Origin: Patescibacteria group bacterium
GTDB taxonomy: Bacteria > Patescibacteriota > Patescibacteriia > UBA9934
Assembly: GCA_049296775.1 (NCBI GenBank)
Contig: JBAQTB010000001.1
Location: 96,992 to 160,991, forward strand
Reading direction: 5' to 3'
Length of the DNA stretch: 64,000 bases
Shown: in pieces, positions 1-64,000 of the stretch
How the letters are laid out: the number at the start of each line of letters is the position of its first letter
Numbering within the stretch: position 1 is the stretch's first letter
Position numbers and translations under genes: made by a program
Notes under the pieces: generated by a model
Database searches by the model: none
What the model was told of the DNA's origin: nothing
Seen by the model: the letters and a program-made list of their open reading frames with translations, nothing else

Positions 1-687
1 GGTGTTCATGTTGAACGTGATCATCAATTCATCATTGCACAGCGGCAAAGTCGAATTAAAGCCCTGTTCCGTTTGGTAAAAACCGCGCTTAGAGTAAATT
101 AACTTGGTACCGAAAATTGATTCGATATTTTCGGTGCGTTTGTCTAACTCCTCTTTGGTTTTAGCGTAAATAGTTACGTAAAAAGTGAACTGGAAAAAAT
201 GCTCAATCCCTTGAGTCAGGTCATCACGCAGTTGCTCAACGTCACGCAAGGCCGTTTCTCGGATTGGGTCTCTAGGCTTGCCAGTTTCATTATCTGAGAC
301 AATTTGTGCCTCCAGCACACCCACTTTGTCACGTAATTGTTTCAAAATGACCTCAGCTTTAATAGGGTAAAAAAACATGCCCACGTCAATGGTGCCTTTG
401 TAATTGATGATCGGCGACCCCCAACCAATTCCCACGTATCTGGGGTAAGTAGTCACGAATAACGTTCTCACAAAAACATCGCCCAACATGAGGTGCGTAG
501 GCTGAACTTCAAAAGCGGCCGGGGCGATCAAATCCCGCACTGACACCGTTCCCCGACGATAAATTCGCTCCTCTTCTAAGGTAGTTTTTTCCTCAAGAGC
601 CTTCAGCTCTTTATCGGTTAACGGTTTGTCCTGCTTAACCGCGCCCTGCGACTGTTGGCGCTTGAGTTGTTCTAGATCAAAGGCCAT
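1..687 (-). CDS. virB4: Type IV secretion ATPase VirB4/TrbE/CagE family, downstream portion. It starts at ATG 687 and continues past the window start.
   Basis: Translation MAFDLEQLK...RDLIAPAAFEVQPTHLMLGDVFVRTLFVTTYPRYVGIGWGSPIINYKGTIDVGMFFYPI matches the conserved VirB4/CagE_TrbE N-domain block (rdliAP..gd.y.rTlfv.gyPr.v..gwl). It is the same family as the ORF immediately upstream on the same strand. Confidence 0.7.
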   Translation of the reverse strand, partial: MAFDLEQLKRQQSQGAVKQDKPLTDKELKALEEKTTLEEERIYRRGTVSVRDLIAPAAFEVQPTHLMLGDVFVRTLFVTTYPRYVGIGWGSPIINYKGTIDVGMFFYPIKAEVILKQLRDKVGVLEAQIVSDNETGKPRDPIRETALRDVEQLRDDLTQGIEHFFQFTFYVTIYAKTKEELDKRTENIESIFGTKLIYSKRGFYQTEQGFNSTLPLCNDELMITFNMNT

Positions 688-692
688 AAGGC

Positions 693-1391
693 TTAAAATT
701 TGGTTTCTACCTGTAACTTATTCAAATCAACCAACTTTTGAGTGTCCAAAATCTGCGGGTTATAACAGGTGTAATACAACTCAATTAAGCTCTGAGTATC
801 TAGCACCGCCGTCTGCAAACCCATACTCTGTAAGCCACCAGCCACGTTTGCGACCCGTTGAATCAAGCTGTCACGTCTGTCCTTAAACTGCTTAGTATTC
901 AGCTTCAAAAGTCTGGCCGGAGAAAACGCCGACTGCAGTCTGGTCAGGAAACTCTTACGTTTCTCATTGGTTTCACTAGGGTCATACGGCACGACCACAA
1001 AGAATTGCTTCTGCATGATCTCACCCAGCTCCACTAGTTCAGACACAAAAGACATGTAATCGCGAATCTGAGTTTTGAGTAACTCATTCGCAATCGTGTC
1101 TTCTTGTTGCTTCAGCTGCGCCATGTAACCGTCAATATTCATTTTTCTAGACTGAATCACCACCTGGATAGGATGCTCCAAACTATTCAAAAATTGCATG
1201 TAGCCCTGCACGGTGGCCTGCTGTTCGTCTTCACTCTTCAAGGCAAAGTTAATACTAGACACCAGCAACACCGCCCGCAAAGTGCCGTCTTTCATGATGA
1301 CTACATCCTCACGGATTTCCGCAATATCCAAATACCGCTGGGTAGGTGGCCCAACTTTAGGCTTAGCGAGTTTGCTCTTTTTATCAGCCAT
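693..1391 (-). CDS. virB4: VirB4-family ATPase, N-terminal fragment of 232 aa, separated from the rest of the gene by a frameshift.
   Basis: The motifs VVIMKDGTLRAVLLVSSINFALKSEDEQ, QVVIQSRKMN and FFVVVPYDP are typical of the N-terminus of Gram-positive VirB4 (TcpF/PrgJ-like). The stop at 693-695 lies 5 nt before the ATG of the next VirB4 piece, in a different frame. Confidence 0.65.
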   Translation of the reverse strand: MADKKSKLAKPKVGPPTQRYLDIAEIREDVVIMKDGTLRAVLLVSSINFALKSEDEQQATVQGYMQFLNSLEHPIQVVIQSRKMNIDGYMAQLKQQEDTIANELLKTQIRDYMSFVSELVELGEIMQKQFFVVVPYDPSETNEKRKSFLTRLQSAFSPARLLKLNTKQFKDRRDSLIQRVANVAGGLQSMGLQTAVLDTQSLIELYYTCYNPQILDTQKLVDLNKLQVETKF

Positions 1392-1394
1392 ACG

Positions 1395-1841
1395 TTACAA
1401 CTGGTTATCATCACCTTCGTAAACACCGCCGGTATTCACCACCATGGACAATTCTGACAGTCTGGACATTTCTAGCGGTTGTTTTACTAGTCTTAGCGGC
1501 GCCGTTTCAACGGCTTCATGTTTCAAGTACACACGTAAGTCAGCGTCACTCAAAGTCTTGTCCCACACCCGTTTACCCGGACGACGCAAAGTCTGCACCA
1601 CACTCACCACCCAATAATGAAACGGCTGGCCATTGACCTTACCAAAGGCAAAGGCGACCCCGAGCGCTAAAGTTGGAATACCCAACACGAGTAAGATGAA
1701 AATATTTAAAAAGATGCTGTAATACATGAACTCCACCAACAGCGTGGCGAGCATGATCAAAAATTGCCTAGCCGTAATCGGGCCAATGATTTTGGCCTCA
1801 ACGTCTAGAAATTGTGGGACCACAAATTGATTCCGCGGCAT
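1395..1841 (-). CDS. PrgI/VirB3-like small T4SS membrane protein
   Basis: 148 aa. The N-terminus VVPQFLDVEAKIIGPITARQFLIM is followed by two hydrophobic helices (PrgI-family pattern ...pk.ld.e.ki.g.lt.rQ). It sits immediately upstream of VirB4, as in Gram-positive T4SS loci. Confidence 0.55.
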   Translation of the reverse strand: MPRNQFVVPQFLDVEAKIIGPITARQFLIMLATLLVEFMYYSIFLNIFILLVLGIPTLALGVAFAFGKVNGQPFHYWVVSVVQTLRRPGKRVWDKTLSDADLRVYLKHEAVETAPLRLVKQPLEMSRLSELSMVVNTGGVYEGDDNQL

Positions 1842-1871
1842 GCCCTCAGTATAGCACGATCCGGATCACGT

Positions 1872-3611
1872 CTAGAACCTAATCTTAGCGTTTAGTAAGG
1901 CCAAGGCCTTGATCTCAGCCGGGCTCAAACTATCCTGTCCGGCCGCCCGACGCCGGCTACTCTCTTCTGGCAAAGTTAAACCTTGAGACAACGCTTCAGC
2001 CGTGATTTGTAAATACAATTGATTCATGGGACTGTTTCTCCAAGCCAACACACCCTTCAAACGCTCCTCATAAGACGTAGCCTCCAAAGCTGACAACAAA
2101 TCTTCGATCTTTTGACCAGCTTCACCCGCGTTACTAGACAACCGCCTAAATTCAGCAGGCGTTAAGCGTCCCAGCTGCTCAATTGGCCCCGCCAACCTAG
2201 CAGAACTCACCACGTCCACCATCTTCTTCTGACCACTGCCAGACATTAAATTTGTACTCCCCACGGTTAATTCCGTGTGAGTGGGTTTAACCTGTAAATC
2301 GGCCTCAGAAGTTGTTAACTTATCAAACCTGGCATCCAACGCCTGACCCTCTTGATCTGAATTCGAGCCGCCTTTTTTAGTAGCTTTAGTCTCAGACACT
2401 ACTACCGGAGAATTTTGATACACGTCCACCCCGGCCGTGATCGCTGCCATTAAGGCCGCTAAATCCCCACCCTTCAGACCCCAGTCCCGTTCTGCGATAT
2501 CCCGAGTCTGATAAATATCCCGCAAACCACGAATAGCTTTGCTAGCCAAATCAGCAAAGACCTTTTCTGAGATTTTAGCCTTCTTCAGCACATCTGCCGC
2601 CTGTTCAGTGGCTAACACTAGAGCCGCGGCGAAACTATCTTCAGAGCTAGCCGTCAGCTTCTTAGCGCTCGCAGCCCGCTTAGCCGAAACTTTCAACTCA
2701 GCGTGATCCATGTCTAGCTCTGACTTCTTGCTCGGAGTCACTGGAGCAGTCGCGACCACAGGCTTAACCGGTGGCGCAACAGCAGCCCCGGTAACCGGAG
2801 GCACCATGGGTGCGAGCACATTGATTGGCCGCTTAGGTAACGGTGGCGGGACACGTTTAGTATTAATCACCGGCACTTCAGCCGCCACCTCATGACTAGT
2901 CGCCACCACTAACTCCTGTTTCGCCATCTCAACCACCGGCTTTACGACCACCGGCTTCTCACCCTCCGCTTTGGCCACAACTGGCTCAGGTACTGTTGCG
3001 ACTTTTGCACCGTGTACAGTAGCCAAATCTGTCAGTTCCGCCGCTAAAGCCGCGTATAAAGATTCTGCCACGTCTTGCTTGAGTCCCAAACCGCCAATAT
3101 TCAGTGAACGAGTGAAATAGACCTTCAGCGAGTCTAAAGTTTTCTCGCCGTCCGAATATTGCTTCAGTAAGAAAGCTAAACGTTTCAAAAGTACATCAGA
3201 TAGATCAAGACCAAGGGCAGTAACAACCTCATCAATCTTTAAACGCTCTACCGTGTCATCCGTGGCAACACGAATATTTGGAAAGTCTGACACTTTACCA
3301 CCAAAAGTCACTAAAGCTTCTTCTACTCCAGGAATTATATTGGCGAGTGGCAAGAGTCTGTAACCAATCACTTCAAGCGCAATTTTATTCGCAACGTCTG
3401 GCTGTACCGCAAAGGCTTCTTCGATCAACCGTGGCATGTGATCAATCGGCAAGTCGCCATTCATGACGGCATCACAAAGATCTAAAAATTCCTCCGAACG
3501 CTCCGGCGGCAAGTTAAATTTCTTACAAATATCTTCCAGAGCATCAAAAATATCCCCGCTCATGAGAAAGGCTTGTACCGATGGAATTTTTAGTAATTGC
3601 GGCAACGACAT
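1872..3611 (-). CDS. Hypothetical T4SS-associated protein with a central Pro/Val/Ala-rich low-complexity linker
   Basis: 579-aa ORF in the same operon. The linker is PVVVKPVVEMAKQELVVATSHEVAAEVPVINTKRVPPPLPKRPINVLAPMVPPVTGAAVAPPVKPVVATAPVTPS. No recognisable catalytic motif. Confidence 0.4.
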   Translation of the reverse strand: MSLPQLLKIPSVQAFLMSGDIFDALEDICKKFNLPPERSEEFLDLCDAVMNGDLPIDHMPRLIEEAFAVQPDVANKIALEVIGYRLLPLANIIPGVEEALVTFGGKVSDFPNIRVATDDTVERLKIDEVVTALGLDLSDVLLKRLAFLLKQYSDGEKTLDSLKVYFTRSLNIGGLGLKQDVAESLYAALAAELTDLATVHGAKVATVPEPVVAKAEGEKPVVVKPVVEMAKQELVVATSHEVAAEVPVINTKRVPPPLPKRPINVLAPMVPPVTGAAVAPPVKPVVATAPVTPSKKSELDMDHAELKVSAKRAASAKKLTASSEDSFAAALVLATEQAADVLKKAKISEKVFADLASKAIRGLRDIYQTRDIAERDWGLKGGDLAALMAAITAGVDVYQNSPVVVSETKATKKGGSNSDQEGQALDARFDKLTTSEADLQVKPTHTELTVGSTNLMSGSGQKKMVDVVSSARLAGPIEQLGRLTPAEFRRLSSNAGEAGQKIEDLLSALEATSYEERLKGVLAWRNSPMNQLYLQITAEALSQGLTLPEESSRRRAAGQDSLSPAEIKALALLNAKIRF

Positions 3612-3632
3612 AGCTCCGAAGCATTCAAACTG

Positions 3633-6245
3633 CTAAGCAATATAACGAGATGCTGCTCGATGAGCCTTCTCTAACGCGGAAACATTAACAGACTTATCAG
3701 TTTCAGCTCGAATATACTGAGCCTGAATAGCCCGACCAACGGTAGCTAAAGTTGCTTTTATATCAGCTAAATCTTGACCAGAAGCAGTTAGAGCTCGCTG
3801 ACCTAACTTGGTAATACCGTCAGCCTGCAAGTTATCAATAATCGTATCAGCGATATCACTTTGTTCTGATGAATCTTGTGGCAAACCTGATTGTAAATGA
3901 CGAATAGACAACGGTTCAGTCTTAACCATCTGCTCAATACGCAAATGCATCTCCGCATTCAACATACCACCATCTGCCGCGTCACTTGGCATTAAACCAA
4001 TTTGCACTGGGTCACTACCACTATCCAATAATGACTTATCGACGTTAGCTCGCTGTACAGTTGAAAGCGCGTTTTTAGGTAGAGAGTTAACCACGCCAAC
4101 AACGGCATCCCTAACTGACGTGGATAACTTAGAGATCGAGTCAGTATCGATAATAGCCTTGGTCACGGAAACGCTGTTAGGTCCCTCGATATCCTCAACC
4201 TTCAGTTTATCTGGCTGCAAATTTCCTGACTCAATATTGGACGCGATTTCCGCAGGGGTATAAGCCCTTTCCACATCGACGACCTCACCCGATTTATTCG
4301 TTACCTGAGGCTTAAGTTTAGCAATGGTTGGACCCTGTGCATCTGGCGAACTATTCCCAATCGCGACACGGCTGCCACGCTTAGCTGCTTCTGCCAAATC
4401 TTTACCGTATGCACCATTCATGAGCTCTTCGTGCGCAGTAACGACCGCACCATCGTCCTTAGTCCTAACAACTCTATCTTTGAGTTGAGCGATGACATCC
4501 TCATCAGCCACAGCCTCTTTAGATAAGTCTCGACCGTTAAATTTATCTGATTGAATATGTTTACGCAGCTCTCCTTTACCCAACGCTTGATCAAGCAAAT
4601 GAGCCTGCTCGGTCTTAAAGGTAGCCACATTCTTTTTAGCATTTTCGTCCAAGTCGCCCTTCTTGGACTCAGAATCCTTCAGAGCAACGATATTTAATCG
4701 ATCATTCTGATTTAAACCATTGGCATCCAGACTAGGTTTGGCCTCAGCCTTGCTCTTATTCTCTTTACGTAAATTCTTATTAGTCGCAACTTCAAGTTGT
4801 AGATTAGCGATATCGTCTCTGGCACTACTTGTAATCGCAAACTTTTTGTCAGCCGCCAGCAAACTTAAGTGAGCTGACTTCTGAGAGTCAGTCATGGCAC
4901 CGAGTCGTTTCTGAGAAGCAACTCTGCCTTCTTTCTGAACGCCTTCAGCACGTTGCTGAACAGCACCTGAAGTATTAATCATTTGTCTACCAATAGCTCC
5001 ACCAACAATTGGGACTCTTTCTGCAACAGTTTGACCGAGTTTTATACCTAAATCTGAAGTTGTCCGAATACCCTCAACTCCAGCACGTTTTGCTGTGTAA
5101 CCGACCTCTGTTCCAGCTCGTTGAACTAAGCCACCACCGGTGTAACGAATGGCGCCGCCGATGAGTTTTTGGCCGAGTTTTTCGTCACCGAGGGCTTTTT
5201 GAGCTAAGCCGCCCATGCTGCTGGCAGTGGCGGCGGACTGCTGCATACCGACCACGAGCAAGGCTAGACCCAAAAAGGTCGATAAGAGTCCGGAAGTTTC
5301 TAAACTAACTAATGTCCCGCTCACGGACGGCTCGCCGGCCTCAAAGCCCTCACTGGCCAAAATATCACCAGAACCGGTGGCCAAAGCTAACCATAAGAAA
5401 AAGGTTAACATGGGACCGATGATCAAGGCCGAGGTGAATTTCTTCCACCAGTCAGAAGTGGCACCGGCCGCAAAAGAGAACATGCCGCCCAGTCCCCAAG
5501 TAAAGAAGGTTAGCGGTGACATAATCACCAAAACCCAGAGCATGATAATGCGCCAAATGTAGACCAAGGCTAACAGTAACAAAACCGCAAAGATACACAC
5601 GTACAAAATGAACAGCAGATACGCCGCTCCGAGCTGCTGAACGGCATCAATGGTAGACGGGGATCCATCTGGATTACGGGCGGCGCTATTAGAATATTGG
5701 CCAAAGTCTGTGATGCCGGTTAAATTCGCAAAGTTACCGGCGGCTACATCTAACAGGGAGTTCACAAACGTGAACATGATCACCTGGCTGAAGTCAATCA
5801 GTAAACCGCAAATAGTCCGGCTAAAATTCACCAAAATCACCGCCAATAAAAACTGCGGTAAGTTTTTCTGCCAATTAACCTTTTCATAACCAATAATCGT
5901 CGCCATGGCGATCACCAGCAACACCAAAACTACGAACATATTGACCACATCTCTCACCAGGGCCCAGCCCATACCAATCGTGGGGCTAGAGGAAAAATTG
6001 TTGTATTGCAAAATCGGCACTACTAGCATCTCAATCAGCGACAACGCCGTCGTGCCGATAAAGCTAGTAATTGAGATCATCAAATTGGCCAGGACTAGAA
6101 CCAGATACGCAAAGCCAGTGTCTACCAAACCCAGGTCAACCTGTGCGAGTGCAAAATGTCCAGGAGTAGCGAGCGCCAACAGCGCCACAGCAAAAACTGA
6201 AGCAAAGATGAACTTGTGCCGTTTCAAAAACGCAAAGACACGCAT
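3633..6245 (-). CDS. VirB6/TrbL-like polytopic membrane protein with an approximately 500-aa hydrophilic C-terminal extension. The ATG at 6245 is preferred over the upstream TTG at 6272.
   Basis: The N-terminus MRVFAFLKRHKFIFASVFAVALLALATPGHFALAQ looks like a signal peptide or first TM, followed by about 8 hydrophobic helices over 350 aa and then a K/E/D-rich tail. Position in the operon is between the peptidase and PrgI/VirB4. A TTATAAT -10 lies 13 nt upstream of the ATG. Confidence 0.5.
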   Translation of the reverse strand: MRVFAFLKRHKFIFASVFAVALLALATPGHFALAQVDLGLVDTGFAYLVLVLANLMISITSFIGTTALSLIEMLVVPILQYNNFSSSPTIGMGWALVRDVVNMFVVLVLLVIAMATIIGYEKVNWQKNLPQFLLAVILVNFSRTICGLLIDFSQVIMFTFVNSLLDVAAGNFANLTGITDFGQYSNSAARNPDGSPSTIDAVQQLGAAYLLFILYVCIFAVLLLLALVYIWRIIMLWVLVIMSPLTFFTWGLGGMFSFAAGATSDWWKKFTSALIIGPMLTFFLWLALATGSGDILASEGFEAGEPSVSGTLVSLETSGLLSTFLGLALLVVGMQQSAATASSMGGLAQKALGDEKLGQKLIGGAIRYTGGGLVQRAGTEVGYTAKRAGVEGIRTTSDLGIKLGQTVAERVPIVGGAIGRQMINTSGAVQQRAEGVQKEGRVASQKRLGAMTDSQKSAHLSLLAADKKFAITSSARDDIANLQLEVATNKNLRKENKSKAEAKPSLDANGLNQNDRLNIVALKDSESKKGDLDENAKKNVATFKTEQAHLLDQALGKGELRKHIQSDKFNGRDLSKEAVADEDVIAQLKDRVVRTKDDGAVVTAHEELMNGAYGKDLAEAAKRGSRVAIGNSSPDAQGPTIAKLKPQVTNKSGEVVDVERAYTPAEIASNIESGNLQPDKLKVEDIEGPNSVSVTKAIIDTDSISKLSTSVRDAVVGVVNSLPKNALSTVQRANVDKSLLDSGSDPVQIGLMPSDAADGGMLNAEMHLRIEQMVKTEPLSIRHLQSGLPQDSSEQSDIADTIIDNLQADGITKLGQRALTASGQDLADIKATLATVGRAIQAQYIRAETDKSVNVSALEKAHRAASRYIA

Positions 6246-6270
6246 AATTAAACTGATTATAACACGCGCC

Positions 6271-6308
6271 AAAAGAAAAAATGGAGACCAGGTTGTGACC
6301 CGGTCTCC
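6271..6308 (-). terminator. Rho-independent terminator downstream of the M23 peptidase gene
   Basis: On the minus strand, the stem GGAGACC/GGTCTCC (plus 6283-6289 / 6302-6308) with a 12-nt loop is followed by ATTTTTCTTTT. Confidence 0.55.
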
Positions 6309-6334
6309 ACGAGTAAGCGGAGTGGCGTTTTTGC

Positions 6335-8053
6335 TTACGGCACTACGATTTTCAGGCCACAGCCTGGGCTGAGCGGATCTTCCACCGTGGTGTAGCCCAA
6401 GTAGTCGCCTTGGTAAGTAGCTATGAGTGACCCTCTGACCTGTCCGGGCGGATACGGCGCCAGACAGGACCAGCTGTGCAGGCCATCATCCAGCACCTCA
6501 GCGCTGAAGCGGAAGCTGTCGCCCGGCACCAAGTCCGTCACCGTCACGGTGACAGAGTTGATGTTCTGGACTTCATTGAAGACACTCCCCCAGGCGCCTT
6601 CTGGCTGCCCCAAGCGAGTAGTCGCGCCGCGCAACGTGATAGCATCCACTGTTTCGTCGTCAGGTGTGAACCAGGTCAAAACCAGGTCATCACCTTCTGC
6701 AATGTCCGCGTTGATGCCCCCGCCACCCAGCACCTCTTGCGGGCCCCCGCAAGTAATGAGGTCGGTCCGGGTCAAGCACATGGTATCGGTGACGCACGTG
6801 CCACGCATTGTCGCCACGGCCATGAGCTCTTCGGCACGCATCTCAATGACCTCGCGGTCTTCCCAACCAGCCAACAGGAACGCTTCCCAGGTCTGAACGG
6901 GTTGAGCCACGCCGTCACTCATGACGTACACCGCGCTGTCCTCAACCGCCGAGATCAAGCTGCCGTCTCGGAAAGTCGCAGCACCAGCATAATCATAAGC
7001 CTGCACCAAGCCGGATTCTTCCGGTTCGTGATACAGATCGTTGTAAGTTGCAGCCGTGATGCCCCAGCTCTTCAAGACCGCCTGCCAGCCAGAGTCTGGC
7101 ACCAGCAAACGGTAGCGGTCGGGATCGGTCAGCTCCCCCACCAGCAGCCACACGGCTTGGTTGGGAAAGGCACCGAACACGGCCGTGATTTCAGTGGCGG
7201 CGCTCAAGCCAGCGTTCTGGCCGTAGCACACGCGTTCACTGTCTGAGATCAGCACCACATCGCTGAAGCTGTAGTTGCGACTGGTAAACGCTTCTTCCGT
7301 CAGGAATGGCGTGTACTGGTCGTTCTCAACCAGGTAAATCGTGGAATTACCTGGTACCTGCACCAAGCTGCCGTTCGGGTGCCACAGCGGTGTCTCCAGC
7401 AAGGAGCTGTACATTTGACCGCCGGGCAAGGCGCACCACATGTCGCTCGTCATGAGCTGCACGTGATCGCCTGGGCTGTTTTCCATGTCCAGGATCAGGC
7501 CGTCGACAGACTGCCCGTTCACGCCATCGAGCGAAGCATCACCCTGATGCCGGCCGTAGTGCACGTGATCTCCGGACGAGTAGCCTGTAGTACCCTCAAA
7601 GCCGAGCAATTGGCCAGCCGCAACCTCGCTCAAGTTGTCGATGAAGACGGTCTCCATATGACCCAAGATGAGGTAAGTACCGTCACCTTGATCAATGTTG
7701 ATATGCACGCCAAAGCCGCCCGTGCGGTCGTCGTCGTGGACGTAGGCCAAGCCGCCCACTGGTGCGAAGAGTGGCACGTCCACAGTGTTGGAAGTGTCGA
7801 GGTCGACATCGAACATAGTGCTCCGTGCGTTGTGCGAGGTGGTTCCACGTGCGCCCTGGGTACACACACCCGGATACCCGTAAGCGAAGGGCAAGTCCGC
7901 CATAATGGCATCCGTCCCGCCGCCGGTGAATTCTGGGATCTCAGCAACCGGCATTGGCCCCGAATGATACAGACACTCCGGTCCGCAGCAACCGCTGGCC
8001 AAATGCGCACACCACAACATCATCGCTACCAACAAACCGTTCAAATATCGCAT
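6335..8053 (-). CDS. Secreted M23/LytM-family metallopeptidase, a peptidoglycan hydrolase, in a GC-rich gene
   Basis: N-terminal signal peptide MRYLNGLLVAMMLWCAHLASG. M23 motifs HINIDQGDG...GHMETV and GFEGTTGYSSGDHVHYGRHQGD (G.TG.S.G.H.H). About 58-60% GC versus about 45% for the flanking T4SS genes. Confidence 0.7.
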   Translation of the reverse strand: MRYLNGLLVAMMLWCAHLASGCCGPECLYHSGPMPVAEIPEFTGGGTDAIMADLPFAYGYPGVCTQGARGTTSHNARSTMFDVDLDTSNTVDVPLFAPVGGLAYVHDDDRTGGFGVHINIDQGDGTYLILGHMETVFIDNLSEVAAGQLLGFEGTTGYSSGDHVHYGRHQGDASLDGVNGQSVDGLILDMENSPGDHVQLMTSDMWCALPGGQMYSSLLETPLWHPNGSLVQVPGNSTIYLVENDQYTPFLTEEAFTSRNYSFSDVVLISDSERVCYGQNAGLSAATEITAVFGAFPNQAVWLLVGELTDPDRYRLLVPDSGWQAVLKSWGITAATYNDLYHEPEESGLVQAYDYAGAATFRDGSLISAVEDSAVYVMSDGVAQPVQTWEAFLLAGWEDREVIEMRAEELMAVATMRGTCVTDTMCLTRTDLITCGGPQEVLGGGGINADIAEGDDLVLTWFTPDDETVDAITLRGATTRLGQPEGAWGSVFNEVQNINSVTVTVTDLVPGDSFRFSAEVLDDGLHSWSCLAPYPPGQVRGSLIATYQGDYLGYTTVEDPLSPGCGLKIVVP

Positions 8054-8665
8054 GTCTACTCCTCTAGGAAGGTTATCGGAATGATCAATCTTCCCTGCTC
8101 AAGGGGGAATGCAACTGGCTCAAGCAGAGAGGATCGAGGCGAGCTCAGAATGTTCGACTCCCCAGCCAAACATTCTGAGCGTCTGTAACGGTGAGTGAAG
8201 TGACCAAGAAATCGTTTGCTTGCAGGCGCTCTCTAACAAGAGAGTTCAGCTATGCAGGCTCACGAACTTCGCAGTTATCTACCCACTCACATGACTCGGT
8301 GGCCACCGATGAACACTGAAGTTCTGCTCCTATAACACCTTGATTTGCCCAAGGCCTCAAGCCGAAAAGCGGCCTAAACACCAAAAAGCCGTCGGCATAA
8401 ACCGACATAATTGAATAAACTCAGTTTTATGGCCATTATTCGCTAAGTTCTAGCTGTCGGCGTTTTCCGGCTGACCTACGTGGACAAAAGCCCGTTGGTT
8501 TGACTTTTAGCCAAAAATATGCTACTCTCCAAATATATCGGAGAGGAGACCGATTGTAGTTTCACAATCTTTTTAAGCACGCCTTTGCGTGCTTTAGTTC
8601 TCACTGTCAGATTTTCTGGCAGTCCACGTCACAAACATACGGCCAAGTGGCCGTGAGGAGTCATC

Positions 8666-9376
8666 ATGTTCAAGACCTTCCGGGCCCTCGCGGCCCTCGC
8701 CCTGATTGCCTGCACCGGAAACGGCGTCGGCAACGACGATACCAGCACCGACAGCGGCACCGGCACGGTCACCACGGCCGAAACCGGCAAGCTGCTGATC
8801 CACGCCACCTACAACGGCGGCGCGGAGGAATGCCAGGCCAACTTGCCAAACGGCGAGTTCCTGGGAGACACGGAGACCGAGATCGAAGGGCTCAAGCCCG
8901 GCGATCTCCAATTCACTCTCGGCGACCCCGACAAGCGAAGCCTGTCTGGCGAGCCATTCCACATCGCCAACAACGGCGACTACGTGACCGGTAGCGGCAA
9001 CGCCACCGTCACGATCGGCAAAACGGTCGAGGCGAGCGTCGAAATGACGCTGTACCCGCAGCACCACTGCGTGTCGTACGAGTGTGGCTACCCGTACGCT
9101 GGCCAGGCAGCCTGCAGCGACACGGTGTCATACGCTCACGACGTCTGGATCTCCATCGATGCAGAAGGAAAATTCCAGAATTCAAACGGGGACAGCACCT
9201 ACGGCAGTGTCGGTGGCATCACGCCAGAACTCGACATCGACGAATTTGCAGTGTCCGTACTGGACGGCGACAGCGAAATCGTCGAAGCTAGCTTCAGCCA
9301 AGACACACTCGCCTTCGAGTTCGTGCTCATCGCCCATGCCTTTCAGGCTTCAGCCTTCACAAAGTGTGAGCTGTAG
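8666..9376 (+). CDS. Lipoprotein, hypothetical, GC-rich
   Basis: Signal peptide with lipobox ALIAC|TGNG. Very GC-rich codon usage (GCC/GGC/ACC). Followed by a terminator. Confidence 0.6.
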   Translation: MFKTFRALAALALIACTGNGVGNDDTSTDSGTGTVTTAETGKLLIHATYNGGAEECQANLPNGEFLGDTETEIEGLKPGDLQFTLGDPDKRSLSGEPFHIANNGDYVTGSGNATVTIGKTVEASVEMTLYPQHHCVSYECGYPYAGQAACSDTVSYAHDVWISIDAEGKFQNSNGDSTYGSVGGITPELDIDEFAVSVLDGDSEIVEASFSQDTLAFEFVLIAHAFQASAFTKCEL

Positions 9377-9406
9377 CGCTGGCCTACAAACCGCTAGCGG
9401 TTTCAC

Positions 9407-9443
9407 GCCCCTCGTCGCCACACCAGGCACGAGGGGCTTTTTA
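9407..9443 (+). terminator. Rho-independent terminator after the lipoprotein gene
   Basis: Stem GCCCCTCGT / ACGAGGGGC followed by TTTTT. Confidence 0.6.
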
Positions 9444-9482
9444 CATCCAACGCTTACACTACTATTAAATCTGATCTGTACC

Positions 9483-9512
9483 AAAAAGCGAGCACGAACG
9501 TGCTCGCTTTTT
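9483..9512. terminator. Bidirectional rho-independent terminator, serving as the 3' end of the giant gene on the minus strand
   Basis: AAAAA GCGAGCACG aa CGTGCTCGC TTTTT: a perfect 9-bp stem flanked by an A-tract and a T-tract. The giant ORF stop codon is at 9520-9522. Confidence 0.65.
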
Positions 9513-9519
9513 GCTGCAA

Positions 9520-12500
9520 TTAATTCACGATCACCGTACCCTGATAATACACCCACGGATCTACCGGACCACCCGGAGCAATCGCGCGATTGTAAGAACA
9601 CTCGGACTGAAGGATCGTGGCATTACTCAATGTGTTATAAGCATCCCCCTCATAACAACCCGGGTCGCCGTCAGCGGTACATGTACCTGTACACCAACCC
9701 CAGTTATCGCGGATGTGGACGGCGGGCTGGAAGACACAAGATTTAGTGTCGCCTTCACCTGGGATCCAACATGGACTGTTAGTCGCTACGCCATTCTTAT
9801 ATTGGCAAGCCTTGGCGGTATCACTGGTGATCTGAGATGAACAGGTATAAGTGTGAGAATAAGAGAAGTAGTTTGGATCACAGCTCTCCGGTGTCTCACC
9901 CCACTCATCACCTTGATCACAGATAGACGTATCCGTAGCACCATCTATACCCCGGTGATTCCTATAGAAGTTATCTGTTGAGTCAGAACCCTGGAAGCCA
10001 TCTAACCTACTCTCTATACCGTCACCCCAATCAATAACAACGCGTCTAATCGGCAATTGATTCTTATCCGCGGCGGCGTAGAACTTCAGGTAAGCGCGCA
10101 AGAAATCTTCACCTTCAACGTTGCCTGAATTTTGATCGTTCAAAGTCAAAGCGTTCTCACTGCCCTCCTCACACAAAGTGCCGACACAGGAACCATTTAA
10201 GATCGACATAACCTTAGGCGGATTCCCCTGCTCCGCCCGGACGTCGAAGACACTTTCATCCACTTTAAAGTTTTCAATGTCACCCTCGTCGTACTTGCGC
10301 TCGTTATCTGGCCACGTCTTATCTTCAGAATTCCAACTGAATTGATTATCCACAATTCCAGGCAAGCTAACGCCGGCAAAAAGCTGGTTGATCGACCCGA
10401 AGACATCATCAAAGAAACCACTAACACCCCAGTTGCTAATTTCCGTACGGTTAGCATGAAGCTGTGCAAAACCGATAAAACTTCTAGCATCAGCCGTAGC
10501 TGGGTTGATACGTGTCAATAATTCATTCGAAGGAATGACTGAGACGCCCGTATCACCGCTACCACCACCGGCTGAATAGTTTGTCCCGCCTAGATATGCA
10601 CAATTATTATATGGCGCTGGACCTCCAGGATGAACCATGCTTTTCGCCGCAGTCTCTTCACAGGCCGCGACAACTAATGGCCACTCATCCTCCAAGGTAC
10701 TTGGATCGATACTGACAAAGCCGTATGGGCCAGGATTTGTACCGTAAACAAAGTCCAAAGTTGGGTCAGCAACAATACCTGGGAATGACGTTTCCTTGTC
10801 AGGACCCAACAACCTGTCCGTCCAAGCGTAATCGACCTTAGTCCCACCGTCAGACACGCGCGTCACTTCCTTACATGCCGCATAGAACTCCGCCTTCATG
10901 TACAAGTCTCGATATACATCTGTTGGTACTTCGATCCCATTAACCACAACGAAACCTCCGCCCTCAGGTGTATCAAACACGGCGGCATCAACAGCTTCAT
11001 TTACTTCAACACCCTTCAAAGTACAGTCGCTAAGTGCCTCTACCAACAAGTCGAAAGATATATAGTGGAACAGAGCATTAGCATCATCGATACCTTTAGC
11101 CATAGCCATGCCCATTATCTCAGCATCATTGGCTAAATTATATTTGAAAGTGAAGTTTAAGATCTGTCCAGATAACGCCTCTAAATCTCCCTCAATATCC
11201 TGGATTAAACCGGCGACATATGCGCTATCCGAATTGCAACTTTCGCCCTCCAAAGAGACCGCATCCTTAGGGATACACACAAATGGACAATCATTTCCAG
11301 CTCCAGTGGTGGCGCAAGCCTGAGACATCGTACCGTCATTTCCCTGTTCTTTATATGATGGCATGCCTAACAAAGCCCAATAACCTTCGGGACACTGAGC
11401 ATTGGCAGCGCACTCTTGTGCGATATCAAACGAATAGGCCTCATCATCCGCAATACCCTCCTGGCCCGACTCAGCACAAGCAATGTCGCCAGAGGAATAT
11501 GGCGCACCGAGTTTAGAATAACCGCTCATCTTGAGGTTCGCCATTGGAGAGACGTATGAACAAGCGAACGTGTCCTCAAAGTAACCGGCTTCGGTGAATT
11601 TGGCGTAGAGGTCGGTGCTGCCGGCGAGTTGGTCAACCGGCAACCAGGTCAAACAGGCGCCTTCGGAACGGTCGCCGTTAATATTGACGCCAGTGTCTCT
11701 TTCCAAACAGTAACCCTCTAAACCAAGGAGCGTATCTTCACGCGTAATCATGGAACACGTACCGTCCTCGCTATCCGTTGCGGTGTTGCATTCGGCATCA
11801 TCCTGACAGGCTGCATTAACTTTCCCGGTGGTACATAAGCCGCTACCACTGGTCACTGCAGACTCCACATCCCAATACCTAATCTGAGCACCCTCACCGT
11901 AGGTCAATTTGCGGTAAGAACATTGACAATCCTCACCTGGGGCACACAAATTAACTTCTTGGAAACCAGCTCTAATCTGATACGGCACGTCATCCTTAGG
12001 GAATTCAACTTGAGTAAAGCCTTCACCTGCCGGCAACGGAGCGCCGTTATTGTCTGGATCAGCCCAACGCTCAACTAGCTCGAAGCTAAACGGAGCGTCG
12101 CTCTCTGGTTGAGCCCGGCAAACTTTACCCTCTGATAGGGCTACATTAAAGGTCTTGCCGTCCGGGGTCAAAATACACTGGTCACGCACACAGCTACCAA
12201 CTTTGAGAGCCGTGTTAGCCACGAATACCTGACCGGCAGCACAAGCGCCGTTAGGGTTACTTCCGAAGGCGTTGAAAGTTTCAATGGTAACTTTACCGCC
12301 CTGTGAAACACACTGGGAACCAGAACAGATCTGATCGGCGGCACAATTGGAATCCGTAGCACACAAGGTACCGGTCTGAACCTGACAGGAACCAGCAATA
12401 CAGCTACCACCTGACAGACCACAATCCGTGGTGGAAGCACAGGCAGAACCGGTGTTCTGACAGTAACCAACCGAACAACTAGAACCGTAACTACCAGAAC

Positions 12501-15500
12501 ATTCGCCAGCAACTAATGCCAAGCGGTAATCCTCAGCATCATCAACTACGCAGTAATTAGCGAACGTGCCACCAATACCACAGTCGTACGCGCTGGTCTC
12601 TTGCTCACACGGGTAGCCGTGCTTGTTTTGATAATGATCCTCCGTAATCAGGCCGCTGGCATACGCGTCACTCAAATCACATGATCCTGGTGGCGGAGAC
12701 ACGTTCGCTTGTTCCAAAGTTTGCACGGGGAAAATGTCAGGAATAGCGTAACCAGAATATTCCTGTCCGTACCAAGACACGTCTCTAGAGGTATACACGC
12801 CTGCATCTAAAATAACTTCAGACGCATCCTCTTTCCAGGCTGAACAGAAAGTACTGCCACCAGAAGAGGAGTATTTAGTACACAACTGAATATCGGTACA
12901 CACAGTCTTCCAGCTATTCGTCCGCTGATCCCAGCTAGCCATGTCCTCAGCACAACTCAACCACTCAGAACACTGGCGATCACGGTTAACTTTGAGAACG
13001 GTATTGGTGTCATTCTCTAATCTTGGTACGGCCACGGCCTGAGCTCCACCCGGCGCCGCAGGTGAAGTCGCCCTAGCCCTGGTATTACAGTCAAAGGCGG
13101 CAATTTCGTCACCGGACTGGCTGCGCATGGTGCCACAATCTGACACGTCGTAGCAGGAGGTACCGGTTAAGTAGAGATCGTCATAATTCTTAGGAACTCC
13201 CAAACCACCAAGTGACAGTTTAATGTTTCTTGGCACTCCGTCTGCAATATCCCGCACCATGCCTTTGTCATAGAGACAACGCTGTGCACACAGATCAACC
13301 TGAGTGCCATCCGCCAAAGTCAGCCTAGAATTACCGCCTTCACAATCAATCGGCTCAACCAAGGCAAACGGCTGCGTGCCTAGCAAAACATCAGCATGCG
13401 TACTTAAGACCTCTGAAGCACTGGCATTATATTTTTGAGCTGGCTCAGAAGTGTCGTTAAACAGGACGCAACCTTCCTTGAGAGAAGCTCTGCCGTCACA
13501 ACGCTGACTGTCTGGCAAGACATTCTCGTCCAAATTATCGTTATTCAAGTAGAAATACTGCTTACCAGAAGACAGCTGATAACGTTCATCCGTTTCCAAG
13601 TCCAATGGATCCTGGAATTCAGAACAAGAGTTGTAATTACTTGGACACTCGCCTACCCAACCGCCGTACTGGTCATCACCATTGCGCCATACACCGGACA
13701 ACGTGCCACCAATCACATAAGAAGGATCCGTGGTGTTACAGCTACCAGCGCCACATTGCGCATCTGAAGAACAAGACGTCACGCCGTCAGTACACGTGCC
13801 GTAACAGAACTCATCTGTACCCGCCCTGAACCAACCGTCATATTCTGCGCCGTTGATCAAAACATCAGTCCGGTAGCCACAAGTTTGGTTGACTGGGTCT
13901 TTAAAGAAGAAAGTGCCATCATCTTGAGTATCCCACGCCGCACAGAACAGTTCACCGGCATTACACAAAGTCTGAGCGTATTGATCGGGGTCGTTCATTA
14001 AGAATACTGATTCAGCGGCAAGAGTGCTATTTCTGTCCTGGCTCCATTCTGGTTTACCTACCTCTGTACAACCAGCGTATGCAGAACTACACGTCACACT
14101 CTCATCTACCACCAAGAACACATCACTATCCGCTGGAACAACTACGGTCTCTGGTCCGTAAGTAATGTGAGATGGCAAGATATTAGGATTTTGGTACCAG
14201 TCAATATCAAAGTTACACGCCGTTTGGCCAACGCCAATGGTACACAGATACTGACTAGTGAGGTCAAAACCACCAGCTCCGTCACGCTTGTAGTAGCAAG
14301 AAGCTGGAGAGGTCACTGCTGCCCCACCCGGGTTACTACACGTAGCTTGATACACCTCAGCAAAAGGTGATGAGCTCTCATGGGTCATGAAGAAATCTTC
14401 ACAACCAACTTTATCGCTAGAACACAAACTGCTGAATGATTTTAAGTAAGCAATCTGATTGTCTTGAGTGTTGTATTCCTGACAACCCAGGTAATACTGC
14501 GGAGAAGCTGCGCCTGTAGGAGCCTGATCACAAGCCGCTGGAGTCACCCAAGAATCTTTAATGAGGGTAATGTCGTCCTCACCTTCACGTAACGTAATGT
14601 TGTCAATGTAAGCTAAACTAGTTGGGTCAAAAACTAACGTAGTCGCTGGGCCAAAGTTTGCGTAACCCTCTCTAGTCATGTTGAGTGGCCCCAAACTGAA
14701 CTGCTGCCAACCGCTGGTTAGTTTGACCGTGCCAAAGGCGACATCAGCCACTGACGATCCTGGCACAGCGGCAAGGTCAAAAGCGGCCGTCAGATCCCCC
14801 GTACCTTTAGCCCAGAAAGACAAAGTGTAAGTCTTGCCCTGGAAAAGTTGATTTTCCAAGGTGCCACAGTAAGTATTGCCCTCAATGACTACACAGTTGC
14901 CGCCAAAACTCTGAGCTGTACCGCTACAACCACCCGGCGTGGCACAAACAGAGCCATTATCAAAGATAAAGGTTGAGAATTGGTTCGTAGCTGCAATCGA
15001 ATGACCACCCGTGGCCAGAGATTCATTACTCAAAGTCACGTCTGCAGCACTAGCGGCGTCCCAATTGTTCAAATCGCCGCCCTCCAACGTGTCTTCAAAG
15101 GCAATACGGCTGTTTCTACTTCTACCACCTGTGTATGACCTACAACCGTTAGCTGAATCTGGACACTCCACACTCTCCTCGCTGTAACCGTTGTAGCGAC
15201 AGGTTCCAGTTAGGTCATCAAAATACCCACCGGAGTTTTGACAGTTAGCAGCTTGCGCAAAAGCATCCGTACCCACCAGTTCGGTTTTGCGGTAAGCGCT
15301 ACATGCAGCGTTCACAGACACGGTCTTGGACCACAATCTGTAATGAATTCCACCGCTCGTGTCATAGAACTCTCGGCAGTCTGGGTTAGAGAAAATATCC
15401 TCATGTTCATTACAAGCAGCCGTATCCCAATCCTTCTTAAGATCGCCGTCACTATCTAGCTCATCAGAACATACGATCCCGTCAGCGGTAGCGCTCCAGA

Positions 15501-18500
15501 CTGAACACGGTGCCAAACTTGGGGTGCTATCGATTCCGCCCGCCATATAAGTGTACGGGGTGCTGGCCATGTTTGATTCCAACAAACTCCAAGTTTTTAG
15601 CTGGTAACCCTCCAAATCAGAGCCTTCCCACGTGTAGAAAGTGGCCTGATTATCCCCGTTGGTATTGATAGCGGCCTGAGTTGGGGTGACGCAGGCTCGG
15701 AGATAAGTGTAGTACTCCAAAGCCTCCGTGCTCAAGTTAGTAAACTCATCACAGCCCACGTATTCCTGTGAACAAGACTCACCCGTGGTCGGAATGAAGT
15801 AAACCGGGAAAGTGCCAGCTGGCTCATACAAAGTTGCCTCTTGCTTGAAAGTATCGTAACCGACACAAATAGCTGGACAGGCGTCTAACTCTGACGCCAC
15901 ACCGGTGACAGTTGGATCACCGTTAGTTGGCGTGTAAGCCGTACAGCCAACTTCATTCTCACTACACACCTGCGCATAATTAGCACACTCAGCTGGATCA
16001 GCAGCGTTACCCTGACAACCCAAGTAACTTGGTGGCACCTTCACACTGACGCTGCTCAACTGACTAGTTGAGTAGCCTTCATGATAATCAGTCGCACCCT
16101 CACCCTGCTCTAACTGAATATCGTCAAAGAAAACGTTGCCGGACAAGGTCAAAGTTGCCATGACCGTGGCGGCTGGATCACGCAAAATTGGTGACGTGAA
16201 GGTACAAGCAAAGCTCTCATACTCGGTACCAGTTGGCGTACCGCTCGTCTCAAAAACATCCGCTAAGCCGTTACCATTAGTGACATTGCCACTGTTGGCG
16301 ATTACACAAGTAGTGTTGGCATCAGCAAAGAAGCTCGTGCCGTTCAGGTTAATATCATTCCCAGTTTCAAGGGCTAGAAACTCCAAAGCCAAGGTACCGG
16401 TGGAATTACTACCGACTCCTTTAATCTCTGTCTTTTGGCGGGCGTAAAACGAAACCGTGTAAAAACGTCCCTGAGCCAGGGCGATACCTGGCTGAATCAG
16501 TTCGCCGTTCAAACTTGGATCAATAGCATCAGAACCTGATCGGGCTGAATTGTCAGAATTAACTGCCGCACCAACTCCACCGCGCTGCCAAGCGTCAGGC
16601 ACGGTGTCATTGTTCTGATCATCTTCAAAAGACGAGTTCTGCACTACGTTTAAACTAATCCCCGGGTTACGGGCATACAACTCAGCACAGCCACCATTTT
16701 CAGCCGAACAATCCTCTACCGCGCTAGTAAAGTAAATGCGGGAAGTGTAAGCATCCGGCGCAGCATCTGCTACAGCCACATCTGCCACGGGCTGCCAATC
16801 ATAAGTGCCGTCACCCTCTGGATCCGCCTTAACGGTGTCGTACCACAAACAACCAGCGTTATCCGCAGTACAGCCCGCAAAGTCGACAGTATTTTGCAAG
16901 TAAGACGCGGTCTTATCTTCTCCCTCAAACGTCAGACAAGAAGCGTATTCAGCTGGACAAGACTCCCCTCTAAAGCGCCAGGTATTTTCTTCTTGCACAC
17001 AGTAACCGTAACCACCGGTACAGGTACCGTCATCATTTTCTGCAATACAGCTAGGCATGTCTACACACTCGTTTTGACGCTCAGCAATATCTGAGGCCAC
17101 TAATAGCTGCCCGCTCACCAAGGCTTTACACTGAGTTTCTGGGTATTTAATTACCCAATTTGGGTCAATGAGCTTACACCACGGATGCGTAGCATCAATT
17201 TCACCGGCCGTATTACAGTCATCAAAACCGTCCACTACCTCCTGCAAAGTCACGGCATCTGTCACGGAGTTGTATTGCGATTCAGCCGCCAACTCCCAAC
17301 CAATCGAGATAATTCTAGCCTTGCGCAATTTCACCAAGTTAGTCTGACAAAAACCGTAGGTATAGCAGAAAGGGTCCTGGTTTCTAGCCAAATCTGCAGC
17401 TGGAATAAGCGGCCAACTGCCGCTAATCAAATTCTGCTCCAAGGCTTCTGCCACGGTTAACGGTGCCCCAGCCTCCGCCCGACCGACAGCAGAGATAAAG
17501 GAATTATTCGCGACACAGTTATATAAACCTCTTGGCACTCCAGAAGGACAAGAGCCGAATTCACTCAAGATGCTGTAATTAGAAATTTCCAACGGCGCCA
17601 CAGTGATAAGTGACCTGAACTGATCTCTAGCCGTGTCTGAATTACTCCTAGCAATGGAATCCAAGCTAGCAAAAGGGTCGCTAATCTCGCTATCAATCTT
17701 AAAGAGGCCCTCACCAAGTTTTTTAGTTAAACTAGACAACAAAGTATTCGTAAAGACAGAGCCTGCGTGGATACCCACTTGGAGCAAAGCGCGCTCTGAC
17801 TGCATCAACGCCAAGGTAGTTTCTGTCCTAACCGTACCTGGTCCTTCTAGGTCCACAAGGAGTTTATGCTCTATAAGTGAGGCTGGGGTTTCGATCTGAC
17901 CGGTAATAAAGTCTGTGACAGACTGCGTACCGCCATCTTTAATATGCACCTGGGCCCTCAAAAATGACTCCTGCAGAGCATTATTCAAAATGCTAGACTG
18001 CAACTCAATACCCACCGCAAATTCACTTTGATCTGGCTCAAAAGCGTTAGCTAGCTGAGCTAGAACCAACTTATTTTTGTTATCTGCAGTCCCTTCATCC
18101 TGAATATCTGCCAAAAAACCATTCCAATTACTACTAATAGCTTTAAAATCACACTTAGGCACCGGACGCTCAAAGGCGGCCTTCACACCCAAACTAAGCG
18201 CGATAGTGATATCTGCCCTGGGTTGACAGAGGTTGAAACCGGAAAAAATCGCACCCAAAGCACCACCACCAGCCTCCAAATTATCTTGCAATAAACCCAG
18301 AGACTCACCCGCCACCGCCGCCCCATATTCCTTAAAGTAACGCTCAATTGGCGTGCCATCATACAGCGGCGTCTCCGCTGGACCACCCGAAGCCACCATC
18401 ACCGCCGTATCATACGCCAATCTATCCGCTGCAAACGTCATTAAATTGATCAAATACACCATGATCGTACCAGCCAAACTATCCTTGATCTTTTCACCAG

Positions 18501-18669
18501 CGCTATTAATGCCCGCCCAGGCTTCAAAAGCTGGATAAGTGGTAATGGCAGTTGCAGGAGCCTGAGCACTAGCGAAGCGGGGGGATGAAGCACTAAAGAA
18601 AACTATACCAACCAGCAAGAGTGGCAATAGTTTGCGAGCTGAGTTCTTCAACCTGAACATGTAGCGCAT
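9520..18669 (-). CDS. Giant secreted cysteine-rich surface protein (3049 aa) with two CBM4_9-like carbohydrate-binding jelly-roll modules and a C-terminal PKD-like module
   Basis: Signal peptide MRYMFRLKNSARKLLPLLLVGIVFFSASSPRFASAQA. Hundreds of Cys in CxxxxC / GxC repeats, for example GSCIAGSCQVQTGTLCATDSNCAADQICSGSQC. CBM4_9-like signatures GRFYTVSFYARQK and GKTYTLSFWAKGTG sit in roughly 200-aa modules. The PKD-like signature VVIDWGDG...YSHTYTC is near the C-terminus. No LPxTG sorting signal. Confidence 0.75.
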   Translation of the reverse strand: MRYMFRLKNSARKLLPLLLVGIVFFSASSPRFASAQAPATAITTYPAFEAWAGINSAGEKIKDSLAGTIMVYLINLMTFAADRLAYDTAVMVASGGPAETPLYDGTPIERYFKEYGAAVAGESLGLLQDNLEAGGGALGAIFSGFNLCQPRADITIALSLGVKAAFERPVPKCDFKAISSNWNGFLADIQDEGTADNKNKLVLAQLANAFEPDQSEFAVGIELQSSILNNALQESFLRAQVHIKDGGTQSVTDFITGQIETPASLIEHKLLVDLEGPGTVRTETTLALMQSERALLQVGIHAGSVFTNTLLSSLTKKLGEGLFKIDSEISDPFASLDSIARSNSDTARDQFRSLITVAPLEISNYSILSEFGSCPSGVPRGLYNCVANNSFISAVGRAEAGAPLTVAEALEQNLISGSWPLIPAADLARNQDPFCYTYGFCQTNLVKLRKARIISIGWELAAESQYNSVTDAVTLQEVVDGFDDCNTAGEIDATHPWCKLIDPNWVIKYPETQCKALVSGQLLVASDIAERQNECVDMPSCIAENDDGTCTGGYGYCVQEENTWRFRGESCPAEYASCLTFEGEDKTASYLQNTVDFAGCTADNAGCLWYDTVKADPEGDGTYDWQPVADVAVADAAPDAYTSRIYFTSAVEDCSAENGGCAELYARNPGISLNVVQNSSFEDDQNNDTVPDAWQRGGVGAAVNSDNSARSGSDAIDPSLNGELIQPGIALAQGRFYTVSFYARQKTEIKGVGSNSTGTLALEFLALETGNDINLNGTSFFADANTTCVIANSGNVTNGNGLADVFETSGTPTGTEYESFACTFTSPILRDPAATVMATLTLSGNVFFDDIQLEQGEGATDYHEGYSTSQLSSVSVKVPPSYLGCQGNAADPAECANYAQVCSENEVGCTAYTPTNGDPTVTGVASELDACPAICVGYDTFKQEATLYEPAGTFPVYFIPTTGESCSQEYVGCDEFTNLSTEALEYYTYLRACVTPTQAAINTNGDNQATFYTWEGSDLEGYQLKTWSLLESNMASTPYTYMAGGIDSTPSLAPCSVWSATADGIVCSDELDSDGDLKKDWDTAACNEHEDIFSNPDCREFYDTSGGIHYRLWSKTVSVNAACSAYRKTELVGTDAFAQAANCQNSGGYFDDLTGTCRYNGYSEESVECPDSANGCRSYTGGRSRNSRIAFEDTLEGGDLNNWDAASAADVTLSNESLATGGHSIAATNQFSTFIFDNGSVCATPGGCSGTAQSFGGNCVVIEGNTYCGTLENQLFQGKTYTLSFWAKGTGDLTAAFDLAAVPGSSVADVAFGTVKLTSGWQQFSLGPLNMTREGYANFGPATTLVFDPTSLAYIDNITLREGEDDITLIKDSWVTPAACDQAPTGAASPQYYLGCQEYNTQDNQIAYLKSFSSLCSSDKVGCEDFFMTHESSSPFAEVYQATCSNPGGAAVTSPASCYYKRDGAGGFDLTSQYLCTIGVGQTACNFDIDWYQNPNILPSHITYGPETVVVPADSDVFLVVDESVTCSSAYAGCTEVGKPEWSQDRNSTLAAESVFLMNDPDQYAQTLCNAGELFCAAWDTQDDGTFFFKDPVNQTCGYRTDVLINGAEYDGWFRAGTDEFCYGTCTDGVTSCSSDAQCGAGSCNTTDPSYVIGGTLSGVWRNGDDQYGGWVGECPSNYNSCSEFQDPLDLETDERYQLSSGKQYFYLNNDNLDENVLPDSQRCDGRASLKEGCVLFNDTSEPAQKYNASASEVLSTHADVLLGTQPFALVEPIDCEGGNSRLTLADGTQVDLCAQRCLYDKGMVRDIADGVPRNIKLSLGGLGVPKNYDDLYLTGTSCYDVSDCGTMRSQSGDEIAAFDCNTRARATSPAAPGGAQAVAVPRLENDTNTVLKVNRDRQCSEWLSCAEDMASWDQRTNSWKTVCTDIQLCTKYSSSGGSTFCSAWKEDASEVILDAGVYTSRDVSWYGQEYSGYAIPDIFPVQTLEQANVSPPPGSCDLSDAYASGLITEDHYQNKHGYPCEQETSAYDCGIGGTFANYCVVDDAEDYRLALVAGECSGSYGSSCSVGYCQNTGSACASTTDCGLSGGSCIAGSCQVQTGTLCATDSNCAADQICSGSQCVSQGGKVTIETFNAFGSNPNGACAAGQVFVANTALKVGSCVRDQCILTPDGKTFNVALSEGKVCRAQPESDAPFSFELVERWADPDNNGAPLPAGEGFTQVEFPKDDVPYQIRAGFQEVNLCAPGEDCQCSYRKLTYGEGAQIRYWDVESAVTSGSGLCTTGKVNAACQDDAECNTATDSEDGTCSMITREDTLLGLEGYCLERDTGVNINGDRSEGACLTWLPVDQLAGSTDLYAKFTEAGYFEDTFACSYVSPMANLKMSGYSKLGAPYSSGDIACAESGQEGIADDEAYSFDIAQECAANAQCPEGYWALLGMPSYKEQGNDGTMSQACATTGAGNDCPFVCIPKDAVSLEGESCNSDSAYVAGLIQDIEGDLEALSGQILNFTFKYNLANDAEIMGMAMAKGIDDANALFHYISFDLLVEALSDCTLKGVEVNEAVDAAVFDTPEGGGFVVVNGIEVPTDVYRDLYMKAEFYAACKEVTRVSDGGTKVDYAWTDRLLGPDKETSFPGIVADPTLDFVYGTNPGPYGFVSIDPSTLEDEWPLVVAACEETAAKSMVHPGGPAPYNNCAYLGGTNYSAGGGSGDTGVSVIPSNELLTRINPATADARSFIGFAQLHANRTEISNWGVSGFFDDVFGSINQLFAGVSLPGIVDNQFSWNSEDKTWPDNERKYDEGDIENFKVDESVFDVRAEQGNPPKVMSILNGSCVGTLCEEGSENALTLNDQNSGNVEGEDFLRAYLKFYAAADKNQLPIRRVVIDWGDGIESRLDGFQGSDSTDNFYRNHRGIDGATDTSICDQGDEWGETPESCDPNYFSYSHTYTCSSQITSDTAKACQYKNGVATNSPCWIPGEGDTKSCVFQPAVHIRDNWGWCTGTCTADGDPGCYEGDAYNTLSNATILQSECSYNRAIAPGGPVDPWVYYQGTVIVN

Positions 18670-18672
18670 AAC

Positions 18673-19350
18673 TTAAGGCGTTGAATCGCCAAGCAATTCC
18701 GGCGGGATTAGTTTCTGAATCTCTCCTTGCTGTTCCAATTGCGATAAAATCTGCTTGTACATGGCACTAACATCTTCATCTGACAAAGCCTCGACCTCAG
18801 CCGGATCAGCCCCGGATTCAAGCATCATTTGCCTGATTTCAGCTGGCTGTAAACTGTAGAGTTCTGTCAGTGCTTCCACTAAAACTTGTTGCCGCTCCTC
18901 TAAAGATGCGCCTTCTGCCTCCAAAGCAGCCGACGGACTAGAGGCCTGAATATCCTCATTAGCTACAGACGCGCAGTCTGAGCCCGTGATGCAATTAGGA
19001 TCCTGGCCAGCGGAGATTTCAGCGCCGTCTGTAATGCCATCGGAATCTGAATCCGCCAGATACGGACTAGTCTTGTAGATATACAACTCATCGTAATCGC
19101 TAACAGTGTCCGCATCTGTATCCGCACGACGCTGCTCCGCCATGGCGGCCGCCTCTTCCTCAGCACCGGTCAGAAAACGTGGACCCGTGTAGTTAATCGC
19201 AAACGGCTCAGCCATGTGAGTCCACAAATACTGTCCGCCCAAAACTAAAGCCAAAAATCCACACACAATCACAAAGACAAACCCGGCCTTTTGTTCCCGA
19301 GAAAGTTTTGTACCCGCCTCTGTATGTAGCACTTGGCGGCTATCGTCCAT
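18673..19350 (-). CDS. Membrane-anchored acidic protein with two thrombospondin-type-3-like Ca-binding motifs, co-transcribed with the giant protein
   Basis: One TM helix, GFVFVIVCGFLALVLGGQYLW. Motifs DTDADTVSDYDE and DSDSDGITDGAE (DxDxDGxxDxxD/E). Its stop is 3 nt before the giant-gene ATG. Confidence 0.5.
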   Translation of the reverse strand: MDDSRQVLHTEAGTKLSREQKAGFVFVIVCGFLALVLGGQYLWTHMAEPFAINYTGPRFLTGAEEEAAAMAEQRRADTDADTVSDYDELYIYKTSPYLADSDSDGITDGAEISAGQDPNCITGSDCASVANEDIQASSPSAALEAEGASLEERQQVLVEALTELYSLQPAEIRQMMLESGADPAEVEALSDEDVSAMYKQILSQLEQQGEIQKLIPPELLGDSTP

Positions 19351-19361
19351 AGACTACAAAA

Positions 19362-19370
19362 ATTATACCA
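19362..19370 (-). promoter_or_regulatory. Extended -10 promoter (TGgTATAAT) driving the membrane-protein plus giant-protein operon
   Basis: The minus strand reads CGTGGTATAATTTTTGTAGTCTATGG, with the ATG 13 nt downstream of TATAAT. No good -35 is present, consistent with an extended -10 promoter. Confidence 0.5.
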
Positions 19371-19478
19371 CGGACAATGGACTGGAGATTAAAGAGGAAA
19401 GAGGAAGGATTAAAGATTAAAGTTGTGAAAATCGAAAACTGACCATCCTGAGGTTACGAAGGATCAAAATTTTAAAAT

Positions 19479-20267
19479 CTAAGCTCTAAATTCTTTCTTT
19501 TCTACCAATGAGATCCATTGCGTGATCGATAATTCTTCCGCTCTGGCGTGTTCGGATAAGCCTAGGTCGACCAGGTGAGTTTTAATGATATCGGAGGTGG
19601 CTAAACCGGCATCGGCTAAAGTGCGGTGCATCTGTTTACGCTTATGGGCAAAAGCTATTTTCGCCACGCCAATCACGGCTTCAGGCGCCTCAGACTTAGG
19701 ATTATGCGTCAATAATAAAATAATGCTGTCCACTTTGGGTGGCGGCACAAAGGCGCCCGGCTTAACCGTGGCGACCCGCTTAACGTCAGCGTACATTTGT
19801 ACGGCCACGGATAATAAACTCATGTCCGTAGGCTTGGCCAACATCTTCTCCCCCACTTCCCGCTGCAACATCACCACCTGCCGCTTGGGCGGATGCGCAC
19901 AAGTCAAAGCCTGACGAATGATAGCGTTACCCGCGTTATACGGTAAATTACCCACCAAAATCCAACCCTGATTAAACTCCGCCACCTTACTAGCCACTAG
20001 CTCCGCATAATCAACCTGGGCAGCATCAGCCTGGATGATTTGGGCTAACGGAAACTTAGACCGTAATTCTGGCAACAAATCTTTATCCGCCTCCACCAAA
20101 ATTAAACGTGAGCCTAGGTAGGCCAAATGCTCCGTCAACGCCCCGCGCCCTGGCCCAACTTCAACCACGATGTCCGTAGCCTCAATGGCGGCAGCGGCGA
20201 CAATTTTATCCAGCACCGTTTGATCCCGTAAAAAATGTTGGCCGAAAGACTTTTTGGCAAATAGCAT
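19479..20267 (-). CDS. rsmA: 16S rRNA (adenine1518-N6/adenine1519-N6)-dimethyltransferase
   Basis: GQHFLRD...VVEVGPGRGALTEHL SAM-binding motif and the NLPYN motif of KsgA/RsmA. Confidence 0.85.
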   Translation of the reverse strand: MLFAKKSFGQHFLRDQTVLDKIVAAAAIEATDIVVEVGPGRGALTEHLAYLGSRLILVEADKDLLPELRSKFPLAQIIQADAAQVDYAELVASKVAEFNQGWILVGNLPYNAGNAIIRQALTCAHPPKRQVVMLQREVGEKMLAKPTDMSLLSVAVQMYADVKRVATVKPGAFVPPPKVDSIILLLTHNPKSEAPEAVIGVAKIAFAHKRKQMHRTLADAGLATSDIIKTHLVDLGLSEHARAEELSITQWISLVEKKEFRA

Positions 20268-20280
20268 AAAACATCTCCGA

Positions 20281-20892
20281 CTAAAGAATTACGGCCCCTT
20301 GTCTTAAAACAATCACTTCATCACCCACCAAACTCACGGTGGTAGACGCGGGCACAACTGGCAAGTCGCCAGCATCTAACACGGCCCCGGGACCTAGGCC
20401 CTGCGCAAACTCCCGCAACAACTGAGCCACAGTATACGCGGCGGCTACACCTGACCGGTTGGCGCTCGTAGCCACGAGTGGCCGGCCAAGCAAGGCTGCG
20501 AGTTGATTAGCAATCGGGTGAGAGCTCTGCCTGACACACAGCGTGCCCTGCGTGGCGCACAGGTCAGAGACCGGTGAAGTCTCAGCCCCTGGCAAGACGA
20601 TGTTTAATGGGCCTGGCCAAAACTTATCTGCCAAAGTCTGAGCAGCCTCTGACCACTCCACATACTCCCCCGGTGCGGCTTGAGGCGGCAAAATTAATGG
20701 CGTGCCTTTACCTGTTGGCCGACCTTTAATCGCAAAAACTTGAGCCACAGCCTGAGCGTTTGTGGCATCGCAACCCAAGGCGTAAGAAGTTTCGGTGGGA
20801 AACACCAAGACTCCCCCATCTCGCATGAGCTGCACCGCTGCCTCCAAATTACTTGCCGAAATAATCTTTATACCAGGCATACGTTTGCTCAA
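20281..20892 (-). CDS. tsaC: L-threonylcarbamoyladenylate synthase TsaC/YrdC
   Basis: 203 aa. YrdC-domain motifs VLVFPTETSYALGCDATN and KGRP..KGTPLIL. Too short for a Sua5-type protein. Confidence 0.75.
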   Translation of the reverse strand: MSKRMPGIKIISASNLEAAVQLMRDGGVLVFPTETSYALGCDATNAQAVAQVFAIKGRPTGKGTPLILPPQAAPGEYVEWSEAAQTLADKFWPGPLNIVLPGAETSPVSDLCATQGTLCVRQSSHPIANQLAALLGRPLVATSANRSGVAAAYTVAQLLREFAQGLGPGAVLDAGDLPVVPASTTVSLVGDEVIVLRQGAVIL

Positions 20893-21805
20893 GGCCAGTC
20901 TTAAACGGAACTTTAGCCTGCCAATTCAAAAGCTTCTTAGCTGTACCCGGGTGAATCACACTGTGCATGACCTCGCCTTTACGGTACGGTAAATTAATCA
21001 CCGGATGAATAGAACCGTGGATCTCGGTCAAGGCGGCATACAAGCCAGTCACAGTCGTCGCTTTACCGGTACCCACGTTCACTGCCCCCACGAATGGTTG
21101 ATCAAAAGATTTGAGAATGGCTTGAATAGCGTCATCAATATACAAAAAATCTCGTGAAGACGTACCGTCACCAAAAATCGTAATCGGCTCACCGGTGACT
21201 AGCATGCGATCCAGAAACAACGAGATAACGTTTCCCTCGCCCACTGGCTTGGTGACCTGCTGCCTAGCCCCAAACAGATTAGAAAATCTCAAACTGACAT
21301 AATCCAAACCATGTTGCTGTTTGAAATAATGCAAATAACGTTCAAAGGATTGCTTAGCGACTCCGTAAGGGCTGAGCGGCTGAGCGTTATCCAATAACGG
21401 CGTGGGACGCTTAGGGTGATCGCCATAAATAGCTCCACCGGAAGAAGCAAAAACAAGCTTTCTGACCCCAGCCGCACTAGCACTCTGCAATAACTGCAAG
21501 GAATCGAGAATGTTGCGTTCCGCATCCATGACAGGATTTTCAATTGACCTGGTCACGCTAATCTGAGCCGCCAAATGTGCAATCGCATCCGGACGTTCCG
21601 CTAACAACACTTCTTTCATCTGCGGATCGCCAAAAGCGATCGGGTAAAAAATCGCTTTGGGATTAGGGAAACGGTGCTTGTTCTTTTGCCTGTGGTCAAC
21701 CACCACCACCGCATCACCACGCGCAATCAAGGCATCCACCAAATGTGAACCCAAAAAACCCTCACCGCCCGTCACTAAGACTTTCATACCTGACTGCGAT
21801 ACCAC
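20849..21805 (-). CDS. NAD-dependent nucleotide-sugar epimerase/dehydratase (SDR family, GalE-like)
   Basis: Rossmann motif VLVTGGEGFLGSHLVDAL and a YxxxK catalytic region. Confidence 0.7.
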   Translation of the reverse strand: MVSQSGMKVLVTGGEGFLGSHLVDALIARGDAVVVVDHRQKNKHRFPNPKAIFYPIAFGDPQMKEVLLAERPDAIAHLAAQISVTRSIENPVMDAERNILDSLQLLQSASAAGVRKLVFASSGGAIYGDHPKRPTPLLDNAQPLSPYGVAKQSFERYLHYFKQQHGLDYVSLRFSNLFGARQQVTKPVGEGNVISLFLDRMLVTGEPITIFGDGTSSRDFLYIDDAIQAILKSFDQPFVGAVNVGTGKATTVTGLYAALTEIHGSIHPVINLPYRKGEVMHSVIHPGTAKKLLNWQAKVPFKTGLEQTYAWYKDYFGK

Positions 21806-22701
21806 TTCAAAGTCTGTTTCAAGCCCTTGGCTAACTTAATTTTAGGCTTCCAACCCAATTCCTTTTTAGCTTTAACAGAGGATAAAACTACCGCTCTCAC
21901 GGCGTCCTTAACTTCCGGGCGTGGTACCGGCATGAGCTTAGACTCCAAATCACGAGCAATCAATGTAAAGAGATCCTGCGTGCTGGTACCCACTTTGGTA
22001 GCGCAATTAAATACGCCACTCACCTCAGACGTAGCGGCCTGTAAAAAGGCGGCTACCACATCACTCACGTGAATGTAATCCCGCAAAGTTTGCCCGTCAT
22101 TGTTCATGAACGGTGCTTGTCCGGCTAGCAACTTGTTGGTGAAAATCGCAATGGCTCCGCTCTCTTTGCTCCCCTCCTGTCTTGGCCCATAAATATTTGC
22201 AATCCGGAAAGCTACAAACGGCAAAGCGTACTGATTGTAATAAAAATGCAAATACTGCTCGCCCGTTAATTTAGAAATGGCGTACGGAGTCAATGGCTTA
22301 GGTACAACCTTTTCCGTGGTTGGCAGCTTGTCGACCTGGCCGTAAACCACACTGGTAGAAGCGAAGATGATTTTTTTGACTTGTGATAATCTAGCTGCCT
22401 CAAACACGCGGAGTGAGCCGATGACGTTATGTTCTGTAGTCAAAATTGGCTCCGTCACAGACGTTCTGTCATCAATATACGCTGCCAAATGAAAGACCAC
22501 CTCCGGCTTAGCCGCAGCAAAAATCTCATCCAAACCAGCCGTCCGGATATCGTGAGTAATGTAAGTAGCCTGAAGATTCCGGTGACGCGGTTCAGCGATA
22601 TCAATCACCGTCACCTTCACACCCTGCTCAACCAAAGTATCCACCAAGTGAGAACCCACAAAACCCGCTCCACCCGTCACAATTGCTGTTGAAAATTGCA
22701 T
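21784..22701 (-). CDS. NAD-dependent nucleotide-sugar epimerase/dehydratase (SDR family), second paralog
   Basis: IVTGGAGFVGSHLVDTL Rossmann motif and ...YAISKLTGEQ (YxxxK). Confidence 0.7.
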   Translation of the reverse strand: MQFSTAIVTGGAGFVGSHLVDTLVEQGVKVTVIDIAEPRHRNLQATYITHDIRTAGLDEIFAAAKPEVVFHLAAYIDDRTSVTEPILTTEHNVIGSLRVFEAARLSQVKKIIFASTSVVYGQVDKLPTTEKVVPKPLTPYAISKLTGEQYLHFYYNQYALPFVAFRIANIYGPRQEGSKESGAIAIFTNKLLAGQAPFMNNDGQTLRDYIHVSDVVAAFLQAATSEVSGVFNCATKVGTSTQDLFTLIARDLESKLMPVPRPEVKDAVRAVVLSSVKAKKELGWKPKIKLAKGLKQTLKWYRSQV

Positions 22702-22714
22702 AAGCTAATTCAAT

Positions 22715-23824
22715 TTAAGCGCGTCCCTCTACGTCCTGACGTAAAAATGCTTCCATGAATAATTTCAGCTCGCCGTTTAAAACGGCCTCAATGTCCACTG
22801 TCTCCTGATGTGTCCGATGATCTTTAACTAACTTGTACGGATGCAGCACGTAACTTCTGATCTGGTTGCCCCAAGCAGCGGTTTTATGCTCACCCTTGAG
22901 GTCAGAAATCTTCTCCGCTCTAGCCTCAACCATCAACCGGAACAGCTTAGACTTGAGGACACGCATGGCGGTTTCGCGATTCTGTAACTGCGAGCGTTCA
23001 TTCTGACAAGACACGGAAATACTCGTGGGCAAGTGTGTAATTCTGACCGCTGAATACGTGGTATTCACACTTTGTCCCCCTTTGCCAGAAGATAAGAAAG
23101 TATCAACCCGGAGATCATCCACCGGAATGTCTAAGGCCTTTTCATCGACCTCATCAAACTCAGGGATAACTTCCGCTAACGCAAAAGTGGTATGCCGCAT
23201 CTGCTCTGCATCAAAAGGAGAAATTCGCACCAATCTATGCACGCCGTACTCCGACCGTAACCAACCATACGCGAAACGGCCCCTAACTGCAATTGTGACA
23301 CTCTTATAGCCAGTTTCTTCCGCTCTAGACTCTTCCAGGATTTCGACCTTCCAACCGTGACCTTCAGCGAATCTGGTGTACATGCGCAAGAGCATCGCCA
23401 CCCAATCATTCGCATCTGTACCACCCGCCCCCGCATGCAATGACATGATGGCATTGCGATTATCAAACTCACCAGACAATAACATCTGGAACTCCATGTC
23501 AGAAAATTGTGTTTCTAGTTTGACTAAATTCTGCTCGCTTTCTTGTTTTAACTCGCTATCCTGTTCTTTATCCGCTAGCTCAACGAGCTCTTTAACGTCC
23601 TGCAAAGACACTTTAAAACCGTCCCACAACTCTAACTCCTTAGTTAAATCAGCAGCTTCTTGTGAAAGCTTACGGGCCTCAGACTGGTCATTCCAAAAGG
23701 CTGGCTCCTGCATAATCGCCTGCAACTCAGCGGCTCTAGCTCTGGACTCCTCTAAACGCAAAGCTGTCCAAGCGGCCGCCAGGCGTGATTCAACGGCAAG
23801 AATACGATCAACTAAATGAGACAT
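22715..23824 (-). CDS. prfB: Peptide chain release factor 2
   Basis: SPF tripeptide (RISPFDAEQ) and GGQ motif (SGKGGQSVNTT). The ORF is a contiguous 369 aa with no programmed +1 frameshift site. Confidence 0.85.
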   Translation of the reverse strand: MSHLVDRILAVESRLAAAWTALRLEESRARAAELQAIMQEPAFWNDQSEARKLSQEAADLTKELELWDGFKVSLQDVKELVELADKEQDSELKQESEQNLVKLETQFSDMEFQMLLSGEFDNRNAIMSLHAGAGGTDANDWVAMLLRMYTRFAEGHGWKVEILEESRAEETGYKSVTIAVRGRFAYGWLRSEYGVHRLVRISPFDAEQMRHTTFALAEVIPEFDEVDEKALDIPVDDLRVDTFLSSGKGGQSVNTTYSAVRITHLPTSISVSCQNERSQLQNRETAMRVLKSKLFRLMVEARAEKISDLKGEHKTAAWGNQIRSYVLHPYKLVKDHRTHQETVDIEAVLNGELKLFMEAFLRQDVEGRA

Positions 23825-23826
23825 GT

Positions 23827-24183
23827 TTAGAATTTGAGTCGTTTAGCGTAACCGCCTAGCACTGGCAACTCCCAGCACTCACCTTGCAACGCTTTGATAG
23901 CTCCCACCAAAACTATCACCCCAAAGATCGTGTTCAGTACCATGGCAATGAAGATACCCACGGGGAGTATAAAGATCGTCAGAGCCGGCCCAATAATCGT
24001 CAGCACTACAGACACGACTGTCAGCACCAAGCCCTGACGCGCGTGAAAGATCAAGAAATCACCTTTGTCCTTCATGAGCAATGGAATGAAACACAGAAAC
24101 GGTACATAGCCCAAAGCCGCCAGCCACAGACGCTTAGTCTCTGGCTTATCCGTTTGATCAACAACTTTGGGCTGGTCTTCCAT
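23827..24183 (-). CDS. Small membrane protein (DUF4870-like, 2-3 TM)
   Basis: 118 aa with hydrophobic helices LWLAALGYVPFLCFIPLLM and LVLTVVSVVLTIIGPALTIFILPVGIFIAMVL. Confidence 0.4.
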   Translation of the reverse strand: MEDQPKVVDQTDKPETKRLWLAALGYVPFLCFIPLLMKDKGDFLIFHARQGLVLTVVSVVLTIIGPALTIFILPVGIFIAMVLNTIFGVIVLVGAIKALQGECWELPVLGGYAKRLKF

Positions 24184-24195
24184 AGCTATAGTGTA

Positions 24196-25830
<1,635 letters not shown>

Positions 25831-25841
25831 TTAGAACTTAA

Positions 25842-26147
25842 TTAAACAACTACCGCCATGACCTCATCAGCGTTCACGATCAAGTATTTCACTGATTCAC
25901 CGGCCGGGTTCTTTAATTCGATTTCATCTGGAGCGTATTTCTTGAACACAACCTCATCACCGGCCTGAACATCAATCGGCTGTCTGGTGCCATTATCTAG
26001 AACTTTGCCCGGACCAACAGCGACCACTGTACCGCGCTCTGGGCGCTCTTTGTCAGCCGTATCTGGGATGATAATGCCAAGGGCGGTGGTGGTCTCTTTA
26101 GGGGCGACAGCGAGAATGATGTGATTGCCTAATGGTTTCAATTGCAT
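25842..26147 (-). CDS. groS: Co-chaperonin GroES. The ATG at 26147 (MQLKPLGNHII) is preferred over the longer ORF starting at 26189.
   Basis: LKPLGNHIILAV...GIIIPDTADKERPERGTVVAVGPG is the GroES mobile-loop region. Sits directly upstream of groL. Confidence 0.85.
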   Translation of the reverse strand: MQLKPLGNHIILAVAPKETTTALGIIIPDTADKERPERGTVVAVGPGKVLDNGTRQPIDVQAGDEVVFKKYAPDEIELKNPAGESVKYLIVNADEVMAVVV

Positions 26148-26256
26148 ACGTAAGATTTTATCAATTTCTCTCTCAAAATTAGCACTCAAACAGGTAGAGT
26201 GTCAACCGTGAAGAGTAAAAGCCAAAGATAAGAGCCGGTCCAGCTGGACCGGCTCA

Positions 26257-26592
26257 CTAGACCTCCTCTTTCGCCTTAGCTACATACCGCTTCCGGCCCA
26301 GCAAGAAAGCTACAGAGTGGCCATAATTAACCCGAAGCTGCCACTGCACACGAGACAACTCGTCGCCATACTGGGTACGAATAGCCAGTAATGGGTCTTC
26401 GAATGACCCAATCTTGAGCGGCACCACTCTCAAGATACCTCCATTCAACGAGAACACGTACAACGGAGCGCCACGGAGACCTCCGGGACGCCTCAGCCAA
26501 AAACGCGGCGGACTCGGAGCGATCACCAGAACGTCTCCAGGCAAGAGGTCAGTGGCCACATAACCGTCAGCCTCTTTCAGAAAAACCTTCAT
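26257..26592 (-). CDS. Hypothetical protein of 111 aa in a GC-rich mini-cluster
   Basis: ORF with GC-rich codon usage and no recognisable motif. Confidence 0.35.
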   Translation of the reverse strand: MKVFLKEADGYVATDLLPGDVLVIAPSPPRFWLRRPGGLRGAPLYVFSLNGGILRVVPLKIGSFEDPLLAIRTQYGDELSRVQWQLRVNYGHSVAFLLGRKRYVAKAKEEV

Positions 26593-26643
26593 TACAACCT
26601 CCAGCCACGACTTAGCGATCGTGCCAAGAAATGTTTGGAAGAG

Positions 26644-26994
26644 TTACAGCCGCTTCCGCACGATTGAGCCCGTAGTGTGAGCGGTCAAATGAGCCTCCCA
26701 AACCCCGTACTCAAATGCGGTCACCAGCATCTTAGCGCAAGATTCATCCGTCATCCACGCACCAGTGTCTTCCCAATGATTGGTGTAAACAGTGCGAAGG
26801 CCACTCTCCAAAACGTAGCTATCAACACGTACGCCATCGCTGATAAACGAAGTTTTGCGCACCTCGACTCCGTGCTCGTCATCCGGCAAGCCGTCCTCAC
26901 GAACCAACCTGCCCTCAGCGTTAACCTCATACTTTATGAGAGCGCTGCGTGTCGTGACACGGTAGAACATTTTCTTCTGATTCTGATCTGGCAT
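26644..26994 (-). CDS. Hypothetical small protein, paralog A of a tandem pair
   Basis: 116 aa. FYRVTTRSALIKYEVNAEGRLVREDGLPDDEHGVEVRK...WMTDESCAKM aligns residue-by-residue with the ORF at 27139-27468. The RBS GGAGG lies 5 nt upstream. Confidence 0.55.
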   Translation of the reverse strand: MPDQNQKKMFYRVTTRSALIKYEVNAEGRLVREDGLPDDEHGVEVRKTSFISDGVRVDSYVLESGLRTVYTNHWEDTGAWMTDESCAKMLVTAFEYGVWEAHLTAHTTGSIVRKRL

Positions 26995-27010
26995 CACGCC
27001 TCCAAAGTTA

Positions 27011-27030
27011 TTCCAACCTGAATGTTGGAA
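27011..27030. promoter_or_regulatory. Perfect 7-bp inverted repeat TTCCAAC-N6-GTTGGAA upstream of paralog A, a putative operator or RNA hairpin
   Basis: A conserved about 70-nt block recurs upstream of paralog B: inverted repeat, then AACCTAACATA, then ACGTCTAG. Confidence 0.5.
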
Positions 27031-27138
27031 GGGTCAACCTAACATAAAGGCAGGTTTACGTCTAGACTAAACGCTCTTCCCACGGCAAAACTTAGCCAAA
27101 AAAATACGGCCCCACCCCGCTCGGGTGAGGCCTGAAGA

Positions 27139-27468
27139 CTAATGCTCGGTAGCGTAAATGCTCTGGCGACCGCGGTAAAACGCGATACCCGCAATCTTGG
27201 CGCAGGCCTCGCTGGTCATCCAGAGCCCGGTCAGGCTCCAGACGTTCATCACGACAGGCCGTCCCGAGCTAAGAACCAACGTGTAATGATGAACGTAACC
27301 ATCGTTAACGAGCGTCGCGTGTTGAGACTGGCGCGCCTCCACACCGTGAGCGTCGTCCTCGAGGCCGCCTTGACGGATCAAGCGACCGGACGCATTGACC
27401 TCGTAAGTTACGAGATCGCCTGCTGGCGTCAACCGGTAGAACAAATGCTTCACCTCCTCAACCTTCAT
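27139..27468 (-). CDS. Hypothetical small protein, paralog B of a tandem pair. The ATG at 27468 is preferred; the longer ORF to 27585 would run through the conserved upstream module.
   Basis: MKVEEVKHLFYRLTPAGDLVTYEVNASGRLIRQGGLEDDAHGVEARQ...WMTSEACAKI is homologous to paralog A. The RBS GGGGGTGG is upstream of the ATG. Confidence 0.55.
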   Translation of the reverse strand: MKVEEVKHLFYRLTPAGDLVTYEVNASGRLIRQGGLEDDAHGVEARQSQHATLVNDGYVHHYTLVLSSGRPVVMNVWSLTGLWMTSEACAKIAGIAFYRGRQSIYATEH

Positions 27469-27486
27469 GCACCACCCCCAAATCTG

Positions 27487-27506
27487 TTCCAACTGAAGTG
27501 TTGGAA
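27487..27506. promoter_or_regulatory. Second copy of the TTCCAAC-N6-GTTGGAA inverted repeat, upstream of paralog B
   Basis: Identical half-sites and an identical downstream AACCTAACATA ... ACGTCTAG block to the copy at 27011-27075. Confidence 0.5.
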
Positions 27507-27538
27507 CGTATAAACCTAACATATAATCGTATTCACGT

Positions 27539-28834
27539 CTAGTCTGAGCTAGGCTCGCCGGCACGCAATAAGAATGAGGCAACAATAGTCGCTAACACTA
27601 AACCGGACCAGTTTGACCACAAATAATGGTCGAAAAAGATAATTACAAACAATACTTTACCTAATCCATGAGCCAAAGCCGCGTCCGGATGAGGAAAACG
27701 AGAAAAATTAAGTCGATCCAAAGCGATCATCCAGCCGATCAAGGCCAACAAGCCAAGTACACCGACCTCAGATAACACCAAGAGCGGCACGTTATGAATG
27801 GGTTGATACTCCCAAACGCTCTTGTTTGGGTGCAGATCGGCCTGAGTAAATACATAGTTACGCGGGCCATGACCAAAAGCTAAAGTCTGCCAACTGAGCG
27901 TGGCGGGAAAATCTTGATATTGAATGACACGCTCACTGAGGGAACGAGTTTCCAATTCTCCCCCACCTCGCAGGCTAGCTGCCAAACCCGGAGCCAAGAG
28001 CGTTACGCTAAGTGCCGCACCAATGACAGTGACAGCGATTGGCATGACTAATTTACGTACCACCGTCGTCGGCCGAAAATATCTGACCAATAGCCACAAA
28101 CCGCCGCCCAGCAAACACCCGAGCAAAGCCGAACGGGATGCTGTTAACGCCAAGCCGAAAGCCAAAATAAAACACAGTGGCCACTGAAAATGCTTGAGCC
28201 TAGTCGCTAGTCCAGACATCGCCAACAAAAATCCAACTGCTAAATAACCGCCAAAGATATTCGGGTGTGAGAATGAACCGTAAGCTCGCAACATACGTTG
28301 ACCGTCCGGTGCTTGCCAAACAGCATCGCCTAGCGCTTCAGCACTCCGCGGTGCCAAGCCCAGCCATTTTGACGCACCAGACTCTCCAACTATGACTTGA
28401 TAAAGTCCAAGCGCAATCGGCAAGAGTAAACCCAGAACAAAACCGCTCATGACCACCGGTAAATTAACGCGCTTATCCAGTAAGGCGATAAAAATTAGTC
28501 CGGCGAAGCTAAAATCAATCAGCCAAGCCAAAGCTGGGATGGACACCGCCACCATCACGCTTGAAATGACAGCGATCACACCCACCACCCCAGCCCAACC
28601 AAGCGCCGTACGATATTGGCTGTTGATCCTAGGCCAACCGTGCCATAAGTACACCCCCAACAGCGCACACAACACCCCAGCCTGAGTGGCGTACAGGCTA
28701 ATAATGCCAAACGGGGTAAACGACCCAGACAACCATGACCAACCAAAAATGTATCTGGTCTGCCATGGCAACAAAAACATGAAGACCGTCAAAATACCTG
28801 TAGGCGTCCAGAGCTGATTCAACCAAGTCTTCAT
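27539..28834 (-). CDS. O-antigen ligase (Wzy_C/RfaL) family polytopic membrane protein
   Basis: About 10 TM helices and an external loop RAYGSFSHPNIFGGYLAVG...SRSALLG, typical of O-antigen ligase/polymerase-like proteins. Confidence 0.6.
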   Translation of the reverse strand: MKTWLNQLWTPTGILTVFMFLLPWQTRYIFGWSWLSGSFTPFGIISLYATQAGVLCALLGVYLWHGWPRINSQYRTALGWAGVVGVIAVISSVMVAVSIPALAWLIDFSFAGLIFIALLDKRVNLPVVMSGFVLGLLLPIALGLYQVIVGESGASKWLGLAPRSAEALGDAVWQAPDGQRMLRAYGSFSHPNIFGGYLAVGFLLAMSGLATRLKHFQWPLCFILAFGLALTASRSALLGCLLGGGLWLLVRYFRPTTVVRKLVMPIAVTVIGAALSVTLLAPGLAASLRGGGELETRSLSERVIQYQDFPATLSWQTLAFGHGPRNYVFTQADLHPNKSVWEYQPIHNVPLLVLSEVGVLGLLALIGWMIALDRLNFSRFPHPDAALAHGLGKVLFVIIFFDHYLWSNWSGLVLATIVASFLLRAGEPSSD

Positions 28835-29727
28835 ACCTTTGTCATATGTTCCTCAAGACTAGCAGCAATCAAACGCCTAGCATCTTGCTCATGAAATTTG
28901 AGCATGTTGTCAGTCACGACTACCCTAGAATCAACGTTCATAAGGGCACGGATACTAGCTGGGAAACGCTCTAGCTGCAATTGTCTGGCTAAATGCTCAG
29001 ACAGTGGTAGCCACGGCCAACGCCACCACACACTCGTCTTAAATCGGTTAGCACGTTGTACTGGTAAGGCATGTGGCAGATCAGCCGTTAACCAATCATT
29101 GTGCACATTAAATTTCTCTACCCAACCGCGTCTATCCAATAACGGTACCAAAGACCGGCACCAGTAAGCTAAATACGGATCAGACTGATCGATCTTCAAA
29201 GTTTCAAAAGCTAAAGCTGTCTCCGTACAAAAGAAACTCAGACACACTGGATCAAGCGCAAGTTCTCCGGGACGCTGCTTAAATAAAATCGCTGGTAACG
29301 TGCTTAGCAACCTACCCGTCCAAACCCGGCCAGGCTTAGTGATGATAAACAGGTCGATATCGCTGTCTGGGGTGGTTTGGTACCAAGACAAACTATTACA
29401 AATAGCTACGCCCTCAATCCAGGGCAACCGGCCGAGCCACTGCACGATTTTTTCGGCCTTAGCGTACTTTCTAACGGCATCTAAAAATCTTTCATGCCTG
29501 GTTTGGGCCCAAGCTTCAGTGGTGCCTAAGCTGTAAAAACTTTGAAACACGTTCAACTTAGTCTGCAGCCAACCTGAAGTCGACAACGCCTCCGTCACCT
29601 CAGCTAAACTCACAGACTGCTCTGGCTGGAGCAGCCACTTCCAAACCTCAAAAGCCGTGAGCGGATATTTAAAATACGCAAAGTATCCCAGAGTACGGTA
29701 AATGCTCAGCTCAAGAGTGCTTGGCAT
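28831..29727 (-). CDS. Hypothetical protein, possibly with a nucleotidyltransferase fold
   Basis: TPDSDIDLFIITKPGRVWTGRL resembles a GS..DxD nucleotidyltransferase core. Trp-rich. The 4-nt overlap suggests coupling with the ligase-like gene. Confidence 0.3.
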   Translation of the reverse strand: MPSTLELSIYRTLGYFAYFKYPLTAFEVWKWLLQPEQSVSLAEVTEALSTSGWLQTKLNVFQSFYSLGTTEAWAQTRHERFLDAVRKYAKAEKIVQWLGRLPWIEGVAICNSLSWYQTTPDSDIDLFIITKPGRVWTGRLLSTLPAILFKQRPGELALDPVCLSFFCTETALAFETLKIDQSDPYLAYWCRSLVPLLDRRGWVEKFNVHNDWLTADLPHALPVQRANRFKTSVWWRWPWLPLSEHLARQLQLERFPASIRALMNVDSRVVVTDNMLKFHEQDARRLIAASLEEHMTKV

Positions 29728-30721
29728 AAATAACTTTCTCCCCCCTGAACACGGCGTGAATCACGCCGATAGCAATAAACAACAGGTCCCTGGCCCGCAC
29801 AATCATGGTGAAGGCGATCGGGTTGATGCCAATGCCCAAAAGCGCAAACATGGCGGCGTTACTCCCCTCAAACACACCAATCCCGGCTGGAATCGGCAAC
29901 AACAAAGCTACGCCTGGCAAAGTGCTCATTAAGAACGCATCACGGACGGTGATATCAAAGCCAAAGAAGTGACTAATGAAAGTCACTTCTACCGCTCTGA
30001 AGGCTGTCATGACAAATGACAAACCAACAATGAAGAAAATCTTGGCACGCTTGCCTACAAAAAACTTCGTCATCAAACGCTCTGTGCCCTCTAACCAAAC
30101 TTCGAAATTTTTAACCGGTTTAAACCTGGACAAGCCTGTGACGCCAAGAATCCGGTGAAAGAAGCCCGCGCCCGAAACCGTGAAGACGAAAAAGCTGCCA
30201 AACACCGCCAACAGAATCAGAATGAACACGAGCGGCAGCATCAGTCCCCCACCTGCCCCGAGTCCCTGGGCAAAGGCCAAGCCTAAACCGGCCATGACGT
30301 AAACAATAAACGAGGTAATTTCAAAAGCTAAATCCAGGACCACGGAACTAGTCGCTGGTTGCAGGGGCACGCCGTCAGCCCGCACCATCGCCACTCTGAT
30401 AGGCTCACCCGCCACCTGAGCGGCTGGCGTTAAGTAACCGGCCGCAAAGCCACTCATGCGGTGCATGAACAACTTCACAAAGCCTATGCGTTGCTGAGGC
30501 GGGACCATGTCATCCAAGATCAACTTCCAACGCCAAGTGTATAACGCAAAATTGACGAAAGAGATCCCAATAAAACCAAGGAGCGGTGCCAGACCGAACA
30601 ACAACAAATTATCCAACAAATTCTGCGGGCCAGTCTGTTTAATGAGTGCAAACAGCAAGCCGCCACCGAGCAATAAACCGGCTAGTAAAAAAACTCGACT
30701 CAATAAGCGACGGTTAGCCAT
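29711..30721 (-). CDS. Lysylphosphatidylglycerol-synthase-TM-like / flippase-like membrane protein (UPF0104)
   Basis: About 8 TM helices with a Gly-rich N-terminal helix. The PGxxxP-like pattern matches the LPG_synthase_TM family. Confidence 0.45.
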   Translation of the reverse strand: MANRRLLSRVFLLAGLLLGGGLLFALIKQTGPQNLLDNLLLFGLAPLLGFIGISFVNFALYTWRWKLILDDMVPPQQRIGFVKLFMHRMSGFAAGYLTPAAQVAGEPIRVAMVRADGVPLQPATSSVVLDLAFEITSFIVYVMAGLGLAFAQGLGAGGGLMLPLVFILILLAVFGSFFVFTVSGAGFFHRILGVTGLSRFKPVKNFEVWLEGTERLMTKFFVGKRAKIFFIVGLSFVMTAFRAVEVTFISHFFGFDITVRDAFLMSTLPGVALLLPIPAGIGVFEGSNAAMFALLGIGINPIAFTMIVRARDLLFIAIGVIHAVFRGEKVIYAKHS

Positions 30722-30798
30722 AAGTTACTCACAGTATACAAACAATCTGAGAGAAACAAAAACGAGCCCGGGTGGACTCGTGTTTGTACGCTATCTAG

Positions 30799-31569
30799 TT
30801 AAGAAGCGGAGACGTCGATGATCTTAGTGTCAGGGCTAACTGGAGGCGTAATCTGCGGCGGCTTGATGAAAATGGCGTACAGGATATAGGTCAACACGGT
30901 GCTCACAAAGATGTAGAGTGTAGTGCCGCCTGGCAAGGTCGTCAGACCCAGAACCAACATCATGATCGGTAAAACGTACAACATCATCTTGTTCATGCTA
31001 GCCGTCATATCTTCATCCAAAGCCGCGGCGCTCTGTCTCACCACTGCCGGCGGACGGCGTGACACCATCTGTCTAGCCTGGAAATACTGAGCCACAGCTG
31101 ACAAAATCGCTAATGGAATGGAGATCTTGGCCAAGTTCATGCCCAAGAACATGTGCGCCATGACTCCTGGATTATGCACAAAAGAGTACAGAGTCTCAGG
31201 ATCAACGGTGGAAATGCCAGCGGATAATACGCGGTACAACGTGATAAAGATGACTAACTGCAGGATCAACGGCAGACAAGAAGCAAAAGGATTAACCTTG
31301 TGCACTTTGTAAACGGCCATCAATTCTTTAGCCATCTGCTCTTGATTGTCCTTAAACTTAGCTTTGATCTCAGCAATTTTTGGCTGAATCTCTTGCATCT
31401 CCTTTTGCACCTTCATGGCCTTGAAGGTCAGGGGGAAAACCGCACATTTTATCAATGCCGTCACTAGAATAATCGCCAAACCAAGCCCGCCCCACGGCAA
31501 GAGATTATACAAGATAACGAGTAAGTTGTAGAGCGGTTGGTAAAGTAAGGTGAAGAAAATATTCCCCAT
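30799..31569 (-). CDS. yidC: Membrane protein insertase YidC (short, Gram-positive/CPR type)
   Basis: YQPLYNLLVILYN..., GLAIILVTALIKCAVFPLTFKAMKVQKEMQEIQPKIAEIKAKFKDNQEQMAKELMAVYKVHKVNP: the 60KD_IMP core. Confidence 0.85.
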   Translation of the reverse strand: MGNIFFTLLYQPLYNLLVILYNLLPWGGLGLAIILVTALIKCAVFPLTFKAMKVQKEMQEIQPKIAEIKAKFKDNQEQMAKELMAVYKVHKVNPFASCLPLILQLVIFITLYRVLSAGISTVDPETLYSFVHNPGVMAHMFLGMNLAKISIPLAILSAVAQYFQARQMVSRRPPAVVRQSAAALDEDMTASMNKMMLYVLPIMMLVLGLTTLPGGTTLYIFVSTVLTYILYAIFIKPPQITPPVSPDTKIIDVSAS

Positions 31570-31571
31570 AC

Positions 31572-32822
31572 TTAAGCCTGATCTGAATTAGCTGCCTCCG
31601 CCACAGCCGCTTCTGGCTCAGCAACCTCAGGCTCTGCAGTCTCAGCCGGAGCCACCACTGCAGCCTGTTCTTCTTGGATATTAATCTTCCAGCCACTCAT
31701 CCGTGAAGCTAAACGTACATTCTGACCACCACGGCCAATAGCTAATGACAACTGATCAGAAGCTACCAAAATATTTACTTCACGATCCTCCTCACGCACA
31801 TCAATGCCCAAAGTCTTAGCTGGTGCCAAGGTGTTACGCAGAAACTCTTTAGGGTCATCATTCCACTCAATGACGTCGATCTTTTCTCCGGCTAATTCAG
31901 CAATGATCGTCTGAATACGGGTACCACGCTGACCAATACACGCACCAATCGGATCAATCTGTGAATCACGTGAAGACACGGCGATCTTAGTTCTAGCTCC
32001 AGCCTCACGTGCTAAAGCCTTAATCTCTACCAAACCTTCACCAATTTCTGGAATTTCAATTTCAAACAGATGACGAACCAAATTCTCATGCGTACGTGAC
32101 AGCAAAATCTGTGGACCACGGGGTCCAAGAGACACTTCACGCACATACACCTTAATACGATCCCCTGACCGGTAACGGTCACCGTGCATCTGATCTTCAG
32201 GCTTCAAGATACCGGCCGTCCGGCCAATATCGACCAAAATAATTCGACCTTCATGGCGCTGGACAGTACCAGTAATCACCGTACCCTCAACGCCCTTGAA
32301 TTCGTTAAAGATAATTTCACGCTCAGCTTCACGGAGCTTTTGCGTGATAACCTGCTTAGCTGTCATGGCGGCCATGCGACCAAATTCACCCGGAATTGGC
32401 AATTCAACCCGCATAACATCCCCCACCTTGGAGCTCATCTTCAAAATCCTAGCATCGGACAACATGACGTCCGTCTTAGGGTTGAACTTATGACCTTCTT
32501 CAGTCACCGTGTCCTCATGCATCGGTGGACCAAAATCCCCCATAGCCCGTCTAGCCTCTCTAGCTGCATTCTCGGCGGCCTCACGCTGACGGAACTCCTC
32601 CAATTCTTCTGGAGTAATATCCTCAACTACCGTCTTAACATCAAAAATCTTAACTCCGGCTGTGTCGGGAGAGAACTCAGCTTCAAGATTGTGATACTTA
32701 TCACCAAAATCCTTACGGTAAGCCGCGGCCAAAGCTGACTGAATGGTTTCTAGCACCGATTCATAAGATAAACCCTTTTCTTCACAAATCTGGCGCATGG
32801 CCTGTTCAATGGGAGATGACAT
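31572..32822 (-). CDS. nusA: Transcription termination/antitermination factor NusA
   Basis: N-terminal NusA domain, S1-like and two KH regions (GACIGQRGTRIQTIIAELAGEKIDVI; AIGRGGQNVRLASRMSGWKINI). Confidence 0.9.
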   Translation of the reverse strand: MSSPIEQAMRQICEEKGLSYESVLETIQSALAAAYRKDFGDKYHNLEAEFSPDTAGVKIFDVKTVVEDITPEELEEFRQREAAENAAREARRAMGDFGPPMHEDTVTEEGHKFNPKTDVMLSDARILKMSSKVGDVMRVELPIPGEFGRMAAMTAKQVITQKLREAEREIIFNEFKGVEGTVITGTVQRHEGRIILVDIGRTAGILKPEDQMHGDRYRSGDRIKVYVREVSLGPRGPQILLSRTHENLVRHLFEIEIPEIGEGLVEIKALAREAGARTKIAVSSRDSQIDPIGACIGQRGTRIQTIIAELAGEKIDVIEWNDDPKEFLRNTLAPAKTLGIDVREEDREVNILVASDQLSLAIGRGGQNVRLASRMSGWKINIQEEQAAVVAPAETAEPEVAEPEAAVAEAANSDQA

Positions 32823-32907
32823 AATATTTGCTATTTAACAGATGAACTCGGCCATCAGCCGAGTCCAGATACCCACAGATTAACATGTGCACAAAAAGTG
32901 TGCAAGT

Positions 32908-33264
32908 TCAGCCAACAGCCTCAAAGAGGCTAATTCTAGCTGGGCTAAATTGAGATTCAATCGCTACAACGTCAATTCTGAAGGGGCGATGGGTTAAGTT
33001 TTTGCTACGTAAATAGAGCTCAGCAGTCTTTGCGATCTTTCTTAATTTGGCCGGCGTCACCGCTGCTTCCGGGTAACCAAATTGATCCGTATGTCTGGCC
33101 TTGACCTCAATAAACACAATCTCCTGGCCGACCTCCGCAATCAGATCAATCTCACCAGCACGCGTCAAAAACTGACGATCGAGAATTTTATAACCTCTCG
33201 CAACTAAATACTCCTCAGCTAGTGCTTCACTCGCGTCCCCAAATAGTCGACGAGCATGAGGCAT
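32908..33264 (-). CDS. yraN: YraN-family (UPF0102) endonuclease
   Basis: GEDLAEEYLVARGYKILDRQF..GEIDLIA......VFIEVKAR pattern. Confidence 0.7.
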   Translation of the reverse strand: MPHARRLFGDASEALAEEYLVARGYKILDRQFLTRAGEIDLIAEVGQEIVFIEVKARHTDQFGYPEAAVTPAKLRKIAKTAELYLRSKNLTHRPFRIDVVAIESQFSPARISLFEAVG

Positions 33265-33269
33265 ACAGC

Positions 33270-33680
33270 CTAGCGACGACGCGGCAAATATTTGTTGGCT
33301 TCAGACTTAGACTGTTCCTGCAAACGCAAAGCTGGCACCTGAGTACGTTGGAAATACACCAATCTACCAATCGACACAGCTAAAATTAACATGATGATCA
33401 AAAACCAGAAACGGGCTCCAAAAATTGAGATCTCCTCCGTGGCTAAAAACAACCAAAACAAACCAGCGATCCCGGTAAACACAGACATGCCGGTCATACG
33501 CTCTAAAGCCCGGCGCTCAAACTTATCTTTACGTGACTTTCGCATAATGCGGAAAGACAAACCAGCGATAATCGCTAAGGCAAAGATGATGAAAAAGCCG
33601 ATTTCAAAGGTTGTAGATAATCTGACCGGGGTGAGATCAAACCAAAATTGCAAAGAGAAGATATTGTCCATAATGGCCAA
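33270..33680 (-). CDS. Small membrane protein, hypothetical
   Basis: 136 aa with 3 hydrophobic helices. Confidence 0.35.
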   Translation of the reverse strand: MAIMDNIFSLQFWFDLTPVRLSTTFEIGFFIIFALAIIAGLSFRIMRKSRKDKFERRALERMTGMSVFTGIAGLFWLFLATEEISIFGARFWFLIIMLILAVSIGRLVYFQRTQVPALRLQEQSKSEANKYLPRRR

Positions 33681-33722
33681 ATGGTAAAACCCCCACCGCT
33701 TTTAGTCAATCTCAACCAGCGA

Positions 33723-34265
33723 TTATGCCAAGGTGTAAATACGTCCCCAATGCGATGGACTCGGCCTAAAGGTACCGCAAGACTCACAGCCAGCCCTAGC
33801 AAATGTCATGTCTATCTCGTCTGGATGGAGCCTAAAATCAGCGCCAGGTGCCACCGGATGACTAGCATCAGTCAGCCAATCAATCACCACTACCCGACCA
33901 TCAGGCTTTAATAAACGCCTGATCTCGCGGGCAATATCAGCATGTCGCACGGCCACCGGCAAAGTGTGCACTAAAAAAATTCTATCCAATGACTGTGCCG
34001 GAATGGCCAAGTCACCAGCCTCAATGTCGCCGTGAATGAGATCAAGATTGTGAATTAAATACTGCCGGCGCCGACCCTCCAACATATCTAAAGCCTGCTT
34101 TGAGATATCGACTCCGTACACCTGGCTAGATTCCCCCACCACCTGAGCGGCCGGAAAAATCAGATGCCCCGTGCGGCCCACGCCAAAATCAGCCACATGC
34201 ATACCGGTATCCACCCCGACTGCAGCTAAAATGCGTTTAGCGTCCAACAAGGCATTGCCTAACAT
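33723..34265 (-). CDS. Class I SAM-dependent methyltransferase
   Basis: VADFGVGRTGHLIFPAAQ (motif I G.G.G) and LIHGDIEAGDLAI. Confidence 0.55.
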   Translation of the reverse strand: MLGNALLDAKRILAAVGVDTGMHVADFGVGRTGHLIFPAAQVVGESSQVYGVDISKQALDMLEGRRRQYLIHNLDLIHGDIEAGDLAIPAQSLDRIFLVHTLPVAVRHADIAREIRRLLKPDGRVVVIDWLTDASHPVAPGADFRLHPDEIDMTFARAGCESCGTFRPSPSHWGRIYTLA

Positions 34266-34267
34266 AA

Positions 34268-34516
34268 TTAAAAGATTGAAGTTACAAAACCGCCAATGAA
34301 CCGATCAAACAAATTAGTCACCACAATGATGCCAATAATGATGATCACCATGCCGAGCAGCTTATAAAAAGTTCGGCTACCACCGCTTACAAAGGTCCGC
34401 TCTGCCCAAGCCACCGGCCCCAGCATAGTTAAAAACCAATTTGTCTTCAAAGCCATCAAATAACCGACCACGATTATCCCGGCCCCCAAAAGAATCCGTG
34501 TCAACATATTATTCAA
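34268..34516 (-). CDS. Small membrane protein, hypothetical
   Basis: 82 aa with 2-3 TM helices. Confidence 0.3.
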   Translation of the reverse strand: MNNMLTRILLGAGIIVVGYLMALKTNWFLTMLGPVAWAERTFVSGGSRTFYKLLGMVIIIIGIIVVTNLFDRFIGGFVTSIF

Positions 34517-34708
34517 CTCAAAAACTCACCTTCAACATGGCTATTGTAGCAAAGAAACAGGAGGGGCGATAACAACATACAAAAACACCAACGTGAGTTG
34601 GTGTTTTTGGGGTTTATGTAAGCCCTTCGATGAACTCAGGACATTCGACTTGTAACTTCTACTTCACTGGTCGGAGACCATGAGCGAGGAGCGAAGCGAC
34701 GAGTCGAA

Positions 34709-34784
34709 TGGTGGACTTTAGCGGGATCGAACCGCTGACCTCTTCCATGCCATGGAAGCGCTCTACCAGCTGAGCTAAAAGCCC
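34709..34784 (-). tRNA. tRNA-Ala (anticodon GGC), CCA encoded
   Basis: Cloverleaf GGGCTTTTAGCTCAGCTGGTAGAGCGCTTCCATGGCATGGAAG...GGTTCGATCCCGCTAAAGTCCACCA with the G3:U70 Ala identity pair. Confidence 0.85.
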
Positions 34785-34856
34785 CTAAAGAAAACCTATC
34801 CAAGTTTGTCCATCTCTGTCAGTCTCAATGGCCCCTTACCTTTACAAGAAAACCGC

Positions 34857-34960
34857 ATAAAATTTTCGGAGACGAGGCGCGGGGAAGCCGAGACCGAGGC
34901 GTAGGTGAATCCTACGTTGAGGTCGAGGCGGGGCCCCGCAACAAAGTATCCGGAAATTTT
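34857..34960. other. About 100-nt GC-rich structured element (long imperfect hairpin) in the spacer between tRNA-Val and tRNA-Ala
   Basis: The flanks AAAATTTTCGGA ... TCCGGAAATTTT are complementary. Internal hairpins include GTAGGtgaatCCTAC and GCGCGGGG...CCCCGC. Confidence 0.35.
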
Positions 34961-34974
34961 ATGAGGTTTTCCAC

Positions 34975-35051
34975 TGGTGGATGCTGAGGGATTCGAACCC
35001 CCGACCTACTCGGTGTAAACGAGCCGCTCTAACCAACTGAGCTAAGCATCC
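34975..35051 (-). tRNA. tRNA-Val (anticodon TAC), CCA encoded
   Basis: GGATGCTTAGCTCAGTTGGTTAGAGCGGCTCGTTTACACCGAGT...GGTTCGAATCCCTCAGCATCCACCA. Confidence 0.85.
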
Positions 35052-35139
35052 ATAAAAATCGGAACAGCCGCACTATAATAGACTACTTTAGAATTCTTGC
35101 CAAGTGGTCGATTATCAAGTACACTTGCCCGGCTAAAAT

Positions 35140-35226
35140 GCGAACGTGGCGGAATTGGTATACGCGCCAGCTTGAGGGGCTGGTGCCAGCAATGGCTTAA
35201 GGGTTCGAGTCCCTTCGTTCGCACCA
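35140..35226 (+). tRNA. tRNA-Leu (anticodon GAG) with long variable arm, CCA encoded
   Basis: GCGAACGTGGCGGAATTGGTATACGCGCCAGCTTGAGGGGCTGG...GGTTCGAGTCCCTTCGTTCGCACCA. Confidence 0.85.
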
Positions 35227-35307
35227 AGCAATGACTTCCAAGTGGAAGTTTTTTTGTTAATTAAAAGGGTTTTCAAAATAGCTTAAGCGTGGTAATGTTC
35301 AGGTATT

Positions 35308-36048
35308 ATGGAAAATACCACTACTGAAGAGGTCTCCCAAGTAAGTAAAGAAGAACGCAAATTAGAGCAAGCTAAAAATGATCGTCGCCGGGCACGCCAG
35401 CAGCAGCTCATGCCACTTTTGCGCCTAGCTGGCATCGGATTACTGATCGTGGGCGTGATTGGGGGCTTGATCTGGATTGGAGAAACTCAAGATGCCGGCG
35501 TCAGTCAGCCGTCACCTATTAGCAATGAAGTCACGGCCGCGGATCACGTGTACGGCCCAGAGTCAGCCGCTGTCACAATTATTGAGTACGCCGATTTCCA
35601 GTGTCCAACTTGCGCAGCTTACGCTCCGCTCCTGGAACAATTGCTCGGCAATAATCAGGACAACGTCAGACTAGTTTATCGTTATTTCCCACTTCAAACT
35701 ATTCACCCTAACGCCACTATCGCCTCGCAAGCAGCAGAAGCGGCAGATAGGCAGGGTAAATTCTGGGAGATGCATGACCTGATTTTCGCTAAGCAGGCCG
35801 AATGGAATCGTTTAGCTAATCCTAGAGATACTTTTAGCACTTACGCCGAGTCCCTAGGCTTAGATGTAGCTCAGTTCCAAACCGACATGGACAGCAAAGA
35901 AGCCAAAAATCGTGTTAATGCCGATTACCGCAGTGGCCTAAGCGCTGGCGTCTCCGGTACGCCCACCTTCTTCATTAATGGCGAGCCGCTAGAGAATCCA
36001 AAAGGCCTAGAAGCCTTCCAAGCTGTAATCGATGCCAAACTCCAATAA
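35308..36048 (+). CDS. Membrane-anchored DsbA-family thiol:disulfide oxidoreductase
   Basis: N-terminal TM helix and a thioredoxin fold with the CPTC active site (YADFQCPTCAAYAP). Confidence 0.8.
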   Translation: MENTTTEEVSQVSKEERKLEQAKNDRRRARQQQLMPLLRLAGIGLLIVGVIGGLIWIGETQDAGVSQPSPISNEVTAADHVYGPESAAVTIIEYADFQCPTCAAYAPLLEQLLGNNQDNVRLVYRYFPLQTIHPNATIASQAAEAADRQGKFWEMHDLIFAKQAEWNRLANPRDTFSTYAESLGLDVAQFQTDMDSKEAKNRVNADYRSGLSAGVSGTPTFFINGEPLENPKGLEAFQAVIDAKLQ

Positions 36049-36051
36049 TCT

Positions 36052-36999
36052 ATGATCGAGCGTATAGCTCACGTTGACTACGTGTTGAGTGAACAGGAGC
36101 ATATCGCCTATCAAGGTGCTGATTATGCTTTCATATCAGCACCTTTTTTAGACCCTTGGAACTTGACCCTGTTCGGAGCAGCTATCGCCTTTATTGGCGC
36201 CCTCATCTTTGCGGGGCATAAAGTACCAGCCCTCAAAGATCGCATAAAATATTTCCGTGGCCGGGCTAGATCTTATCAAGACTTCATTCCGTGGATTCTC
36301 CGTTTCAGCTTAGGCGTAGCTTTGATTGGCGCCGGTAGCCAATCCGCCCTCATCTCCCCCGCCGTTCAACATCAACCCGCCTTTGCGACCCTGCAAATTA
36401 TCTTGGGCTTCTTAATGATCGCCGGCCTGGCCCTGACGCCTACCATCCTGTGCTCCCTAGCGCTGTCCATTGGAGCTTTAATCCTGCACCCGGGACTCAT
36501 CAATAATTTAGAGATTATCGCGTCACTGATAGCCGTGCTGTTGCTTGGACAAGCTAAACCAAGTGTCGATGACTTAATTGGCATACCCACGCTGAACTTC
36601 GCCGACAGCGTCAAGCGTTGGATTCCATTTATCTTGAGATTTGGCCTAGGCTTCTCACTAGCCTTCATGGCGATTGCTGAAAAATTCTTCAATCCCCACC
36701 TGTTTGGCACGGTCGTAGAGAACTACGGACTCACGAGCTACTTACCCCTCACGACCGGCATGTGGGTAGCGTCCGCCATGCTGATTGAGCTCTGTTTGGG
36801 TGTGGCCTTACTCCTTGGCATTCAAACCCGGATCGTCAGTGCTGTGACTTTCTTAGTGCTCAGCCTCACCTTCTTCATCTTCAGCGAGGAAGTCTACGCA
36901 CATGTCACGATTTTTGGAGCCTTATTCGTGCTCATTGTAACCGGCGGCGGACACATGAGCTTAGACAACTACTATGCCAAACAACGCCAACGCGGATAA
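36052..36999 (+). CDS. DoxX-like polytopic membrane protein
   Basis: 315 aa and about 8 TM helices, sitting between the DsbA and VKOR genes in the arrangement typical of DsbA-DoxX-VKOR loci. Confidence 0.45.
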   Translation: MIERIAHVDYVLSEQEHIAYQGADYAFISAPFLDPWNLTLFGAAIAFIGALIFAGHKVPALKDRIKYFRGRARSYQDFIPWILRFSLGVALIGAGSQSALISPAVQHQPAFATLQIILGFLMIAGLALTPTILCSLALSIGALILHPGLINNLEIIASLIAVLLLGQAKPSVDDLIGIPTLNFADSVKRWIPFILRFGLGFSLAFMAIAEKFFNPHLFGTVVENYGLTSYLPLTTGMWVASAMLIELCLGVALLLGIQTRIVSAVTFLVLSLTFFIFSEEVYAHVTIFGALFVLIVTGGGHMSLDNYYAKQRQRG

Positions 37000-37459
37000 A
37001 GTTAGCGGCACGCTCAAATACCTAGCTATCAGCATGCTCGCGGTGAGCTTCTTGGGCTTTATTGATGCTACTTACCTGACCGTCAGCCGTTTTACTGGAG
37101 CTAGCCTGCCCTGCACCCTCACTCACGCTTGTGACACCGTCACACGCAGTGAGTATTCGGTCATTCTGGGCATTCCAGTCGTCATCTTGGGCATGGCGTA
37201 TTACTTGAGCGTCTTTTTTGGCAGCTATCTCTACCTAGAATATCGTTCCCGGCTGTATTTCAAAATCACGGCCGCCATGACCGTGTTTGGTTTCCTATTT
37301 TCAGCCTGGTTTGTGTATGTACAGTTAGGCATCTTACAGGCTATTTGTCAGTACTGCATGTTATCTGCTTTAACTTCTACCATTCTGTTTATCCAAGGCA
37401 TGTGGGTGCTTAAAACTTCCGCGTCTTCCCAGTTACCAAGCGCAACCGACCAGGAATAG
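36974..37459 (+). CDS. Vitamin K epoxide reductase (VKOR) family protein, a DsbB analog
   Basis: 4-5 TM helices, the loop Cys pair CTLTHAC and the membrane-embedded CQYC active-site CxxC. Confidence 0.7.
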   Translation: MPNNANADKVSGTLKYLAISMLAVSFLGFIDATYLTVSRFTGASLPCTLTHACDTVTRSEYSVILGIPVVILGMAYYLSVFFGSYLYLEYRSRLYFKITAAMTVFGFLFSAWFVYVQLGILQAICQYCMLSALTSTILFIQGMWVLKTSASSQLPSATDQE

Positions 37460-38147
37460 CCCGAATATCAAACTCTTTGGCCTGCAATTTTTCACCACCA
37501 TCCAGCAAGAGATTGATATGTTTATCCAAGAAAATGTGAGCGTGCTTAAATGGCACTTTGCTTAAGCTAGTTTTTTTACCAAATAAAGAAAACCGCGATT
37601 GCCTCACGACTAAAACTAATTTGCCATCAGTGGGATCGGTCACGCCGGCATCATCCGGAAAAGCCAGATTCCTAACAGCTAAACTCGCTCTGCCTGGTAC
37701 CGTGACCGTATAAGCATCTTCACAGGCAATCACGGCGTCAGTCACATCCGCCTCTAGGGCATGCAAAAATCTCCGGCCGTTGACCTCACCAACATCGATA
37801 TTCTGCACTAAACGAGCTGACAAAATATCACAGGCCGCGACACCGCTTGGAATACCGAGCAGTTCGCCAAACACGCCTTTAGCACCCATCGGTAAATACC
37901 CAACCACCGTACGAGTGTCGCCCACGGCCTCAATAGCTTTACGAAAAGTATTGTCATCACCCACGGCCACCAACGTCTGGGCACCCTCCTCAATTTCATC
38001 ACGGATCACGCTCACGCCATCCCTAAACAAAGCCAGACGGGTAATCTTGCCCATGATCCCAAGATCAGTGAGACGGGTCTCTAGTAAGGCGAGATCGCGC
38101 TCATATTTCCGATCTTGTAAAAAAGCATCGTAGAAGTATGAGTACAC
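37410..38147 (-). CDS. Diacylglycerol/lipid kinase catalytic-domain family protein (DAGK_cat, YegS-like)
   Basis: LVAVGDDNTF...GYLPMGAKGVFGE resembles the DAGK_cat GDGT/GGDG region. Confidence 0.45.
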   Translation of the reverse strand: MYSYFYDAFLQDRKYERDLALLETRLTDLGIMGKITRLALFRDGVSVIRDEIEEGAQTLVAVGDDNTFRKAIEAVGDTRTVVGYLPMGAKGVFGELLGIPSGVAACDILSARLVQNIDVGEVNGRRFLHALEADVTDAVIACEDAYTVTVPGRASLAVRNLAFPDDAGVTDPTDGKLVLVVRQSRFSLFGKKTSLSKVPFKHAHIFLDKHINLLLDGGEKLQAKEFDIRAIPGRLRLVTGKTRKF

Positions 38148-38152
38148 AAAAC

Positions 38153-38563
38153 TTATTCAGTATCGTCTTCTGCTACTGCCGCAGGTGCAGCGCGCTTACC
38201 GCGGGCTGGCTTCACCGGCTCTTCTGCCCCCATCCGTACCGTGCCGTTGATCTGAGCTCCGGCACCAATAGATAAAACTTCGGCCGCCAAGTCACCCGTA
38301 AACTTAGATGATGGCAACATATCCAATTTGGCATTGATACGCATATTGCCCCGGACATCGCCAGCGATCACGGCATTCTCAGCCCGAATATCCGCGTCAA
38401 CTTTAGCCTCTTCACCAACGCTTAAATCCCCGGTGGCGTTAATCGTGCCGCGCACCTCGCCCTCAATGATGATGTTGCCTTCAACGGCAAAATCGCCTTC
38501 AACTTTTACGCCTTTAGCTACTATCGTCTCCCCTCCACCAGACTTTGACATAGAAAAAACCAC
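38153..38563 (-). CDS. Bactofilin (polymer-forming cytoskeletal protein)
   Basis: Repetitive beta-helical segments VEGDFAVEGNIIIEGEVRGTINATGDLSVGEEAKVDADIRAENAVIAGDVRGNM and a C-terminal acidic tail. Confidence 0.7.
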   Translation of the reverse strand: MVFSMSKSGGGETIVAKGVKVEGDFAVEGNIIIEGEVRGTINATGDLSVGEEAKVDADIRAENAVIAGDVRGNMRINAKLDMLPSSKFTGDLAAEVLSIGAGAQINGTVRMGAEEPVKPARGKRAAPAAVAEDDTE

Positions 38564-38595
38564 ATGTTTGAAAATTACTATTAGTCACCCCCTAG

Positions 38596-40302
38596 CTACA
38601 TCTCCTTTAGTACCTCAATCCCAATCGTCTCCATAGCATTCGACAACGTTTGACGCACGGCGTCAAGTAGCCCCAACCGAGCCGCAATGCGGTCGTGGTT
38701 ATCGTCATCTAAAATACGGACAGCTTCGTAGTATCTGGCAAATTCCTGGGACAGTTCAAAGGCATACTGGGCAATGACAGAAGCTCGGTACGTAGCCCCG
38801 GCCAATTGCACCGCCTCCGGGAAATGCGCGATTCGCTTAAGTAATGATTGCTCAAGCGGCAAGGTCAATAATTGCGGACGCACCTCCGGAGCCAGTTCGG
38901 CCTTGTCTAACAAAGTGTGGATTCTGGCGACTGTGTACAACACGTAAGACGCTGTATAACCCTCAGCGGAAGTCGCCTCCTCCATGTCAAAGGTTAACAC
39001 TTTTTCTGGATCTTGACGCAACATGACAAATTTAACACTAGCAATAGCCAAGGCCTTAGCCGTGGCCGCCACCTTGCGCGCTGACCAATCAGCATGCCGC
39101 GTGGCGGTTTCAGTCGAAAGTTTAGCCAACATCGTCTCACGCATGTCGGACCACCGGACGATATTACCTTTACGTGAACTCATGGCTCCATCAGGCAAAG
39201 TTACCATGTCATACGCCAAATGCTGAACAGTACCAGGAAAATTCATGAGCTCTAAAGTCGCCATGAGCTGACGCATGGCTAGAGATTGGCGACTATCCAC
39301 CACAATAATCAATCGATCAGCATCGTAATGACTTTCTTTTTTGACAGCCAAAGCTAAATCTTTAGCGTTATACAGCAAAGTACCGTCTGACTTTCTGAGC
39401 AGATTCACGCCCAAGCCTTGCTCTTCCAAATCCACAATGACAGCCCCTTGGCTCATCTTGGCGATACCGTCAGTTAACAAACGTTTAACTATGGCATGAG
39501 TATCCTCGATCAAATCATGCTCAAGATAAATATATTTAAGCTCCAAACCAAACTGATCAAAGGCTTCCTGCAAACCTTCCATTGACCACTTTTGCGTCTT
39601 CTTCCAAAGCGGCACCCACTCGCCCTCCATCAACTCCAACTGGCGCTGGATCTCGGACACCTCAGCCTTTTTAACTTCATCATCGCCAATGGCCGCGTTA
39701 GCTTCAGCGTAAATTGTGCCCAAATAATTCAACCTGTTTTCAGCTGGCGCTTCTTCACCAGCATGTAACTTCTCAAGGCCCCACAAACACTTAGCCACGT
39801 TATTGCCAAGATCGTTAATATAAGACACCGGCACAACGTCATAGCCGTTGAAACGCAAAATGTTCACAATGGCGGCTCCCAAAGACAGGTTACGCATGTG
39901 ACCAACATGAATCTCTTTATGGGTATTCAAGTTAGCGTACTCAATTAAAACTTTCCTACCCTTACCAGTTGTCGACTTTCCATAACGACCCTTCATGCGC
40001 GCCACGTCATTCAACACGTGGTCAGAAAAAGCAGTTTCGGCAAACTTAAAGTTCACATACGGGCCAACCGCAGAAATCGACTCAATCAACTTAGTCGGAC
40101 CAATCTTAGCTGCCACTTCCGACGCAATTTCGGCTGGATTCCGTTTCAAACCTTTAGCCAACTCAAAACACGGGAAACTCAAATCCCCATACTCTGGCTT
40201 AGGCGGCGTCAGCAGCATGTCAATCGTGACACCAGCCTGCTTTCCAAGAGCCTTCTTCAAGGCCGTATAAGCCTCCTTTTTCGCAACAGATAATGCGTAC
40301 AT
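38596..40302 (-). CDS. argS: Arginine--tRNA ligase
   Basis: HVGHMRN (HIGH), MSSRKG (KMSKS-equivalent in ArgRS) and a C-terminal DALR anticodon-binding region. Confidence 0.9.
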   Translation of the reverse strand: MYALSVAKKEAYTALKKALGKQAGVTIDMLLTPPKPEYGDLSFPCFELAKGLKRNPAEIASEVAAKIGPTKLIESISAVGPYVNFKFAETAFSDHVLNDVARMKGRYGKSTTGKGRKVLIEYANLNTHKEIHVGHMRNLSLGAAIVNILRFNGYDVVPVSYINDLGNNVAKCLWGLEKLHAGEEAPAENRLNYLGTIYAEANAAIGDDEVKKAEVSEIQRQLELMEGEWVPLWKKTQKWSMEGLQEAFDQFGLELKYIYLEHDLIEDTHAIVKRLLTDGIAKMSQGAVIVDLEEQGLGVNLLRKSDGTLLYNAKDLALAVKKESHYDADRLIIVVDSRQSLAMRQLMATLELMNFPGTVQHLAYDMVTLPDGAMSSRKGNIVRWSDMRETMLAKLSTETATRHADWSARKVAATAKALAIASVKFVMLRQDPEKVLTFDMEEATSAEGYTASYVLYTVARIHTLLDKAELAPEVRPQLLTLPLEQSLLKRIAHFPEAVQLAGATYRASVIAQYAFELSQEFARYYEAVRILDDDNHDRIAARLGLLDAVRQTLSNAMETIGIEVLKEM

Positions 40303-40329
40303 AATCGTAGAGAAGGAAATCGCGATGGG

Positions 40330-41556
40330 CTACTTAACTAACCTAACAAAGTATCTCTTACCTTTTTGAAGGACGGCTGGCAAATTGGTGGGGTCGATGA
40401 TCATCCCGATGTCGGTGACAGTGACGTCATCGATACGAACTCCCCCGCCAGCGATGAGTTGCTTACCTTCGCCTCTGGAACTCGCGAGATTTGCAGCAAC
40501 GAGAATGTCGAGGATATTCATTGAAGAGGCGACTTGGAAGTCGACCATCTCAGCTGGTTGTTCGTGCTGTTGAAAGACTGTGGAGAAGTGCTTAGCGGCA
40601 CGTTTAGCGGCGGCCTTGCCGTGGAACATGGTTACAACCTCAGCAGCAAGCTGCATTTTGAGGTCACGGGGATTCGCTCCAGCTGCCATTTGCAGCTTCA
40701 TACCTTCGATCTCCTCCATCGGTACATCGGTAATAATCTCAAAGTAAGGCAGGATCATGCTATCAGACATACTCATGAGCTTGCCGTACATCTCCTCTGG
40801 CACATCATCGATAGCCACAAAACCACCCTCCGACTTACTCATCTTCTTGCCTTCATCATTTACGAGCAACTTCAGAGCGAGCACCTGCTTCTCTTTGTTC
40901 TTCATTTCGCGCATCAAAGTACGACCAGCCAGCATATTGAAGGTCTGGTCGCTGCCACCGAGCTCAACATCCACATCCATAGCGACCGAATCGTAGCCCT
41001 GCATCAAGGGGTACATAAACTCATGCAGGTAAACAGGCTTACCCTCAGCCAAACGTTTCTCAAACATATCTCGCTCACTCATTTGCTGCACTGTGAAGTG
41101 CGAAGCGAGATCGACGACGTCTGAGAGCGTCATTTTTGCTAACCATTTGTGGTTGAACATTAGCTTGGCCGCGTTTGGGCCAGTAAATTTCAAAATCTTC
41201 TTGGCCTGTTTTTTGTAAGTTGCAGCATTCTCAAGCACTTGAGCCGCTGTTAATTGCTGACGAGCCGCCAACTTATCGGTTGGGTCACCGATCATGGCTG
41301 TAAATGAACCGATCAACAAAATTACTTCATGACCAAGTTCCTGGAACTCACGAAGTTTCTTCATCTGGAGGGCGTGACCAATATGCAGGCTCGGGGCCGT
41401 AGGATCCACGCCAACATAAACACGCAACCGTCTGCCAGACATCAGAGCCTCCTGCATGGCCTCCTTTTTTGGATAAGCCATCTCGACGCCTCTGGTAAGC
41501 AATCGCTCAATTTTCGCCGCATCAATAATTGGAGACATAATGTTTACATTGTACAT
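40330..41556 (-). CDS. tyrS: Tyrosine--tRNA ligase
   Basis: VYVGVDPTAPSLHIGH (HIGH), KMSKSEG, and a C-terminal S4-like domain. Confidence 0.9.
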   Translation of the reverse strand: MYNVNIMSPIIDAAKIERLLTRGVEMAYPKKEAMQEALMSGRRLRVYVGVDPTAPSLHIGHALQMKKLREFQELGHEVILLIGSFTAMIGDPTDKLAARQQLTAAQVLENAATYKKQAKKILKFTGPNAAKLMFNHKWLAKMTLSDVVDLASHFTVQQMSERDMFEKRLAEGKPVYLHEFMYPLMQGYDSVAMDVDVELGGSDQTFNMLAGRTLMREMKNKEKQVLALKLLVNDEGKKMSKSEGGFVAIDDVPEEMYGKLMSMSDSMILPYFEIITDVPMEEIEGMKLQMAAGANPRDLKMQLAAEVVTMFHGKAAAKRAAKHFSTVFQQHEQPAEMVDFQVASSMNILDILVAANLASSRGEGKQLIAGGGVRIDDVTVTDIGMIIDPTNLPAVLQKGKRYFVRLVK

Positions 41557-41648
41557 CGCACTCAGGCTACTCCCCCCGTAGTCCTGAGAGAAGTCGAAGG
41601 ATCTAGAATATGATGGAGATTAAGGGGAGGTCGACGCTCTGCCCGCTA

Positions 41649-44282
41649 CTACCTCGCTAAACAATAAAACGTCAGCATGTCTTTTAGATTCTGCAGCTCC
41701 GCTCGTTCCTCAAATAAACGGGTACTCTGTGCAGCCACTAACTCTTCAGGAGCATTTTGAATGAACTCTTGGTTAGAGAGCTTTTTCTCGAGGCTTTGAA
41801 CAAAATTCTCCTTGTTTTTAATAAGCTTCTCCGTGCTCCCTATAAGCTCGTCCAGATTCATCATGGACGGCATCAGCATGAAGATCTCTGTCCGCCCCAC
41901 AACCGCGCCAATAGCTTTCTCAGGTTTAGTATCAATCCATTCTAAACATGATCGAGTGAGCCCTTCAATAACCCTTTTCTGTTCTAACATACTCTCCCCC
42001 CCTATCAACTTAATGTCGACTGTAACCTTCGGCTCCATCTTCGCCTTAGATCTAAGATTGCGAATCGCCCCAACTACATCCCTGAGTTCATCAATGGCCG
42101 ATAGATGAGTATATTGATGGGCCAAATTCTGATACTCGATGGGTCTTGGCCACTCGGCGACGATAATCAAGCCCCGATCATACTGCTGGTAAATCTCTTC
42201 CGTCACAAACGGCATGAACGGGTGCCACAAGATGAGGAGGCGTTCCAGGAGATAGTTCAAAATATCGTTCTTCTCCCCTTCGATCTTGGCAATTTCGAGG
42301 TACCAGTCGGCAAAATCACTCCAAGTGAAGTCTCGAAGGATCTCTGTTGCCAAAGAGAAGTCAAATTGCTCCATGAGCTTCTCGACCTTGTCTTGCGTAT
42401 CCGCAAATCTTGCAAGAATCCAACGGTCTGCCAAAGTCTTTGGTTCGATACTGTCGACGTGATGCAATGACCCTGTCGACATGCCGATGAACCGTGAAAC
42501 GTTCCACAGCTTATTCACCAAATTACGTGAACCTTCAATCTTCTCGGTGTAATACCGCGAATCATTTCCTGGTGAGATGCCCGAAAGCAAACTGACGCGT
42601 AAAGAATCGCAGCCATATTGGCCAATGACTTCAATAGGATCGATGCCGTTGCCAGAAGATTTCGAGAATTTCTTGCCGTCCTTATCTCTGAGAATTCCGT
42701 GAATGTACGCATTGGTAAAAGGAATCTCATCGAGAGCGTAGGCACTCGTGAGAATCATACGCATGAGCCAGAGATACAAAATCTCATAGCCCATTGTGAT
42801 CCAGCTGGTCGGGTGATAGGTCTTGAGATCTGGAGTCTTTTCCGGCCAACCCAAGGTCGAGAACGTCCAGGTACCAGAACTAAACCAGGTGTCGAGGGTA
42901 TCTTCATCTTGGATCCAGCCCTCACCTTCTGGAGCTTCAGTACCCACAAAAATTTCTTCACCTCGATACCAAGCCGGAATACGGTGGCCCCACCATAACT
43001 GTCGGGACAAACACCAATCACGGAGATTTTCAACGCGATCAAGATAAAGCTTTTCAAAGCGTTCTGGAGTGATGGCCACTCTTTGCTTGGTATTGCCGTC
43101 CAAACCGGTTGTAACAGCTTCGCGCATCAAGTCTCGCAAAGTCTTGCCCCGTTTAGGGATGGTCTTGTTCATGTCCAACCACCATTGGGTCATCGGGATA
43201 GCCTCAATGACATCGCCGTAACGATCACTGGTACCGACGTTCTGCACCGTTTCTTCCTCGTTTTCGAGCAAAGCATTGGCACGCAGCCACTCAACAAATT
43301 TCTCCCGTGCTTCCTCGGCCTTCAGTCCCGCGTACGATCCTGCCTCGGCAGTCATGCGACCATCAGCACCAATAACTTGAACAATGCCGATCGGCTGACC
43401 AGCGGCTTTCTGCTTCTCGTACATCGCAAAGTCGATCGCACTGTGCGCTGGCGTCACGCCGAGTGCCCCGGTACCGAATTTAGGGTCGACATTTTCATCG
43501 GCGATAACACGAATGGACAAGGGCTGCGCAGCACCAACGTCGACGATAAACGTTTGCCCGACAAACTTCTTGTAACGTTTGTCGGTGGGATGAACCGCAA
43601 CGGCTGTATCTCCTAACTTTGTTTCCGGTCGCGTAGAAGAAATACGAATTGGAAAATCCTTTGAATATTTGAAGGTATACAAAACCGAAGGGCGCTCAAT
43701 CGTCACGATCTCGTCATCAGAACAGGTTGACTGTCCCTTGACCGACCAGTTTACAACGCGATAACCCCGGTAAATCAAGCCGTCATTGTACATGCGTACA
43801 AAAAGTTCTTTAACTGCAGCATTGCGCTGATCGTCAAAAGTGTAGGCCAAACGCGACCAATCGCAGCTTGAACCAACTTTTTGGACTTGATTCAAAATTG
43901 TCGCCTTCGACTGCTCAGCAAATTTCTTGATTTCATCAACGAGCCCGTCGCGGCCGAGTTGCTGGCGTGGGTGCTTGATGCCCTTTTCGATCAAAAGCTT
44001 CTCAACCTTTGCCTGGGTGGCGATAGCGGCATGATCGGTACCCGGCACGAAAAGCACTTTCTTCCCCTGCAGACGCTGATAACGCGCCATGGCATCCATG
44101 AGTGAATTTTCCAGGGCGTGACCCAAATGCAAAACTCCCGTCACATTCGGCGGTGGCATCATGATCGTGTACGGGTCGCCGGACAGATTATCGGGATTAA
44201 AATAACCGCTCTCCATCCATTTCTGGTACAGAGCGTCCTCAATTCCCTGAGGCTCGTAAGCTTTGGCCATGTCTGAAGGCAT
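41649..44282 (-). CDS. valS: Valine--tRNA ligase
   Basis: PPPNVTGVLHLGHA (HIGH), KFSKSSGN (KMSKS), an editing domain and a C-terminal coiled coil. Confidence 0.9.
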   Translation of the reverse strand: MPSDMAKAYEPQGIEDALYQKWMESGYFNPDNLSGDPYTIMMPPPNVTGVLHLGHALENSLMDAMARYQRLQGKKVLFVPGTDHAAIATQAKVEKLLIEKGIKHPRQQLGRDGLVDEIKKFAEQSKATILNQVQKVGSSCDWSRLAYTFDDQRNAAVKELFVRMYNDGLIYRGYRVVNWSVKGQSTCSDDEIVTIERPSVLYTFKYSKDFPIRISSTRPETKLGDTAVAVHPTDKRYKKFVGQTFIVDVGAAQPLSIRVIADENVDPKFGTGALGVTPAHSAIDFAMYEKQKAAGQPIGIVQVIGADGRMTAEAGSYAGLKAEEAREKFVEWLRANALLENEEETVQNVGTSDRYGDVIEAIPMTQWWLDMNKTIPKRGKTLRDLMREAVTTGLDGNTKQRVAITPERFEKLYLDRVENLRDWCLSRQLWWGHRIPAWYRGEEIFVGTEAPEGEGWIQDEDTLDTWFSSGTWTFSTLGWPEKTPDLKTYHPTSWITMGYEILYLWLMRMILTSAYALDEIPFTNAYIHGILRDKDGKKFSKSSGNGIDPIEVIGQYGCDSLRVSLLSGISPGNDSRYYTEKIEGSRNLVNKLWNVSRFIGMSTGSLHHVDSIEPKTLADRWILARFADTQDKVEKLMEQFDFSLATEILRDFTWSDFADWYLEIAKIEGEKNDILNYLLERLLILWHPFMPFVTEEIYQQYDRGLIIVAEWPRPIEYQNLAHQYTHLSAIDELRDVVGAIRNLRSKAKMEPKVTVDIKLIGGESMLEQKRVIEGLTRSCLEWIDTKPEKAIGAVVGRTEIFMLMPSMMNLDELIGSTEKLIKNKENFVQSLEKKLSNQEFIQNAPEELVAAQSTRLFEERAELQNLKDMLTFYCLAR

Positions 44283-44409
44283 AGGGCAACATTAGAGACG
44301 GCCGGATAGCCGTCTATACCGCCCTAGGATATAAAAAAAGGTCGAAAGTAGCAAGTCGGTTCAGTACTTCGCTCAAAGGGGGAATGTTGTTTTTATCTGT
44401 AAATAGGCT

Positions 44410-44444
44410 CTTGACTTTGTAGCTACACTTTGTATAGTGTAGCT
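44410..44444 (+). promoter_or_regulatory. Sigma70-like promoter (TTGACT-16-TATAGT) overlapped by a perfect 10-bp inverted repeat TAGCTACACT-N6-AGTGTAGCTA, the probable hicAB operator
   Basis: Seen directly in the sequence, 30-60 nt upstream of the hicA ATG. Confidence 0.55.
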
Positions 44445-44476
44445 ATTGTAGTGGCCGCTATCTACAAACCACTATT

Positions 44477-44728
44477 ATGACGAAAAGAGACAAACTCTTA
44501 GAGAAATTCTATGCTCAACCAATCGCCTTACGCTATCTAGACCTCGAAAAACTACTTGTTTCACTTGGCTTCGTAAAAATCCCCGCCCAAGGCAGTCATG
44601 TAAAATTTAAACACCCGTTAGCAAAATCAGATCTCGTTATCCCCGTACACAATCACGAATGTAAGGACTTCTATAAAAAGTATGCGCTGAAGTTCGTCCA
44701 AGCCAATCATCTCTATATAAACTTATGA
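44477..44728 (+). CDS. hicA: HicA-family type II toxin (mRNA interferase)
   Basis: 83 aa. LLVSLGFVKIPAQGSHVKFKHPLAKSDLVIPVH matches the HicA GSH..F.HP....V.P.H pattern. Confidence 0.65.
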   Translation: MTKRDKLLEKFYAQPIALRYLDLEKLLVSLGFVKIPAQGSHVKFKHPLAKSDLVIPVHNHECKDFYKKYALKFVQANHLYINL

Positions 44729-45054
44729 AAACTTTAACCAAACACTCCATCACACTCAATCATAGGCGCTATGGATATAGTTTAAAAAAAATCGATAAAG
44801 ATACTTCCCATGTGGAGTGTCCAGCTGCAAATATCAACCAGGCATTCCTGAATGCAGACATTCCCGCTTTACTCAGCGACCTCCCCCAGCTGATCCTGGC
44901 AGAAAAAAATTACCACAAACAGCAGAACCAGCTGCTCCGGTTCAGAGTCACACCCGAAGACAAACAACGGATCGAACACCGGGCTCAAAAACAAGGCTAT
45001 CAATCTGTGTCTGAATTTTTAAGAGATTCGGCCTTAGGCAAATTGACAGCTTAA
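44725..45054 (+). CDS. hicB: HicB-like antitoxin with a C-terminal ribbon-helix-helix
   Basis: 109 aa with a 4-nt overlap with hicA. C-terminal RFRVTPEDKQRIEHRAQKQGYQSVSEFLRDSA is RHH/CopG-like. Confidence 0.55.
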   Translation: MKTLTKHSITLNHRRYGYSLKKIDKDTSHVECPAANINQAFLNADIPALLSDLPQLILAEKNYHKQQNQLLRFRVTPEDKQRIEHRAQKQGYQSVSEFLRDSALGKLTA

Positions 45055-45099
45055 CGGAGAGATCTACCTTAACAAGTCATTTTTGCTTTTCTGGTATAC

Positions 45100-45432
45100 T
45101 TGCCCCATATGATTGATCGAAAAATGCTCTTGCCCGGCATAGCCCTGCTACTTGCTGGAGCTGGTTGCACCGCCAGCAGCGACTTCCCCATCCTGACGGG
45201 TGATCCAGCAATGGGAGAAAAGGGCTACTATGTTTGCGAGAGCGAGCATGGTCGTATTTACGAGACCTCACAATGTGGCGATGACTCATGCGGACGCACT
45301 TTCTACAGCGGCGGCGTCATTATCGAGACTGTTCCTCATGGCCCCGGGAATGGCGACCCTACTCCCGAAACCAAAGTAGAAAACTGCCAAAGGACAACGC
45401 AAGAGTACTTCACCTCTCAGGTGCAAGAATAA
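45100..45432 (+). CDS. Small secreted/lipoprotein-like protein, hypothetical
   Basis: Signal peptide LLPGIALLLAGAGC (imperfect lipobox) and 6 Cys in the mature part. Confidence 0.35.
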   Translation: MPHMIDRKMLLPGIALLLAGAGCTASSDFPILTGDPAMGEKGYYVCESEHGRIYETSQCGDDSCGRTFYSGGVIIETVPHGPGNGDPTPETKVENCQRTTQEYFTSQVQE

Positions 45433-45538
45433 CAAACAAGGCCGATCCGAAAGGGTCGGTCTTGTTTTTGGCTGTGGCTACCCCGCCTTGACGCAAATGT
45501 TACGGCGGGCTAAGTTACCCCCTTAATAACTCCCGTCC

Positions 45539-46720
45539 TTGTCTGGGGCAATCTTACTCCGCATGTCTCTTGCGCCTCACGAACAATTCCTCCATGCCGT
45601 TAAACGTGCTGAGCGTCCACTCTTGGTGCTTAGGGAGCTAGCGCATACTGATGACTTTGCCGCGGCCTTTGCGTTATCTGCTGTGCTGAAGAAACTAGAT
45701 AAGCCGGCCGATATTGTCTGTGCCGGTGGCCGTTCCCCTGACAGTCTCAAATTTTTAAAAACTGCTCAAACGGTTAAAGGTGACCTAGCCAATCTCCGCT
45801 CACTCACGCTGCACGTTGATGTTAGTAAAGCTAAAGTCGAAGAGCTGTCATACAACGTGGTTGGCGATGAATTAAAAATTCACGTTACTCCCAAGAACGG
45901 TTTCTGGACCGCCGATGATGTCAAAATCGCCACAAGTGCCTACCGTTATGATTTGCTCATTGTAGTTGGAGCCGCAGACTTAAAGAGCCTAGGTTCAATT
46001 TTTACACACTACGCCGATTTTCTATACAACACCCCGATCATCAACCTAGATCACACCGCGGCTAACGAACATTTTGGCCAAACCAATTTAGTTGATACCG
46101 CCGCGACCTCCGTGTGTGAAGTGGCTCATGACCTGGTCAAACATGTCGACGACAAGTTGTTCGATGCTGAAATTGCCACAGCCTTACTCACGGGTATGGT
46201 TGCAAAAACTAAGAGCTTCCGGACCTCAAACGTAGGACCAAAAACTTTGGCCGCCGCCAGTTCACTTATGAGTTTTGGAGCGCGTCGAGATGAAGTCGTG
46301 GATAAACTCTTCCGTACCCGTTCCGTAGAAACCTTGAGACTGTGGGGCCGTGCCCTGGCCAGATTGAAGGCTGATCAAAAAACCGGCTTAGTCTGGACGC
46401 TATTAACTCGACAAGACTTTGCCAACGCTGGCGCGAATGAAGAAGCTCTCGGCGATATTGTGAGTGAGCTAGTTACCACCGCGCCTGAAGCCAGGGTGGT
46501 CGCCATTTTCTACGAGCATGTCGGCGGTTACGTCGCTGTCCACTTATTTGCCGAAAGACCACATGACGCCTTACAACTCGGAGCACCTTTCAAAGCCTCG
46601 GGCACCCGTGAACGCGCCCGCCTGGTGCCAGCCGAACGTGAAATCGTGGAAGCCGAAAAGGCCGTGATCAGCCACTTACAACGAGTTTTAACGCCTGCCG
46701 CTGAACCAGAAACTATCTAG
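45539..46720 (+). CDS. DHH/DHHA1-family phosphoesterase-like protein (NrnA-like), possibly degenerate
   Basis: INLDHTAANEHFG resembles the DHH motif with DHH replaced by DHT. Overall size and layout resemble NrnA. Confidence 0.35.
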   Translation: MSGAILLRMSLAPHEQFLHAVKRAERPLLVLRELAHTDDFAAAFALSAVLKKLDKPADIVCAGGRSPDSLKFLKTAQTVKGDLANLRSLTLHVDVSKAKVEELSYNVVGDELKIHVTPKNGFWTADDVKIATSAYRYDLLIVVGAADLKSLGSIFTHYADFLYNTPIINLDHTAANEHFGQTNLVDTAATSVCEVAHDLVKHVDDKLFDAEIATALLTGMVAKTKSFRTSNVGPKTLAAASSLMSFGARRDEVVDKLFRTRSVETLRLWGRALARLKADQKTGLVWTLLTRQDFANAGANEEALGDIVSELVTTAPEARVVAIFYEHVGGYVAVHLFAERPHDALQLGAPFKASGTRERARLVPAEREIVEAEKAVISHLQRVLTPAAEPETI

Positions 46721-46800
46721 TGGTAGGTTGACATTTTGTTAGGTTTACACTACCTTGACCAGTCGCAAACTTATTTGCGATACCACCACGAGGCAACAAC

Positions 46801-47118
46801 ATGACGTTGCAGAACCCGCCAGTACCATATCTCGCCCACTTCCAAGTGATGAGCGGACCGACCATCGCGACACTGTTTGACGTCATCGTCCATGATACGC
46901 AGACCGATCTGCACTTCGTGCTCGGCACTTGGGCCGAGGAGCCTGCGACCCACATCGCTCAGCTACGACTGCGTCGGCTGAGCGTGCCTGACGTCGAGGG
47001 CACGCGTGAAATCGAGCTGTACGCAGAGAGCGAAGGCAACGACTATCGCTACCGCGGCCTGTACGACTCAGCCGGCAAAGGGCGTCTGTCCCGAGAGCGG
47101 CTACCCAAACGCCAGTAA
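46801..47118 (+). CDS. Hypothetical protein of 105 aa in a stand-alone GC-rich cassette
   Basis: An upstream TTGACA at 46728-46733, the RBS GAGG, the ORF, then a terminator at 47142-47172. GC-rich codon usage. Confidence 0.35.
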   Translation: MTLQNPPVPYLAHFQVMSGPTIATLFDVIVHDTQTDLHFVLGTWAEEPATHIAQLRLRRLSVPDVEGTREIELYAESEGNDYRYRGLYDSAGKGRLSRERLPKRQ

Positions 47119-47141
47119 CCATCGAGCCGACTCGATGCTAA

Positions 47142-47172
47142 CCGCGCCCTACGATAAGGGTGCGGTTTTTTA
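47142..47172 (+). terminator. Rho-independent terminator of the GC-rich cassette
   Basis: 9-bp stem CCGCGCCCT / AGGGTGCGG with a T-tract TTTTTTAT. Confidence 0.5.
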
Positions 47173-47229
47173 TTTACAGGTACGTTTTGTTGCCAGTAAG
47201 TGCAGCAAAATTAAAAGGCATGTTAAAAT

Positions 47230-48591
47230 ATGTCCATGCATCCTTTAATTTACTCAACTGCTATTCCGCCTCAAGTAAGAGTGGGTAGATTTGTGGCCGA
47301 CGAACCCCGGCTCGGTTGGATGTTTCCGTTTGTAAAGAATGTTCCAAAAGCTGAGCTGTACATTGTCGGCGGCACCGTACGTGATGCCGTTAAAGGTCTG
47401 TTGCCGCAGGGCTTGCACTTAGTTATTCGACACTTAAATCTAGCTGATCTCCAAGCTGAATTGCAGAAATTTGGTGCAGTGTCACAGCTGAACGATACTA
47501 CTCTCGCCTTCAAGCCACGTAACTTTAAACGTGACGACGCCATTGAAATCGCCATTCCTGTCAGTGGCCAACCTGACCCGTCCATGCCGATTATTCACGA
47601 TTTGGGACGGCGAGATTTTAGCGTTAATGCCATGGCGTACTCACTCAACACTGGTCTAATCATTGATCCTTTCGGCGGATTACGCGATATTCAAACGCGC
47701 ACTTTGCGGACTGTGGGCAGGCCGAGCGCACGCTTTTCAGAACGCCCACTCCGCACCCTACGAGCGTTACGCATCGCTGCCCGACATGCATACAAAATTG
47801 ATGACGGTACATGGCGAGCCCTCAAAGACGAGCTCCCCCGCCTCAACAAACTCACCATTAATGATAGTGGCCAAGCGGAATACGTCATCCCACGCCAACA
47901 TATTGGTCGTGAATTCCTAAAAACCCTCAGCAGCCAACCTGGCTACGGTTTTAAGCTATGGGACATGAGCGGAGCCAGTGACATTTTCACACCTGAGCTC
48001 CAACAGCTAGGCAATATCCACCACCGCGACGGCGTGACCGGTCTACAACTCGCCGAACGTACCCTAGCTAACCTAAGTCACCCCCTGCCCAGTCTAGTCT
48101 TTGCTGGACTCATGTCTCACTTGGAGGATGCCGCCCTATCTGCTGCTAAAGAAATTATCGTCAGACTACATTTACACTCCGCTCACCCTCAGTTTAGTCA
48201 TAATGATGTTCTCTGGATGCTTCAGCACAAAAACATTCTAGAAGACGCCGATCCCGAACATTTACCCGCTTCACAATTTGAACAGATTTTTGGTAAAACG
48301 CGCGGCCGGAATCTCCTGACCTTCCTGTATACCGTCCACCGTGCATCGAGCAAACATTCCAAAACCAGAGATCGTTTACATAAGGCTACGCGCCGACATC
48401 AGCAATTAGTCACAGATGTTAAAGCTCCGCTCTTGCGTGGGCGTGATCTTGAGGCTTTGGGGGTAGCGCCGGGACCGAAATATCGTAAAATTCTTGCCAA
48501 GATCCGTGACGCCCAACTTGATGGACATATAGCCAATCAAACAGAGGCACTCAACTTTGCCCGGCAGTTAGTCGCTGCCCAAGCCGTCTAA
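47230..48591 (+). CDS. CCA tRNA nucleotidyltransferase / poly(A) polymerase (class II NTase) family protein with a degenerate catalytic motif
   Basis: YIVGGTVRDAVKGLLPQGLHLVI aligns to the head motif GGAVRD..LG....DxD, but both Asp are replaced (G..H). The RRDFSVNAMAY motif is conserved. Confidence 0.6.
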   Translation: MSMHPLIYSTAIPPQVRVGRFVADEPRLGWMFPFVKNVPKAELYIVGGTVRDAVKGLLPQGLHLVIRHLNLADLQAELQKFGAVSQLNDTTLAFKPRNFKRDDAIEIAIPVSGQPDPSMPIIHDLGRRDFSVNAMAYSLNTGLIIDPFGGLRDIQTRTLRTVGRPSARFSERPLRTLRALRIAARHAYKIDDGTWRALKDELPRLNKLTINDSGQAEYVIPRQHIGREFLKTLSSQPGYGFKLWDMSGASDIFTPELQQLGNIHHRDGVTGLQLAERTLANLSHPLPSLVFAGLMSHLEDAALSAAKEIIVRLHLHSAHPQFSHNDVLWMLQHKNILEDADPEHLPASQFEQIFGKTRGRNLLTFLYTVHRASSKHSKTRDRLHKATRRHQQLVTDVKAPLLRGRDLEALGVAPGPKYRKILAKIRDAQLDGHIANQTEALNFARQLVAAQAV

Positions 48592-48649
48592 ACGGAGTAG
48601 CTACCCATACAAAAAGCCCCCCTCTGGCTTACGCTGGAGGAGGGTTTTT

Positions 48650-48726
48650 TGGTGCGCGTACCAAGATTCGAACTTGGGACCTTTACAATGTCAATGTAAC
48701 GCTCTAACCAACTGAGCTATACGCGC
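48650..48726 (-). tRNA. tRNA-Val (anticodon GAC), CCA encoded
   Basis: GCGCGTATAGCTCAGTTGGTTAGAGCGTTACATTGACATTGTAAAGGTCCCAAGTTCGAATCTTGGTACGCGCACCA. Confidence 0.85.
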
Positions 48727-48781
48727 ATGTGAGCAAGATAAGCCCGAGTAGCGTACGTAAAATCAACGCGGCTGTCAACGC

Positions 48782-49174
48782 TTAAACCTTGGGCTGGACA
48801 TGTTTACGCTCCGGCAATCTAGACACAAACATAAGGGCAATACCGGCCGCTACCAAAACAATAAACCACAAAGCTCCGTTAGAAATCATGATCGTCGTAG
48901 CGCATCTGAAGGCGCCCGGAATGGCCTCATATGGTGCTGAGATTTTTGATAAACACTTACCATCAAGTCTAGAAGCGGCTACGTACCCGGTCCAAGCGGC
49001 AGCATAAGCTGTCGCTAAAGATAAAAAGGTGAACACGCAACTAAATTTAGCCGTGTTAATTCTGACGAATTTTACTAAACCGATAATCGCGAATAAAACA
49101 CCAGCTATCAACCAGTACACCACAAACCACATCAAGGTAAGCGCAACGACTATGATGACGGGACTGACTTCCAT
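48782..49174 (-). CDS. Membrane protein, hypothetical (4 TM)
   Basis: 130 aa with hydrophobic helices. Confidence 0.35.
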   Translation of the reverse strand: MEVSPVIIVVALTLMWFVVYWLIAGVLFAIIGLVKFVRINTAKFSCVFTFLSLATAYAAAWTGYVAASRLDGKCLSKISAPYEAIPGAFRCATTIMISNGALWFIVLVAAGIALMFVSRLPERKHVQPKV

Positions 49175-49177
49175 AAA

Positions 49178-49357
49178 TTAGGCAAGGGTATTTAGAGCGA
49201 AAAAGGTAATTAAAGCTGTGCTAGCGCTAGCAATAAATAAACAGATACCAAACGCGATGATCCGTTGCTCATGTATTCTTAAGCCCCACACTAAAAAGGC
49301 GACTCCAAGACCAAAACAGATGACCGGTAAGAAAAACATAAGGATAGTATACGTCAT
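49178..49357 (-). CDS. Small membrane protein, hypothetical. The start is trimmed to MTYTILM; the longer ORF to 49450 runs through a tRNA gene.
   Basis: Two hydrophobic helices. The discarded N-terminal extension GPVAQLVRAPS is a typical translated tRNA artifact. Confidence 0.25.
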   Translation of the reverse strand: MTYTILMFFLPVICFGLGVAFLVWGLRIHEQRIIAFGICLFIASASTALITFFALNTLA

Positions 49358-49435
49358 GTGGTAGGCCTGCTTGGAATCGAACCAAGGACCACCGAGGTAT
49401 AAGCTCGGCGCTCTAACCAACTGAGCTACAGGCCC
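49358..49435 (-). tRNA. tRNA-Ile (anticodon TAT, decoding AUA), CCA encoded
   Basis: GGGCCTGTAGCTCAGTTGGTTAGAGCGCCGAGCTTATACCTCGGTGGTCCTTGGTTCGATTCCAAGCAGGCCTACCA. The anticodon loop is CTTATAC. Confidence 0.7.
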
Positions 49436-49544
49436 ACGCGCTAAACTCACCTAAGTATCGTCATTTACCCTAACCAAACCTGATATTTCCGGCTGGCCAC
49501 GGACAACTGACGAAACTCAGCGATTCTAGTATAAACCAGCGTGA

Positions 49545-50507
49545 ATGACTCGTACACTAGCAAAAAATCTGATTTTACGCCATACTGCGCACATGAATAC
49601 GAATTTTGTCCATAATTCCGCTCCAGAACGGCTAGATACGGCCCTAGCTAAAGAGCTGGCCATCAGCCGCGCTAAAGCCCAGCGCCTGATTAAAGATGGG
49701 CGTGTTTTGATTGATGGTCAGGTGCCAAAAGCCCACGTTATGCTGGCCACTGGCACAAAGGTCAACATTACGCCTGAACCAGCAGATACCCATACAGCCG
49801 CCGAGGCTCCAGCTCTGGAAGTCCTATTTGAGAATGCTGACGTTCTAGTCATTAATAAGCCGGCTGGGCTCCTAGTTCACCCCACCCTAGCTAGCAAAGA
49901 GGTCACCTTACTAGATTCAATTCTCAATTACGATCCCAAAATTGCTGAGGTAGGTGATGACAAACAACGCTCAGGCATTGTGCATCGCTTGGACCGTGAA
50001 GCTTCAGGCGTGATGGTGATCGCAAGAAACAACGCGACTTTTCAAAACTTAAAAGAGCAATTCAAGCAACGCCTCACGGAAAAACATTACACCGTTTTAG
50101 TATTAGGCAAGGTGCAGGAAGACTTTGGTACTATCAATTTTCCAATCGCGCGCTCTTCTACCCGCTCACGCATGGCCGCAAGACCAACCTCACAGGAAGG
50201 TAAAGAAGCCATCACGCATTACGCCGTGACACAACGTTTCACAGCCTCCACTCTCCTCGACGTACACATCGAAACCGGACGTACTCACCAAATTCGTGCA
50301 CACTTTTTTGCTCTCGGTCATCCGGTTGCCGGGGATAAGCTCTATTTGCGTCGCGATCTCAAACCCCTCAAAACTCCTAGACTCTTTTTGCACGCCAGCT
50401 CTTTAAGCTTAACTCTGCCAGACGGAGAACGCATCACTGTCACCGCTCCCCTGCCGGATGTTTTAGTGCAAACATTGGCGGCCTTAAAGCCAGTCATTAA
50501 AACCTAA
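49545..50507 (+). CDS. rluD: RluA-family 23S rRNA pseudouridine synthase (RluD-like) with an N-terminal S4 domain
   Basis: S4 region LDTALAKELAISRAKAQRLIKDGRVLIDG and the catalytic motif GIVHRLDREASGVMVIARN. Confidence 0.8.
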   Translation: MTRTLAKNLILRHTAHMNTNFVHNSAPERLDTALAKELAISRAKAQRLIKDGRVLIDGQVPKAHVMLATGTKVNITPEPADTHTAAEAPALEVLFENADVLVINKPAGLLVHPTLASKEVTLLDSILNYDPKIAEVGDDKQRSGIVHRLDREASGVMVIARNNATFQNLKEQFKQRLTEKHYTVLVLGKVQEDFGTINFPIARSSTRSRMAARPTSQEGKEAITHYAVTQRFTASTLLDVHIETGRTHQIRAHFFALGHPVAGDKLYLRRDLKPLKTPRLFLHASSLSLTLPDGERITVTAPLPDVLVQTLAALKPVIKT

Positions 50508-50517
50508 ACGCCAAACT

Positions 50518-51069
50518 ATGATCATCACCTTGGGTGGCTTGCCTGGAGCCGGTAAATCAACGATCAAAAATTTACTCGCTACTAAACTTGGACTCAAGTC
50601 TTACTCCATGGGTGACATGCGTGGAGAAATCGCTAAAGCCAAAAGCTTAACCATTGATGAACTGAACGACCTCAGCCTGAACGACGCCACGAGTGATAAG
50701 CAGGTGGACGAATTTCAAAAACATTTGGGCGAGACTGAAGATAATTTCATCATTGATGGCGCCATGAGCTGGCACTTTATTCCGCATAGCCGCAAAATTT
50801 TCCTAACTGTAGATCCGCAAATTGCAGCAGCACGCATTTTTGCTGACAGACACAACAACCCCAACCGCAACGATGAGCCGGAGTACGCCAATGAAGCTGA
50901 AACCCAGCAAAAACTCGCAGCCAGAGCCACGCAAAATGACGCTCGCTATCAAAAATGGTACGGAGTGGGCTATCTTGATCAAAATAACTACGACCTCGTG
51001 ATCGACACCACGACCCTCACCACACCGGAAGTCATGCAAAAGATTCTCGACTTCACCGGGCAAATTTAA
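50518..51069 (+). CDS. Cytidylate-kinase-like P-loop NMP kinase
   Basis: Walker A GGLPGAGKST at the N-terminus. Size and layout resemble archaeal-type or short CMP kinases. Confidence 0.5.
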   Translation: MIITLGGLPGAGKSTIKNLLATKLGLKSYSMGDMRGEIAKAKSLTIDELNDLSLNDATSDKQVDEFQKHLGETEDNFIIDGAMSWHFIPHSRKIFLTVDPQIAAARIFADRHNNPNRNDEPEYANEAETQQKLAARATQNDARYQKWYGVGYLDQNNYDLVIDTTTLTTPEVMQKILDFTGQI

Positions 51070-51164
51070 GAAAAGGACGTGGCCATTGTGTTTTAAGCTA
51101 GGATTACTTGACCGCCAGGACATCTTCAGCTATACTTCTGCCATCCTTTTTCACGTTTTTGGCT

Positions 51165-51518
51165 ATGAATAATGCAGTTCAAGCCTTGGAAGTCTTGAAA
51201 CCTGAGCAAATTGCTGCAGGTCAAACCCTCCGAGTGCACGAGAAAATTCAAGATTTAAATGCCAAGGGCGAAGCCCGTGAGCGTATTCAGGTCTTTGAGG
51301 GTCTAGTCTTAGGGGTACGCGGTAAAGGCGCCTCTAAGTCTTTCACTATCCGTAAAGTCACCAATGGCTTCGGAGTAGAAAAGATCTTCCCAATCAGCTC
51401 ACCCAACCTTAACAAGATCGAATTAGTCAAAACCTTCAAGATTCGTCGCGCTCGTCTCTCCTTTGTGAAAGACTTCGGCCGCCGCTTACGTGAAGCCATG
51501 ACTGGTAAAAAAGTCTAA
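51165..51518 (+). CDS. rplS: 50S ribosomal protein L19. The start is trimmed to the ATG at 51165.
   Basis: GQTLRVHEKIQDLNAKGEARERIQVFEGLVLGVRGKGASKSFTIRKV...IRRARL. Confidence 0.85.
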   Translation: MNNAVQALEVLKPEQIAAGQTLRVHEKIQDLNAKGEARERIQVFEGLVLGVRGKGASKSFTIRKVTNGFGVEKIFPISSPNLNKIELVKTFKIRRARLSFVKDFGRRLREAMTGKKV

Positions 51519-51551
51519 ACAAAAAAAACGCCTTAAGTGGCGTTTTTTGTT
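51519..51551. terminator. Bidirectional rho-independent terminator shared by rplS (+) and the convergent DsbA paralog (-)
   Basis: AAAAAAA ACGCC ttaagt GGCGT TTTTT. Confidence 0.65.
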
Positions 51552-52373
51552 TTACTCTGCCAAAAAGGCTTCGACGATCTCTTTAAAGGTAGAAAATGGA
51601 ACAGCGCCATCAATCTTTTCGCCGTTCAGAAAGAAGGTAGGCGTACCTGTCACCCCCGCCGCGACCCCGTCAGCCAAGTCTTGCGCGACTTCATCGGTAT
51701 ACTTCCCGCTCTGTAAACACGTCCTGAAAGAACCCGTGTTCAAATTCAACTGAGTCGCAAAATCTACCAAAGCATCCTCCGTGAAATTACCAGAATTTCT
51801 ATACAAGACATCATGGTACTCCCAGAACTTGCCTTGTTCATTAGCACATTCTGAGGCCTCAGCCGCCAAATCAGCGCCAGGATGTATATCAGTTAACGGG
51901 AAATCCCTGTAGACAACCCTCACGTCCTCTGGATACTGCCTGGCGATAGCCTCAATCACGTAACTCTCCTGCTCCGAAAACGGACAGCCAAAATCAGCGA
52001 ACTCCACAATAGTTAACTTGGCATCCGCGGGCCCGCGGCTGGGGTCGTCAGCAGTAGCCAAAGCACCACTCCCTGGAGCGGCCTGAGCTATTGCCAATAA
52101 GCGGCTCTGGCTAGCAACCGTACTCTGGAACGAGTAAGTCAGAGGATCAATCACCCCCAGCTGAATTTTACGGTAATATTGAAAGACCTTATAACCAAAG
52201 AAGGAGACGCCACACAGCAGCAAAATAAATAGCACTATTCCCAACCGGCGACGCCCGGGGTGCCTAGGTTCCACCGCGTTTATAAGCAAATTTTCTGAAA
52301 TCTCAGGCATATTATCTCCTATACAATAACACACAACTTTACGTAAATCAGGAGTTCTGCTACCATAATACAT
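51552..52373 (-). CDS. Membrane-anchored DsbA-like thioredoxin-fold protein with a CxxS active site
   Basis: Paralog of the ORF at 35308-36048 (IVEFADFGCPFSEQESY versus IIEYADFQCPTCAAYAP; FPL.DIHP, GTPTFF.NGE shared). N-terminal TM helix. Confidence 0.65.
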   Translation of the reverse strand: MYYGSRTPDLRKVVCYCIGDNMPEISENLLINAVEPRHPGRRRLGIVLFILLLCGVSFFGYKVFQYYRKIQLGVIDPLTYSFQSTVASQSRLLAIAQAAPGSGALATADDPSRGPADAKLTIVEFADFGCPFSEQESYVIEAIARQYPEDVRVVYRDFPLTDIHPGADLAAEASECANEQGKFWEYHDVLYRNSGNFTEDALVDFATQLNLNTGSFRTCLQSGKYTDEVAQDLADGVAAGVTGTPTFFLNGEKIDGAVPFSTFKEIVEAFLAE

Positions 52374-52376
52374 GAT

Positions 52377-52592
52377 ATGATTCTAAATGTTGTCCAAGTA
52401 ATCTTAGCGGTTCTGCTAGCTTCTGCGATTTTATTGCAGGCTAGAGGCACGGGCGTAGGCCTAGCTTTCGGTGGGGATGGTAATGTTTACCGCACCCGTC
52501 GCGGAGTAGAAAAGAAGCTACACGCTTTTACCGTAGTATTGGCAATTCTCTTCCTCGGAGTGTCCCTGGTTAACGCTCTTTACAGCTTCTAA
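52377..52592 (+). CDS. secG: Preprotein translocase subunit SecG
   Basis: 71 aa with two TM helices and the Gly-rich loop LLQARGTGVGLAFGG. Confidence 0.65.
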   Translation: MILNVVQVILAVLLASAILLQARGTGVGLAFGGDGNVYRTRRGVEKKLHAFTVVLAILFLGVSLVNALYSF

Positions 52593-52641
52593 TTAGCCAA
52601 ACTTTCCGTTCTCTATACCCAAAGTAGGATTTTTAGATTTT

Positions 52642-54483
52642 TTGCGGAATACAACACGACGGATATTCTCCGGAGTGTCTTTTGGTAGACATAAAGACGG
52701 TGCCAAGCGCGCCACAAGTAGCGACCTAGCCATGCGCCAAGTTTTGGCGGTTAAGCCTAGTAAGCGTTTACCGACCATTCGGCAATGGATGCAGATCTCA
52801 CGCTTCTTGTCCCCCCTTGAACGCCGCTTAGGTTTGGCGGGCCTATTCTTAATTGTCCTGGGCGCCGGTGCACTGAGCTATCAATACGTTGCCAAGCATG
52901 CAGATCGCCAGCCCAGAGTAGGTGGCGAATATACCGAAGGTTTATTAGGCTACCCCCACTACATCAACCCCCTGTACGCCAACGCCAGCGACGTTGATAG
53001 CTCGTTGTCTCATTTGGTTTACAGCAGTCTGATGCGTTTTGACCCAGAAGAAGGCATTGTGCCAGATTTAGCCGAAAGTTATCAGATTTCCGTGGATGAA
53101 AAAGAATACACCTTTAACTTGCGCGAAAATCTGGAGTGGCAAGATAAGAACCCGATCACGAGTGAAGACGTAGCCTTCACCATGCACGCTATTCAAAATC
53201 CAGAATATCGTAGCCCGCTTTACAGCACTTTGTCTGGTATTACCGTAGAAGCTGTAGATGCCCGAACCGTAAAGTTCACCTTACGTGAACCATTTGCGCC
53301 ATTTTTAGCGACCATGACCATTGGCATTCTGCCCGCCCATGTCTGGCAGAATATTCCGGCTTCAAACGCACAGCTCACCCAACTCAACTTAAAACCTGTC
53401 GGTAGCGGTCCGTACATTTTTGAAAAACTCACCAAAGACAATAAGGGCAACCTCAGAAGTATCGATTTTGTTAGAAATCCAAACTATTACCGCGGCGCTC
53501 CATATATCAAGCGTTTAAGTTTTAAGTTTTTCAGCGATACTACAGAACTAACGCAAGCTCTACGCAATCACAACATTGAAGGAAGTGCCACCATTCCCTA
53601 TGAGGAGACCTCTAAGTTATCTAATGACCGTGCGCTAAATATCGTCCGACCTAGTACACGTGAATACATGGCAGCGCTCTTCAATCTTAAATCTACCGGT
53701 GCGGTGGCAGATTTAAAAGTTAGACAGGCATTGGAATTAGCTACAGATAAACAAAGCTTGATTAATAATGTTCATGACGGACAAGCCACAGCCATCTCTT
53801 CCCCGCTCGTTTTTGGTGTACCTGGCTATGACAGTTCAGCAGCAATCCCTAATCAAGACCTAGACGCGGCCTCAGCCCTGTTAGACGGCGCCGGCTGGGC
53901 AATGCCCGCTGAAGGCGGTGCGCGCACCAAGGGCGACAAGACCTTGAACGTGCCAATTACCGTACTTGATACTCCAGAGCTACGAGCAGTAGCCGAAGAG
54001 CTCCGCGTGCAATGGGAGCGCGTTGGAGTGGCGGTCAACGTCATTCCAGTGAGCTCAGTCTCATTACAAAATGACGTCCTCAAAAATCGCGCTTTCGATG
54101 TTTTGGTGTCTGGAGAATTGTATGGCGTCTTCCCTGACCCATATCCATTTTGGCATTCATCACAAGTCCCGTATCCAGGTCTGAACGTGTCTCAATTAGT
54201 CAGCAAGACAGCGGATACACAAATTGAAATCATTCGTACCACAGCTGATCAAAACGCTAGAGTTGCAGCCTTCACTAGCTTTGCGAATATTCTCACAGAA
54301 TCAGCTCCAGCCATTTTCCTGTATCAACCTACCTACCCTTACGCCATGCCCGATACGATTAAGAACGTAAAACTGTCAGCTATCGTTAGTCCTGCAGATA
54401 GATTTGCTAACGTGCACGAGTGGTACATCAAGACTAAAGCCGTCTTCAAGAAGGGCTCAAAAAACATTGACCAGACACCCTAA
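52642..54483 (+). CDS. ABC-transporter substrate-binding protein family 5 (peptide/nickel type), membrane-anchored, orphan
   Basis: SBP_bac_5-like blocks: GGEYTEGLLGYP..NPLYA, LVYSSLMRFDPEEGIVPDLAESY, and NP.Y.RGAPYIKRL.FKF. No permease or ATPase genes are adjacent. Confidence 0.6.
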   Translation: MRNTTRRIFSGVSFGRHKDGAKRATSSDLAMRQVLAVKPSKRLPTIRQWMQISRFLSPLERRLGLAGLFLIVLGAGALSYQYVAKHADRQPRVGGEYTEGLLGYPHYINPLYANASDVDSSLSHLVYSSLMRFDPEEGIVPDLAESYQISVDEKEYTFNLRENLEWQDKNPITSEDVAFTMHAIQNPEYRSPLYSTLSGITVEAVDARTVKFTLREPFAPFLATMTIGILPAHVWQNIPASNAQLTQLNLKPVGSGPYIFEKLTKDNKGNLRSIDFVRNPNYYRGAPYIKRLSFKFFSDTTELTQALRNHNIEGSATIPYEETSKLSNDRALNIVRPSTREYMAALFNLKSTGAVADLKVRQALELATDKQSLINNVHDGQATAISSPLVFGVPGYDSSAAIPNQDLDAASALLDGAGWAMPAEGGARTKGDKTLNVPITVLDTPELRAVAEELRVQWERVGVAVNVIPVSSVSLQNDVLKNRAFDVLVSGELYGVFPDPYPFWHSSQVPYPGLNVSQLVSKTADTQIEIIRTTADQNARVAAFTSFANILTESAPAIFLYQPTYPYAMPDTIKNVKLSAIVSPADRFANVHEWYIKTKAVFKKGSKNIDQTP

Positions 54484-54605
54484 AAGTGGTAGTCTGACGA
54501 CTTAAAATTGGCTGCTAACGATACTCATTTAACTTTTCAGGTGCAGAGTCTCGCGCTGTTTACTCAGCTAACTTGACTGAGCAGATGGAAATTTAAAACG
54601 GTCTC

Positions 54606-54691
54606 GCGGACGTGGCGGAATTGGTATACGCGTAGGTCTCAGAAGCCTATGGTTGCAAAACCTTGAGAGTTCGAGTCTCTCCGTCCGCACC
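54606..54691 (+). tRNA. tRNA-Leu (anticodon CAG) with long variable arm, CCA encoded
   Basis: GCGGACGTGGCGGAATTGGTATACGCGTAGGTCTCAGAAGCCTATGGTTGCAAAACCTTGAGAGTTCGAGTCTCTCCGTCCGCACCA. Confidence 0.85.
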
Positions 54692-54764
54692 AATTGCTAG
54701 TCGATTCCTGTTGAGTAATGCTCGACGGTGATCGACTGTCAGGAGTAATTTTTAAATCTTTGTC

Positions 54765-56591
54765 GTGACAGATATTATGGGAAATTTTAAACCTAGTGCC
54801 CCGCGTACTGAGCGTCCGCGACCGGCCGCTCGCCCTACTAAGCCACCGTTCAGATCCACGCCTCGCCCAGTTGTAACCACAGACAGTGCTAAGACCACAA
54901 CTTACACCACTCCAAATGGCGAAGTAGTGCGCGTCATCGTACTTGGCGGCCTGGAAGAAGTTGGACGCAACTGTACCCTGATTGAATACAAGAACGACAT
55001 CATCTTTGTAGACATGGGTCTGCAGTTTCCAGATGATCAGATGCCTGGCGTAGATTACATTATTCCAAACATGTCCTACCTCAAGGGCAAGGAACAGAAT
55101 GTGCGTGGTGTAATTATCACCCACGGCCACTACGACCACATCGGTGCCATTCCTCACGTCATGGACAGCATTGGCAATGCCACCATTTACGCCCTGCCAA
55201 TTGCAGCTGGCATCATCAAGAAGCGTCAAACCGATTTTCCAGAATCTAAAGTAAATGTTAAGACGATTGCAATTGATACCGAACTGCAATTAGGTGTCTT
55301 TAAAGTTCACTTCTTCCATATCAATCACAACATTCCTGACTCAGCCGGAATTGTAATTGAGACTCCCGCTGGAACTATTTGTCATACCGGTGACTGGAAA
55401 TTTGATTATCACCCCGTGGGTACGGTACCGGCTGACTTTCACAAAATTGCCCGCGTGGGCATGAACGGCGTCACGCTCCTCATGGGTGACTCTACCAATG
55501 CCGACCGCGCTGGTCACCAAAAATCAGAAAAAGGTATCGGAGAAGAGCTCCAGGGAATTATTGAAAAAGCTAAAGGCCGCGTCATCATCGGTACCTTTGC
55601 TTCCCTACTCTCCCGCGTCAAGCAGATCATGGAGATCTCAGAAGCGTGCGGACGTAAAATCGCCCTGGATGGCTACTCCATGAAAACTAACGTGGAGATC
55701 GCTAAAGAATTGGGCTACATCAAGGTTGCACAAACTTCGATCATTCCGATTGATGACGTTAACGATTACCCCCCAGAAAAAATCACGATCATTTGTACCG
55801 GAGCACAAGGTGAAAAACGCGCCGCAATGGCCAAGATCGCGAATGATGAACATAGATTCATTAAGGTCGACCCTACAGATACGATCATCTTTTCTAGCTC
55901 GGTTATTCCCGGCAATGAGGCCACAGTGCAACGTTTGAAAGACACGCTGTACCGCAAACGCGCCAAGGTCATCCACAAAGATATTATGGATGTTCATGCT
56001 GGTGGCCACGCCATGAAAGAAGATATTAAACTCATGTTGTCCTTGTTTAAACCCAAGTACTACATGCCAATTGAGGGCAACCACTTCCTGCTCCGCGAAA
56101 ATGCTGAGGTGGCCTACGCCATGAATGTGCCAGAACAAAATGTGTTCGTGGCCGACAATGGGCAGATTATCGAACTTTGGAAAGATGCCAAAGGTGTGTC
56201 TCAAGCTAAAATGACGGCTGAAAAAGTCCCTACGGATTACGTTTTCATTGACGGCCTAGGCGTGGGCGATGTCTCACAAATCGTGCTCCGTGACCGACAA
56301 GCTTTAGCGGAAGACGGCATGGTAGTTGTGATTGCGCAATTTGATCGCAAGACCGGCAATCTAGTCTCGACTCCAGACATTGTTAGTCGTGGTTTTGTGC
56401 AGATGAAAGACAACAAAGACTTCATCCAAGACACCAGGTTGCACTTAGATAAGATCTTGAGAGCTAAAAACTCAACTACGGCCATTGACCCAGATCTCGT
56501 CAAAAATACCGTCAGAGATGAGCTCGGTAAGTATTTGTTCCAGAAAACTGAACGCCGGCCCATGATCTTGCCAGTCTTAATCGAAGTCTAG
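54765..56591 (+). CDS. rnj: Ribonuclease J (metallo-beta-lactamase/beta-CASP)
   Basis: VIVLGGLEEVGRNCTLIEY, the ITHGHYDHIGAIP (HxHxDH) motif, and beta-CASP plus C-terminal domains. Confidence 0.85.
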   Translation: MTDIMGNFKPSAPRTERPRPAARPTKPPFRSTPRPVVTTDSAKTTTYTTPNGEVVRVIVLGGLEEVGRNCTLIEYKNDIIFVDMGLQFPDDQMPGVDYIIPNMSYLKGKEQNVRGVIITHGHYDHIGAIPHVMDSIGNATIYALPIAAGIIKKRQTDFPESKVNVKTIAIDTELQLGVFKVHFFHINHNIPDSAGIVIETPAGTICHTGDWKFDYHPVGTVPADFHKIARVGMNGVTLLMGDSTNADRAGHQKSEKGIGEELQGIIEKAKGRVIIGTFASLLSRVKQIMEISEACGRKIALDGYSMKTNVEIAKELGYIKVAQTSIIPIDDVNDYPPEKITIICTGAQGEKRAAMAKIANDEHRFIKVDPTDTIIFSSSVIPGNEATVQRLKDTLYRKRAKVIHKDIMDVHAGGHAMKEDIKLMLSLFKPKYYMPIEGNHFLLRENAEVAYAMNVPEQNVFVADNGQIIELWKDAKGVSQAKMTAEKVPTDYVFIDGLGVGDVSQIVLRDRQALAEDGMVVVIAQFDRKTGNLVSTPDIVSRGFVQMKDNKDFIQDTRLHLDKILRAKNSTTAIDPDLVKNTVRDELGKYLFQKTERRPMILPVLIEV

Positions 56592-56643
56592 TCAGGTAAA
56601 CACAAGGACCCAGTCAGGGTCCTTTTGTGATTGTTGTCAATTA

Positions 56644-57642
56644 ATGCTAGCATTGGGACATATGCGTATCCTTACCGGCATCCAACCAACCAACATTTTG
56701 CACCTGGGAAACTATTTTGGGGCCTTAAAGCCAGCCATAGAACTCCAACGTGAAGACGACCTGTTCATGATGATCGTGGACTTACACGCCATTACCGTGC
56801 CGCAAGAGCCCGCGCAACTCAAGCAAAATATCGCCTTTGCAACGGCGGCGTATTTAGCGGCTGGCATTGACCCAAAACGAGCGACGCTATTTCAGCAATC
56901 CCGCGTACCGGCCCATGCTGAACTGGGTTGGTTACTCCAAACCGTCGCCCGCATGGGAGAATTGGAGCGCATGACGCAATTTAAAGACAAGGCTAAAGCC
57001 AAAGGACAAAATGTCTCGGTGGGCTTGTTCACCTACCCGGTTTTAATGGCCGCCGATATTTTACTTTACGATACTCAAGCCGTACCAGTAGGCGAAGATC
57101 AGAAACAACACCTAGAACTAGCCAGAGATTTAGCTGAACGTTTTAATCGCGACTTTGGTGAAACTTTTGTCATCCCCAACCCTATCATCAACATTGCTAG
57201 TGGACGTATTTTAGCTTTAGACAATCCAAGTATCAAAATGAGCAAGAGTGCCGCCTCAGCTAAAAACTACATCTCCCTCATGGACAGCGCGGATGAGATC
57301 AGTAAGAAAATCAAATCAGCCGTTACTGATTCCGAAGCTGGGATCAGCGTAGATGAAGGCCGACCTGGACTCAGGAATTTGCTCTCGATCTTCAGCTTAG
57401 TGACAGATAGCTCCATGGAGGAGTTAGCTAGCAATTACGCTAGCAAAGGCATGAAAGCGCTCAAAGAAGATCTGGCGAGTGCCCTAGTGGCGCACCTAGA
57501 ACCGCTGCAAGCCAAGATCAACGACTACTTAAGTGAACCGGAAGAACTAGAAAAGATCGTGGCGGCGGGCAGTCAGCATGCCGCCAAGGTGGCCAATCTC
57601 AAAATTGCTGAAGTGAAGCGTAAAATGGGTTTAAGCTTATAA
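56644..57642 (+). CDS. trpS: Tryptophan--tRNA ligase
   Basis: ILTGIQPTNILHLGNY (HIGH-like) and KMSKSAAS. Confidence 0.9.
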   Translation: MLALGHMRILTGIQPTNILHLGNYFGALKPAIELQREDDLFMMIVDLHAITVPQEPAQLKQNIAFATAAYLAAGIDPKRATLFQQSRVPAHAELGWLLQTVARMGELERMTQFKDKAKAKGQNVSVGLFTYPVLMAADILLYDTQAVPVGEDQKQHLELARDLAERFNRDFGETFVIPNPIINIASGRILALDNPSIKMSKSAASAKNYISLMDSADEISKKIKSAVTDSEAGISVDEGRPGLRNLLSIFSLVTDSSMEELASNYASKGMKALKEDLASALVAHLEPLQAKINDYLSEPEELEKIVAAGSQHAAKVANLKIAEVKRKMGLSL

Positions 57643-57713
57643 TTAGCCAAAATTTCAAGTTTAATCTTGAGCATATACTTTGCTAATCTTAGCCTCAAAA
57701 AGGCTAATTTGGC

Positions 57714-57742
57714 TTGACAAAAAGCCAAAAAAATGCTATCTT
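57714..57742 (+). promoter_or_regulatory. Sigma70-like promoter TTGACA-17-TATCTT in front of a GC-rich cassette
   Basis: Seen in the sequence. Preceded by a trpS terminator-like hairpin, TAGCCTcaaaaAGGCTA at about 57689-57710. Confidence 0.45.
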
Positions 57743-57779
57743 ATCCAAGGTAATTTTCTTTTACAACAGAAGGTGGCAC

Positions 57780-57881
57780 ATGGAACTTTTCGCACTGGGT
57801 GCAATCACGCTCATCTTGAATATCTCGATGGCGACTGGGGTCTTCCTAGTCATCATTAAATACACTGATTCGGATGGGTGA
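57780..57881 (+). CDS. 33-aa hydrophobic small protein (MELFALGAITLILNISMATGVFLVIIKYTDSDG), translationally coupled to the next ORF
   Basis: RBS AGAAGGTGG lies 6 nt upstream. One predicted TM helix. The stop overlaps the next start codon (ATGGGTGA). Confidence 0.4.
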   Translation: MELFALGAITLILNISMATGVFLVIIKYTDSDG

Positions 57882-58212
57882 GATGCCCCTTAACCCCCTG
57901 CGGCAGGCTCACGACCTGCAACTAGGCAATGTGAGACGGTTAGAAAACCTTGTTAACAAGGTTAGGTGCCCAAAACATAAAGCGCGTGTAATGCGTCGAC
58001 TGCAGCGTGCCGAGAGAAAGCTCGACGAGCTCTGGCTGCGCTTAGACGAGTTTATCTCGACACTGAACGCAGAAAGAGAAGAGCGCCGGAAACAGGTCAG
58101 CACAATTGCCTACCTTGGACCGGAACATGCTCGTCGGTCCAAAAACGAGCCACCTGCACGGAGCCTGGCGCATAGGTTTGCGCTCAGTCCTGAAGAACGG
58201 CGCTGGATCTAG
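57874..58212 (+). CDS. Hypothetical basic coiled-coil protein of 112 aa, GC-rich
   Basis: ORF with Arg/Glu-rich heptad-like sequence RRLQRAERKLDELWLRLDEF. Confidence 0.35.
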   Translation: MGEMPLNPLRQAHDLQLGNVRRLENLVNKVRCPKHKARVMRRLQRAERKLDELWLRLDEFISTLNAEREERRKQVSTIAYLGPEHARRSKNEPPARSLAHRFALSPEERRWI

Positions 58213-58252
58213 CAACCCAATCCTCACCCCCCCAATTACCCCCGGAGTCCCC

Positions 58253-58462
58253 ATGTTCGCCCACCACTCCCCCGTTGAAATCCGCGTGCTCCTGAAAATG
58301 ATTGTCGTGTCCGGCCTGGTCGGATTCGGCGCATCGAGACTGGCACGCTACTGTGCCCTGCCCATGAACTGGGTGGATTGCCTGGCCGTGATCATGCTGA
58401 CAATCGGCGTCGCGATGGTGGCTACGTCCGCCGTCCTGACCTGGCAAAGGTCGGCCGATTAG
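58253..58462 (+). CDS. Small 2-TM membrane protein, hypothetical. The start is trimmed to MFAHHSP.
   Basis: Hydrophobic helices IVVSGLVGFGASRL and LAVIMLTIGVAMVATSAVL. Confidence 0.3.
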   Translation: MFAHHSPVEIRVLLKMIVVSGLVGFGASRLARYCALPMNWVDCLAVIMLTIGVAMVATSAVLTWQRSAD

Positions 58463-58496
58463 ACCCGCTGCGGATAGTGCCTCAAACGCTATCCGC

Positions 58497-58551
58497 CAAT
58501 ACTCCCTGACATCAAGTTTTAACGCTTGAAGGCAGGGAGTATTGCTTTTTT
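58497..58551 (+). terminator. Rho-independent terminator
   Basis: 12-bp stem CAATACTCCCTG / CAGGGAGTATTG followed by CTTTTTTT. Confidence 0.6.
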
Positions 58552-58619
58552 ACCGAAAGTTAGCTAATCTCCCGTCACTAACGAACTCATTCGTTAGCCA
58601 ATCCAGTCCAGGAGGACTA

Positions 58620-59165
58620 TTGAGCCCCAGCGCCGCAGCCACCCAAAAGGTCCAAAACAACGGGCGCGAGCCCCGCACGTACGGGCTGAAAAAGCCTGTG
58701 GTGCGTCGGAAGAAGCCCAACCGGCTCCAACGACTGATCGAAGACCTTGAGAAAATGATCAAGACCAGAAGCAGTGTTCCGCTCGCCATCAACTACGCGG
58801 TACTCCTCGCTGTGGCGAAAATGCGCCAACAACGCGGGTTCAAGCGCGGCAGGCGCACCGAACTCGCAGACGCACTCAAGGAGCTCCTCATCCAAGTCAG
58901 GGAAGACAAGACGACGATGCTCGGGCCCGACGCGGTGTTCAGCCTGATCACCCCCGAGGTGTGTCAGCGCGACCGCGACACGATGCAGATCGTCGCGGGC
59001 CACTTCCTGGCGAACGTTTGGCCCAACGGTGCCAAGCGCAAGCTCATGAAGCAGGCCATCGGCGAAATGAAAAATGATCTACGAGAAGGGACGGACGACA
59101 AAGTCCAGAACATCGCGACGAGCACGATTTTCGGACGGCTGAGCAAGATCCTGCTCGCCGCCTGA
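58620..59165 (+). CDS. Hypothetical basic protein. A TTG start at 58620 with an AGGAGG RBS is preferred, because the longer ORF from 58542 begins inside the terminator.
   Basis: An 8-bp inverted repeat CTAACGAA-N5-TTCGTTAG (58578-58598) lies just upstream. GC-rich. Confidence 0.35.
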   Translation: MSPSAAATQKVQNNGREPRTYGLKKPVVRRKKPNRLQRLIEDLEKMIKTRSSVPLAINYAVLLAVAKMRQQRGFKRGRRTELADALKELLIQVREDKTTMLGPDAVFSLITPEVCQRDRDTMQIVAGHFLANVWPNGAKRKLMKQAIGEMKNDLREGTDDKVQNIATSTIFGRLSKILLAA

Positions 59166-59184
59166 CAGCGCCAGTGCTCGACTG

Positions 59185-59236
59185 CCCCGCCCACGTCATC
59201 ACCTAAACGGTGAGAATGTGAGGCGGGGTCTTTTTA
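59185..59236 (+). terminator. Rho-independent terminator
   Basis: Stem CCCCGCC ... GGCGGGG followed by TCTTTTTATT. Confidence 0.55.
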
Positions 59237-59247
59237 TTCTAAGACAA

Positions 59248-59277
59248 TTGACAATAAGCAAAGGCTGCGATTATACT
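59248..59277 (+). promoter_or_regulatory. Sigma70-like promoter TTGACA-18-TATACT
   Basis: Seen directly in the sequence, upstream of the ORF at 59347-60000. Confidence 0.5.
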
Positions 59278-59346
59278 TTTTTAGCGTATTTTCGCCTTCT
59301 TCGTCCAAGCGAAGATGAACAATAACCTCAGACCAGGCTACAGTAA

Positions 59347-60000
59347 ATGCTTCCCGAGTCCCCCGCCCTCTCCCTCACGGAACAGGCCGAACAAGCAACC
59401 GCCCGCAACGTCATGCTCGCCGCTCTCAAGGAGGCGGTCAGCGACCACGAGATTGACGAAAGGGCCTTCAAGGCCGCCGCCCTGCCACTCGAATGGTGCC
59501 GTGAGCAGCTGCTACAGGCAGCTGTCCGGCTCGTCCGCAAGCCCTGGGAAATCGAAGAGTTACAACTCATCATCAAGGTGTTTGACGGTCCAGTTGTCTG
59601 GACAAAAGTGTGCCGATTGTTCGGCAACATCGCCCACCGCAACGTTACCGTTCTGACTGCGTTCCAAGGCTTTGTCGCAACCATCGTGCCAGATGATCTG
59701 CGCAAACACTATGCCCACGGGTTGCAGATGCTAGAGGACTCAAGCCCTGCATCACGCGAAGCAATCCAGGTACTGCTGGCAATCGTAGAAGCCTACCCGG
59801 AATATCCTGTCATCCCCAGCATCATGTGTACGATCAACTCTGACGGTATGACCGCTGCAGAGCTGATGGATGTGGTCGGCGATGATGAAGAGCTGTGCCA
59901 AAAAATGGTGCCGGCTCTTGAACAGTTGAAGATGAGTACCTTCTGTCCACCGCGACAGTACGCTCCAGAGCAAAACCAAGAAGCCACTAGCGGACGCTGA
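59347..60000 (+). CDS. Hypothetical protein of 217 aa, GC-rich
   Basis: ORF with no recognisable motif, followed by a terminator. Confidence 0.35.
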   Translation: MLPESPALSLTEQAEQATARNVMLAALKEAVSDHEIDERAFKAAALPLEWCREQLLQAAVRLVRKPWEIEELQLIIKVFDGPVVWTKVCRLFGNIAHRNVTVLTAFQGFVATIVPDDLRKHYAHGLQMLEDSSPASREAIQVLLAIVEAYPEYPVIPSIMCTINSDGMTAAELMDVVGDDEELCQKMVPALEQLKMSTFCPPRQYAPEQNQEATSGR

Positions 60001-60022
60001 GTCAGACTCAGGCGCCGCTCGT

Positions 60023-60068
60023 AGGGCCCATTCTGCCAAACTTGGCTAAGAATGGGCCCTTTCTCTTT
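60023..60068 (+). terminator. Rho-independent terminator
   Basis: AGGGCCCATTC ... GAATGGGCCCT followed by TTCTCTTT. Confidence 0.6.
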
Positions 60069-60094
60069 ACAAAAGCCTGTATTTTTGCTATACT
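60066..60094 (+). promoter_or_regulatory. Near-consensus sigma70 promoter TTTACA-17-TATACT for rnpB
   Basis: The -10 ends 7 nt before the predicted 5' end of the RNase P RNA P1 helix. Confidence 0.6.
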
Positions 60095-60100
60095 TGACCC

Positions 60101-60620
60101 GCAGGAATACCAGATGATCGCTCCCCCTTCGCTCCTAACGGAGTTACGGCGGGAGAGGAAAGTCCGAACACCCCTCTAGCGGCAACGCTGGAGTGAGCAA
60201 AGCGTCGCTAACGGCGACCGGGAGTAAATACGAATGTGAGGGACTGGGTGACTCACCATGAGTTGTCCCCCAGGTTCGTGTGAAGCCCAGGGAAAGTCCA
60301 TCAATGACTAAAGAAATTGGTGGGTCATGGCTAGTCCGAAAGAACTAGTCAGACGCAACAGAGACATTCTCGCTACCTAACCCGCAAGGCACGGTAGTCA
60401 AAGGTGAAACGTGATGGGACTTAAAACGCAAGTTTTAGGGAGCCATCTCACGCATGCGGTGACGCATGGGTGCGGCAAACCCGCTTTGGTGCAAGAACAT
60501 ATTTGGTAGTTCGCCTGATCCGTTTAGCAATAAACGGACAAGAGAGATGATCGTCATGTAGAGCTTGAGGCATGGTGTCCAAGCGCTACAACAGAATTCG
60601 GCTTATAAGTATTACCTGCC
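60101..60620 (+). ncRNA. rnpB: RNase P RNA (bacterial)
   Basis: The universally conserved P4 strand GGGAGAGGAAAGTCCGAAC near the 5' end and the 3' box ACAGAATTCGGCTTA. P1 pairing GCAGGAATAC (60101-60110) with GTATTACCTGC (60609-60619). A terminator follows. Confidence 0.85.
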
Positions 60621-60626
60621 ATAACT

Positions 60627-60650
60627 CCGCCCGCAAGGGCGGTTTTATGT
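60627..60650 (+). terminator. Rho-independent terminator of rnpB
   Basis: CCGCCC gcaa GGGCGG followed by TTTTAT. Confidence 0.6.
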
Positions 60651-60664
60651 TAGAATGCGACCAT

Positions 60665-62086
60665 ATGAAACGTGCTAATTTGGTCTTTGCGGCCATTCTT
60701 GTTCCCCTGGATTATCTCGCCCTACTCGCAGCGGCCATGACGGCATATTCCCTACGCTTCATGCCGTTTTTTGTAAACTTAAAACCGATTCAATTCGCCC
60801 TTGATCTCAACACTTATCTGCAGAGCGCCTTGCCACTCGGCCTGGTGTATCTCAGTGTGTTTGCGTTTGCTGGGCTATATTCCATCAGACCAAGAAGTAT
60901 TGCGGAAGAGTTTTCCCGAATTGTTCTAGGCTGTACCACCGCCTTAGCCATTGTGCTCATTATTGCCTTCTTCTCTAGAGCTTTATTTGAGTCACGGTTT
61001 ATTATTTTAGCTGTCCTAACACTCACAATCCTGTTTGTACTAATCGCCAGAATGACGATTAGAGCACTCCAAAGAACTTTGCGCTTATACGGAATCGGCA
61101 CCGTGCAATTAGCTGTGATCGGCAAAACTAAAAGTGGCAATGCACTTGTGGAGTGGTTTAAGCGTTTCCCTGGCTTTGGCTACAACACCAACCTGCACGT
61201 CTCGCATTTTTCAGAAGAAGCGGCCCGCAAAATGCTCCAGTTAAAAAAGCGGGATGAAGTCGATGGTATTTTACTCGCCAATCCAGACGCTACTAAAGAT
61301 GAAATTACGGACATTAAAACTTTCGCCGACATCAATCACCTCACCTTCTTTTACTCAGCCGATCTCTTCCCCGGCAGCACCCTTAGGCCACTAGTGCACA
61401 CGTTAGCAGGCCGACCGCTCATTGAAGTACCAACTACCCCACTTGATGGCTGGGGCGCAATTTACAAACGGATCTTTGATATTCTCGGCGCTTTGCTCCT
61501 GATTATTTTTACACTCCCAATTCAAATCGTGGTGGTAATCGCCTTATTCCTAGAACAACCCGGAGATGTTTTTTTCCGCAAACTCCCAAACGGTACCAAT
61601 TCCCTCAGAGTTGGTCAGGGCAACAGACCCTTCCATTACTTTAAATTCCGGTCGATGGTTAAGGACGCTCACAAATACCGTTTTGATCCAAAATTCATCC
61701 AAGAGCACGGCAACATGCGTGAAGGCACCCCGCTGTTCAAGCTTGAAAATGACCCTAGAGTCACACCGGTCGGACGTTTTATCAGAAAATACAGTTTAGA
61801 CGAATTACCTGAGTTTTATTTGGTGCTGTGGGGTAAAATGAGCCTAGTCGGTCCCCGCCCCCATTTACCAGAAGAGGTCGCCGAATATAAGCCAGAACAG
61901 CGAAAAGCCCTAACAATCAAGCCTGGAATTACGGGATTGTCACAAATTAGCGGACGGGCTAATCTTGACTTTGATGACGAAGTCCGCCTAGATATGTACT
62001 ATATTGAGAATTGGAGTCCTTGGAGGGACCTGATTATTCTCCTAAAAACCCCCGCGGCCGTAATCTTCCGCAAAGGGGCCTACTAA
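60665..62086 (+). CDS. Polyprenyl-phosphate sugar phosphotransferase (Bac_transf; WbaP/WcaJ-like initiating glycosyltransferase). The start is uncertain, with ATG 60647 and ATG 60665 both possible.
   Basis: N-terminal TM helices plus the C-terminal catalytic block KRIFDILGALLLII...RVGQGNRPFHYFKFRSM...DELPEFYLVLWGKMSLVGPRP. Confidence 0.85.
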   Translation: MKRANLVFAAILVPLDYLALLAAAMTAYSLRFMPFFVNLKPIQFALDLNTYLQSALPLGLVYLSVFAFAGLYSIRPRSIAEEFSRIVLGCTTALAIVLIIAFFSRALFESRFIILAVLTLTILFVLIARMTIRALQRTLRLYGIGTVQLAVIGKTKSGNALVEWFKRFPGFGYNTNLHVSHFSEEAARKMLQLKKRDEVDGILLANPDATKDEITDIKTFADINHLTFFYSADLFPGSTLRPLVHTLAGRPLIEVPTTPLDGWGAIYKRIFDILGALLLIIFTLPIQIVVVIALFLEQPGDVFFRKLPNGTNSLRVGQGNRPFHYFKFRSMVKDAHKYRFDPKFIQEHGNMREGTPLFKLENDPRVTPVGRFIRKYSLDELPEFYLVLWGKMSLVGPRPHLPEEVAEYKPEQRKALTIKPGITGLSQISGRANLDFDDEVRLDMYYIENWSPWRDLIILLKTPAAVIFRKGAY

Positions 62087-63208
62087 GTGTGTATGCGTAT
62101 AGCCCTCATTCATGACCATCTGACCCAGTACGGGGGCGCTGAAAGAGTTCTGGAGGCAATTCAGGCTATTTGGCCAGAAGCGCCCACTTATACGTTGCAC
62201 CATGATCCCACCAGTCTAGGACCAGCGTTTGCGCATAAAGACATCCGCACGTCTTTCCTGAGTAAGTTTCCACTAGCTAAACGGGCTTTCCGCTGGTTTT
62301 TGCCGTTAATGCCCATGGCCACCGAAAGTTACGATCTATCGGACTTTGACGTGGTCATTTCTAACTCCAGCGCTTTCTCAAAAGGTATCATCACCGCTCC
62401 CCACGCCATTCATATTTGCTATTGTCACACCCCCACACGCTACTTGTGGTCTGACTCTGAAAGTTACGTAGCTGAACTCAAGGCACCCAAAATTGCAAAA
62501 GTTATTCTGCCATTTGTCCTACATAAATTACGGGGCTGGGATCAGCTGGCTGCGCAACGCGTGGATACTTTTGTAGCCAATTCAGAAACCGTGCAACGCC
62601 GCATCACCAAGTATTATCGCAGGGACAGTCAGGTGATTTATCCGCCAGTCGATGTTGAAAAGTTTAGTCTTAGCGACGCACCTAAAACTTACTTCCTAAC
62701 CGGTGGCCGCCTGGTGGCTTACAAACGTTTTGATTTGGTCGTTGATGCTTTCACTAAACTCGGCAAGCCGTTAAAGATCTTTGGAGCTGGACCGGAAGAA
62801 GCTAATTTGAGGAAGCGCGCCGGCAGTAACATTGAGTTTGTGGGTAAAGTTTCTGATGATGAACGGGCCAGACTCTTTTCTGGAGCGATCGCGTTTATCA
62901 ATCCTCAAGAAGAAGATTTTGGTATTACGCCTGTAGAATCCATGGCCGCTGGCCGACCGGTGATCGCCTACCGTAAGGGTGGAGCGCTAGAAACCGTGAT
63001 TGACGGCGTGACTGGCATCTTCTTTGATGAACAAAGTTGGGAAGAATTAGCAGATGTCATTTTGCGTTTCAAAGAACACGAGTTTGAACCAAGCAAGATC
63101 AGAGCCCACGCCGAACAGTTCTCTACCAAGATCTTTAGACACAACATTCATACCCTAGTGAACAAAGCGTGGCGTGAACACGAACGCAAAATTCTTGGGA
63201 GTATCTAG
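62087..63208 (+). CDS. Glycosyltransferase family 4 (GT-B, Glycos_transf_1)
   Basis: C-terminal EDFGITPVESMAAGRPVIAYRKGGALETVIDGVTGIFF is the GT4 EX7E region. Confidence 0.8.
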   Translation: MCMRIALIHDHLTQYGGAERVLEAIQAIWPEAPTYTLHHDPTSLGPAFAHKDIRTSFLSKFPLAKRAFRWFLPLMPMATESYDLSDFDVVISNSSAFSKGIITAPHAIHICYCHTPTRYLWSDSESYVAELKAPKIAKVILPFVLHKLRGWDQLAAQRVDTFVANSETVQRRITKYYRRDSQVIYPPVDVEKFSLSDAPKTYFLTGGRLVAYKRFDLVVDAFTKLGKPLKIFGAGPEEANLRKRAGSNIEFVGKVSDDERARLFSGAIAFINPQEEDFGITPVESMAAGRPVIAYRKGGALETVIDGVTGIFFDEQSWEELADVILRFKEHEFEPSKIRAHAEQFSTKIFRHNIHTLVNKAWREHERKILGSI

Positions 63209-63211
63209 CCT

Positions 63212-64000
63212 ATGCGTATCGCTCTTGATATTCGCTCCTTAACTGATGAAAATATCACCGGCGTCGGCGTGTATGCCCTCAATCTTGTTGAAGCTTTAGC
63301 TAAAGTCGCACCACAACATGAGTTCGTGTTATTCGCTAGTGGTTCGCTGGATGTTTTGAGCCGCCTGCCGGATTTTAAAGCACCTAACGTAAAAATTGTT
63401 AAGTTACGTCTACCTAATCGACTCCTGTTTTTACTCATGCTCCTAACTGGAGGCCCTAAATTAGACCGCTTCTTACCTGACAAACCAGACGTCTGGATCT
63501 TCACAAAATTTAACATCTTTAAAACAGATTTACCGTATATTTTAACAATTCACGATTTAGCTTTTGAAATCTTCCCTAAATTTGTCACCTTTAAAGAAAA
63601 ACTTCACAATCGCATTGTAGGCTTACGATCTATCACCCAGGCGGCCGCCGGTTTATTGGCCGTGTCAGAAAGTACCGCGTCTGATCTCAAAGAGCGCTGG
63701 CAAATTCCTGGCTCCAAAATCCACGTCACACCCCTTGGAGTAGATGGGCAGAAATTTACTCAGAGAGAGCAGGCCTCAGACCGAGCCTTTAGGGCGACTT
63801 ACGACTTAAATCGACCTTACATTTTAGCTTTAGCTACTCAAGAGCCACGCAAAAACCTTAAATCCGTGGTTGAAGCTTATAACCTATACAGACAACGTCA
63901 CGGGCAACCCCTGCCGCTCGTGTTAATTGGAGGGGCGGGCTGGAAAAATACTCCTTTCAAAAAAAGCTTAGCTGACAGTCCTTATGCGCAAGACATCCAT
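63212..64000 (+). CDS. Glycosyltransferase family 4, N-terminal part. The gene continues past the window end.
   Basis: MRIALDIRSL...GVGVYALNLVEAL...ILTIHDLAF is a GT4 N-terminal domain. No stop before position 64000. Confidence 0.65.
   Translation, partial: MRIALDIRSLTDENITGVGVYALNLVEALAKVAPQHEFVLFASGSLDVLSRLPDFKAPNVKIVKLRLPNRLLFLLMLLTGGPKLDRFLPDKPDVWIFTKFNIFKTDLPYILTIHDLAFEIFPKFVTFKEKLHNRIVGLRSITQAAAGLLAVSESTASDLKERWQIPGSKIHVTPLGVDGQKFTQREQASDRAFRATYDLNRPYILALATQEPRKNLKSVVEAYNLYRQRHGQPLPLVLIGGAGWKNTPFKKSLADSPYAQDIH

Follow-up and report, generated by a model that had tools for sequence, protein, structure and literature searches.

A chromosomal, relaxase-free type IV secretion cluster in a Patescibacteria genome: parts, conservation and candidate roles

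Organization and genomic context of the secretion locus

The analysed window, a 64,000-nt stretch of a 455-kb Patescibacteria contig, opens with a group of type IV secretion system (T4SS) genes within positions 1 to 8053, all of which are encoded on the minus strand (Table 1). An earlier reading made without database searches (the sequence-only reading) had listed five co-directional genes here. The M23, VirB6-like, Pro-rich, PrgI and VirB4 genes are indeed present on a single strand, but six open reading frames are counted. Inclusion of the public contig beyond window position 1 extended the covered region to approximately 72 kb. In this extension, the rest of virB4 is followed by genes encoding a 182-aa protein and a ComF-like protein, and then by Fur, ZnuA and ABC transporter genes. 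The resulting operon comprises seven genes in a fixed order: VirB6-like, the 579-aa protein, PrgI/VirB3, TrsD-like, VirB4, a VirB8-like bitopic protein and ComF. Housekeeping genes flank the secretion locus on both sides, and the locus is chromosomal.

The locus is the known chromosomal, relaxase-free T4SS cluster of Patescibacteria (candidate phyla radiation) in its Uhrbacteria-type form. The system itself is not new, as relaxase absence, TrsD, PrgI and the linkage to comF in the class ABY1 were published in 2023 and 2025. The 2025 survey describes Patescibacteria T4SSs as lacking a relaxase, as containing TrsD, PrgI and M23-type hydrolases and, in ABY1, as linked to comF, recG and radA (PMC12102498). 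A chromosomal T4SS amid housekeeping genes and without relaxase and coupling protein corresponds to this published picture. Added in this study are the packing of ComF as tightly as the core genes, a large unannotated family represented by the 579-aa protein and an unexplained high GC3 of the M23 gene.

All seven genes occur in order in 63 of 83 related loci from Uhrbacteria, Falkowbacteria and Magasanikbacteria, with median intergenic gaps of −4 to 20 nt within the cassette. As VirB4 is 68 to 94% identical across related loci and its pairwise distances are correlated with those measured for the remaining components, the cassette appears to be vertically inherited.

Table 1. Features of the secretion locus and its neighbourhood (window coordinates)
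Feature	Position	Strand	Remark
virB4, 5' part (first 229 of 644 codons)	1..687	-	gene runs off window
TrsD-like protein, 232 aa, free-standing homologue of VirB4 N-terminal domain	693..1391	-	
PrgI/VirB3-like protein, 148 aa, two transmembrane helices	1395..1841	-	Pfam PF12666
Possible internal extended -10 box, TGCTATACT	1848..1856	-	6 nt before prgI ATG
579-aa Pro-rich protein of unassigned function	1872..3611	-	no transmembrane segment predicted
Extended VirB6-like polytopic membrane protein, 870 aa	3633..6245	-	ORF reaches 6272
Extended -10 element, TGTTATAAT	6256..6264	-	10 nt upstream of ATG 6245; direct sequence reading
Intrinsic terminator ending M23 transcription unit	6271..6310	-	hairpin then TTTTTCTTTT
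M23 peptidoglycan endopeptidase, 572 aa	6335..8053	-	Pfam PF01551
Recurrent neighbour pair: 225-aa membrane protein and 3,049-aa secreted Cys-rich protein	9520..19350	-	system membership unproven

Components of the operon

The VirB4 fragment in the window matched the NCBIfam model conju_CD1110 (E 5.6e-20), and the full 644-aa protein scored 342.7 bits against NF045971 (cutoff, 325), the Gram-positive CD1110/PrgJ type. The full protein also matched the Pfam families P-loop_TraG, AAA_10 and DUF87, and both its Walker A (SGAGKS) and Walker B (ILCIDEAW) motifs are intact. Likewise, the PrgI protein, with two hydrophobic segments in its sequence, reached 38 bits against PF12666 (cutoff, 27), and the M23 protein reached 40.2 bits against PF01551 (cutoff, 28.7). 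The earlier assignments of VirB4, M23 and the 148-aa PrgI thus hold at curated profile thresholds. The assignment of the first two reading frames to VirB4 holds for one, which is VirB4 proper; the other encodes the TrsD-like protein. This 232-aa product matched NCBIfam TrsD/TraD (NF041427) at an E value of 8.1e-6, which is under the curated cutoff, carries the precomputed Pfam annotation PF26593 (TraC-like) and is aligned by VirB4 models at their N-terminal positions only (about 2 to 146). This agrees with the homology of TrsD-like proteins to roughly the 170 N-terminal residues of canonical VirB4 described in the 2025 survey (PMC12102498). In almost every related locus that carries it, the TrsD-like gene stands immediately before virB4, at a median distance of 4 nt.

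The VirB6-like reading frame spans positions 3633 to 6272, where a TTG lies inside the T-tract of the terminator; translation more likely starts at ATG 6245, for a product of 870 aa. The protein has a signal-like N terminus, about six to eight transmembrane helices between residues 40 and 340 and a helical, hydrophilic C-terminal half of ~500 aa. VirB6 sequence models are blind to it, and it is recognisable as a VirB6-type channel protein only by its predicted fold. Recognition by fold only may explain the scarcity of VirB6 in profile-based surveys for parts of the phylum.

The 579-aa protein had no match in Pfam and NCBIfam profile searches. An AlphaFold2 model (mean pLDDT, 73.8) predicts three all-helical domains (residues 1 to 199, 303 to 400 and 476 to 579) connected by disordered Pro-rich linkers, and a fold search of the PDB with this model returned no match. 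The family comprises 2,566 cluster representatives at E values of 1e-3 or lower, and its gene separates the VirB6-like gene from prgI on every contig that carries both. As the protein has no known counterpart, the parts list of the system may be misread at this point.

A VirB8-type protein would be bitopic and have an NTF2-like domain. The 182-aa protein encoded after virB4 has a transmembrane helix at its N terminus and, beyond it, an alpha/beta domain of ~115 aa. It scored 19.3 bits against Pfam VirB8, under the cutoff of 23.2, and 3 of 29 family members match this profile. In one member, SnoaL_4 reaches 4.8e-5. Comparison with PrgL by hhalign gave a weak alignment with a probability of 6%.

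Transcription signals and the M23 peptidase

The terminator that the sequence-only reading had placed after the M23 gene was found as a 13-bp stem (6310 to 6281) that contains 7 G-C pairs and closes on a 4-nt loop; a T-tract comes next (6280 to 6271). A hairpin with a T-run, at −10 kcal/mol or stronger, lies between the M23 stop and the next gene start in 28 of 32 related loci. The −10 box reported before the VirB6-like gene is likewise present and is of the extended type, but its distance to the ATG is 10 nt instead of 13 nt. With this gap, the leader would be only a few nucleotides long and without a Shine-Dalgarno sequence. Of 63 related loci, 38 have a TGnTATA[AC]T element 9 to 11 nt upstream of the homologous start codon, and 46 have one at a distance of 15 nt or less. 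Within the window, the motif has 5 occurrences, 3 of which abut annotated gene starts. One of just these 5 sites on both strands of the 64 kb is TGCTATACT, upstream of prgI; alternatively, the GAGGG between this site and the prgI ATG could be a ribosome-binding site.

The M23 profile matches the solved enzymes TagE, LytM, ShyA and lysostaphin. The zinc motifs (HxxxD and HxH) and 8 cysteines do not vary among 33 homologues, and a conserved Cys-rich C-terminal region of ~400 aa is present. The protein is secreted and probably lipid anchored. The gene has its own Shine-Dalgarno sequence (AGGAG) and a GC3 of 0.71, compared with about 0.5 in the cassette. It lies directly upstream of the cassette and co-directional with it in 30 of 53 evaluable loci, irrespective of whether the next upstream gene encodes the giant protein or SerRS. 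The term dedicated, as applied to this enzyme by the sequence-only reading, therefore fits in part: the gene is a frequent and largely co-inherited neighbour, but it forms a separate transcription unit, and 23 of the 53 loci lack it upstream of the cassette.

Comparison with known systems

The closest known system is the Patescibacteria-clade T4SS (Quinonero-Coronel et al. 2025, PMC12102498; Southlakia epibionticum SEML1_0006-0019, Wang et al. 2023, PMC10633639). Both share the chromosomal location, a VirB4 of MPF-FATA ancestry with adjacent TrsD and PrgI/VirB3, a VirB6-type protein, a peptidase-type wall hydrolase nearby and the lack of a linked relaxase or coupling protein. The ABY1 systems further share nearby comF and recG, and ksgA is also nearby; for the VirB8-type protein of ABY1, the 182-aa protein is a candidate that scores under threshold here. 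In contrast, the operon described here contains the conserved 579-aa protein, of which the sections of the 2025 paper considered here make no mention (PMC12102498), and ComF is its integral, overlapping last gene. Saccharibacteria have an essential pilin array, whereas VirB2-like pilin genes were not noticed in or beside the cassette in a nonexhaustive look.

Among conjugative plasmids, pGO1, pSK41 and pIP501 (TrsC-TrsD-TrsE) share the order VirB3-like, TrsD, VirB4 and a free-standing TrsD. However, these systems are plasmid borne and have a relaxase, VirD4 and an SLT/CHAP hydrolase, whereas the locus here is chromosomal, with neither relaxase nor VirD4 nearby and with an M23 enzyme. The Prg/Pcf system of Enterococcus faecalis pCF10 (PrgH-PrgI-PrgJ-PrgK-PrgL) has a VirB4 of the same family, NF045971 being the annotation of PrgJ, the same order of VirB6-like, VirB3-like, VirB4 and VirB8-like genes, and a wall hydrolase in the set. 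PrgH is 266 aa long, compared with 870 aa here, and profile similarity between the two is not detectable. Furthermore, pCF10 encodes PcfC (VirD4), PcfG (relaxase) and the adhesin PrgB, while the cassette has no PcfC or PcfG matches. A VirB4-type ATPase without a relaxase is also found in Helicobacter pylori ComB with ComFC and in Sulfolobales Ced, and ComF-type handling of single-stranded DNA is common to this locus and H. pylori (ComFC; cited in PMC10633639). In contrast to ComB and Ced, the organism here is a monoderm, comEC is not linked and the membrane components differ; import is a candidate role only.

Proposed function and alternative explanations

The Patescibacteria T4SS is derived from the apparatus that monoderm bacteria use for conjugation (MPF-FATA). 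The locus probably encodes such a derived system, serving the transfer of macromolecules between the epibiont and its host cell more likely than conjugation. VirB4, with TrsD and PrgI, would power a translocon that spans the envelope and has the VirB6-like and VirB8-like membrane proteins as its base. M23 would locally cut peptidoglycan cross-links, allowing assembly of the machine or its access to a partner cell. The saccharibacterial counterpart was essential for epibiotic growth in Tn-seq experiments, which covered S. epibionticum only (PMC10633639). Few machines have been shown to be essential to Patescibacteria as epibionts, and the T4SS is one of them. The locus does not add a new kind of system; for one large class, it supplies a parts list that is both clean and highly conserved. 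Its leads are DNA as a possible substrate given ComF in the operon, the unannotated 579-aa family and a VirB6 channel protein recognised only by fold.

The absence of VirD4 and relaxase noted for the 64 kb was borne out by Pfam scans of those window ORFs of at least 150 aa that were considered genes, overlapping antisense ORFs being left out. Neither is among the genes listed for the adjoining 8 kb past window position 1, and hence neither was found across the ~72 kb. A remnant or part of an integrated conjugative element, with relaxase and coupling protein elsewhere, would fit the CD1110 family of VirB4 and the PrgI-TrsD-VirB4 order of Gram-positive conjugative plasmids, as well as the coverage of only ~72 kb of the contig. 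However, we consider this very improbable given the housekeeping genes on both flanks and the recurrence of the chromosomal cassette, with its similar VirB4, across several candidate phyla (at least 83 genomes). In 84 loci, seeds for PcfC and PcfG had zero matches, while the PrgJ seed matched all 85 VirB4 ORFs; this seed search, of limited sensitivity, also returned no integrase, relaxase or T4CP within 10 kb on each side. Likewise, only 15 genomes in the survey have a relaxase close to virB4 (PMC12102498). With no linked relaxase or coupling protein and vertical inheritance amid housekeeping genes, the locus does not appear to be a conjugation apparatus. As the survey counts 5,713 VirD4-type homologues in 2,918 Patescibacteria genomes (PMC12102498), a distant VirD4 homologue elsewhere in the genome is likely. 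A second alternative concerns M23, which could be an ordinary wall-remodelling enzyme and a mere neighbour with no dedicated secretion role. The strong terminator, the separate Shine-Dalgarno sequence, the divergent codon composition and the loci without upstream M23 agree with this view, but adjacency despite differing upstream genes and pairwise distances that follow those of VirB4 (Spearman, 0.72) make it improbable. Furthermore, PrgK of pCF10 contains a LytM domain, which also speaks against a mere neighbour. In the 2025 survey, Peptidase_M23 is an added domain of patescibacterial VirB1 homologues, and a peptidase and a lysozyme homologue beside virB4 are essential in S. epibionticum (PMC12102498). 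M23 is likely to open the cell wall for the secretion system, which would make it functionally analogous to VirB1.

The cassette could also serve DNA import, as the monoderm equivalent of Helicobacter ComB or archaeal Ced. The channel would take DNA from the environment or host, and ComF would receive the single strand at the cytoplasmic face for delivery to DprA and RecA. ComF closes the operon and is packed like the core genes (median gap, −4 nt; 30 nt or less in 49 of 76 loci), and TIGR00201 comF matches its full length (E 1.9e-19). Of 84 loci, 29 have recG and 6 have dprA within 10 kb, and comF, recG and radA lie close to ABY1 secretion genes according to the survey (PMC12102498). Relaxase absence fits import better than export, and VirB4 weakly matches the DNA-import ATPase CedB (E 1e-12). 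In S. epibionticum, however, comEC, comF and dprA are nonessential, unlike the secretion system, and transformation needs comEC, the classical competence channel (PMC10633639). Moreover, the ComF score of 70 is far under the curated cutoff of 233, adjacency could be conserved housekeeping synteny if this is the sole comF of the genome, and in a monoderm a ComB-like step would find no outer membrane to cross. On balance, an import machine is unlikely here, and transfer between epibiont and host remains our preferred reading. As ComF, a single-stranded-DNA-handling protein, is tightly coupled, DNA is nevertheless a serious substrate candidate in ABY1. The translationally coupled ComF and the recurrence of recG, dprA and radA nearby lead to a more specific, doubtful proposal, namely, that the ABY1 operon pulls in DNA, possibly directly from an attached host, and delivers the single strand to recombination proteins in the manner of ComB or Ced, with the 579-aa protein replacing the coupling protein. 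We know of no cultured ABY1 representative with genetic tools.

Recurrent neighbouring genes

The 3,049-aa protein encoded upstream of M23 matches Pfam CBM_4_9, contains 128 cysteines and has an N-terminal signal segment as its sole hydrophobic stretch. At least 11 related loci, some of them from Magasanikbacteria, have homologues on the upstream side of the cassette or of M23. The pair is preceded by an extended −10 box of the same type at position 19370.

Gene content of the secretion locus

Gene content, gene order, conservation and transcription signals were observed directly for this locus. Sequence inspection had already pointed to a type IV secretion-type locus, an observation that our analysis confirms with small corrections and an interpretation that it supports. 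Neither a VirD4 nor a relaxase domain was found in the 64 kb by Pfam scans. The remainder of the window carries housekeeping genes, including ksgA, sua5, a prfA-type release factor, groEL, yidC, nusA, five aminoacyl-tRNA synthetases, RNase J and glycosyltransferases.

Features of the secretion locus and candidate start signals, by position in the window or by location on the overlapping public contig L001
Feature	Position	Strand	Evidence or remark
M23 peptidase protein, 572 aa	6335-8053	minus	PF01551, 40.2 bits (cutoff, 28.7)
Polytopic membrane protein, 870 aa	3633-6272	minus	likely start, ATG at 6245
Pro-rich protein, 579 aa	1872-3611	minus	no family match
PrgI-family protein, 148 aa	1395-1841	minus	PF12666, 38 bits (cutoff, 27)
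TrsD-like ORF, 232 aa	693-1391	minus	TrsD/TraD family, E 8.1e-6 (NCBIfam)
VirB4 5' ORF, leaving the window	687 down to 1	minus	NCBIfam
182-aa protein	directly after VirB4 (L001)		one transmembrane helix and an alpha/beta domain of ~115 aa
ComF-family protein, 214 aa	after the 182-aa gene (L001)		TIGR00201, E 1.9e-19, full length, under the curated cutoff
fur, znuA, ABC transporter genes	after the ComF gene (L001)		
TGnTATA[A/C]T boxes	6256-6264, 19362-19370, 1848-1856, 45092-45100		6-11 nt before an ATG

An exact-sequence look-up of the PrgI protein retrieved the public contig L001 (41 kb), which matches the window exactly across the overlap and extends past position 1; the same look-up with the 232-aa protein returned no match. 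The full VirB4 on L001 is 644 aa long, keeps both Walker motifs (A and B) intact and scores above the curated cutoff of the model NF045971, "VirB4-like conjugal transfer ATPase, CD1110 family" (342.7 bits; cutoff, 325). Relaxase, coupling protein and integrase genes were found on neither flank, in the window or on L001.

The 232-aa protein aligns to NCBIfam VirB4 models at their N-terminal positions only, while the truncated ORF aligns to the VirB4 model from position 170 on. By these matches, the two proteins together correspond to a canonical VirB4. A split or pseudogenized virB4 was rejected, as the split is kept in all related loci and matches the known TrsD family.

The 870-aa protein, encoded by the first cassette gene, has several transmembrane segments. 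No VirB6 or TrbL match was detected by Pfam and NCBIfam searches of the window protein, nor a VirB6 match by Pfam searches of 52 family members. Profile searches of PDB sequences and hhalign against pCF10 PrgH likewise gave no VirB6 link, and Foldseek against the PDB returned helical-repeat noise only. From a predicted model, together with its first position and transmembrane segments, we infer that this protein is probably an "extended VirB6," an architecture described in a recent review.

The 579-aa protein is without a predicted membrane segment, and modeling suggests three all-helical domains with disordered Pro-rich linkers between them. Foldseek found no fold match in the PDB, and 10 distant family members had no Pfam match. 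The family is nevertheless large, with 2,566 cluster representatives at E ≤ 1e-3 among 1.84 billion. One might speculate that the 579-aa protein is an adaptor replacing the absent coupling protein.

Comparison with known systems

Secretion systems of this kind have been published, and the present locus fits the description in a 2025 survey point by point; its novelty is therefore low. That survey describes a VirB4 clade that is monophyletic and of MPF-FATA origin; TrsD is its commonest partner, and PrgI/VirB3, VirB6 and VirB8 (the last mostly in ABY1) also occur, with relaxases near virB4 in 15 genomes only, ksgA nearby, and comF, recG and radA nearby in ABY1 (Quinonero-Coronel et al. 2025; PMC12102498). 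Previous transposon sequencing has shown that the Saccharibacterial counterpart, which has a Gram-positive-like composition without relaxase and coupling protein, is essential for epibiotic growth (Wang et al. 2023; PMC10633639). In contrast to this prototype, the present cassette has the 579-aa gene, includes ComF as an integral operon member and, in a limited look, showed no pilin genes in or beside it.

The layout of the 182-aa protein resembles that of VirB8. The Pfam VirB8 score was sub-threshold (19.3 bits; cutoff, 23.2), as was similarity to NTF2-like families, and the protein aligned weakly to pCF10 PrgL; profile searches against PDB sequences yielded nothing useful. The few VirB8 homologues of the 2025 survey came nearly all from ABY1 (PMC12102498).

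Conservation of the cassette

The closest database entries were "Patescibacteria group bacterium" and "Candidatus Uhrbacteria" MAGs. With the VirB4 alignment as the query and one genome per species, 80 loci were collected from Uhrbacteria, Falkowbacteria and Magasanikbacteria, which belong to GTDB class ABY1. Many Patescibacterial MAG contigs among these related loci (L010-L084) are titled "uncultured Gammaproteobacteria bacterium," evidently a labeling error in bulk submission. ORFs were called across all loci and searched with newly built family profiles. The order and direction of the seven genes (VirB6-like, 579-aa, PrgI, TrsD-like, VirB4, 182-aa, ComF) were intact in 63 of 83 loci, and many of the others are short or cut contigs missing one cassette end. 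Median identity to the window proteins was highest for VirB4 (81%), TrsD (70%) and PrgI (62%), followed by the VirB8-like protein (45%), M23 (44%), ComF (43%), and the VirB6-like and 579-aa proteins (34% each).

In gene order, the median intergenic gaps were 9, 20, 4, 4, 5 and −4 nt; thus, ComF is as tightly packed as the core genes. This coupling of ComF to the operon, together with recG in 29/84 loci and dprA in 6/84, would be in keeping with a DNA-import machine. However, Saccharibacteria can dispense with comEC, comF and dprA but not with the secretion system, which argues against import there (PMC10633639), and we consider a DNA-import function of the cassette unlikely. No solved homologue of ComF was found by sequence. 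The favored role would be non-conjugative: the cell and its host would exchange macromolecules, VirB4 would drive a translocon in the cytoplasmic membrane and the M23 enzyme would cut the wall.

Transcription and start signals

The −10 box previously noted before the cassette was confirmed, as an element of the extended −10 type (TGTTATAAT, 6264-6256). The gap to the ATG at 6245 is 10 nt, not 13 nt as first stated. In 38/63 loci, the same motif precedes the homologous ATG by 9-11 nt. In the whole 64-kb window, TGnTATA[A/C]T occurs five times, and three occurrences abut annotated gene starts; at a spacing of 6-11 nt from the ATG, it seems to be a start signal in common use in the window and the related loci, and would imply mRNAs with hardly any leader. 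Since the extended −10 lies almost at the ATG, the cassette mRNA is, judging from the sequence, probably almost leaderless and without a Shine-Dalgarno sequence. The M23 gene, unlike the cassette, has a classical AGGAG.

The M23 peptidase

Across 33 M23 homologues, no variation was seen in the HxxxD and HxH zinc motifs, in eight cysteines or in an N-terminal lipobox-like motif, G-C-C. The M23 domain resembles solved peptidoglycan endopeptidases, and from these features the protein looks active.

The sequence-only reading had called this hydrolase dedicated to the secretion system. In its favor, M23 lies directly upstream of the cassette and co-directional with it in 30 of the 53 loci whose upstream sequence was long enough, irrespective of whether the giant-protein gene or serS comes next. 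Furthermore, the pairwise distances of M23 and VirB4 are correlated (Spearman 0.72), and precedent is provided by the hydrolases with M23 domains reported in the 2025 survey (PMC12102498). Against it, M23 forms a separate transcription unit, because a terminator with a 13-bp stem follows its stop codon, with an equivalent hairpin and T-run in 28/32 loci. Overall, a dedicated role is plausible.

The M23 gene differs in composition from its neighbors (GC, 59% versus ~47%; GC3, 0.71 versus ~0.5), and the shift is abrupt at both ends of the gene. Recent horizontal transfer was rejected as the source, as the GC offset is positive in 30/30 related loci (+3 to +18 points; mean, +10.6), including the M23 genes of L002-L060, and the distances track VirB4. 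Despite this offset, M23 and VirB4 have for the most part been inherited together. In the related locus L002, the public gene call is a 588-aa antisense ORF without a domain (7542-9308), and the M23 gene, which runs on the opposite strand (7563-9284), went uncalled, an artifact of its high GC.

Regions adjoining the cassette and other observations

Upstream of M23 is a 600-nt non-coding stretch (8054-8665) with minus-strand terminator-like hairpins at 8407-8390 and 8654-8639. An Rfam scan of 1-10000, including this region, gave no match, and no convincing small pilin-like ORFs were found between M23 and the next gene. At 8666-9376 (plus strand) lies a 236-aa ORF with a lipoprotein-like signal (LIAC), a very high GC3 (0.80) and an orientation opposite to the surrounding genes. 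Its homologue was found in 0/86 related loci, and it appears to be an insertion specific to this strain, lying between M23 and the giant gene. A second high-GC3 island (58542-60000, plus strand) contains two ORFs of 207 and 217 aa (GC3, 0.74 and 0.65), both lacking a Pfam match and a signal peptide, and may be foreign DNA.

The region 9520-19350 (minus strand) comprises the giant gene, whose secreted product of 3,049 aa contains 128 cysteines and a CBM_4_9 domain, and, ahead of it, a gene for a 225-aa membrane protein that has a TSP3 repeat. At least 11 related loci have homologues upstream of their secretion cassette. The window also encodes two DsbA proteins and a VKOR protein (35308-37459, 51552-52373), which fits heavy extracellular disulfide use. 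In the related locus L003 (235-7270), a 1,902-aa Rhs/SpvB/TcdB-type toxin-like protein, followed by four small ORFs, is encoded upstream of M23 and the cassette and is another giant secreted protein adjoining the secretion system. Elsewhere in the window, a tRNA-Ile gene (49359-49435, minus strand) has the anticodon UAU, which is uncommon in bacteria.

Follow-up and report, generated by a model that had tools for sequence, protein, structure and literature searches.

In this work we describe a cassette of three small genes, located between a Wzy_C ligase gene and groES in a 64-kb window (the whole 64,000-nt stretch of Patescibacteria DNA that was analysed), in which two ancient paralogs, ORF-A and ORF-B, are each preceded by the same ordered set of putative expression signals and a perfect inverted repeat, and in which ORF-A has a conserved partner gene, ORF-C. 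We are confident of the structural core of this description, namely a duplicated promoter–dyad–SD–gene unit, an A–C cassette and its insertion at the ligase–groES junction. The whole package, which adds a translational coupling of C to A and a role of the dyad in RNA, is put forward tentatively, as its chance of being correct in full is somewhat below even. The window coordinates of the original prediction were all verified, and every gene of the cassette is on the minus strand:

27139-27468, minus strand: ORF-B, 109 aa, acidic to neutral (pI 6.6), paralog of ORF-A
26644-26994, minus strand: ORF-A, 116 aa, acidic (pI 5.8)
26593-26643, minus strand: spacer between ORF-A and ORF-C, 51 nt
26257-26592, minus strand: ORF-C, 111 aa, basic (pI 9.9), conserved partner gene of ORF-A

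The paralogy proposed for the two small ORFs is borne out by a full-length alignment of ORF-A with ORF-B (45% identity, E 8e-29); the database start of ORF-B (P0003, 127 aa) is probably over-extended. The family motif of ORF-A is W-x3-G-x-W-[MT]-[TA]-[DS]-E-x2-A, and the protein is predicted to be beta-rich with a helix at its C-terminus. Differences between ORF-A and ORF-B decrease by codon position in the order 3>1>2 (0.57, 0.42 and 0.33), 27 of the 50 identical residues are encoded by different codons, and dN/dS is 0.30 for a dS of 1.73. Comparison of the A-like genes of two related loci, L001 and L014, gives a dN/dS of 0.28, while the C-like pair gives 0.07, a value that points to ordinary purifying selection. 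The codon-position pattern and the dN/dS values indicate that the cassette ORFs are real coding genes. That they could be spurious or decaying ORFs, with the upstream similarity a mere residue of a segmental duplication, is already very unlikely: the family does amount to only four protein clusters in 5.8 billion, but dN/dS values of 0.07-0.30, the order of codon-position differences, the intact orthologs that other genomes carry in the ligase–groES slot, and the conservation of control elements described below, which have remained identical despite neutral saturation, all argue against this idea. The cluster had also been described as GC-rich relative to its flanks. An excess is present (53.3% versus a window mean of 49.4%), but it is modest, at the 92nd percentile among windows of the same size; GC3 in the cassette is 0.60-0.71, whereas groEL and the ligase gene have values of about 0.52.

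Upstream of each paralog lie, in this order, CTAGACGT, N11, TATGTTAGGTT, TTCCAAC-N6-GTTGGAA and a Shine-Dalgarno (SD) sequence:

27535-27542, minus strand: B unit, -35-like block CTAGACGT with core TAGACG, 8/8 identical to the A unit
27513-27523, minus strand: B unit, putative extended -10 block TATGTTAGGTT (TGt + TAGGTT), 11/11 identical to the A unit
27487-27506, minus strand: B unit, dyad TTCCAAC-ACTTCA-GTTGGAA, beginning 6 nt past the -10 box, at about +1
27472-27479, minus strand: B unit, SD GGGGGTGG, aligning to GGAGG of the A unit
27058-27065, minus strand: A unit, -35-like block CTAGACGT, 8/8 identical to the B unit
27036-27046, minus strand: A unit, putative extended -10 block TATGTTAGGTT, 11/11 identical to the B unit
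27011-27030, minus strand: A unit, dyad TTCCAAC-ATTCAG-GTTGGAA, beginning 5 nt past the -10 box
26999-27003, minus strand: A unit, SD GGAGG, read in the sequence

The upstream Wzy_C ligase gene ends within the -35-like block of the B unit, its TAG stop codon being at 27539-27541, and the B dyad can be extended to 8 bp (27486-27507). The prediction of a duplicated gene-plus-control-region unit holds, both paralogs having the same four blocks upstream: AACCTAACATA was located at 27036-27046 and 27513-27523, ACGTCTAG at 27058-27065 and 27535-27542, and the perfect dyads and the strong ribosome-binding sites are present before each gene at the positions listed. The module of about 70 nt had, in addition, been called identical, which is true of its blocks, identical or nearly so (8/8, 11/11, 14/14 for the dyad arms and 7/8 for the SD), but not of the spacers between them, which have diverged to background identity (4/11, 2/6 and 1/4). 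Across the two promoter boxes and the dyad arms, the units share 33 of 33 bases, and compensating indels hold the dyad spacing at 6 nt. Four-fold sites, for their part, are identical at only 4 of 19 positions between ORF-A and ORF-B and are thus saturated, and with a dS of about 1.7 this indicates that the duplication is old. The survival of the signal blocks while the spacers diverged shows that these blocks are under selection and functional. The reservation that the upstream similarity may belong to a longer segmental duplication, with no conservation of the palindrome elsewhere, is right on both counts, the similarity going back to a tandem segmental duplication and the palindrome having been kept nowhere else; yet the duplication is ancient and the signal blocks alone have been preserved.

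In our reading, the first two blocks are a putative -35 box and a putative extended -10 box, the dyad would occupy about +1 to +20 and the SD comes last, the promoter and the transcription start being deduced from the sequence. Each unit would then consist of a sigma-70-type promoter (-35 TAGACG, 17-nt spacer, extended -10 TGtTAGGTT) followed by a 20-nt dyad starting at about the first transcribed base, an SD site and a gene for an acidic protein of about 110 aa. In the B unit, 17 nt separate TAGACG from the extended -10 block downstream. The promoters of the A and B units were not called by a consensus promoter scan, because their hexamers match at just 3-4 of 6 positions. The ortholog promoter in L003 has the layout of the A and B units (TAGAC-N13-TATGTTA), TCGACA-N17-TGcTAG(T/C)CT is found before L001, L014 and the C-like gene of L003, and the -10 regions of the ortholog promoters read TGTTAATTT, TGCTAGTCT and TGCTAGCCT. 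The groES promoter of the window also has an extended -10, and the expression signals of the cassette look conventional. We considered TGTTAGGTT as a motif specific to the cassette genes and rejected it, since it is also present before argS and the 46801 ORF; it looks like a -10 variant in use in the source genome. Some other genes of the window are preceded by -10-like boxes with unrelated perfect hairpins 5-12 nt past them.

Downstream of the two paralogs the arrangement differs, as defined by the following elements:

27098-27132, minus strand: intrinsic terminator of B, with 8 GC pairs among the 10 bp of its stem, then a T7 run
26636-26641, minus strand: anti-SD CUUCCA, 3 nt past the A stop codon, predicted to pair with the SD of C
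26598-26603, minus strand: SD of C, UGGAGG, partner strand of CUUCCA
26232-26255, minus strand: terminator hairpin after C, from the terminator scan

A hairpin equivalent to the last one (GAGCCGG...CCGGCTC) follows the C-like gene in L001 and L003. The upstream copy, B, would be monocistronic and closed by its strong intrinsic terminator, while the downstream copy, A, would be transcribed together with C, from which it is separated by 51 nt with no terminator. The fold predicted for this spacer (-19.8 kcal/mol, z -3.7) pairs the C SD with the sequence right after the A stop at a probability of 0.97-1.0, which is the sequestration typical of coupling by RNA unfolding. Masking of the C SD by a sequence 3 nt past the A stop implies translational coupling: translation of C would need ribosomes finishing A, and on the modelled fold the two genes should be coupled in vivo. 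In L001, the stop of the A-like gene is only 2 nt from the start of the C-like gene. A–C coupling is not universal, since the C-like gene of L003 is served by a promoter of its own, behind a terminator-like hairpin.

ORF-C had been regarded as an unrelated third ORF. It is a conserved partner and no bystander, since a C-like gene accompanies the A-like gene in relatives: divergent A-like and C-like pairs were found by synteny in the ligase–groES slot of two related Patescibacteria lineages, and across all three lineages the A-type protein has a pI of 4.7-6.6 and the C-type protein a pI of 9.4-10.1. The gene order up336, up298, ligase, groES, groEL is kept in 11 loci. The ligase gene directly adjoins groES in L004 and L007-L010 (gap of just 70-100 nt), the gap is filled by A-like and C-like genes in L001 and L003, and it holds other cargo in L002, L005, L006 and L011. 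The 99-aa ORF in the L006 slot is unrelated to the 152-aa ORF in the L005 slot (BLASTP) and to both the A and C families, which are themselves unrelated to each other (hhalign). The best ligase match in the genome collection is 58%. Of the proposal of a mobile cassette, the insertion stands, as the empty slot of L004 and L007-L010 is the behaviour of an inserted cassette, but not a recent mobility, no phage, plasmid or viral match having been found. The A–C pair would be a fast-evolving, one-clade cassette, inserted in a narrow, Uhrbacteria-like lineage of Patescibacteria at an otherwise conserved Wzy_C-ligase/groES-groEL junction, and B would be an extra copy specific to the source genome. 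By these comparisons the cassette is rare and known in few Patescibacteria; the conserved homologs on which the original prediction had made itself dependent do exist in synteny, though they are few. A tRNA-linked integration site was considered for the window and rejected, the tRNA-Leu of the L001 slot being absent from the window and from L014. A genuine CIRCE, the heat-shock operator of HrcA, lies before groES at 26179-26205 and is the only CIRCE-like site in the window.

The family had been reported as unrecognised, and so it proved. In Pfam, NCBIfam, PHROGs and PADLOC, ORF-A, ORF-B and ORF-C gave no match above threshold, only sub-threshold noise; PDB sequence-profile searches with the cassette proteins and fold searches with AlphaFold2 models (pLDDT 55-57) were empty; word-indexed searches of 5.8 billion proteins retrieved just the cassette proteins themselves; an A+B profile, run exhaustively as an HMM against 1.84 billion representatives, found A and B alone; and a four-sequence profile search of the 5.8 billion proteins yielded the four known clusters only. 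Scans of the tblastn type over viral contigs, JGI metagenomes, plasmids and phages gave no match. Orphan small genes are very common in Patescibacteria genomes, and the A-type and C-type proteins are, as judged by these sequence searches, undescribed families.

As to function, the suggested immunity array does not fit the locus, whose neighbours are the Wzy_C ligase gene and groES, with no adjacent toxin gene and no Imm or SUKH-type match. The cassette proteins probably work jointly as an acidic–basic complex, for which a toxin–antitoxin-like relation is our best guess; from the properties of the two sequences, such an A–C complex is possible. It is unlikely, however, that the cassette is a new type II toxin–antitoxin or addiction-like module in the full sense, with acidic A as the antidote, basic C as a toxin translated after the antidote, and B as a spare antidote. 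A and C are adjacent genes of about 110 aa, acidic first and basic second, in one unit with the would-be antidote upstream and no terminator between them, and this reading would also account for the predicted translational coupling (or the 2-nt gap of L001), the inverted repeat at the promoter, the variable insertion slot, the rapid evolution, the narrow distribution and the atypical GC3. Nevertheless, Pfam, NCBIfam and PADLOC reveal in A, B, C and their orthologs no toxin, antitoxin or defence family and no RHH, HTH, AbrB or Phd domain, the genes sit in one and the same slot of the chromosome in all three lineages and were seen on no phage, plasmid or viral contig, and the dN/dS of C is that of ordinary purifying selection. 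Furthermore, L003 parts the two genes by a terminator-like hairpin and a second promoter, which is unusual for toxin–antitoxin stoichiometry. We find less likely still the combined proposal that A/C is a new clade-specific addiction, defence or toxin–antitoxin-like system, autoregulated via a fast co-evolving dyad and an anti-SD/decoy/SD arrangement before all three cistrons; this judgement covers the autoregulation as well, in which a cassette protein would act on its own promoter or leader.

The dyad had been taken for a shared operator that might identify a regulon. It matches only twice in the 64-kb window even with 3 mismatches allowed (about 0.25 matches being expected at <=2 mismatches), and no further copy was found at <=3 mismatches in this window, which covers 64 kb of a 455,697-bp contig, or in 18 related loci. 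Loci L015-L018 are identical to L003 and bring no extra covariation data. In relatives, the promoters of the orthologs have retained both the -35 and the -10 box, with different inverted repeats. The absence of the dyad elsewhere in the window and in relatives means that there is no evidence for a regulon. Between a repressor operator and a stem-loop at the 5' end of the mRNA, we lean slightly towards the latter: the dyad, whose stem starts 5-6 nt past the putative -10 box, would act in cis on its own transcript rather than as a regulon operator, and the stem-loop could shield the 5' end and hold the anti-SD-like 5' arm off the SD. The predicted hairpin energies are -7.4 kcal/mol for the A dyad and -7.5 kcal/mol for the B dyad, and the leader folds do not stand out from those of shuffled sequences (z -0.6 to -1.2). 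An RNA hairpin had been the alternative offered by the original prediction; the stem-loop remains alive, but the terminator-type attenuator is unsupported, the stem having no U-tract. The terminator scan flagged the hairpins after B and after C only, not the dyads, and an Rfam scan of positions 25500-28500 at E up to 1 gave 0 matches. All 14 arm bases have been kept despite saturation, without even a G-U change, which counts against the RNA reading, and this full identity of the arms, as read in the two units, is explained no less well by sequence-specific recognition of a DNA operator than by a hairpin with a purely structural role.

Actually, a DNA operator remains a reasonable, if less probable, account of the dyad. 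It would be centred at about +10, as lacO1 is, and bound by a dimeric repressor, probably one of the cassette's own proteins (basic C, or A/B), with one negative feedback over both paralog units as at toxin–antitoxin and small-regulator promoters. Conserved arms with a variable loop are the classic signature of an operator, and the dyad combines perfect 7-N6-7 symmetry, arms identical at 14/14 positions, a loop diverged to 2/6, a 6-nt spacing held by compensating indels and a position directly adjoining the -10 box. Lineage-specific repeats beside conserved promoter boxes would be expected if the binder were a fast-evolving cassette protein, and the C-type protein is basic in every lineage. 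In L001 and L014 a short inverted repeat overlaps the -10 box; it cannot sit entirely in the RNA, and as an operator would act on DNA only. On the other hand, Pfam and NCBIfam find no DNA-binding domain in A, B or C, no second site was found in the 64 kb, and several unrelated genes of the window have different hairpins at the same place, each of which would need its own repressor. Moreover, the 5' arm doubles as an anti-SD, which provides an RNA-level cause for sequence conservation. This complementarity also raises the idea, which we consider improbable, that the dyad belongs to a switchable RNA leader (anti-SD 5' arm, decoy 3' arm and SD), or to a thermometer or attenuator, that switches A/B. 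Pairing of the 5' arm, CUUCCAA, with UUGGAGG at the A SD would give 7 bp, one of them G-U, and the same CUUCCA masks the SD of C in the predicted fold. The hairpin fold is, however, favoured by 3.5-4.6 kcal/mol over the fold in which the SD is masked, and the B leader shows weaker complementarity. The folds no better than shuffled, the lack of a U-tract, hence of a terminator, and the absence of an Rfam match argue against such a switch as well.

If our reading is right, the two paralog units constitute a natural phylogenetic footprinting within one genome, in which neutral sites have turned over, and they offer a first sequence-based view of promoter and leader design in uncultured Patescibacteria, a group in which, to our knowledge, no promoters have been mapped. 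The small acidic/basic protein pair, in a variable slot beside groESL, could be tested as a toxin–antitoxin-like module. The practical value of the analysis is mainly to guard against over-reading the locus as a regulon or an immunity array.

Several known systems resemble parts of this locus. Like type II toxin–antitoxin operons, the cassette diverges rapidly, lies at a variable locus, has an inverted repeat at its promoter and pairs two small genes, acidic then basic, whose translation is predicted to be coupled; unlike them, it has neither family homology nor a detected DNA-binding domain, it occupies a fixed chromosomal position, and its first gene is duplicated with a terminator of its own. 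CIRCE/HrcA (TTAGCACTC-N9-GAGTGCTAA) also involves an inverted repeat, at a nearby promoter, but the A/B dyad is 7-N6-7 rather than 9-N9-9 and unrelated in sequence, and the CIRCE ahead of groES is kept across related loci whereas the A/B dyad is not. With lacO1-type operators the 20-bp dyad shares a centre near +10, conserved arms and a free spacer; it differs from them in having no second site in 64 kb, in not being conserved in orthologs and in that its cognate repressor is putative. 5'-terminal stem-loops are known mRNA stabilisers, as in ompA and papA (Emory, Bouvet and Belasco 1992, as cited in PMC3997798). The cassette hairpin is similar in its 7-8 bp, its start 5-6 nt past the -10 box, roughly where transcription is predicted to begin, and its location upstream of the SD and separate from it; it differs in that its arms have kept their sequence in both of the old paralogs, something that a purely structural role does not call for. 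Finally, coupling by RNA unfolding is exemplified by rpmI-rplT of E. coli, at +52 nt, and by MS2 coat-lysis (review PMC12548453). The cassette proteins are unrelated to ribosomal or phage proteins, the cassette case is a predicted fold in one genome, and L001 has a 2-nt gap while the C-like gene of L003 has its own promoter; nevertheless the design would be the same, a downstream SD locked with the strand right after the upstream stop, with a spacing of +51 nt in the cassette.

The duplicated unit is real and under selection: an expression unit that was duplicated long ago, encodes an undescribed small-protein family confined to one clade, and is part of a cassette in which an acidic-protein gene (ORF-A) is followed by the gene of a basic partner (ORF-C). 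Between 22.7 and 31.6 kb of the window, which comes from a metagenome-assembled genome (locus tags WAZ14_00575 to WAZ14_00585), every gene lies on the minus strand; the rough gene map also shows a very long ORF (3049 aa, 9520-18669) on that strand. In minus-strand order the locus reads as follows.

28834-27539, minus strand: Wzy_C O-antigen-ligase-like gene (Pfam, E 1e-14)
27468-27139, minus strand: ORF-B, paralog of ORF-A and next gene 3' of the ligase
27132-27108, minus strand: stem of a strong intrinsic terminator after B, followed by a T7 run (terminator scan)
26994-26644, minus strand: ORF-A, 3' of the B terminator
26592-26257, minus strand: ORF-C, 3' of A
26255-26232, minus strand: second terminator hairpin, after C
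groES and groEL: last, preceded by an inverted repeat that resembles CIRCE (26179-26205)

The original prediction that A and B are paralogs is borne out over their full length (45% identity, E 8e-29). They differ at codon positions 1, 2 and 3 with frequencies of 0.42, 0.33 and 0.57, use different codons at 27 of their 50 identical residues, and show a dS of 1.73 with a dN/dS of 0.30 (Nei-Gojobori); within identical residues, third bases agree at 4 of 19 four-fold sites, which amounts to saturation. On these counts we take both genes to be real and the duplication to be old. In close ortholog pairs dN/dS is 0.28 for A-like and 0.07 for C-like genes. The database protein for B (P0003, WAZ14_00585, 127 aa) starts at an ATG inside the -10 box and runs through the upstream inverted repeat, the extra part being 27469-27522 (minus strand). 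Because the reading frame from the corresponding ATG of the A unit closes after three codons, the start that gives a B of 109 aa is the likelier one, the annotated start being probably too far upstream. The cluster had also been called GC-rich; the excess exists but is modest (53.3% versus 49.4%, 92nd percentile of same-size windows), and GC3 is 0.60-0.71 versus about 0.52 in flanking genes. In all three lineages the cassette exceeds its flanks in GC3.

Profile searches agree that the family is unrecognised: A, B and C have no match in Pfam, NCBIfam, PHROGs, PADLOC or PDB, none in viral, metagenome, plasmid or phage DNA, and self-matches only in a word search of 5.8 billion clusters and an HMM scan of 1.84 billion proteins. 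Relatives were found via a ligase-gene search. By BLASTP, A and B each match the A-like protein of locus L001 (E 1e-5 for both), which matches that of L003 (E 3e-8), while C matches the C-like protein of L001 (E 8e-4), itself close to that of L003 (E 3e-33). Residues F10, L30, D38, D39, G65, W74, G78, W80, E84, A87 and G97 are invariant in the A family, and in all three lineages the A-type proteins have an acidic pI (4.7-6.6) and the C-type proteins a basic one (9.4-10.1). Structure models are poor (pLDDT 55-57) and gave no matches in fold searches; they suggest a beta-rich A-type fold with a C-terminal helix.

The gene order LPG_synthase_TM gene, 298-aa gene, ligase, groES, groEL is kept in 11 loci. 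In L001 and L003, whose groEL is 90-92% identical to that of the window, the ligase-groES gap holds an A-like and a C-like gene, and in the more distant loci L004 and L007-L010 a gap of 70-100 nt separates ligase from groES. Other cargo occupies this slot in four loci.

L002 (Ca. Uhrbacteria), 11326-12788: two ORFs on the opposite strand, which from their translations we take to be EamA-like
L005, 6175-9044: an ORF, presumably an ABC-F ATPase from its translation, beside a 152-aa ORF
L006, 11263-11776: a 99-aa ORF
L011, 10517-11628: an ORF, presumably NUDIX-like from its translation, beside a 67-aa ORF

As the other relatives have a bare junction or other cargo, the A-C pair is a cassette that entered an otherwise conserved junction within a single sub-clade, with B a later tandem copy present only in this genome; the slot seems to be prone to gene gain. 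Its left edge appears to have been rearranged recently: L001 carries a tRNA-Leu(taa) and two terminator-like hairpins (7757-7832) between ligase and A-like gene, whereas L014, nearly identical to it (97% in the A-like protein), lacks all three at 620-690, its ligase differs at the C-terminus, and its A-like promoter directly adjoins the ligase gene end. Loci L004, L006, L007, L008, L010 and L011 are titled 'uncultured Gammaproteobacteria bacterium' yet have a Patescibacteria-type gene order, with groEL 62-79% identical to that of the window (92.8% for L008, over the 97 residues present); these taxonomic labels look unreliable.

Upstream of A and B, an identical module had been proposed. Conserved blocks are indeed present, but identity runs block by block and not uniformly: it is 8/8 for CTAGACGT, 11/11 for TATGTTAGGTT, 14/14 for the two arms of the inverted repeat and 7/8 for TTTGGnGG, and falls to the random level between blocks (4/11, 2/6, 1/4). 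Random spacers and saturated four-fold sites rule out a residue of recent duplication; since the blocks were kept against this saturated background, they are under selection. TAGACG, a 17-nt spacer and TGt-TAGGTT read as a putative -35 and extended -10 box, which a strict consensus promoter scan did not call. This reading is supported by TTAGACA at an identical 13-nt distance from TATGTTAATTT in the L003 ortholog, by TCGACA-N17-TGC-TAG(T/C)CT before the L001 and L014 orthologs and the L003 C-like gene, and by the TG-bearing groES promoter of the window (TTGACA-N18-TAATTT). Exact TGTTAGGTT recurs 38 nt 5' of the argS start codon and before a small ORF at 46801. The ligase stop codon falls within the -35 block of B; because the block before A serves no coding purpose of this kind, its conservation is regulatory.

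The perfect dyad TTCCAAC-N6-GTTGGAA was correctly placed at 27011-27030 and 27487-27506. It starts 5-6 nt 3' of the -10 box, at about the predicted +1, and ends 7-8 nt before the Shine-Dalgarno (SD) site; as RNA it is predicted to form a hairpin of 7-8 bp (-7.4 to -7.5 kcal/mol). Having neither a U-tract 3' of its stem nor an Rfam match, it is neither a known riboregulator nor a terminator-type attenuator (an RNA hairpin attenuator had been envisaged), and a switch-type leader is very improbable, the SD-masked fold being 3.5-4.6 kcal/mol worse than the hairpin fold. The reading we tentatively favour, at a little short of an even chance, is a cis-acting RNA element, in which the dyad would work as the 5' stem-loop of its own transcript. 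In its favour, no further dyad occurs in the 64-kb window (up to 3 mismatches) or in 18 related loci, so that nothing points to a regulon. Orthologs retain the promoter boxes, but their inverted repeats differ (CCCTAC-G-GTAGGG in L003, CTCCG-N3-CGGAG in L001/L014), and the neighbouring true transcription-factor site, CIRCE, is kept across the clade. At least four other window genes have unrelated perfect hairpins 5-12 nt 3' of -10-like boxes (46763-46780, 60519-60538, 32846-32864, 44296-44315); there are 37 such inverted repeats in the window versus about 18 in shuffled sequence. That 5'-terminal stem-loops stabilise mRNAs is established (Emory et al. 1992, as cited in PMC3997798), which also favours the stem-loop. 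A DNA operator is doubtful but a serious candidate: the arms match base for base, with no G-U change at all, against a loop that has diverged, the 6-nt spacing is held by compensating indels, the L001 repeat overlaps the -10 box, and lineage-specific repeat turnover would suit a fast-evolving repressor encoded by the cassette. Conservation of the arm sequence also has one reason at the RNA level: the SD (UUGGAGG) is the complement of the 5' arm (CUUCCAA), which ties both arms to an invariant sequence.

The hairpins at 32846-32864, 44296-44315 and 60519-60538, like one at 8575-8594, are perfect, of at least 7 bp, 14-35 nt before start codons, 5-12 nt 3' of -10-like boxes and all different in sequence; this genome may make general use of 5' hairpins. 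Between hairpin 60519-60538 and the gene start at 60572, a 4-codon mini-ORF, ATGATCGTCATGTAG (60547-60561, plus strand), may encode a leader peptide. The orphan-looking 105-aa ORF at 46801-47118 (plus strand; no Pfam or PADLOC match) has promoter-like boxes (CTAG...TGTTAGGTT or TTGACA-N17-TACCTT; region 46717-47118) followed by the perfect hairpin TCGCAAA-CTTA-TTTGCGA at 46763-46780, distinct from the A/B dyad; the predicted fold of its leader (-12.1 kcal/mol, z -4.0) has the SD, CGAGG, in a paired state.

The CIRCE-like repeat TTAGCACTC-N9-GAGTGTCAA has 2 mismatches and overlaps the groES promoter. Its presence before groES also in L001, L002, L004, L005 and L011 implies, from sequence, HrcA-type control of groESL in the clade. 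A link of the cassette to a heat-shock regulon is unsupported: its dyad differs from CIRCE, and it is set apart from groESL by terminators and by promoters of its own. The cassette's control elements are conventional.

The 51-nt A-C spacer has a predicted fold of -19.8 kcal/mol (-10.0 +/- 2.6 shuffled, z -3.7), in which CUUCCA, 3 nt 3' of the stop codon of A, forms a stem with UGGAGG in the SD of C (paired probability 0.97-1.0). A ribosome ending on A would open this stem, and A and C may thus be translationally coupled. The two genes are 2 nt apart in L001; coupling is not universal, as the L003 C-like gene has its own promoter past a terminator-like hairpin. An immunity array, once suggested, is unsupported because no toxin gene is adjacent. 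In its acidic-then-basic gene order, small sizes, predicted coupling, promoter repeat, rapid divergence and variable slot the cassette is similar to type II toxin-antitoxin operons, and B would then be a spare antidote; we consider such a function unlikely, since it finds no support in family membership, a DNA-binding domain or mobility, and the two genes are uncoupled in L003. At the level of translation, the A-C junction would be of the RNA-unfolding type described for rpmI-rplT, where the spacing is +52 nt (PMC12548453), compared with 51 nt here.

Follow-up and report, generated by a model that had tools for sequence, protein, structure and literature searches.

Additive flexible genomic islands were defined for Alteromonas, where their hotspots lie by stable-RNA genes and their content turns over fast (PMC4898812), while prophage morons are recognized by a promoter and a terminator of their own and by deviant GC content (PMC3594210). 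Here, we analyzed a gene island of an uncultured Patescibacteria group bacterium on a 64,000-nucleotide stretch of contig JBAQTB010000001.1, referred to as the window in the following. An earlier note on this DNA had described a GC-rich cassette of four to five genes between trpS and rnpB, and this description was confirmed: the cassette has a GC content of 56% compared with 49% for the window, and its flanks are identified by PF00579 and RF00010. The interval holds a peptide ORF (pep33) and genes for the proteins A (109–112 aa), B (69 aa, two transmembrane helices), C (181 aa) and D (217 aa), together with two consensus promoters and three terminators composed of a hairpin and a T-run (Table 1). 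Genes of the wider neighbourhood include rnj, trpS, rnpB and sugar-transferase genes, and a polysaccharide-type cluster (Bac_transf sugar transferase and GT4 glycosyltransferase) follows directly downstream of the island. Antisense ORFs of 125–128 aa overlap the cassette genes.

The locus resembles additive islands in that one junction beside a stable RNA gene has a variable gene content, with the neighbouring junctions being comparatively constant. However, the adjoining RNA gene is rnpB and not a tRNA or tmRNA gene, and a recombinase ORF is absent between trpS and rnpB. The only direct repeats found across the island in a search for att-type repeats were 10–13 nt long, which is the chance level. 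Also in contrast to additive islands, there are no high-identity cassettes independent of the core phylogeny; identity of D follows that of the flanks, and instead of turning over fast, the cassettes diverge together with the core within the subclade. Consensus promoters (P1 and P2, with the C unit lacking one), terminators (T1–T3) and deviant GC content are shared with prophage morons, but the island is chromosomal and located among housekeeping genes, and nearby phage genes, PHROGs hits and phage relatives are absent. Similarly, a conserved position with almost unrecognisable sequences and an adjoining polysaccharide-type cluster are reminiscent of replacement islands and hyper-divergent surface alleles (PMC4898812), from which the locus differs in that its genes are not glycosylation genes and the adjacent sugar-transferase genes are conserved at 78–83%.

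With lineage-specific ORFans, the island genes share homologues in a narrow clade only, short products that are helical or partly disordered, and a faster divergence than that of their neighbours. An AT-rich bias is the commoner case for bacterial orphans and foreign DNA, whereas the island genes carry a GC3 excess. Unlike typical ORFans, the four families stay linked in a fixed order, and every one of them has a strong expression signal. Further known element types were considered and rejected. For a known anti-phage defence system, no component match was found in PADLOC-DB v2; for a type II toxin–antitoxin module, Pfam and NCBIfam domains are lacking, and a terminator and a promoter part C from D. 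An integron cassette array is at odds with the units' own promoters, the T-runs after the 3' hairpins and the lack of an adjacent integrase. A DGR target was dismissed given that 57400–60700 contains no repeat longer than 24 nt, no RT domain was found, and the substitutions between the related loci L083 and L160 are ordinary and scattered.

Table 1 Features of the trpS–rnpB region; positions refer to the window.
Feature	Position	Strand	Evidence
trpS, left conserved flank	56644..57642	+	Pfam PF00579 on record for the gene; relatives 53–84% identical
Terminator-like hairpin 3' of trpS	57689..57707	+	−13 kcal/mol, then TTTGG
Promoter P1, TTGACA-17-TATCTT, TG extension	57714..57742	+	Promoter scan, 10/12 matches
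pep33, 33-aa single-TM peptide ORF, uncertain gene	57780..57881	+	GAAGGTGG upstream; gene call in Logan contig
Family A, 109 aa from M4	57883..58212	+	hhalign against L085/L086 homologues; alignment A4
Family B, 69 aa, two TM helices	58253..58462	+	Homologue in L086; GC3 0.80
Terminator T1, tandem hairpins and T-run	58470..58551	+	20-nt arms; −43 kcal/mol
8-bp palindrome CTAACGAA-N4-TTCGTTAG, 5' of C	58578..58597	.	Chance level
Family C, 181 aa, TTG start behind AGGAGG	58620..59165	+	GC3 0.79; hhalign against L086/L160
Terminator T2	59185..59238	+	−35 kcal/mol, then TCTTTTTATT
Promoter P2, TTGACA-18-TATACT	59248..59277	+	Promoter scan, 11/12 matches
Family D, 217 aa, all-helical	59347..60000	+	hhalign against L084/L160/L085; alignment A2
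Terminator T3, 12-bp perfect stem, T-rich tail	60023..60068	+	−29 kcal/mol
rnpB promoter, TTTACA-17-TATACT	60066..60094	+	Promoter scan; conserved in L085 and L086
rnpB, RNase P RNA class A, right conserved flank	60102..60622	+	Rfam RF00010, 116 bits, model positions 1–367 (full model)

Comparison with 80 related metagenome loci (35 non-redundant) revealed that the trpS–rnpB junction is a variable slot across the clade. In the 35 non-redundant loci, trpS and rnpB lie 39–8112 bp apart, with a median of 1000 bp, and 11 of these loci have an "empty" junction of 39–203 bp; the cassette, whose absence from this junction in related genomes was raised as a check in the earlier note, is missing there in many relatives. 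The rnpB–wbaP junction, for comparison, has a median length of 69 bp and exceeds 500 bp in only 6% of loci. ORFs in the inserts of relatives are mostly singletons, unrelated to each other, with few Pfam hits and mostly GC-richer, and PADLOC returned isolated kinase and AAA hits only.

In the closest relatives, whose flanking proteins are 78–85% identical, all four proteins have homologues at this site, with gene order and unit design unchanged, but at identities of only 16–33%. Aligning the window proteins with alignments of the relatives by hhalign gave scores of 38.5 for A (against L085/L086; shuffles 11.3 ± 2.1), 25.2 for C (against L086/L160; 12.2 ± 1.9) and 32.0 for D (against L084/L160/L085; 13.6 ± 2.3), in each case exceeding all 100 shuffled controls. 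The individual signals are weak (E = 6.9e-6 to 3.6e-3) and are based on two to three relatives per family together with the conserved position. A homologue of B lies right after A in L086 (about 1650–1838), with a Smith–Waterman score of 57 compared with 24 ± 4.8 for shuffled sequences, none of 1000 reaching it. The distribution is mosaic: L085 is without B and C, L086 has an unrelated 125-aa gene at the D position, the similarity of which to D is not significant, and A, B, C and D never occur all together in the relatives.

Divergence of D was compared with that of the flanks in five lineages only. L083 and L160 are 99.7% identical in WbaP and 97.9% in D, L084 shares 93% (WbaP) and 55% (D) with these two, and between the main lineages WbaP remains at 78–83% while D falls to 20–25%; all other neighbours shared by the window and L085 are 69–85% identical. 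Between L083 and L160, 12 mismatches fall in 585 nt of D compared with 6 in about 1900 nt, and D shows 4 non-synonymous and about 9 synonymous differences. We rejected dN/dS as a sign of positive selection: with synonymous sites constrained by composition and, in all informative pairs, saturated, the raw ratio of 0.67 obtained for L084 and L160 cannot be interpreted.

The GC content rises from 49.3% for the window to 56.0% for 57770–60000, with 400-nt peaks of 0.61. This shift is strong but not unique, since a second stretch of the window (~5.9–9.4 kb) is as GC-rich as the cassette; pep33 itself has a host-like GC content of 46%. The abrupt change to GC-rich codon usage described earlier is borne out by GC3 values of 0.57 (A), 0.80 (B), 0.79 (C) and 0.65 (D), as compared to 0.519 ± 0.052 for the 41 other ORFs of the window. 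In the relatives, C and D reach 0.76–0.94, whereas their wbaP and glycosyltransferase neighbours lie at 0.44–0.58 (0.61 for trpS of L085). Codon bias through high expression was discarded as the cause, as the GC3 of rplS is just 0.48.

Regarding transcription, a promoter scan found four consensus sites compared with 1.7 ± 1.2 in shuffles and recovered both promoters named in the earlier note, P1 and P2. Its statement that the genes have individual promoters holds for two of the three units: for the C gene, the same scan found no consensus promoter, although a terminator is present. All three terminators were retrieved, and with a terminator and a promoter between them, C and D are distinct transcription units. 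The TTG start of C is present as described, 4 nt behind AGGAGG (58610–58615). The palindrome upstream of this gene does exist, but its interpretation as an operator was rejected, because inverted repeats of this kind (8 bp, perfect, spacer ≤ 10) occur at 0.64 per kb in the window, which puts it at chance level, and because the L086 homologue of C is not preceded by a conserved copy. The islands of L085 and L086 have TTGACA-17-TATCTT promoters and hairpin terminators as in the window.

For protein A, the 112-aa ORF (57874–58212) does overlap pep33 by ATGGGTGA, as had been noted, but M4 is the start both in its homologues and in the Logan gene call. The protein has a conserved N-terminal MPLxPxR motif, a coiled-coil and SLAHRF at the C-terminus. 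No counterpart of pep33 was found in L085 and L086, and pep33 ahead of A is a doubtful gene. C combines a basic, disordered N-terminus with a helical body. Single-sequence AF2 models of C (all-helical, pLDDT 57) and D (pLDDT 47) were both too poor for use, and Foldseek with the C model returned designed helical repeats only (E > 0.5). Since A–D are predicted to be all-helical and are devoid of invariant catalytic-type residues, they may be non-enzymatic proteins with a binding or structural role. For A and B, the membrane is the probable site of action. Our best guess is that the island encodes non-enzymatic binders, including a membrane pair, for biotic conflict or host interaction.

Database searches were in line with the earlier description of a compact accessory module lacking recognisable motifs. 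Pfam, PHROGs, PADLOC and NCBIfam gave nothing significant for the five proteins, and not a single PADLOC-DB v2 family matched any of them at E ≤ 1. A word-seeded search of 5.8 billion proteins (with D, C and concatenated A and B) retrieved the query genome only, and when D was compared exhaustively with 1.84 billion representatives by phmmer, only D itself and two weak, repetitive multi-stretch hits were returned. No match was obtained by blastn and tblastn against the phage and plasmid collections INPHARED and PLSDB, by scanning IMG/VR viral contigs with the family alignments (except D, which is too variable for a pattern), or by an Rfam E-value scan of the cassette. Profile searches against the PDB likewise did not place the proteins: the best E-value, 0.014 for TraC (a coiled-coil), was judged to be noise. 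Using hmmsearch and hhalign, neither further members of A–D among the insert ORFs of more distant relatives nor paralogues among all window ORFs were detected, and no second, near-identical copy of the cassette was found in another genomic background. A contig scan with universally conserved TrpS peptide patterns yielded only relatives of at most 53% identity from other phyla. On these sequence comparisons, A–D are four putative protein families not described before.

Several explanations could account for these data. We lean, with somewhat more confidence than doubt, towards a lineage-restricted, vertically inherited and fast-diverging accessory island. That each of the four families has homologues at this very site, together with a divergence of D that tracks the flanks, argues against a private recent acquisition. 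Such a recent horizontal gain of a defence or toxin–immunity system, as proposed in the earlier note, would fit the abrupt GC and GC3 shift, the orphan proteins and the 11 relatives with an empty junction, but is largely refuted by those diverged homologues in the nearest relatives and must be regarded as very unlikely. What stands of this proposal is the foreign-looking composition, which is clearly non-uniform; the genes are conserved at the site in the nearest relatives, yet without ordinary annotation. Defence or toxin–immunity functions found no positive support, with PADLOC being silent even at E = 1, no toxin or antitoxin domain detected with Pfam and NCBIfam, PHROGs without a match, and C and D not forming a bicistronic pair. 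That we are dealing with DNA in decay or without a function, its ORFs being by-products of high GC content, is in our opinion a most improbable reading. GC-rich DNA would predict the overlapping antisense ORFs, and the lack of database relatives and the poor structure models would be expected as well. However, the sense frame of the cassette ORFs shows GC1 > GC2 with high GC3, as is typical of coding sequences, intact homologous ORFs are kept in five lineages despite saturated synonymous sites in the flanks, the ORFs are bracketed by consensus promoters and terminators in the window, L085 and L086, and changes in D between L083 and L160 are mostly synonymous.

Repeated replacement or exchange at a recombination hotspot, either site-specific or homologous, from a GC-rich mobile gene pool is a possible, if rather unlikely, alternative. 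Candidates for the source would be, among others, a Patescibacteria virus, plasmid or integrative element that has so far escaped sampling and carries A–D as moron-like units, and the deep divergence between lineages would then represent old allelic diversity of the pool and not evolution in situ. GC3 values of C and D of 0.65–0.94 in every lineage, including the window, despite saturated synonymous sites in the flanks speak for such an exchange, as do the unrelated, mostly GC-richer cargo of the slot across the clade, the presence/absence mosaic of A–D among close relatives, and the hallmarks of morons, i.e. a promoter and terminator per unit and deviant GC (PMC3594210). In addition, 8 of the 12 mismatches in D between L083 and L160 are clustered within 70 nt, resembling a recombination tract. 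This has to be set against the absence of an integrase, att-like direct repeats and phage genes in or beside the cassette, the lack of hits in IMG/VR, INPHARED and PLSDB, the absence of near-identical second copies from other backgrounds, and a D identity that scales with flank identity. Of note, persistent GC3 values as high as 0.94 are difficult to square with a long residence in a genome of ~50% GC, which weighs against simple vertical descent and favours repeated import.

Under the favoured reading of a vertically inherited, fast-diverging island, three autonomous promoter–ORF–terminator units would occupy the trpS–rnpB slot, the content of which varies clade-wide, with B being co-transcribed with A. 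Within the subclade of the window, the island would be inherited at this site, its proteins diverging at roughly 7–10 times the rate of those encoded next to it while the foreign-like, GC3-rich codon usage is retained during descent. The fast turnover might stem from weak constraint, from antagonistic coevolution with either phage or the host cell, or from both. As for the GC3 excess, it may be upheld by a process still at work, for instance GC-biased conversion associated with recombination or exchange in a GC-rich pool, and would not be a remnant of one old transfer. A bolder version, to which we assign a low probability, is that A–D form a dedicated and hitherto undescribed interaction module of the subclade, aimed at the host cell or phage, with the slot, anchored by trpS and rnpB, serving as a recombination-active, built-in site of diversification. 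If true, frequent recombination would drive both fast protein diversification and, via GC-biased gene conversion, the GC3 excess, and the locus would not be passive cargo.

Genomes of Patescibacteria are small and consist mostly of conserved housekeeping genes and a large unannotated fraction, which is thought to hold determinants of the episymbiotic lifestyle. The locus offers a well-delimited example of a site for such orphan genes, a variable slot by rnpB that recurs across a broad clade, and of how they may behave, with four linked families diverging about ten times faster but keeping strong expression signals. For now, judged by its sequence, it would represent a moderately interesting orphan island. 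The maintenance of high GC3 over a long divergence poses a puzzle. Studies of expression, interaction and knockouts can draw candidate genes from the locus, which is also a natural test case for distinguishing GC-biased conversion from repeated transfer in streamlined genomes.

Relatives of the locus, which comes from a Patescibacteria metagenome-assembled genome, were collected with the sugar transferase encoded downstream of rnpB, a scan with TrpS having returned only distant phyla. In the resulting 80 metagenome loci (50–82% identity), rnpB immediately precedes the transferase gene (wbaP) in 72/80, with trpS further upstream in 42/80 and the RNase J gene (rnj) beyond trpS in 26/80. Among the 35 non-redundant loci holding both trpS and rnpB, these genes are separated by 39–203 bp in 11 and by 627–8112 bp in 24 (median 1000 bp). 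The median spacing was 69 bp between rnpB and the transferase (>500 bp in 6% of loci), 65 bp between the transferase and the glycosyltransferase (18%) and 217 bp between rnj and trpS (36%). The trpS-rnpB inserts are mostly GC-richer than their own locus (e.g. L096, 0.549 versus 0.411), their ORFs are mainly singletons (114/198), and Pfam domains are only scattered (GIY-YIG, PIN, AAA_5/MoxR, kinase, sortase/SpaA and a sigma-70 region). Judged by spacing and insert content, the trpS-rnpB junction is thus a slot that varies across the clade. In six loci (L118–L120, L105, L106 and L088), ~1–1.7 kb of extra DNA between rnpB and the transferase replaces, or adds to, this insert, so both sides of rnpB can accept cargo.

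At 521 nt, the RNase P RNA of the window is longer than its 367-position model, against which it reaches just 116 bits (gathering score 100); matched lengths in relatives range from ~344 to 547 nt (L083–L162), and in ~15 related loci rnpB and the genes trpS and wbaP are on different strands. The listed transferase start overlaps the rnpB 3' end and terminator hairpin; as alignments with relatives begin only at residue 25, the downstream ATG is more likely.

Positions of features in the window and in related loci
Feature	Position	Remark
GC-rich stretch outside the cassette	~5.9–9.4 kb (5900-9400)	
Peptidase_M23 ORF, 572 aa	6335-8053 (minus strand)	
3049-aa ORF	9520-18669 (-)	
tRNA-Ile	49359-49435 (-)	
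RNase J (rnj)	54765-56591	left of trpS
trpS	56644-57642	left neighbour of cassette
Inverted repeat TTTGGCTT-N6-AAGCCAAA	57708-57729	spans -35 hexamer of first cassette promoter
Promoter TTGACA-17-TATCTT	57714	promoter scan; first cassette promoter
Start of A (M4)	57883	probable
Promoter TTGACA-18-TATACT	59248	promoter scan
rnpB promoter TTTACA-17-TATACT	60066	promoter scan
rnpB	60102-60622	right neighbour of cassette; Rfam RF00010, full model
rnpB terminator hairpin	60627-60642	
Bac_transf sugar transferase	listed from 60572; ATG 60647 likelier	downstream of rnpB
GT4 glycosyltransferase	62087-63208	downstream of sugar transferase
GIY-YIG/T5orf172-type gene	L083:819-1091; L154:67-339; L160:2574-2846	directly upstream of rnpB
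118-aa ORF	L086:559-915 (+)	upstream of A homologue
Clustered D mismatches	L083:506-574	versus L160

Within the window, the slot is occupied by a cassette of four genes (A–D) and a doubtful 33-aa peptide ORF (pep33), and all features described in the earlier note were found in place. The reported shift to GC-rich codon usage was confirmed: GC rises from ~0.44–0.50 outside to 0.53–0.61 within 57800–60000 (cassette 56.0%, window 49.3%), and GC3 is 0.57, 0.80, 0.79 and 0.65 for A, B, C and D versus 0.519 ± 0.052 across 41 other window ORFs. Translational selection does not account for this excess, since ribosomal protein L19 has a GC3 of 0.48. A second stretch equals the cassette in GC richness (~57%); it includes an ORF with a Peptidase_M23 domain (GC3 0.71), the sole other window gene with clearly deviant codon composition, whose neighbouring ORFs had no Pfam match. 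Elsewhere, the window carries a single 3049-aa ORF and a tRNA-Ile gene with anticodon TAT (UAU), an uncommon way to read AUA in bacteria.

The promoter scan gave four sites, compared to 1.7 ± 1.2 in shuffles, and strong hairpins with T-runs (-43, -35 and -29 kcal/mol) close the three units pep33-A-B, C and D, as the earlier note had proposed. Its individual promoters were recovered for the first and last units, but no consensus promoter was found in the scan for the 181-aa gene C. Altogether, the cassette is predicted to be transcribed as three independent units bearing near-consensus sigma-70 signals, with A and B on one transcript. The operator-like palindrome upstream of C did not hold up, as perfect 8-bp inverted repeats occur at 0.64 per kb in the window and this one is absent upstream of the L086 homologue; the perfect repeat TTTGGCTT-N6-AAGCCAAA is likewise at chance frequency and was rejected as operator evidence. 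The overlapping pep33 and 112-aa ORFs exist as described, but A probably starts at M4, as in its homologues and the Logan gene call, and thus the ATGGGTGA overlap is not needed.

MFZ2681620.1 and MFZ2681619.1 (NCBI; locus tags WAZ14_00785 and WAZ14_00780, on a 455,697-bp contig) match the two largest proteins of the cassette exactly, and these proteins also occur together on one Logan contig (SRR28012402). In agreement with the reported lack of recognisable motifs, Pfam, PHROGs, PADLOC and NCBIfam returned nothing significant, and nothing was found for the cassette in phage and plasmid collections, IMG/VR, PDB sequence profiles or Rfam. Searching 5.8 billion proteins with D, C and A+B recovered only the organism's own entries, and an exhaustive HMMER pass with D over 1.84 billion cluster representatives gave itself and two weak repetitive matches. 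Single-sequence AlphaFold models were all-helical but unreliable (pLDDT 47 and 57), and Foldseek with the better model gave only noise. As judged from these searches, A–D are four new orphan protein families.

An absence of the cassette from this junction in relatives, as considered in the earlier note, applies to the 11 short junctions but not to the nearest relatives, L083–L086 and L160 (transferase 78–82% identical; trpS 84% and rnj 85% in L085), which carry diverged homologues. BLAST at E 1e-3 detected none in these loci, whereas weaker similarities were systematic and positionally consistent. When window proteins were scored against the relatives' alignments, A (38.5 versus 11.3 ± 2.1), C (25.2 versus 12.2 ± 1.9) and D (32.0 versus 13.6 ± 2.3) each exceeded all 100 composition-preserving shuffles. 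B has a counterpart directly after A in L086 with the common motif PMN..D.LA ... LTW (Smith-Waterman 57 versus 24 ± 4.8; reached by 0/1000 shuffles). Compared to the window order trpS / pep33-A-B / C / D / rnpB, L085 shows trpS / A / D / rnpB, L086 ... A-B / C / unrelated 125-aa gene / rnpB, L160 ... C / D / GIY-YIG / rnpB and L084 ... D / rnpB. L085 and L086 have a TTGACA-17-TATCTT promoter before the last gene, and in relatives A, A-B and C are each closed by a hairpin-plus-T terminator; at the level of predicted signals, the unit design recurs. Further A–D members were not detectable in more distant relatives, nor paralogues in the window. One sub-lineage carries a 90-aa stand-alone GIY-YIG/T5orf172-type gene with host-like GC3 (0.45), unlike the adjoining C and D. 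In L086, a 118-aa ORF without Pfam match precedes A and no trpS lies within the 1 kb available upstream, so the island is larger in that lineage.

These families diverge far faster than their surroundings. Between the window and L085, A and D are 29% and 24% identical, compared to 69–85% for all other shared neighbourhood proteins. Identities of transferase and D fall from 99.7% and 97.9% (L083 versus L160) to 93% and 55% (L084 versus L083/L160) and 78–83% and 20–25% (four main lineages), and non-synonymous distances for flank and D are 0.038 and 0.36 for the L084 pair and 0.13–0.15 and 0.95–1.1 for deep pairs. Vertical co-divergence with a 7–10-fold faster protein clock predicts such scaling, which would not be expected under random replacement from a pool. 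In every informative pair, saturation or compositional constraint affects the synonymous sites; therefore, no conclusion is drawn on positive selection. In the otherwise near-identical contigs L083 and L160 from the same aquifer well, D differs by ~4 non-synonymous and 9 synonymous changes and is therefore under some purifying selection. Of 18 mismatches over 2.5 kb, 12 fall in D, eight of them within 70 nt at its 3' end, with only six in the neighbouring 1.9 kb; this clustering points to a recombination tract or to locally elevated diversity.

C and D have very high GC3 in every lineage (0.94 for C in L086; 0.86–0.87 for D in L084 and L160; 0.76–0.77 for D in L085 and C in L160), with 0.44–0.58 in the neighbouring wbaP and glycosyltransferase genes and 0.61 in L085 trpS. 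As flank synonymous sites are saturated between these lineages, we infer, following the standard amelioration argument, that a single ancient acquisition should have ameliorated to genomic GC3. Either GC3 is kept high, for which the candidates would be GC-biased conversion accompanying recombination at a slot prone to it, or selection, or else a GC-rich pool resupplies the genes. This last possibility, the main rival, draws support from the mosaic occurrence of A–D among relatives and from the moron-like design of the units (PMC3594210), but is weakened in that D co-diverges with the flanks and neither integrase, att repeats and phage genes nor mobile-element relatives were found.

Tests for membership of known defence systems, toxin–antitoxin modules, integron cassettes and DGR targets each came out negative, and the earlier suggestion of a recently acquired, possibly defence-related system is only partly supported. 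In its behaviour, the locus is comparable to additive flexible genomic islands beside stable-RNA genes (PMC4898812), but it has no integrase or att sites, and cassettes are not shared independently of phylogeny; its transcription units resemble morons, but lie outside any phage. It is a variable genomic islet with orphan genes, unusual in two respects, the co-divergent and extremely fast evolution of its linked genes and the persistent GC3 excess, and we consider this evolutionary description likely to be correct.

Invariant alignment columns are almost all hydrophobic or structural, and the N-terminal tail of C is conserved, basic and rich in proline, with an invariant N..R..R. A–D would be small helical binding or scaffold proteins rather than enzymes, and A-B, with two TM helices in B, would act at the membrane. 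Four fast-changing families linked at one site suggest joint working, and fast evolution combined with intact expression signals is characteristic of proteins engaging a changing partner, which may be a phage or, for an episymbiont, its host cell; we regard this functional reading as tentative and rather doubtful. The locus provides a clean, testable example of fast-evolving Patescibacteria dark matter and carries a real compositional puzzle.
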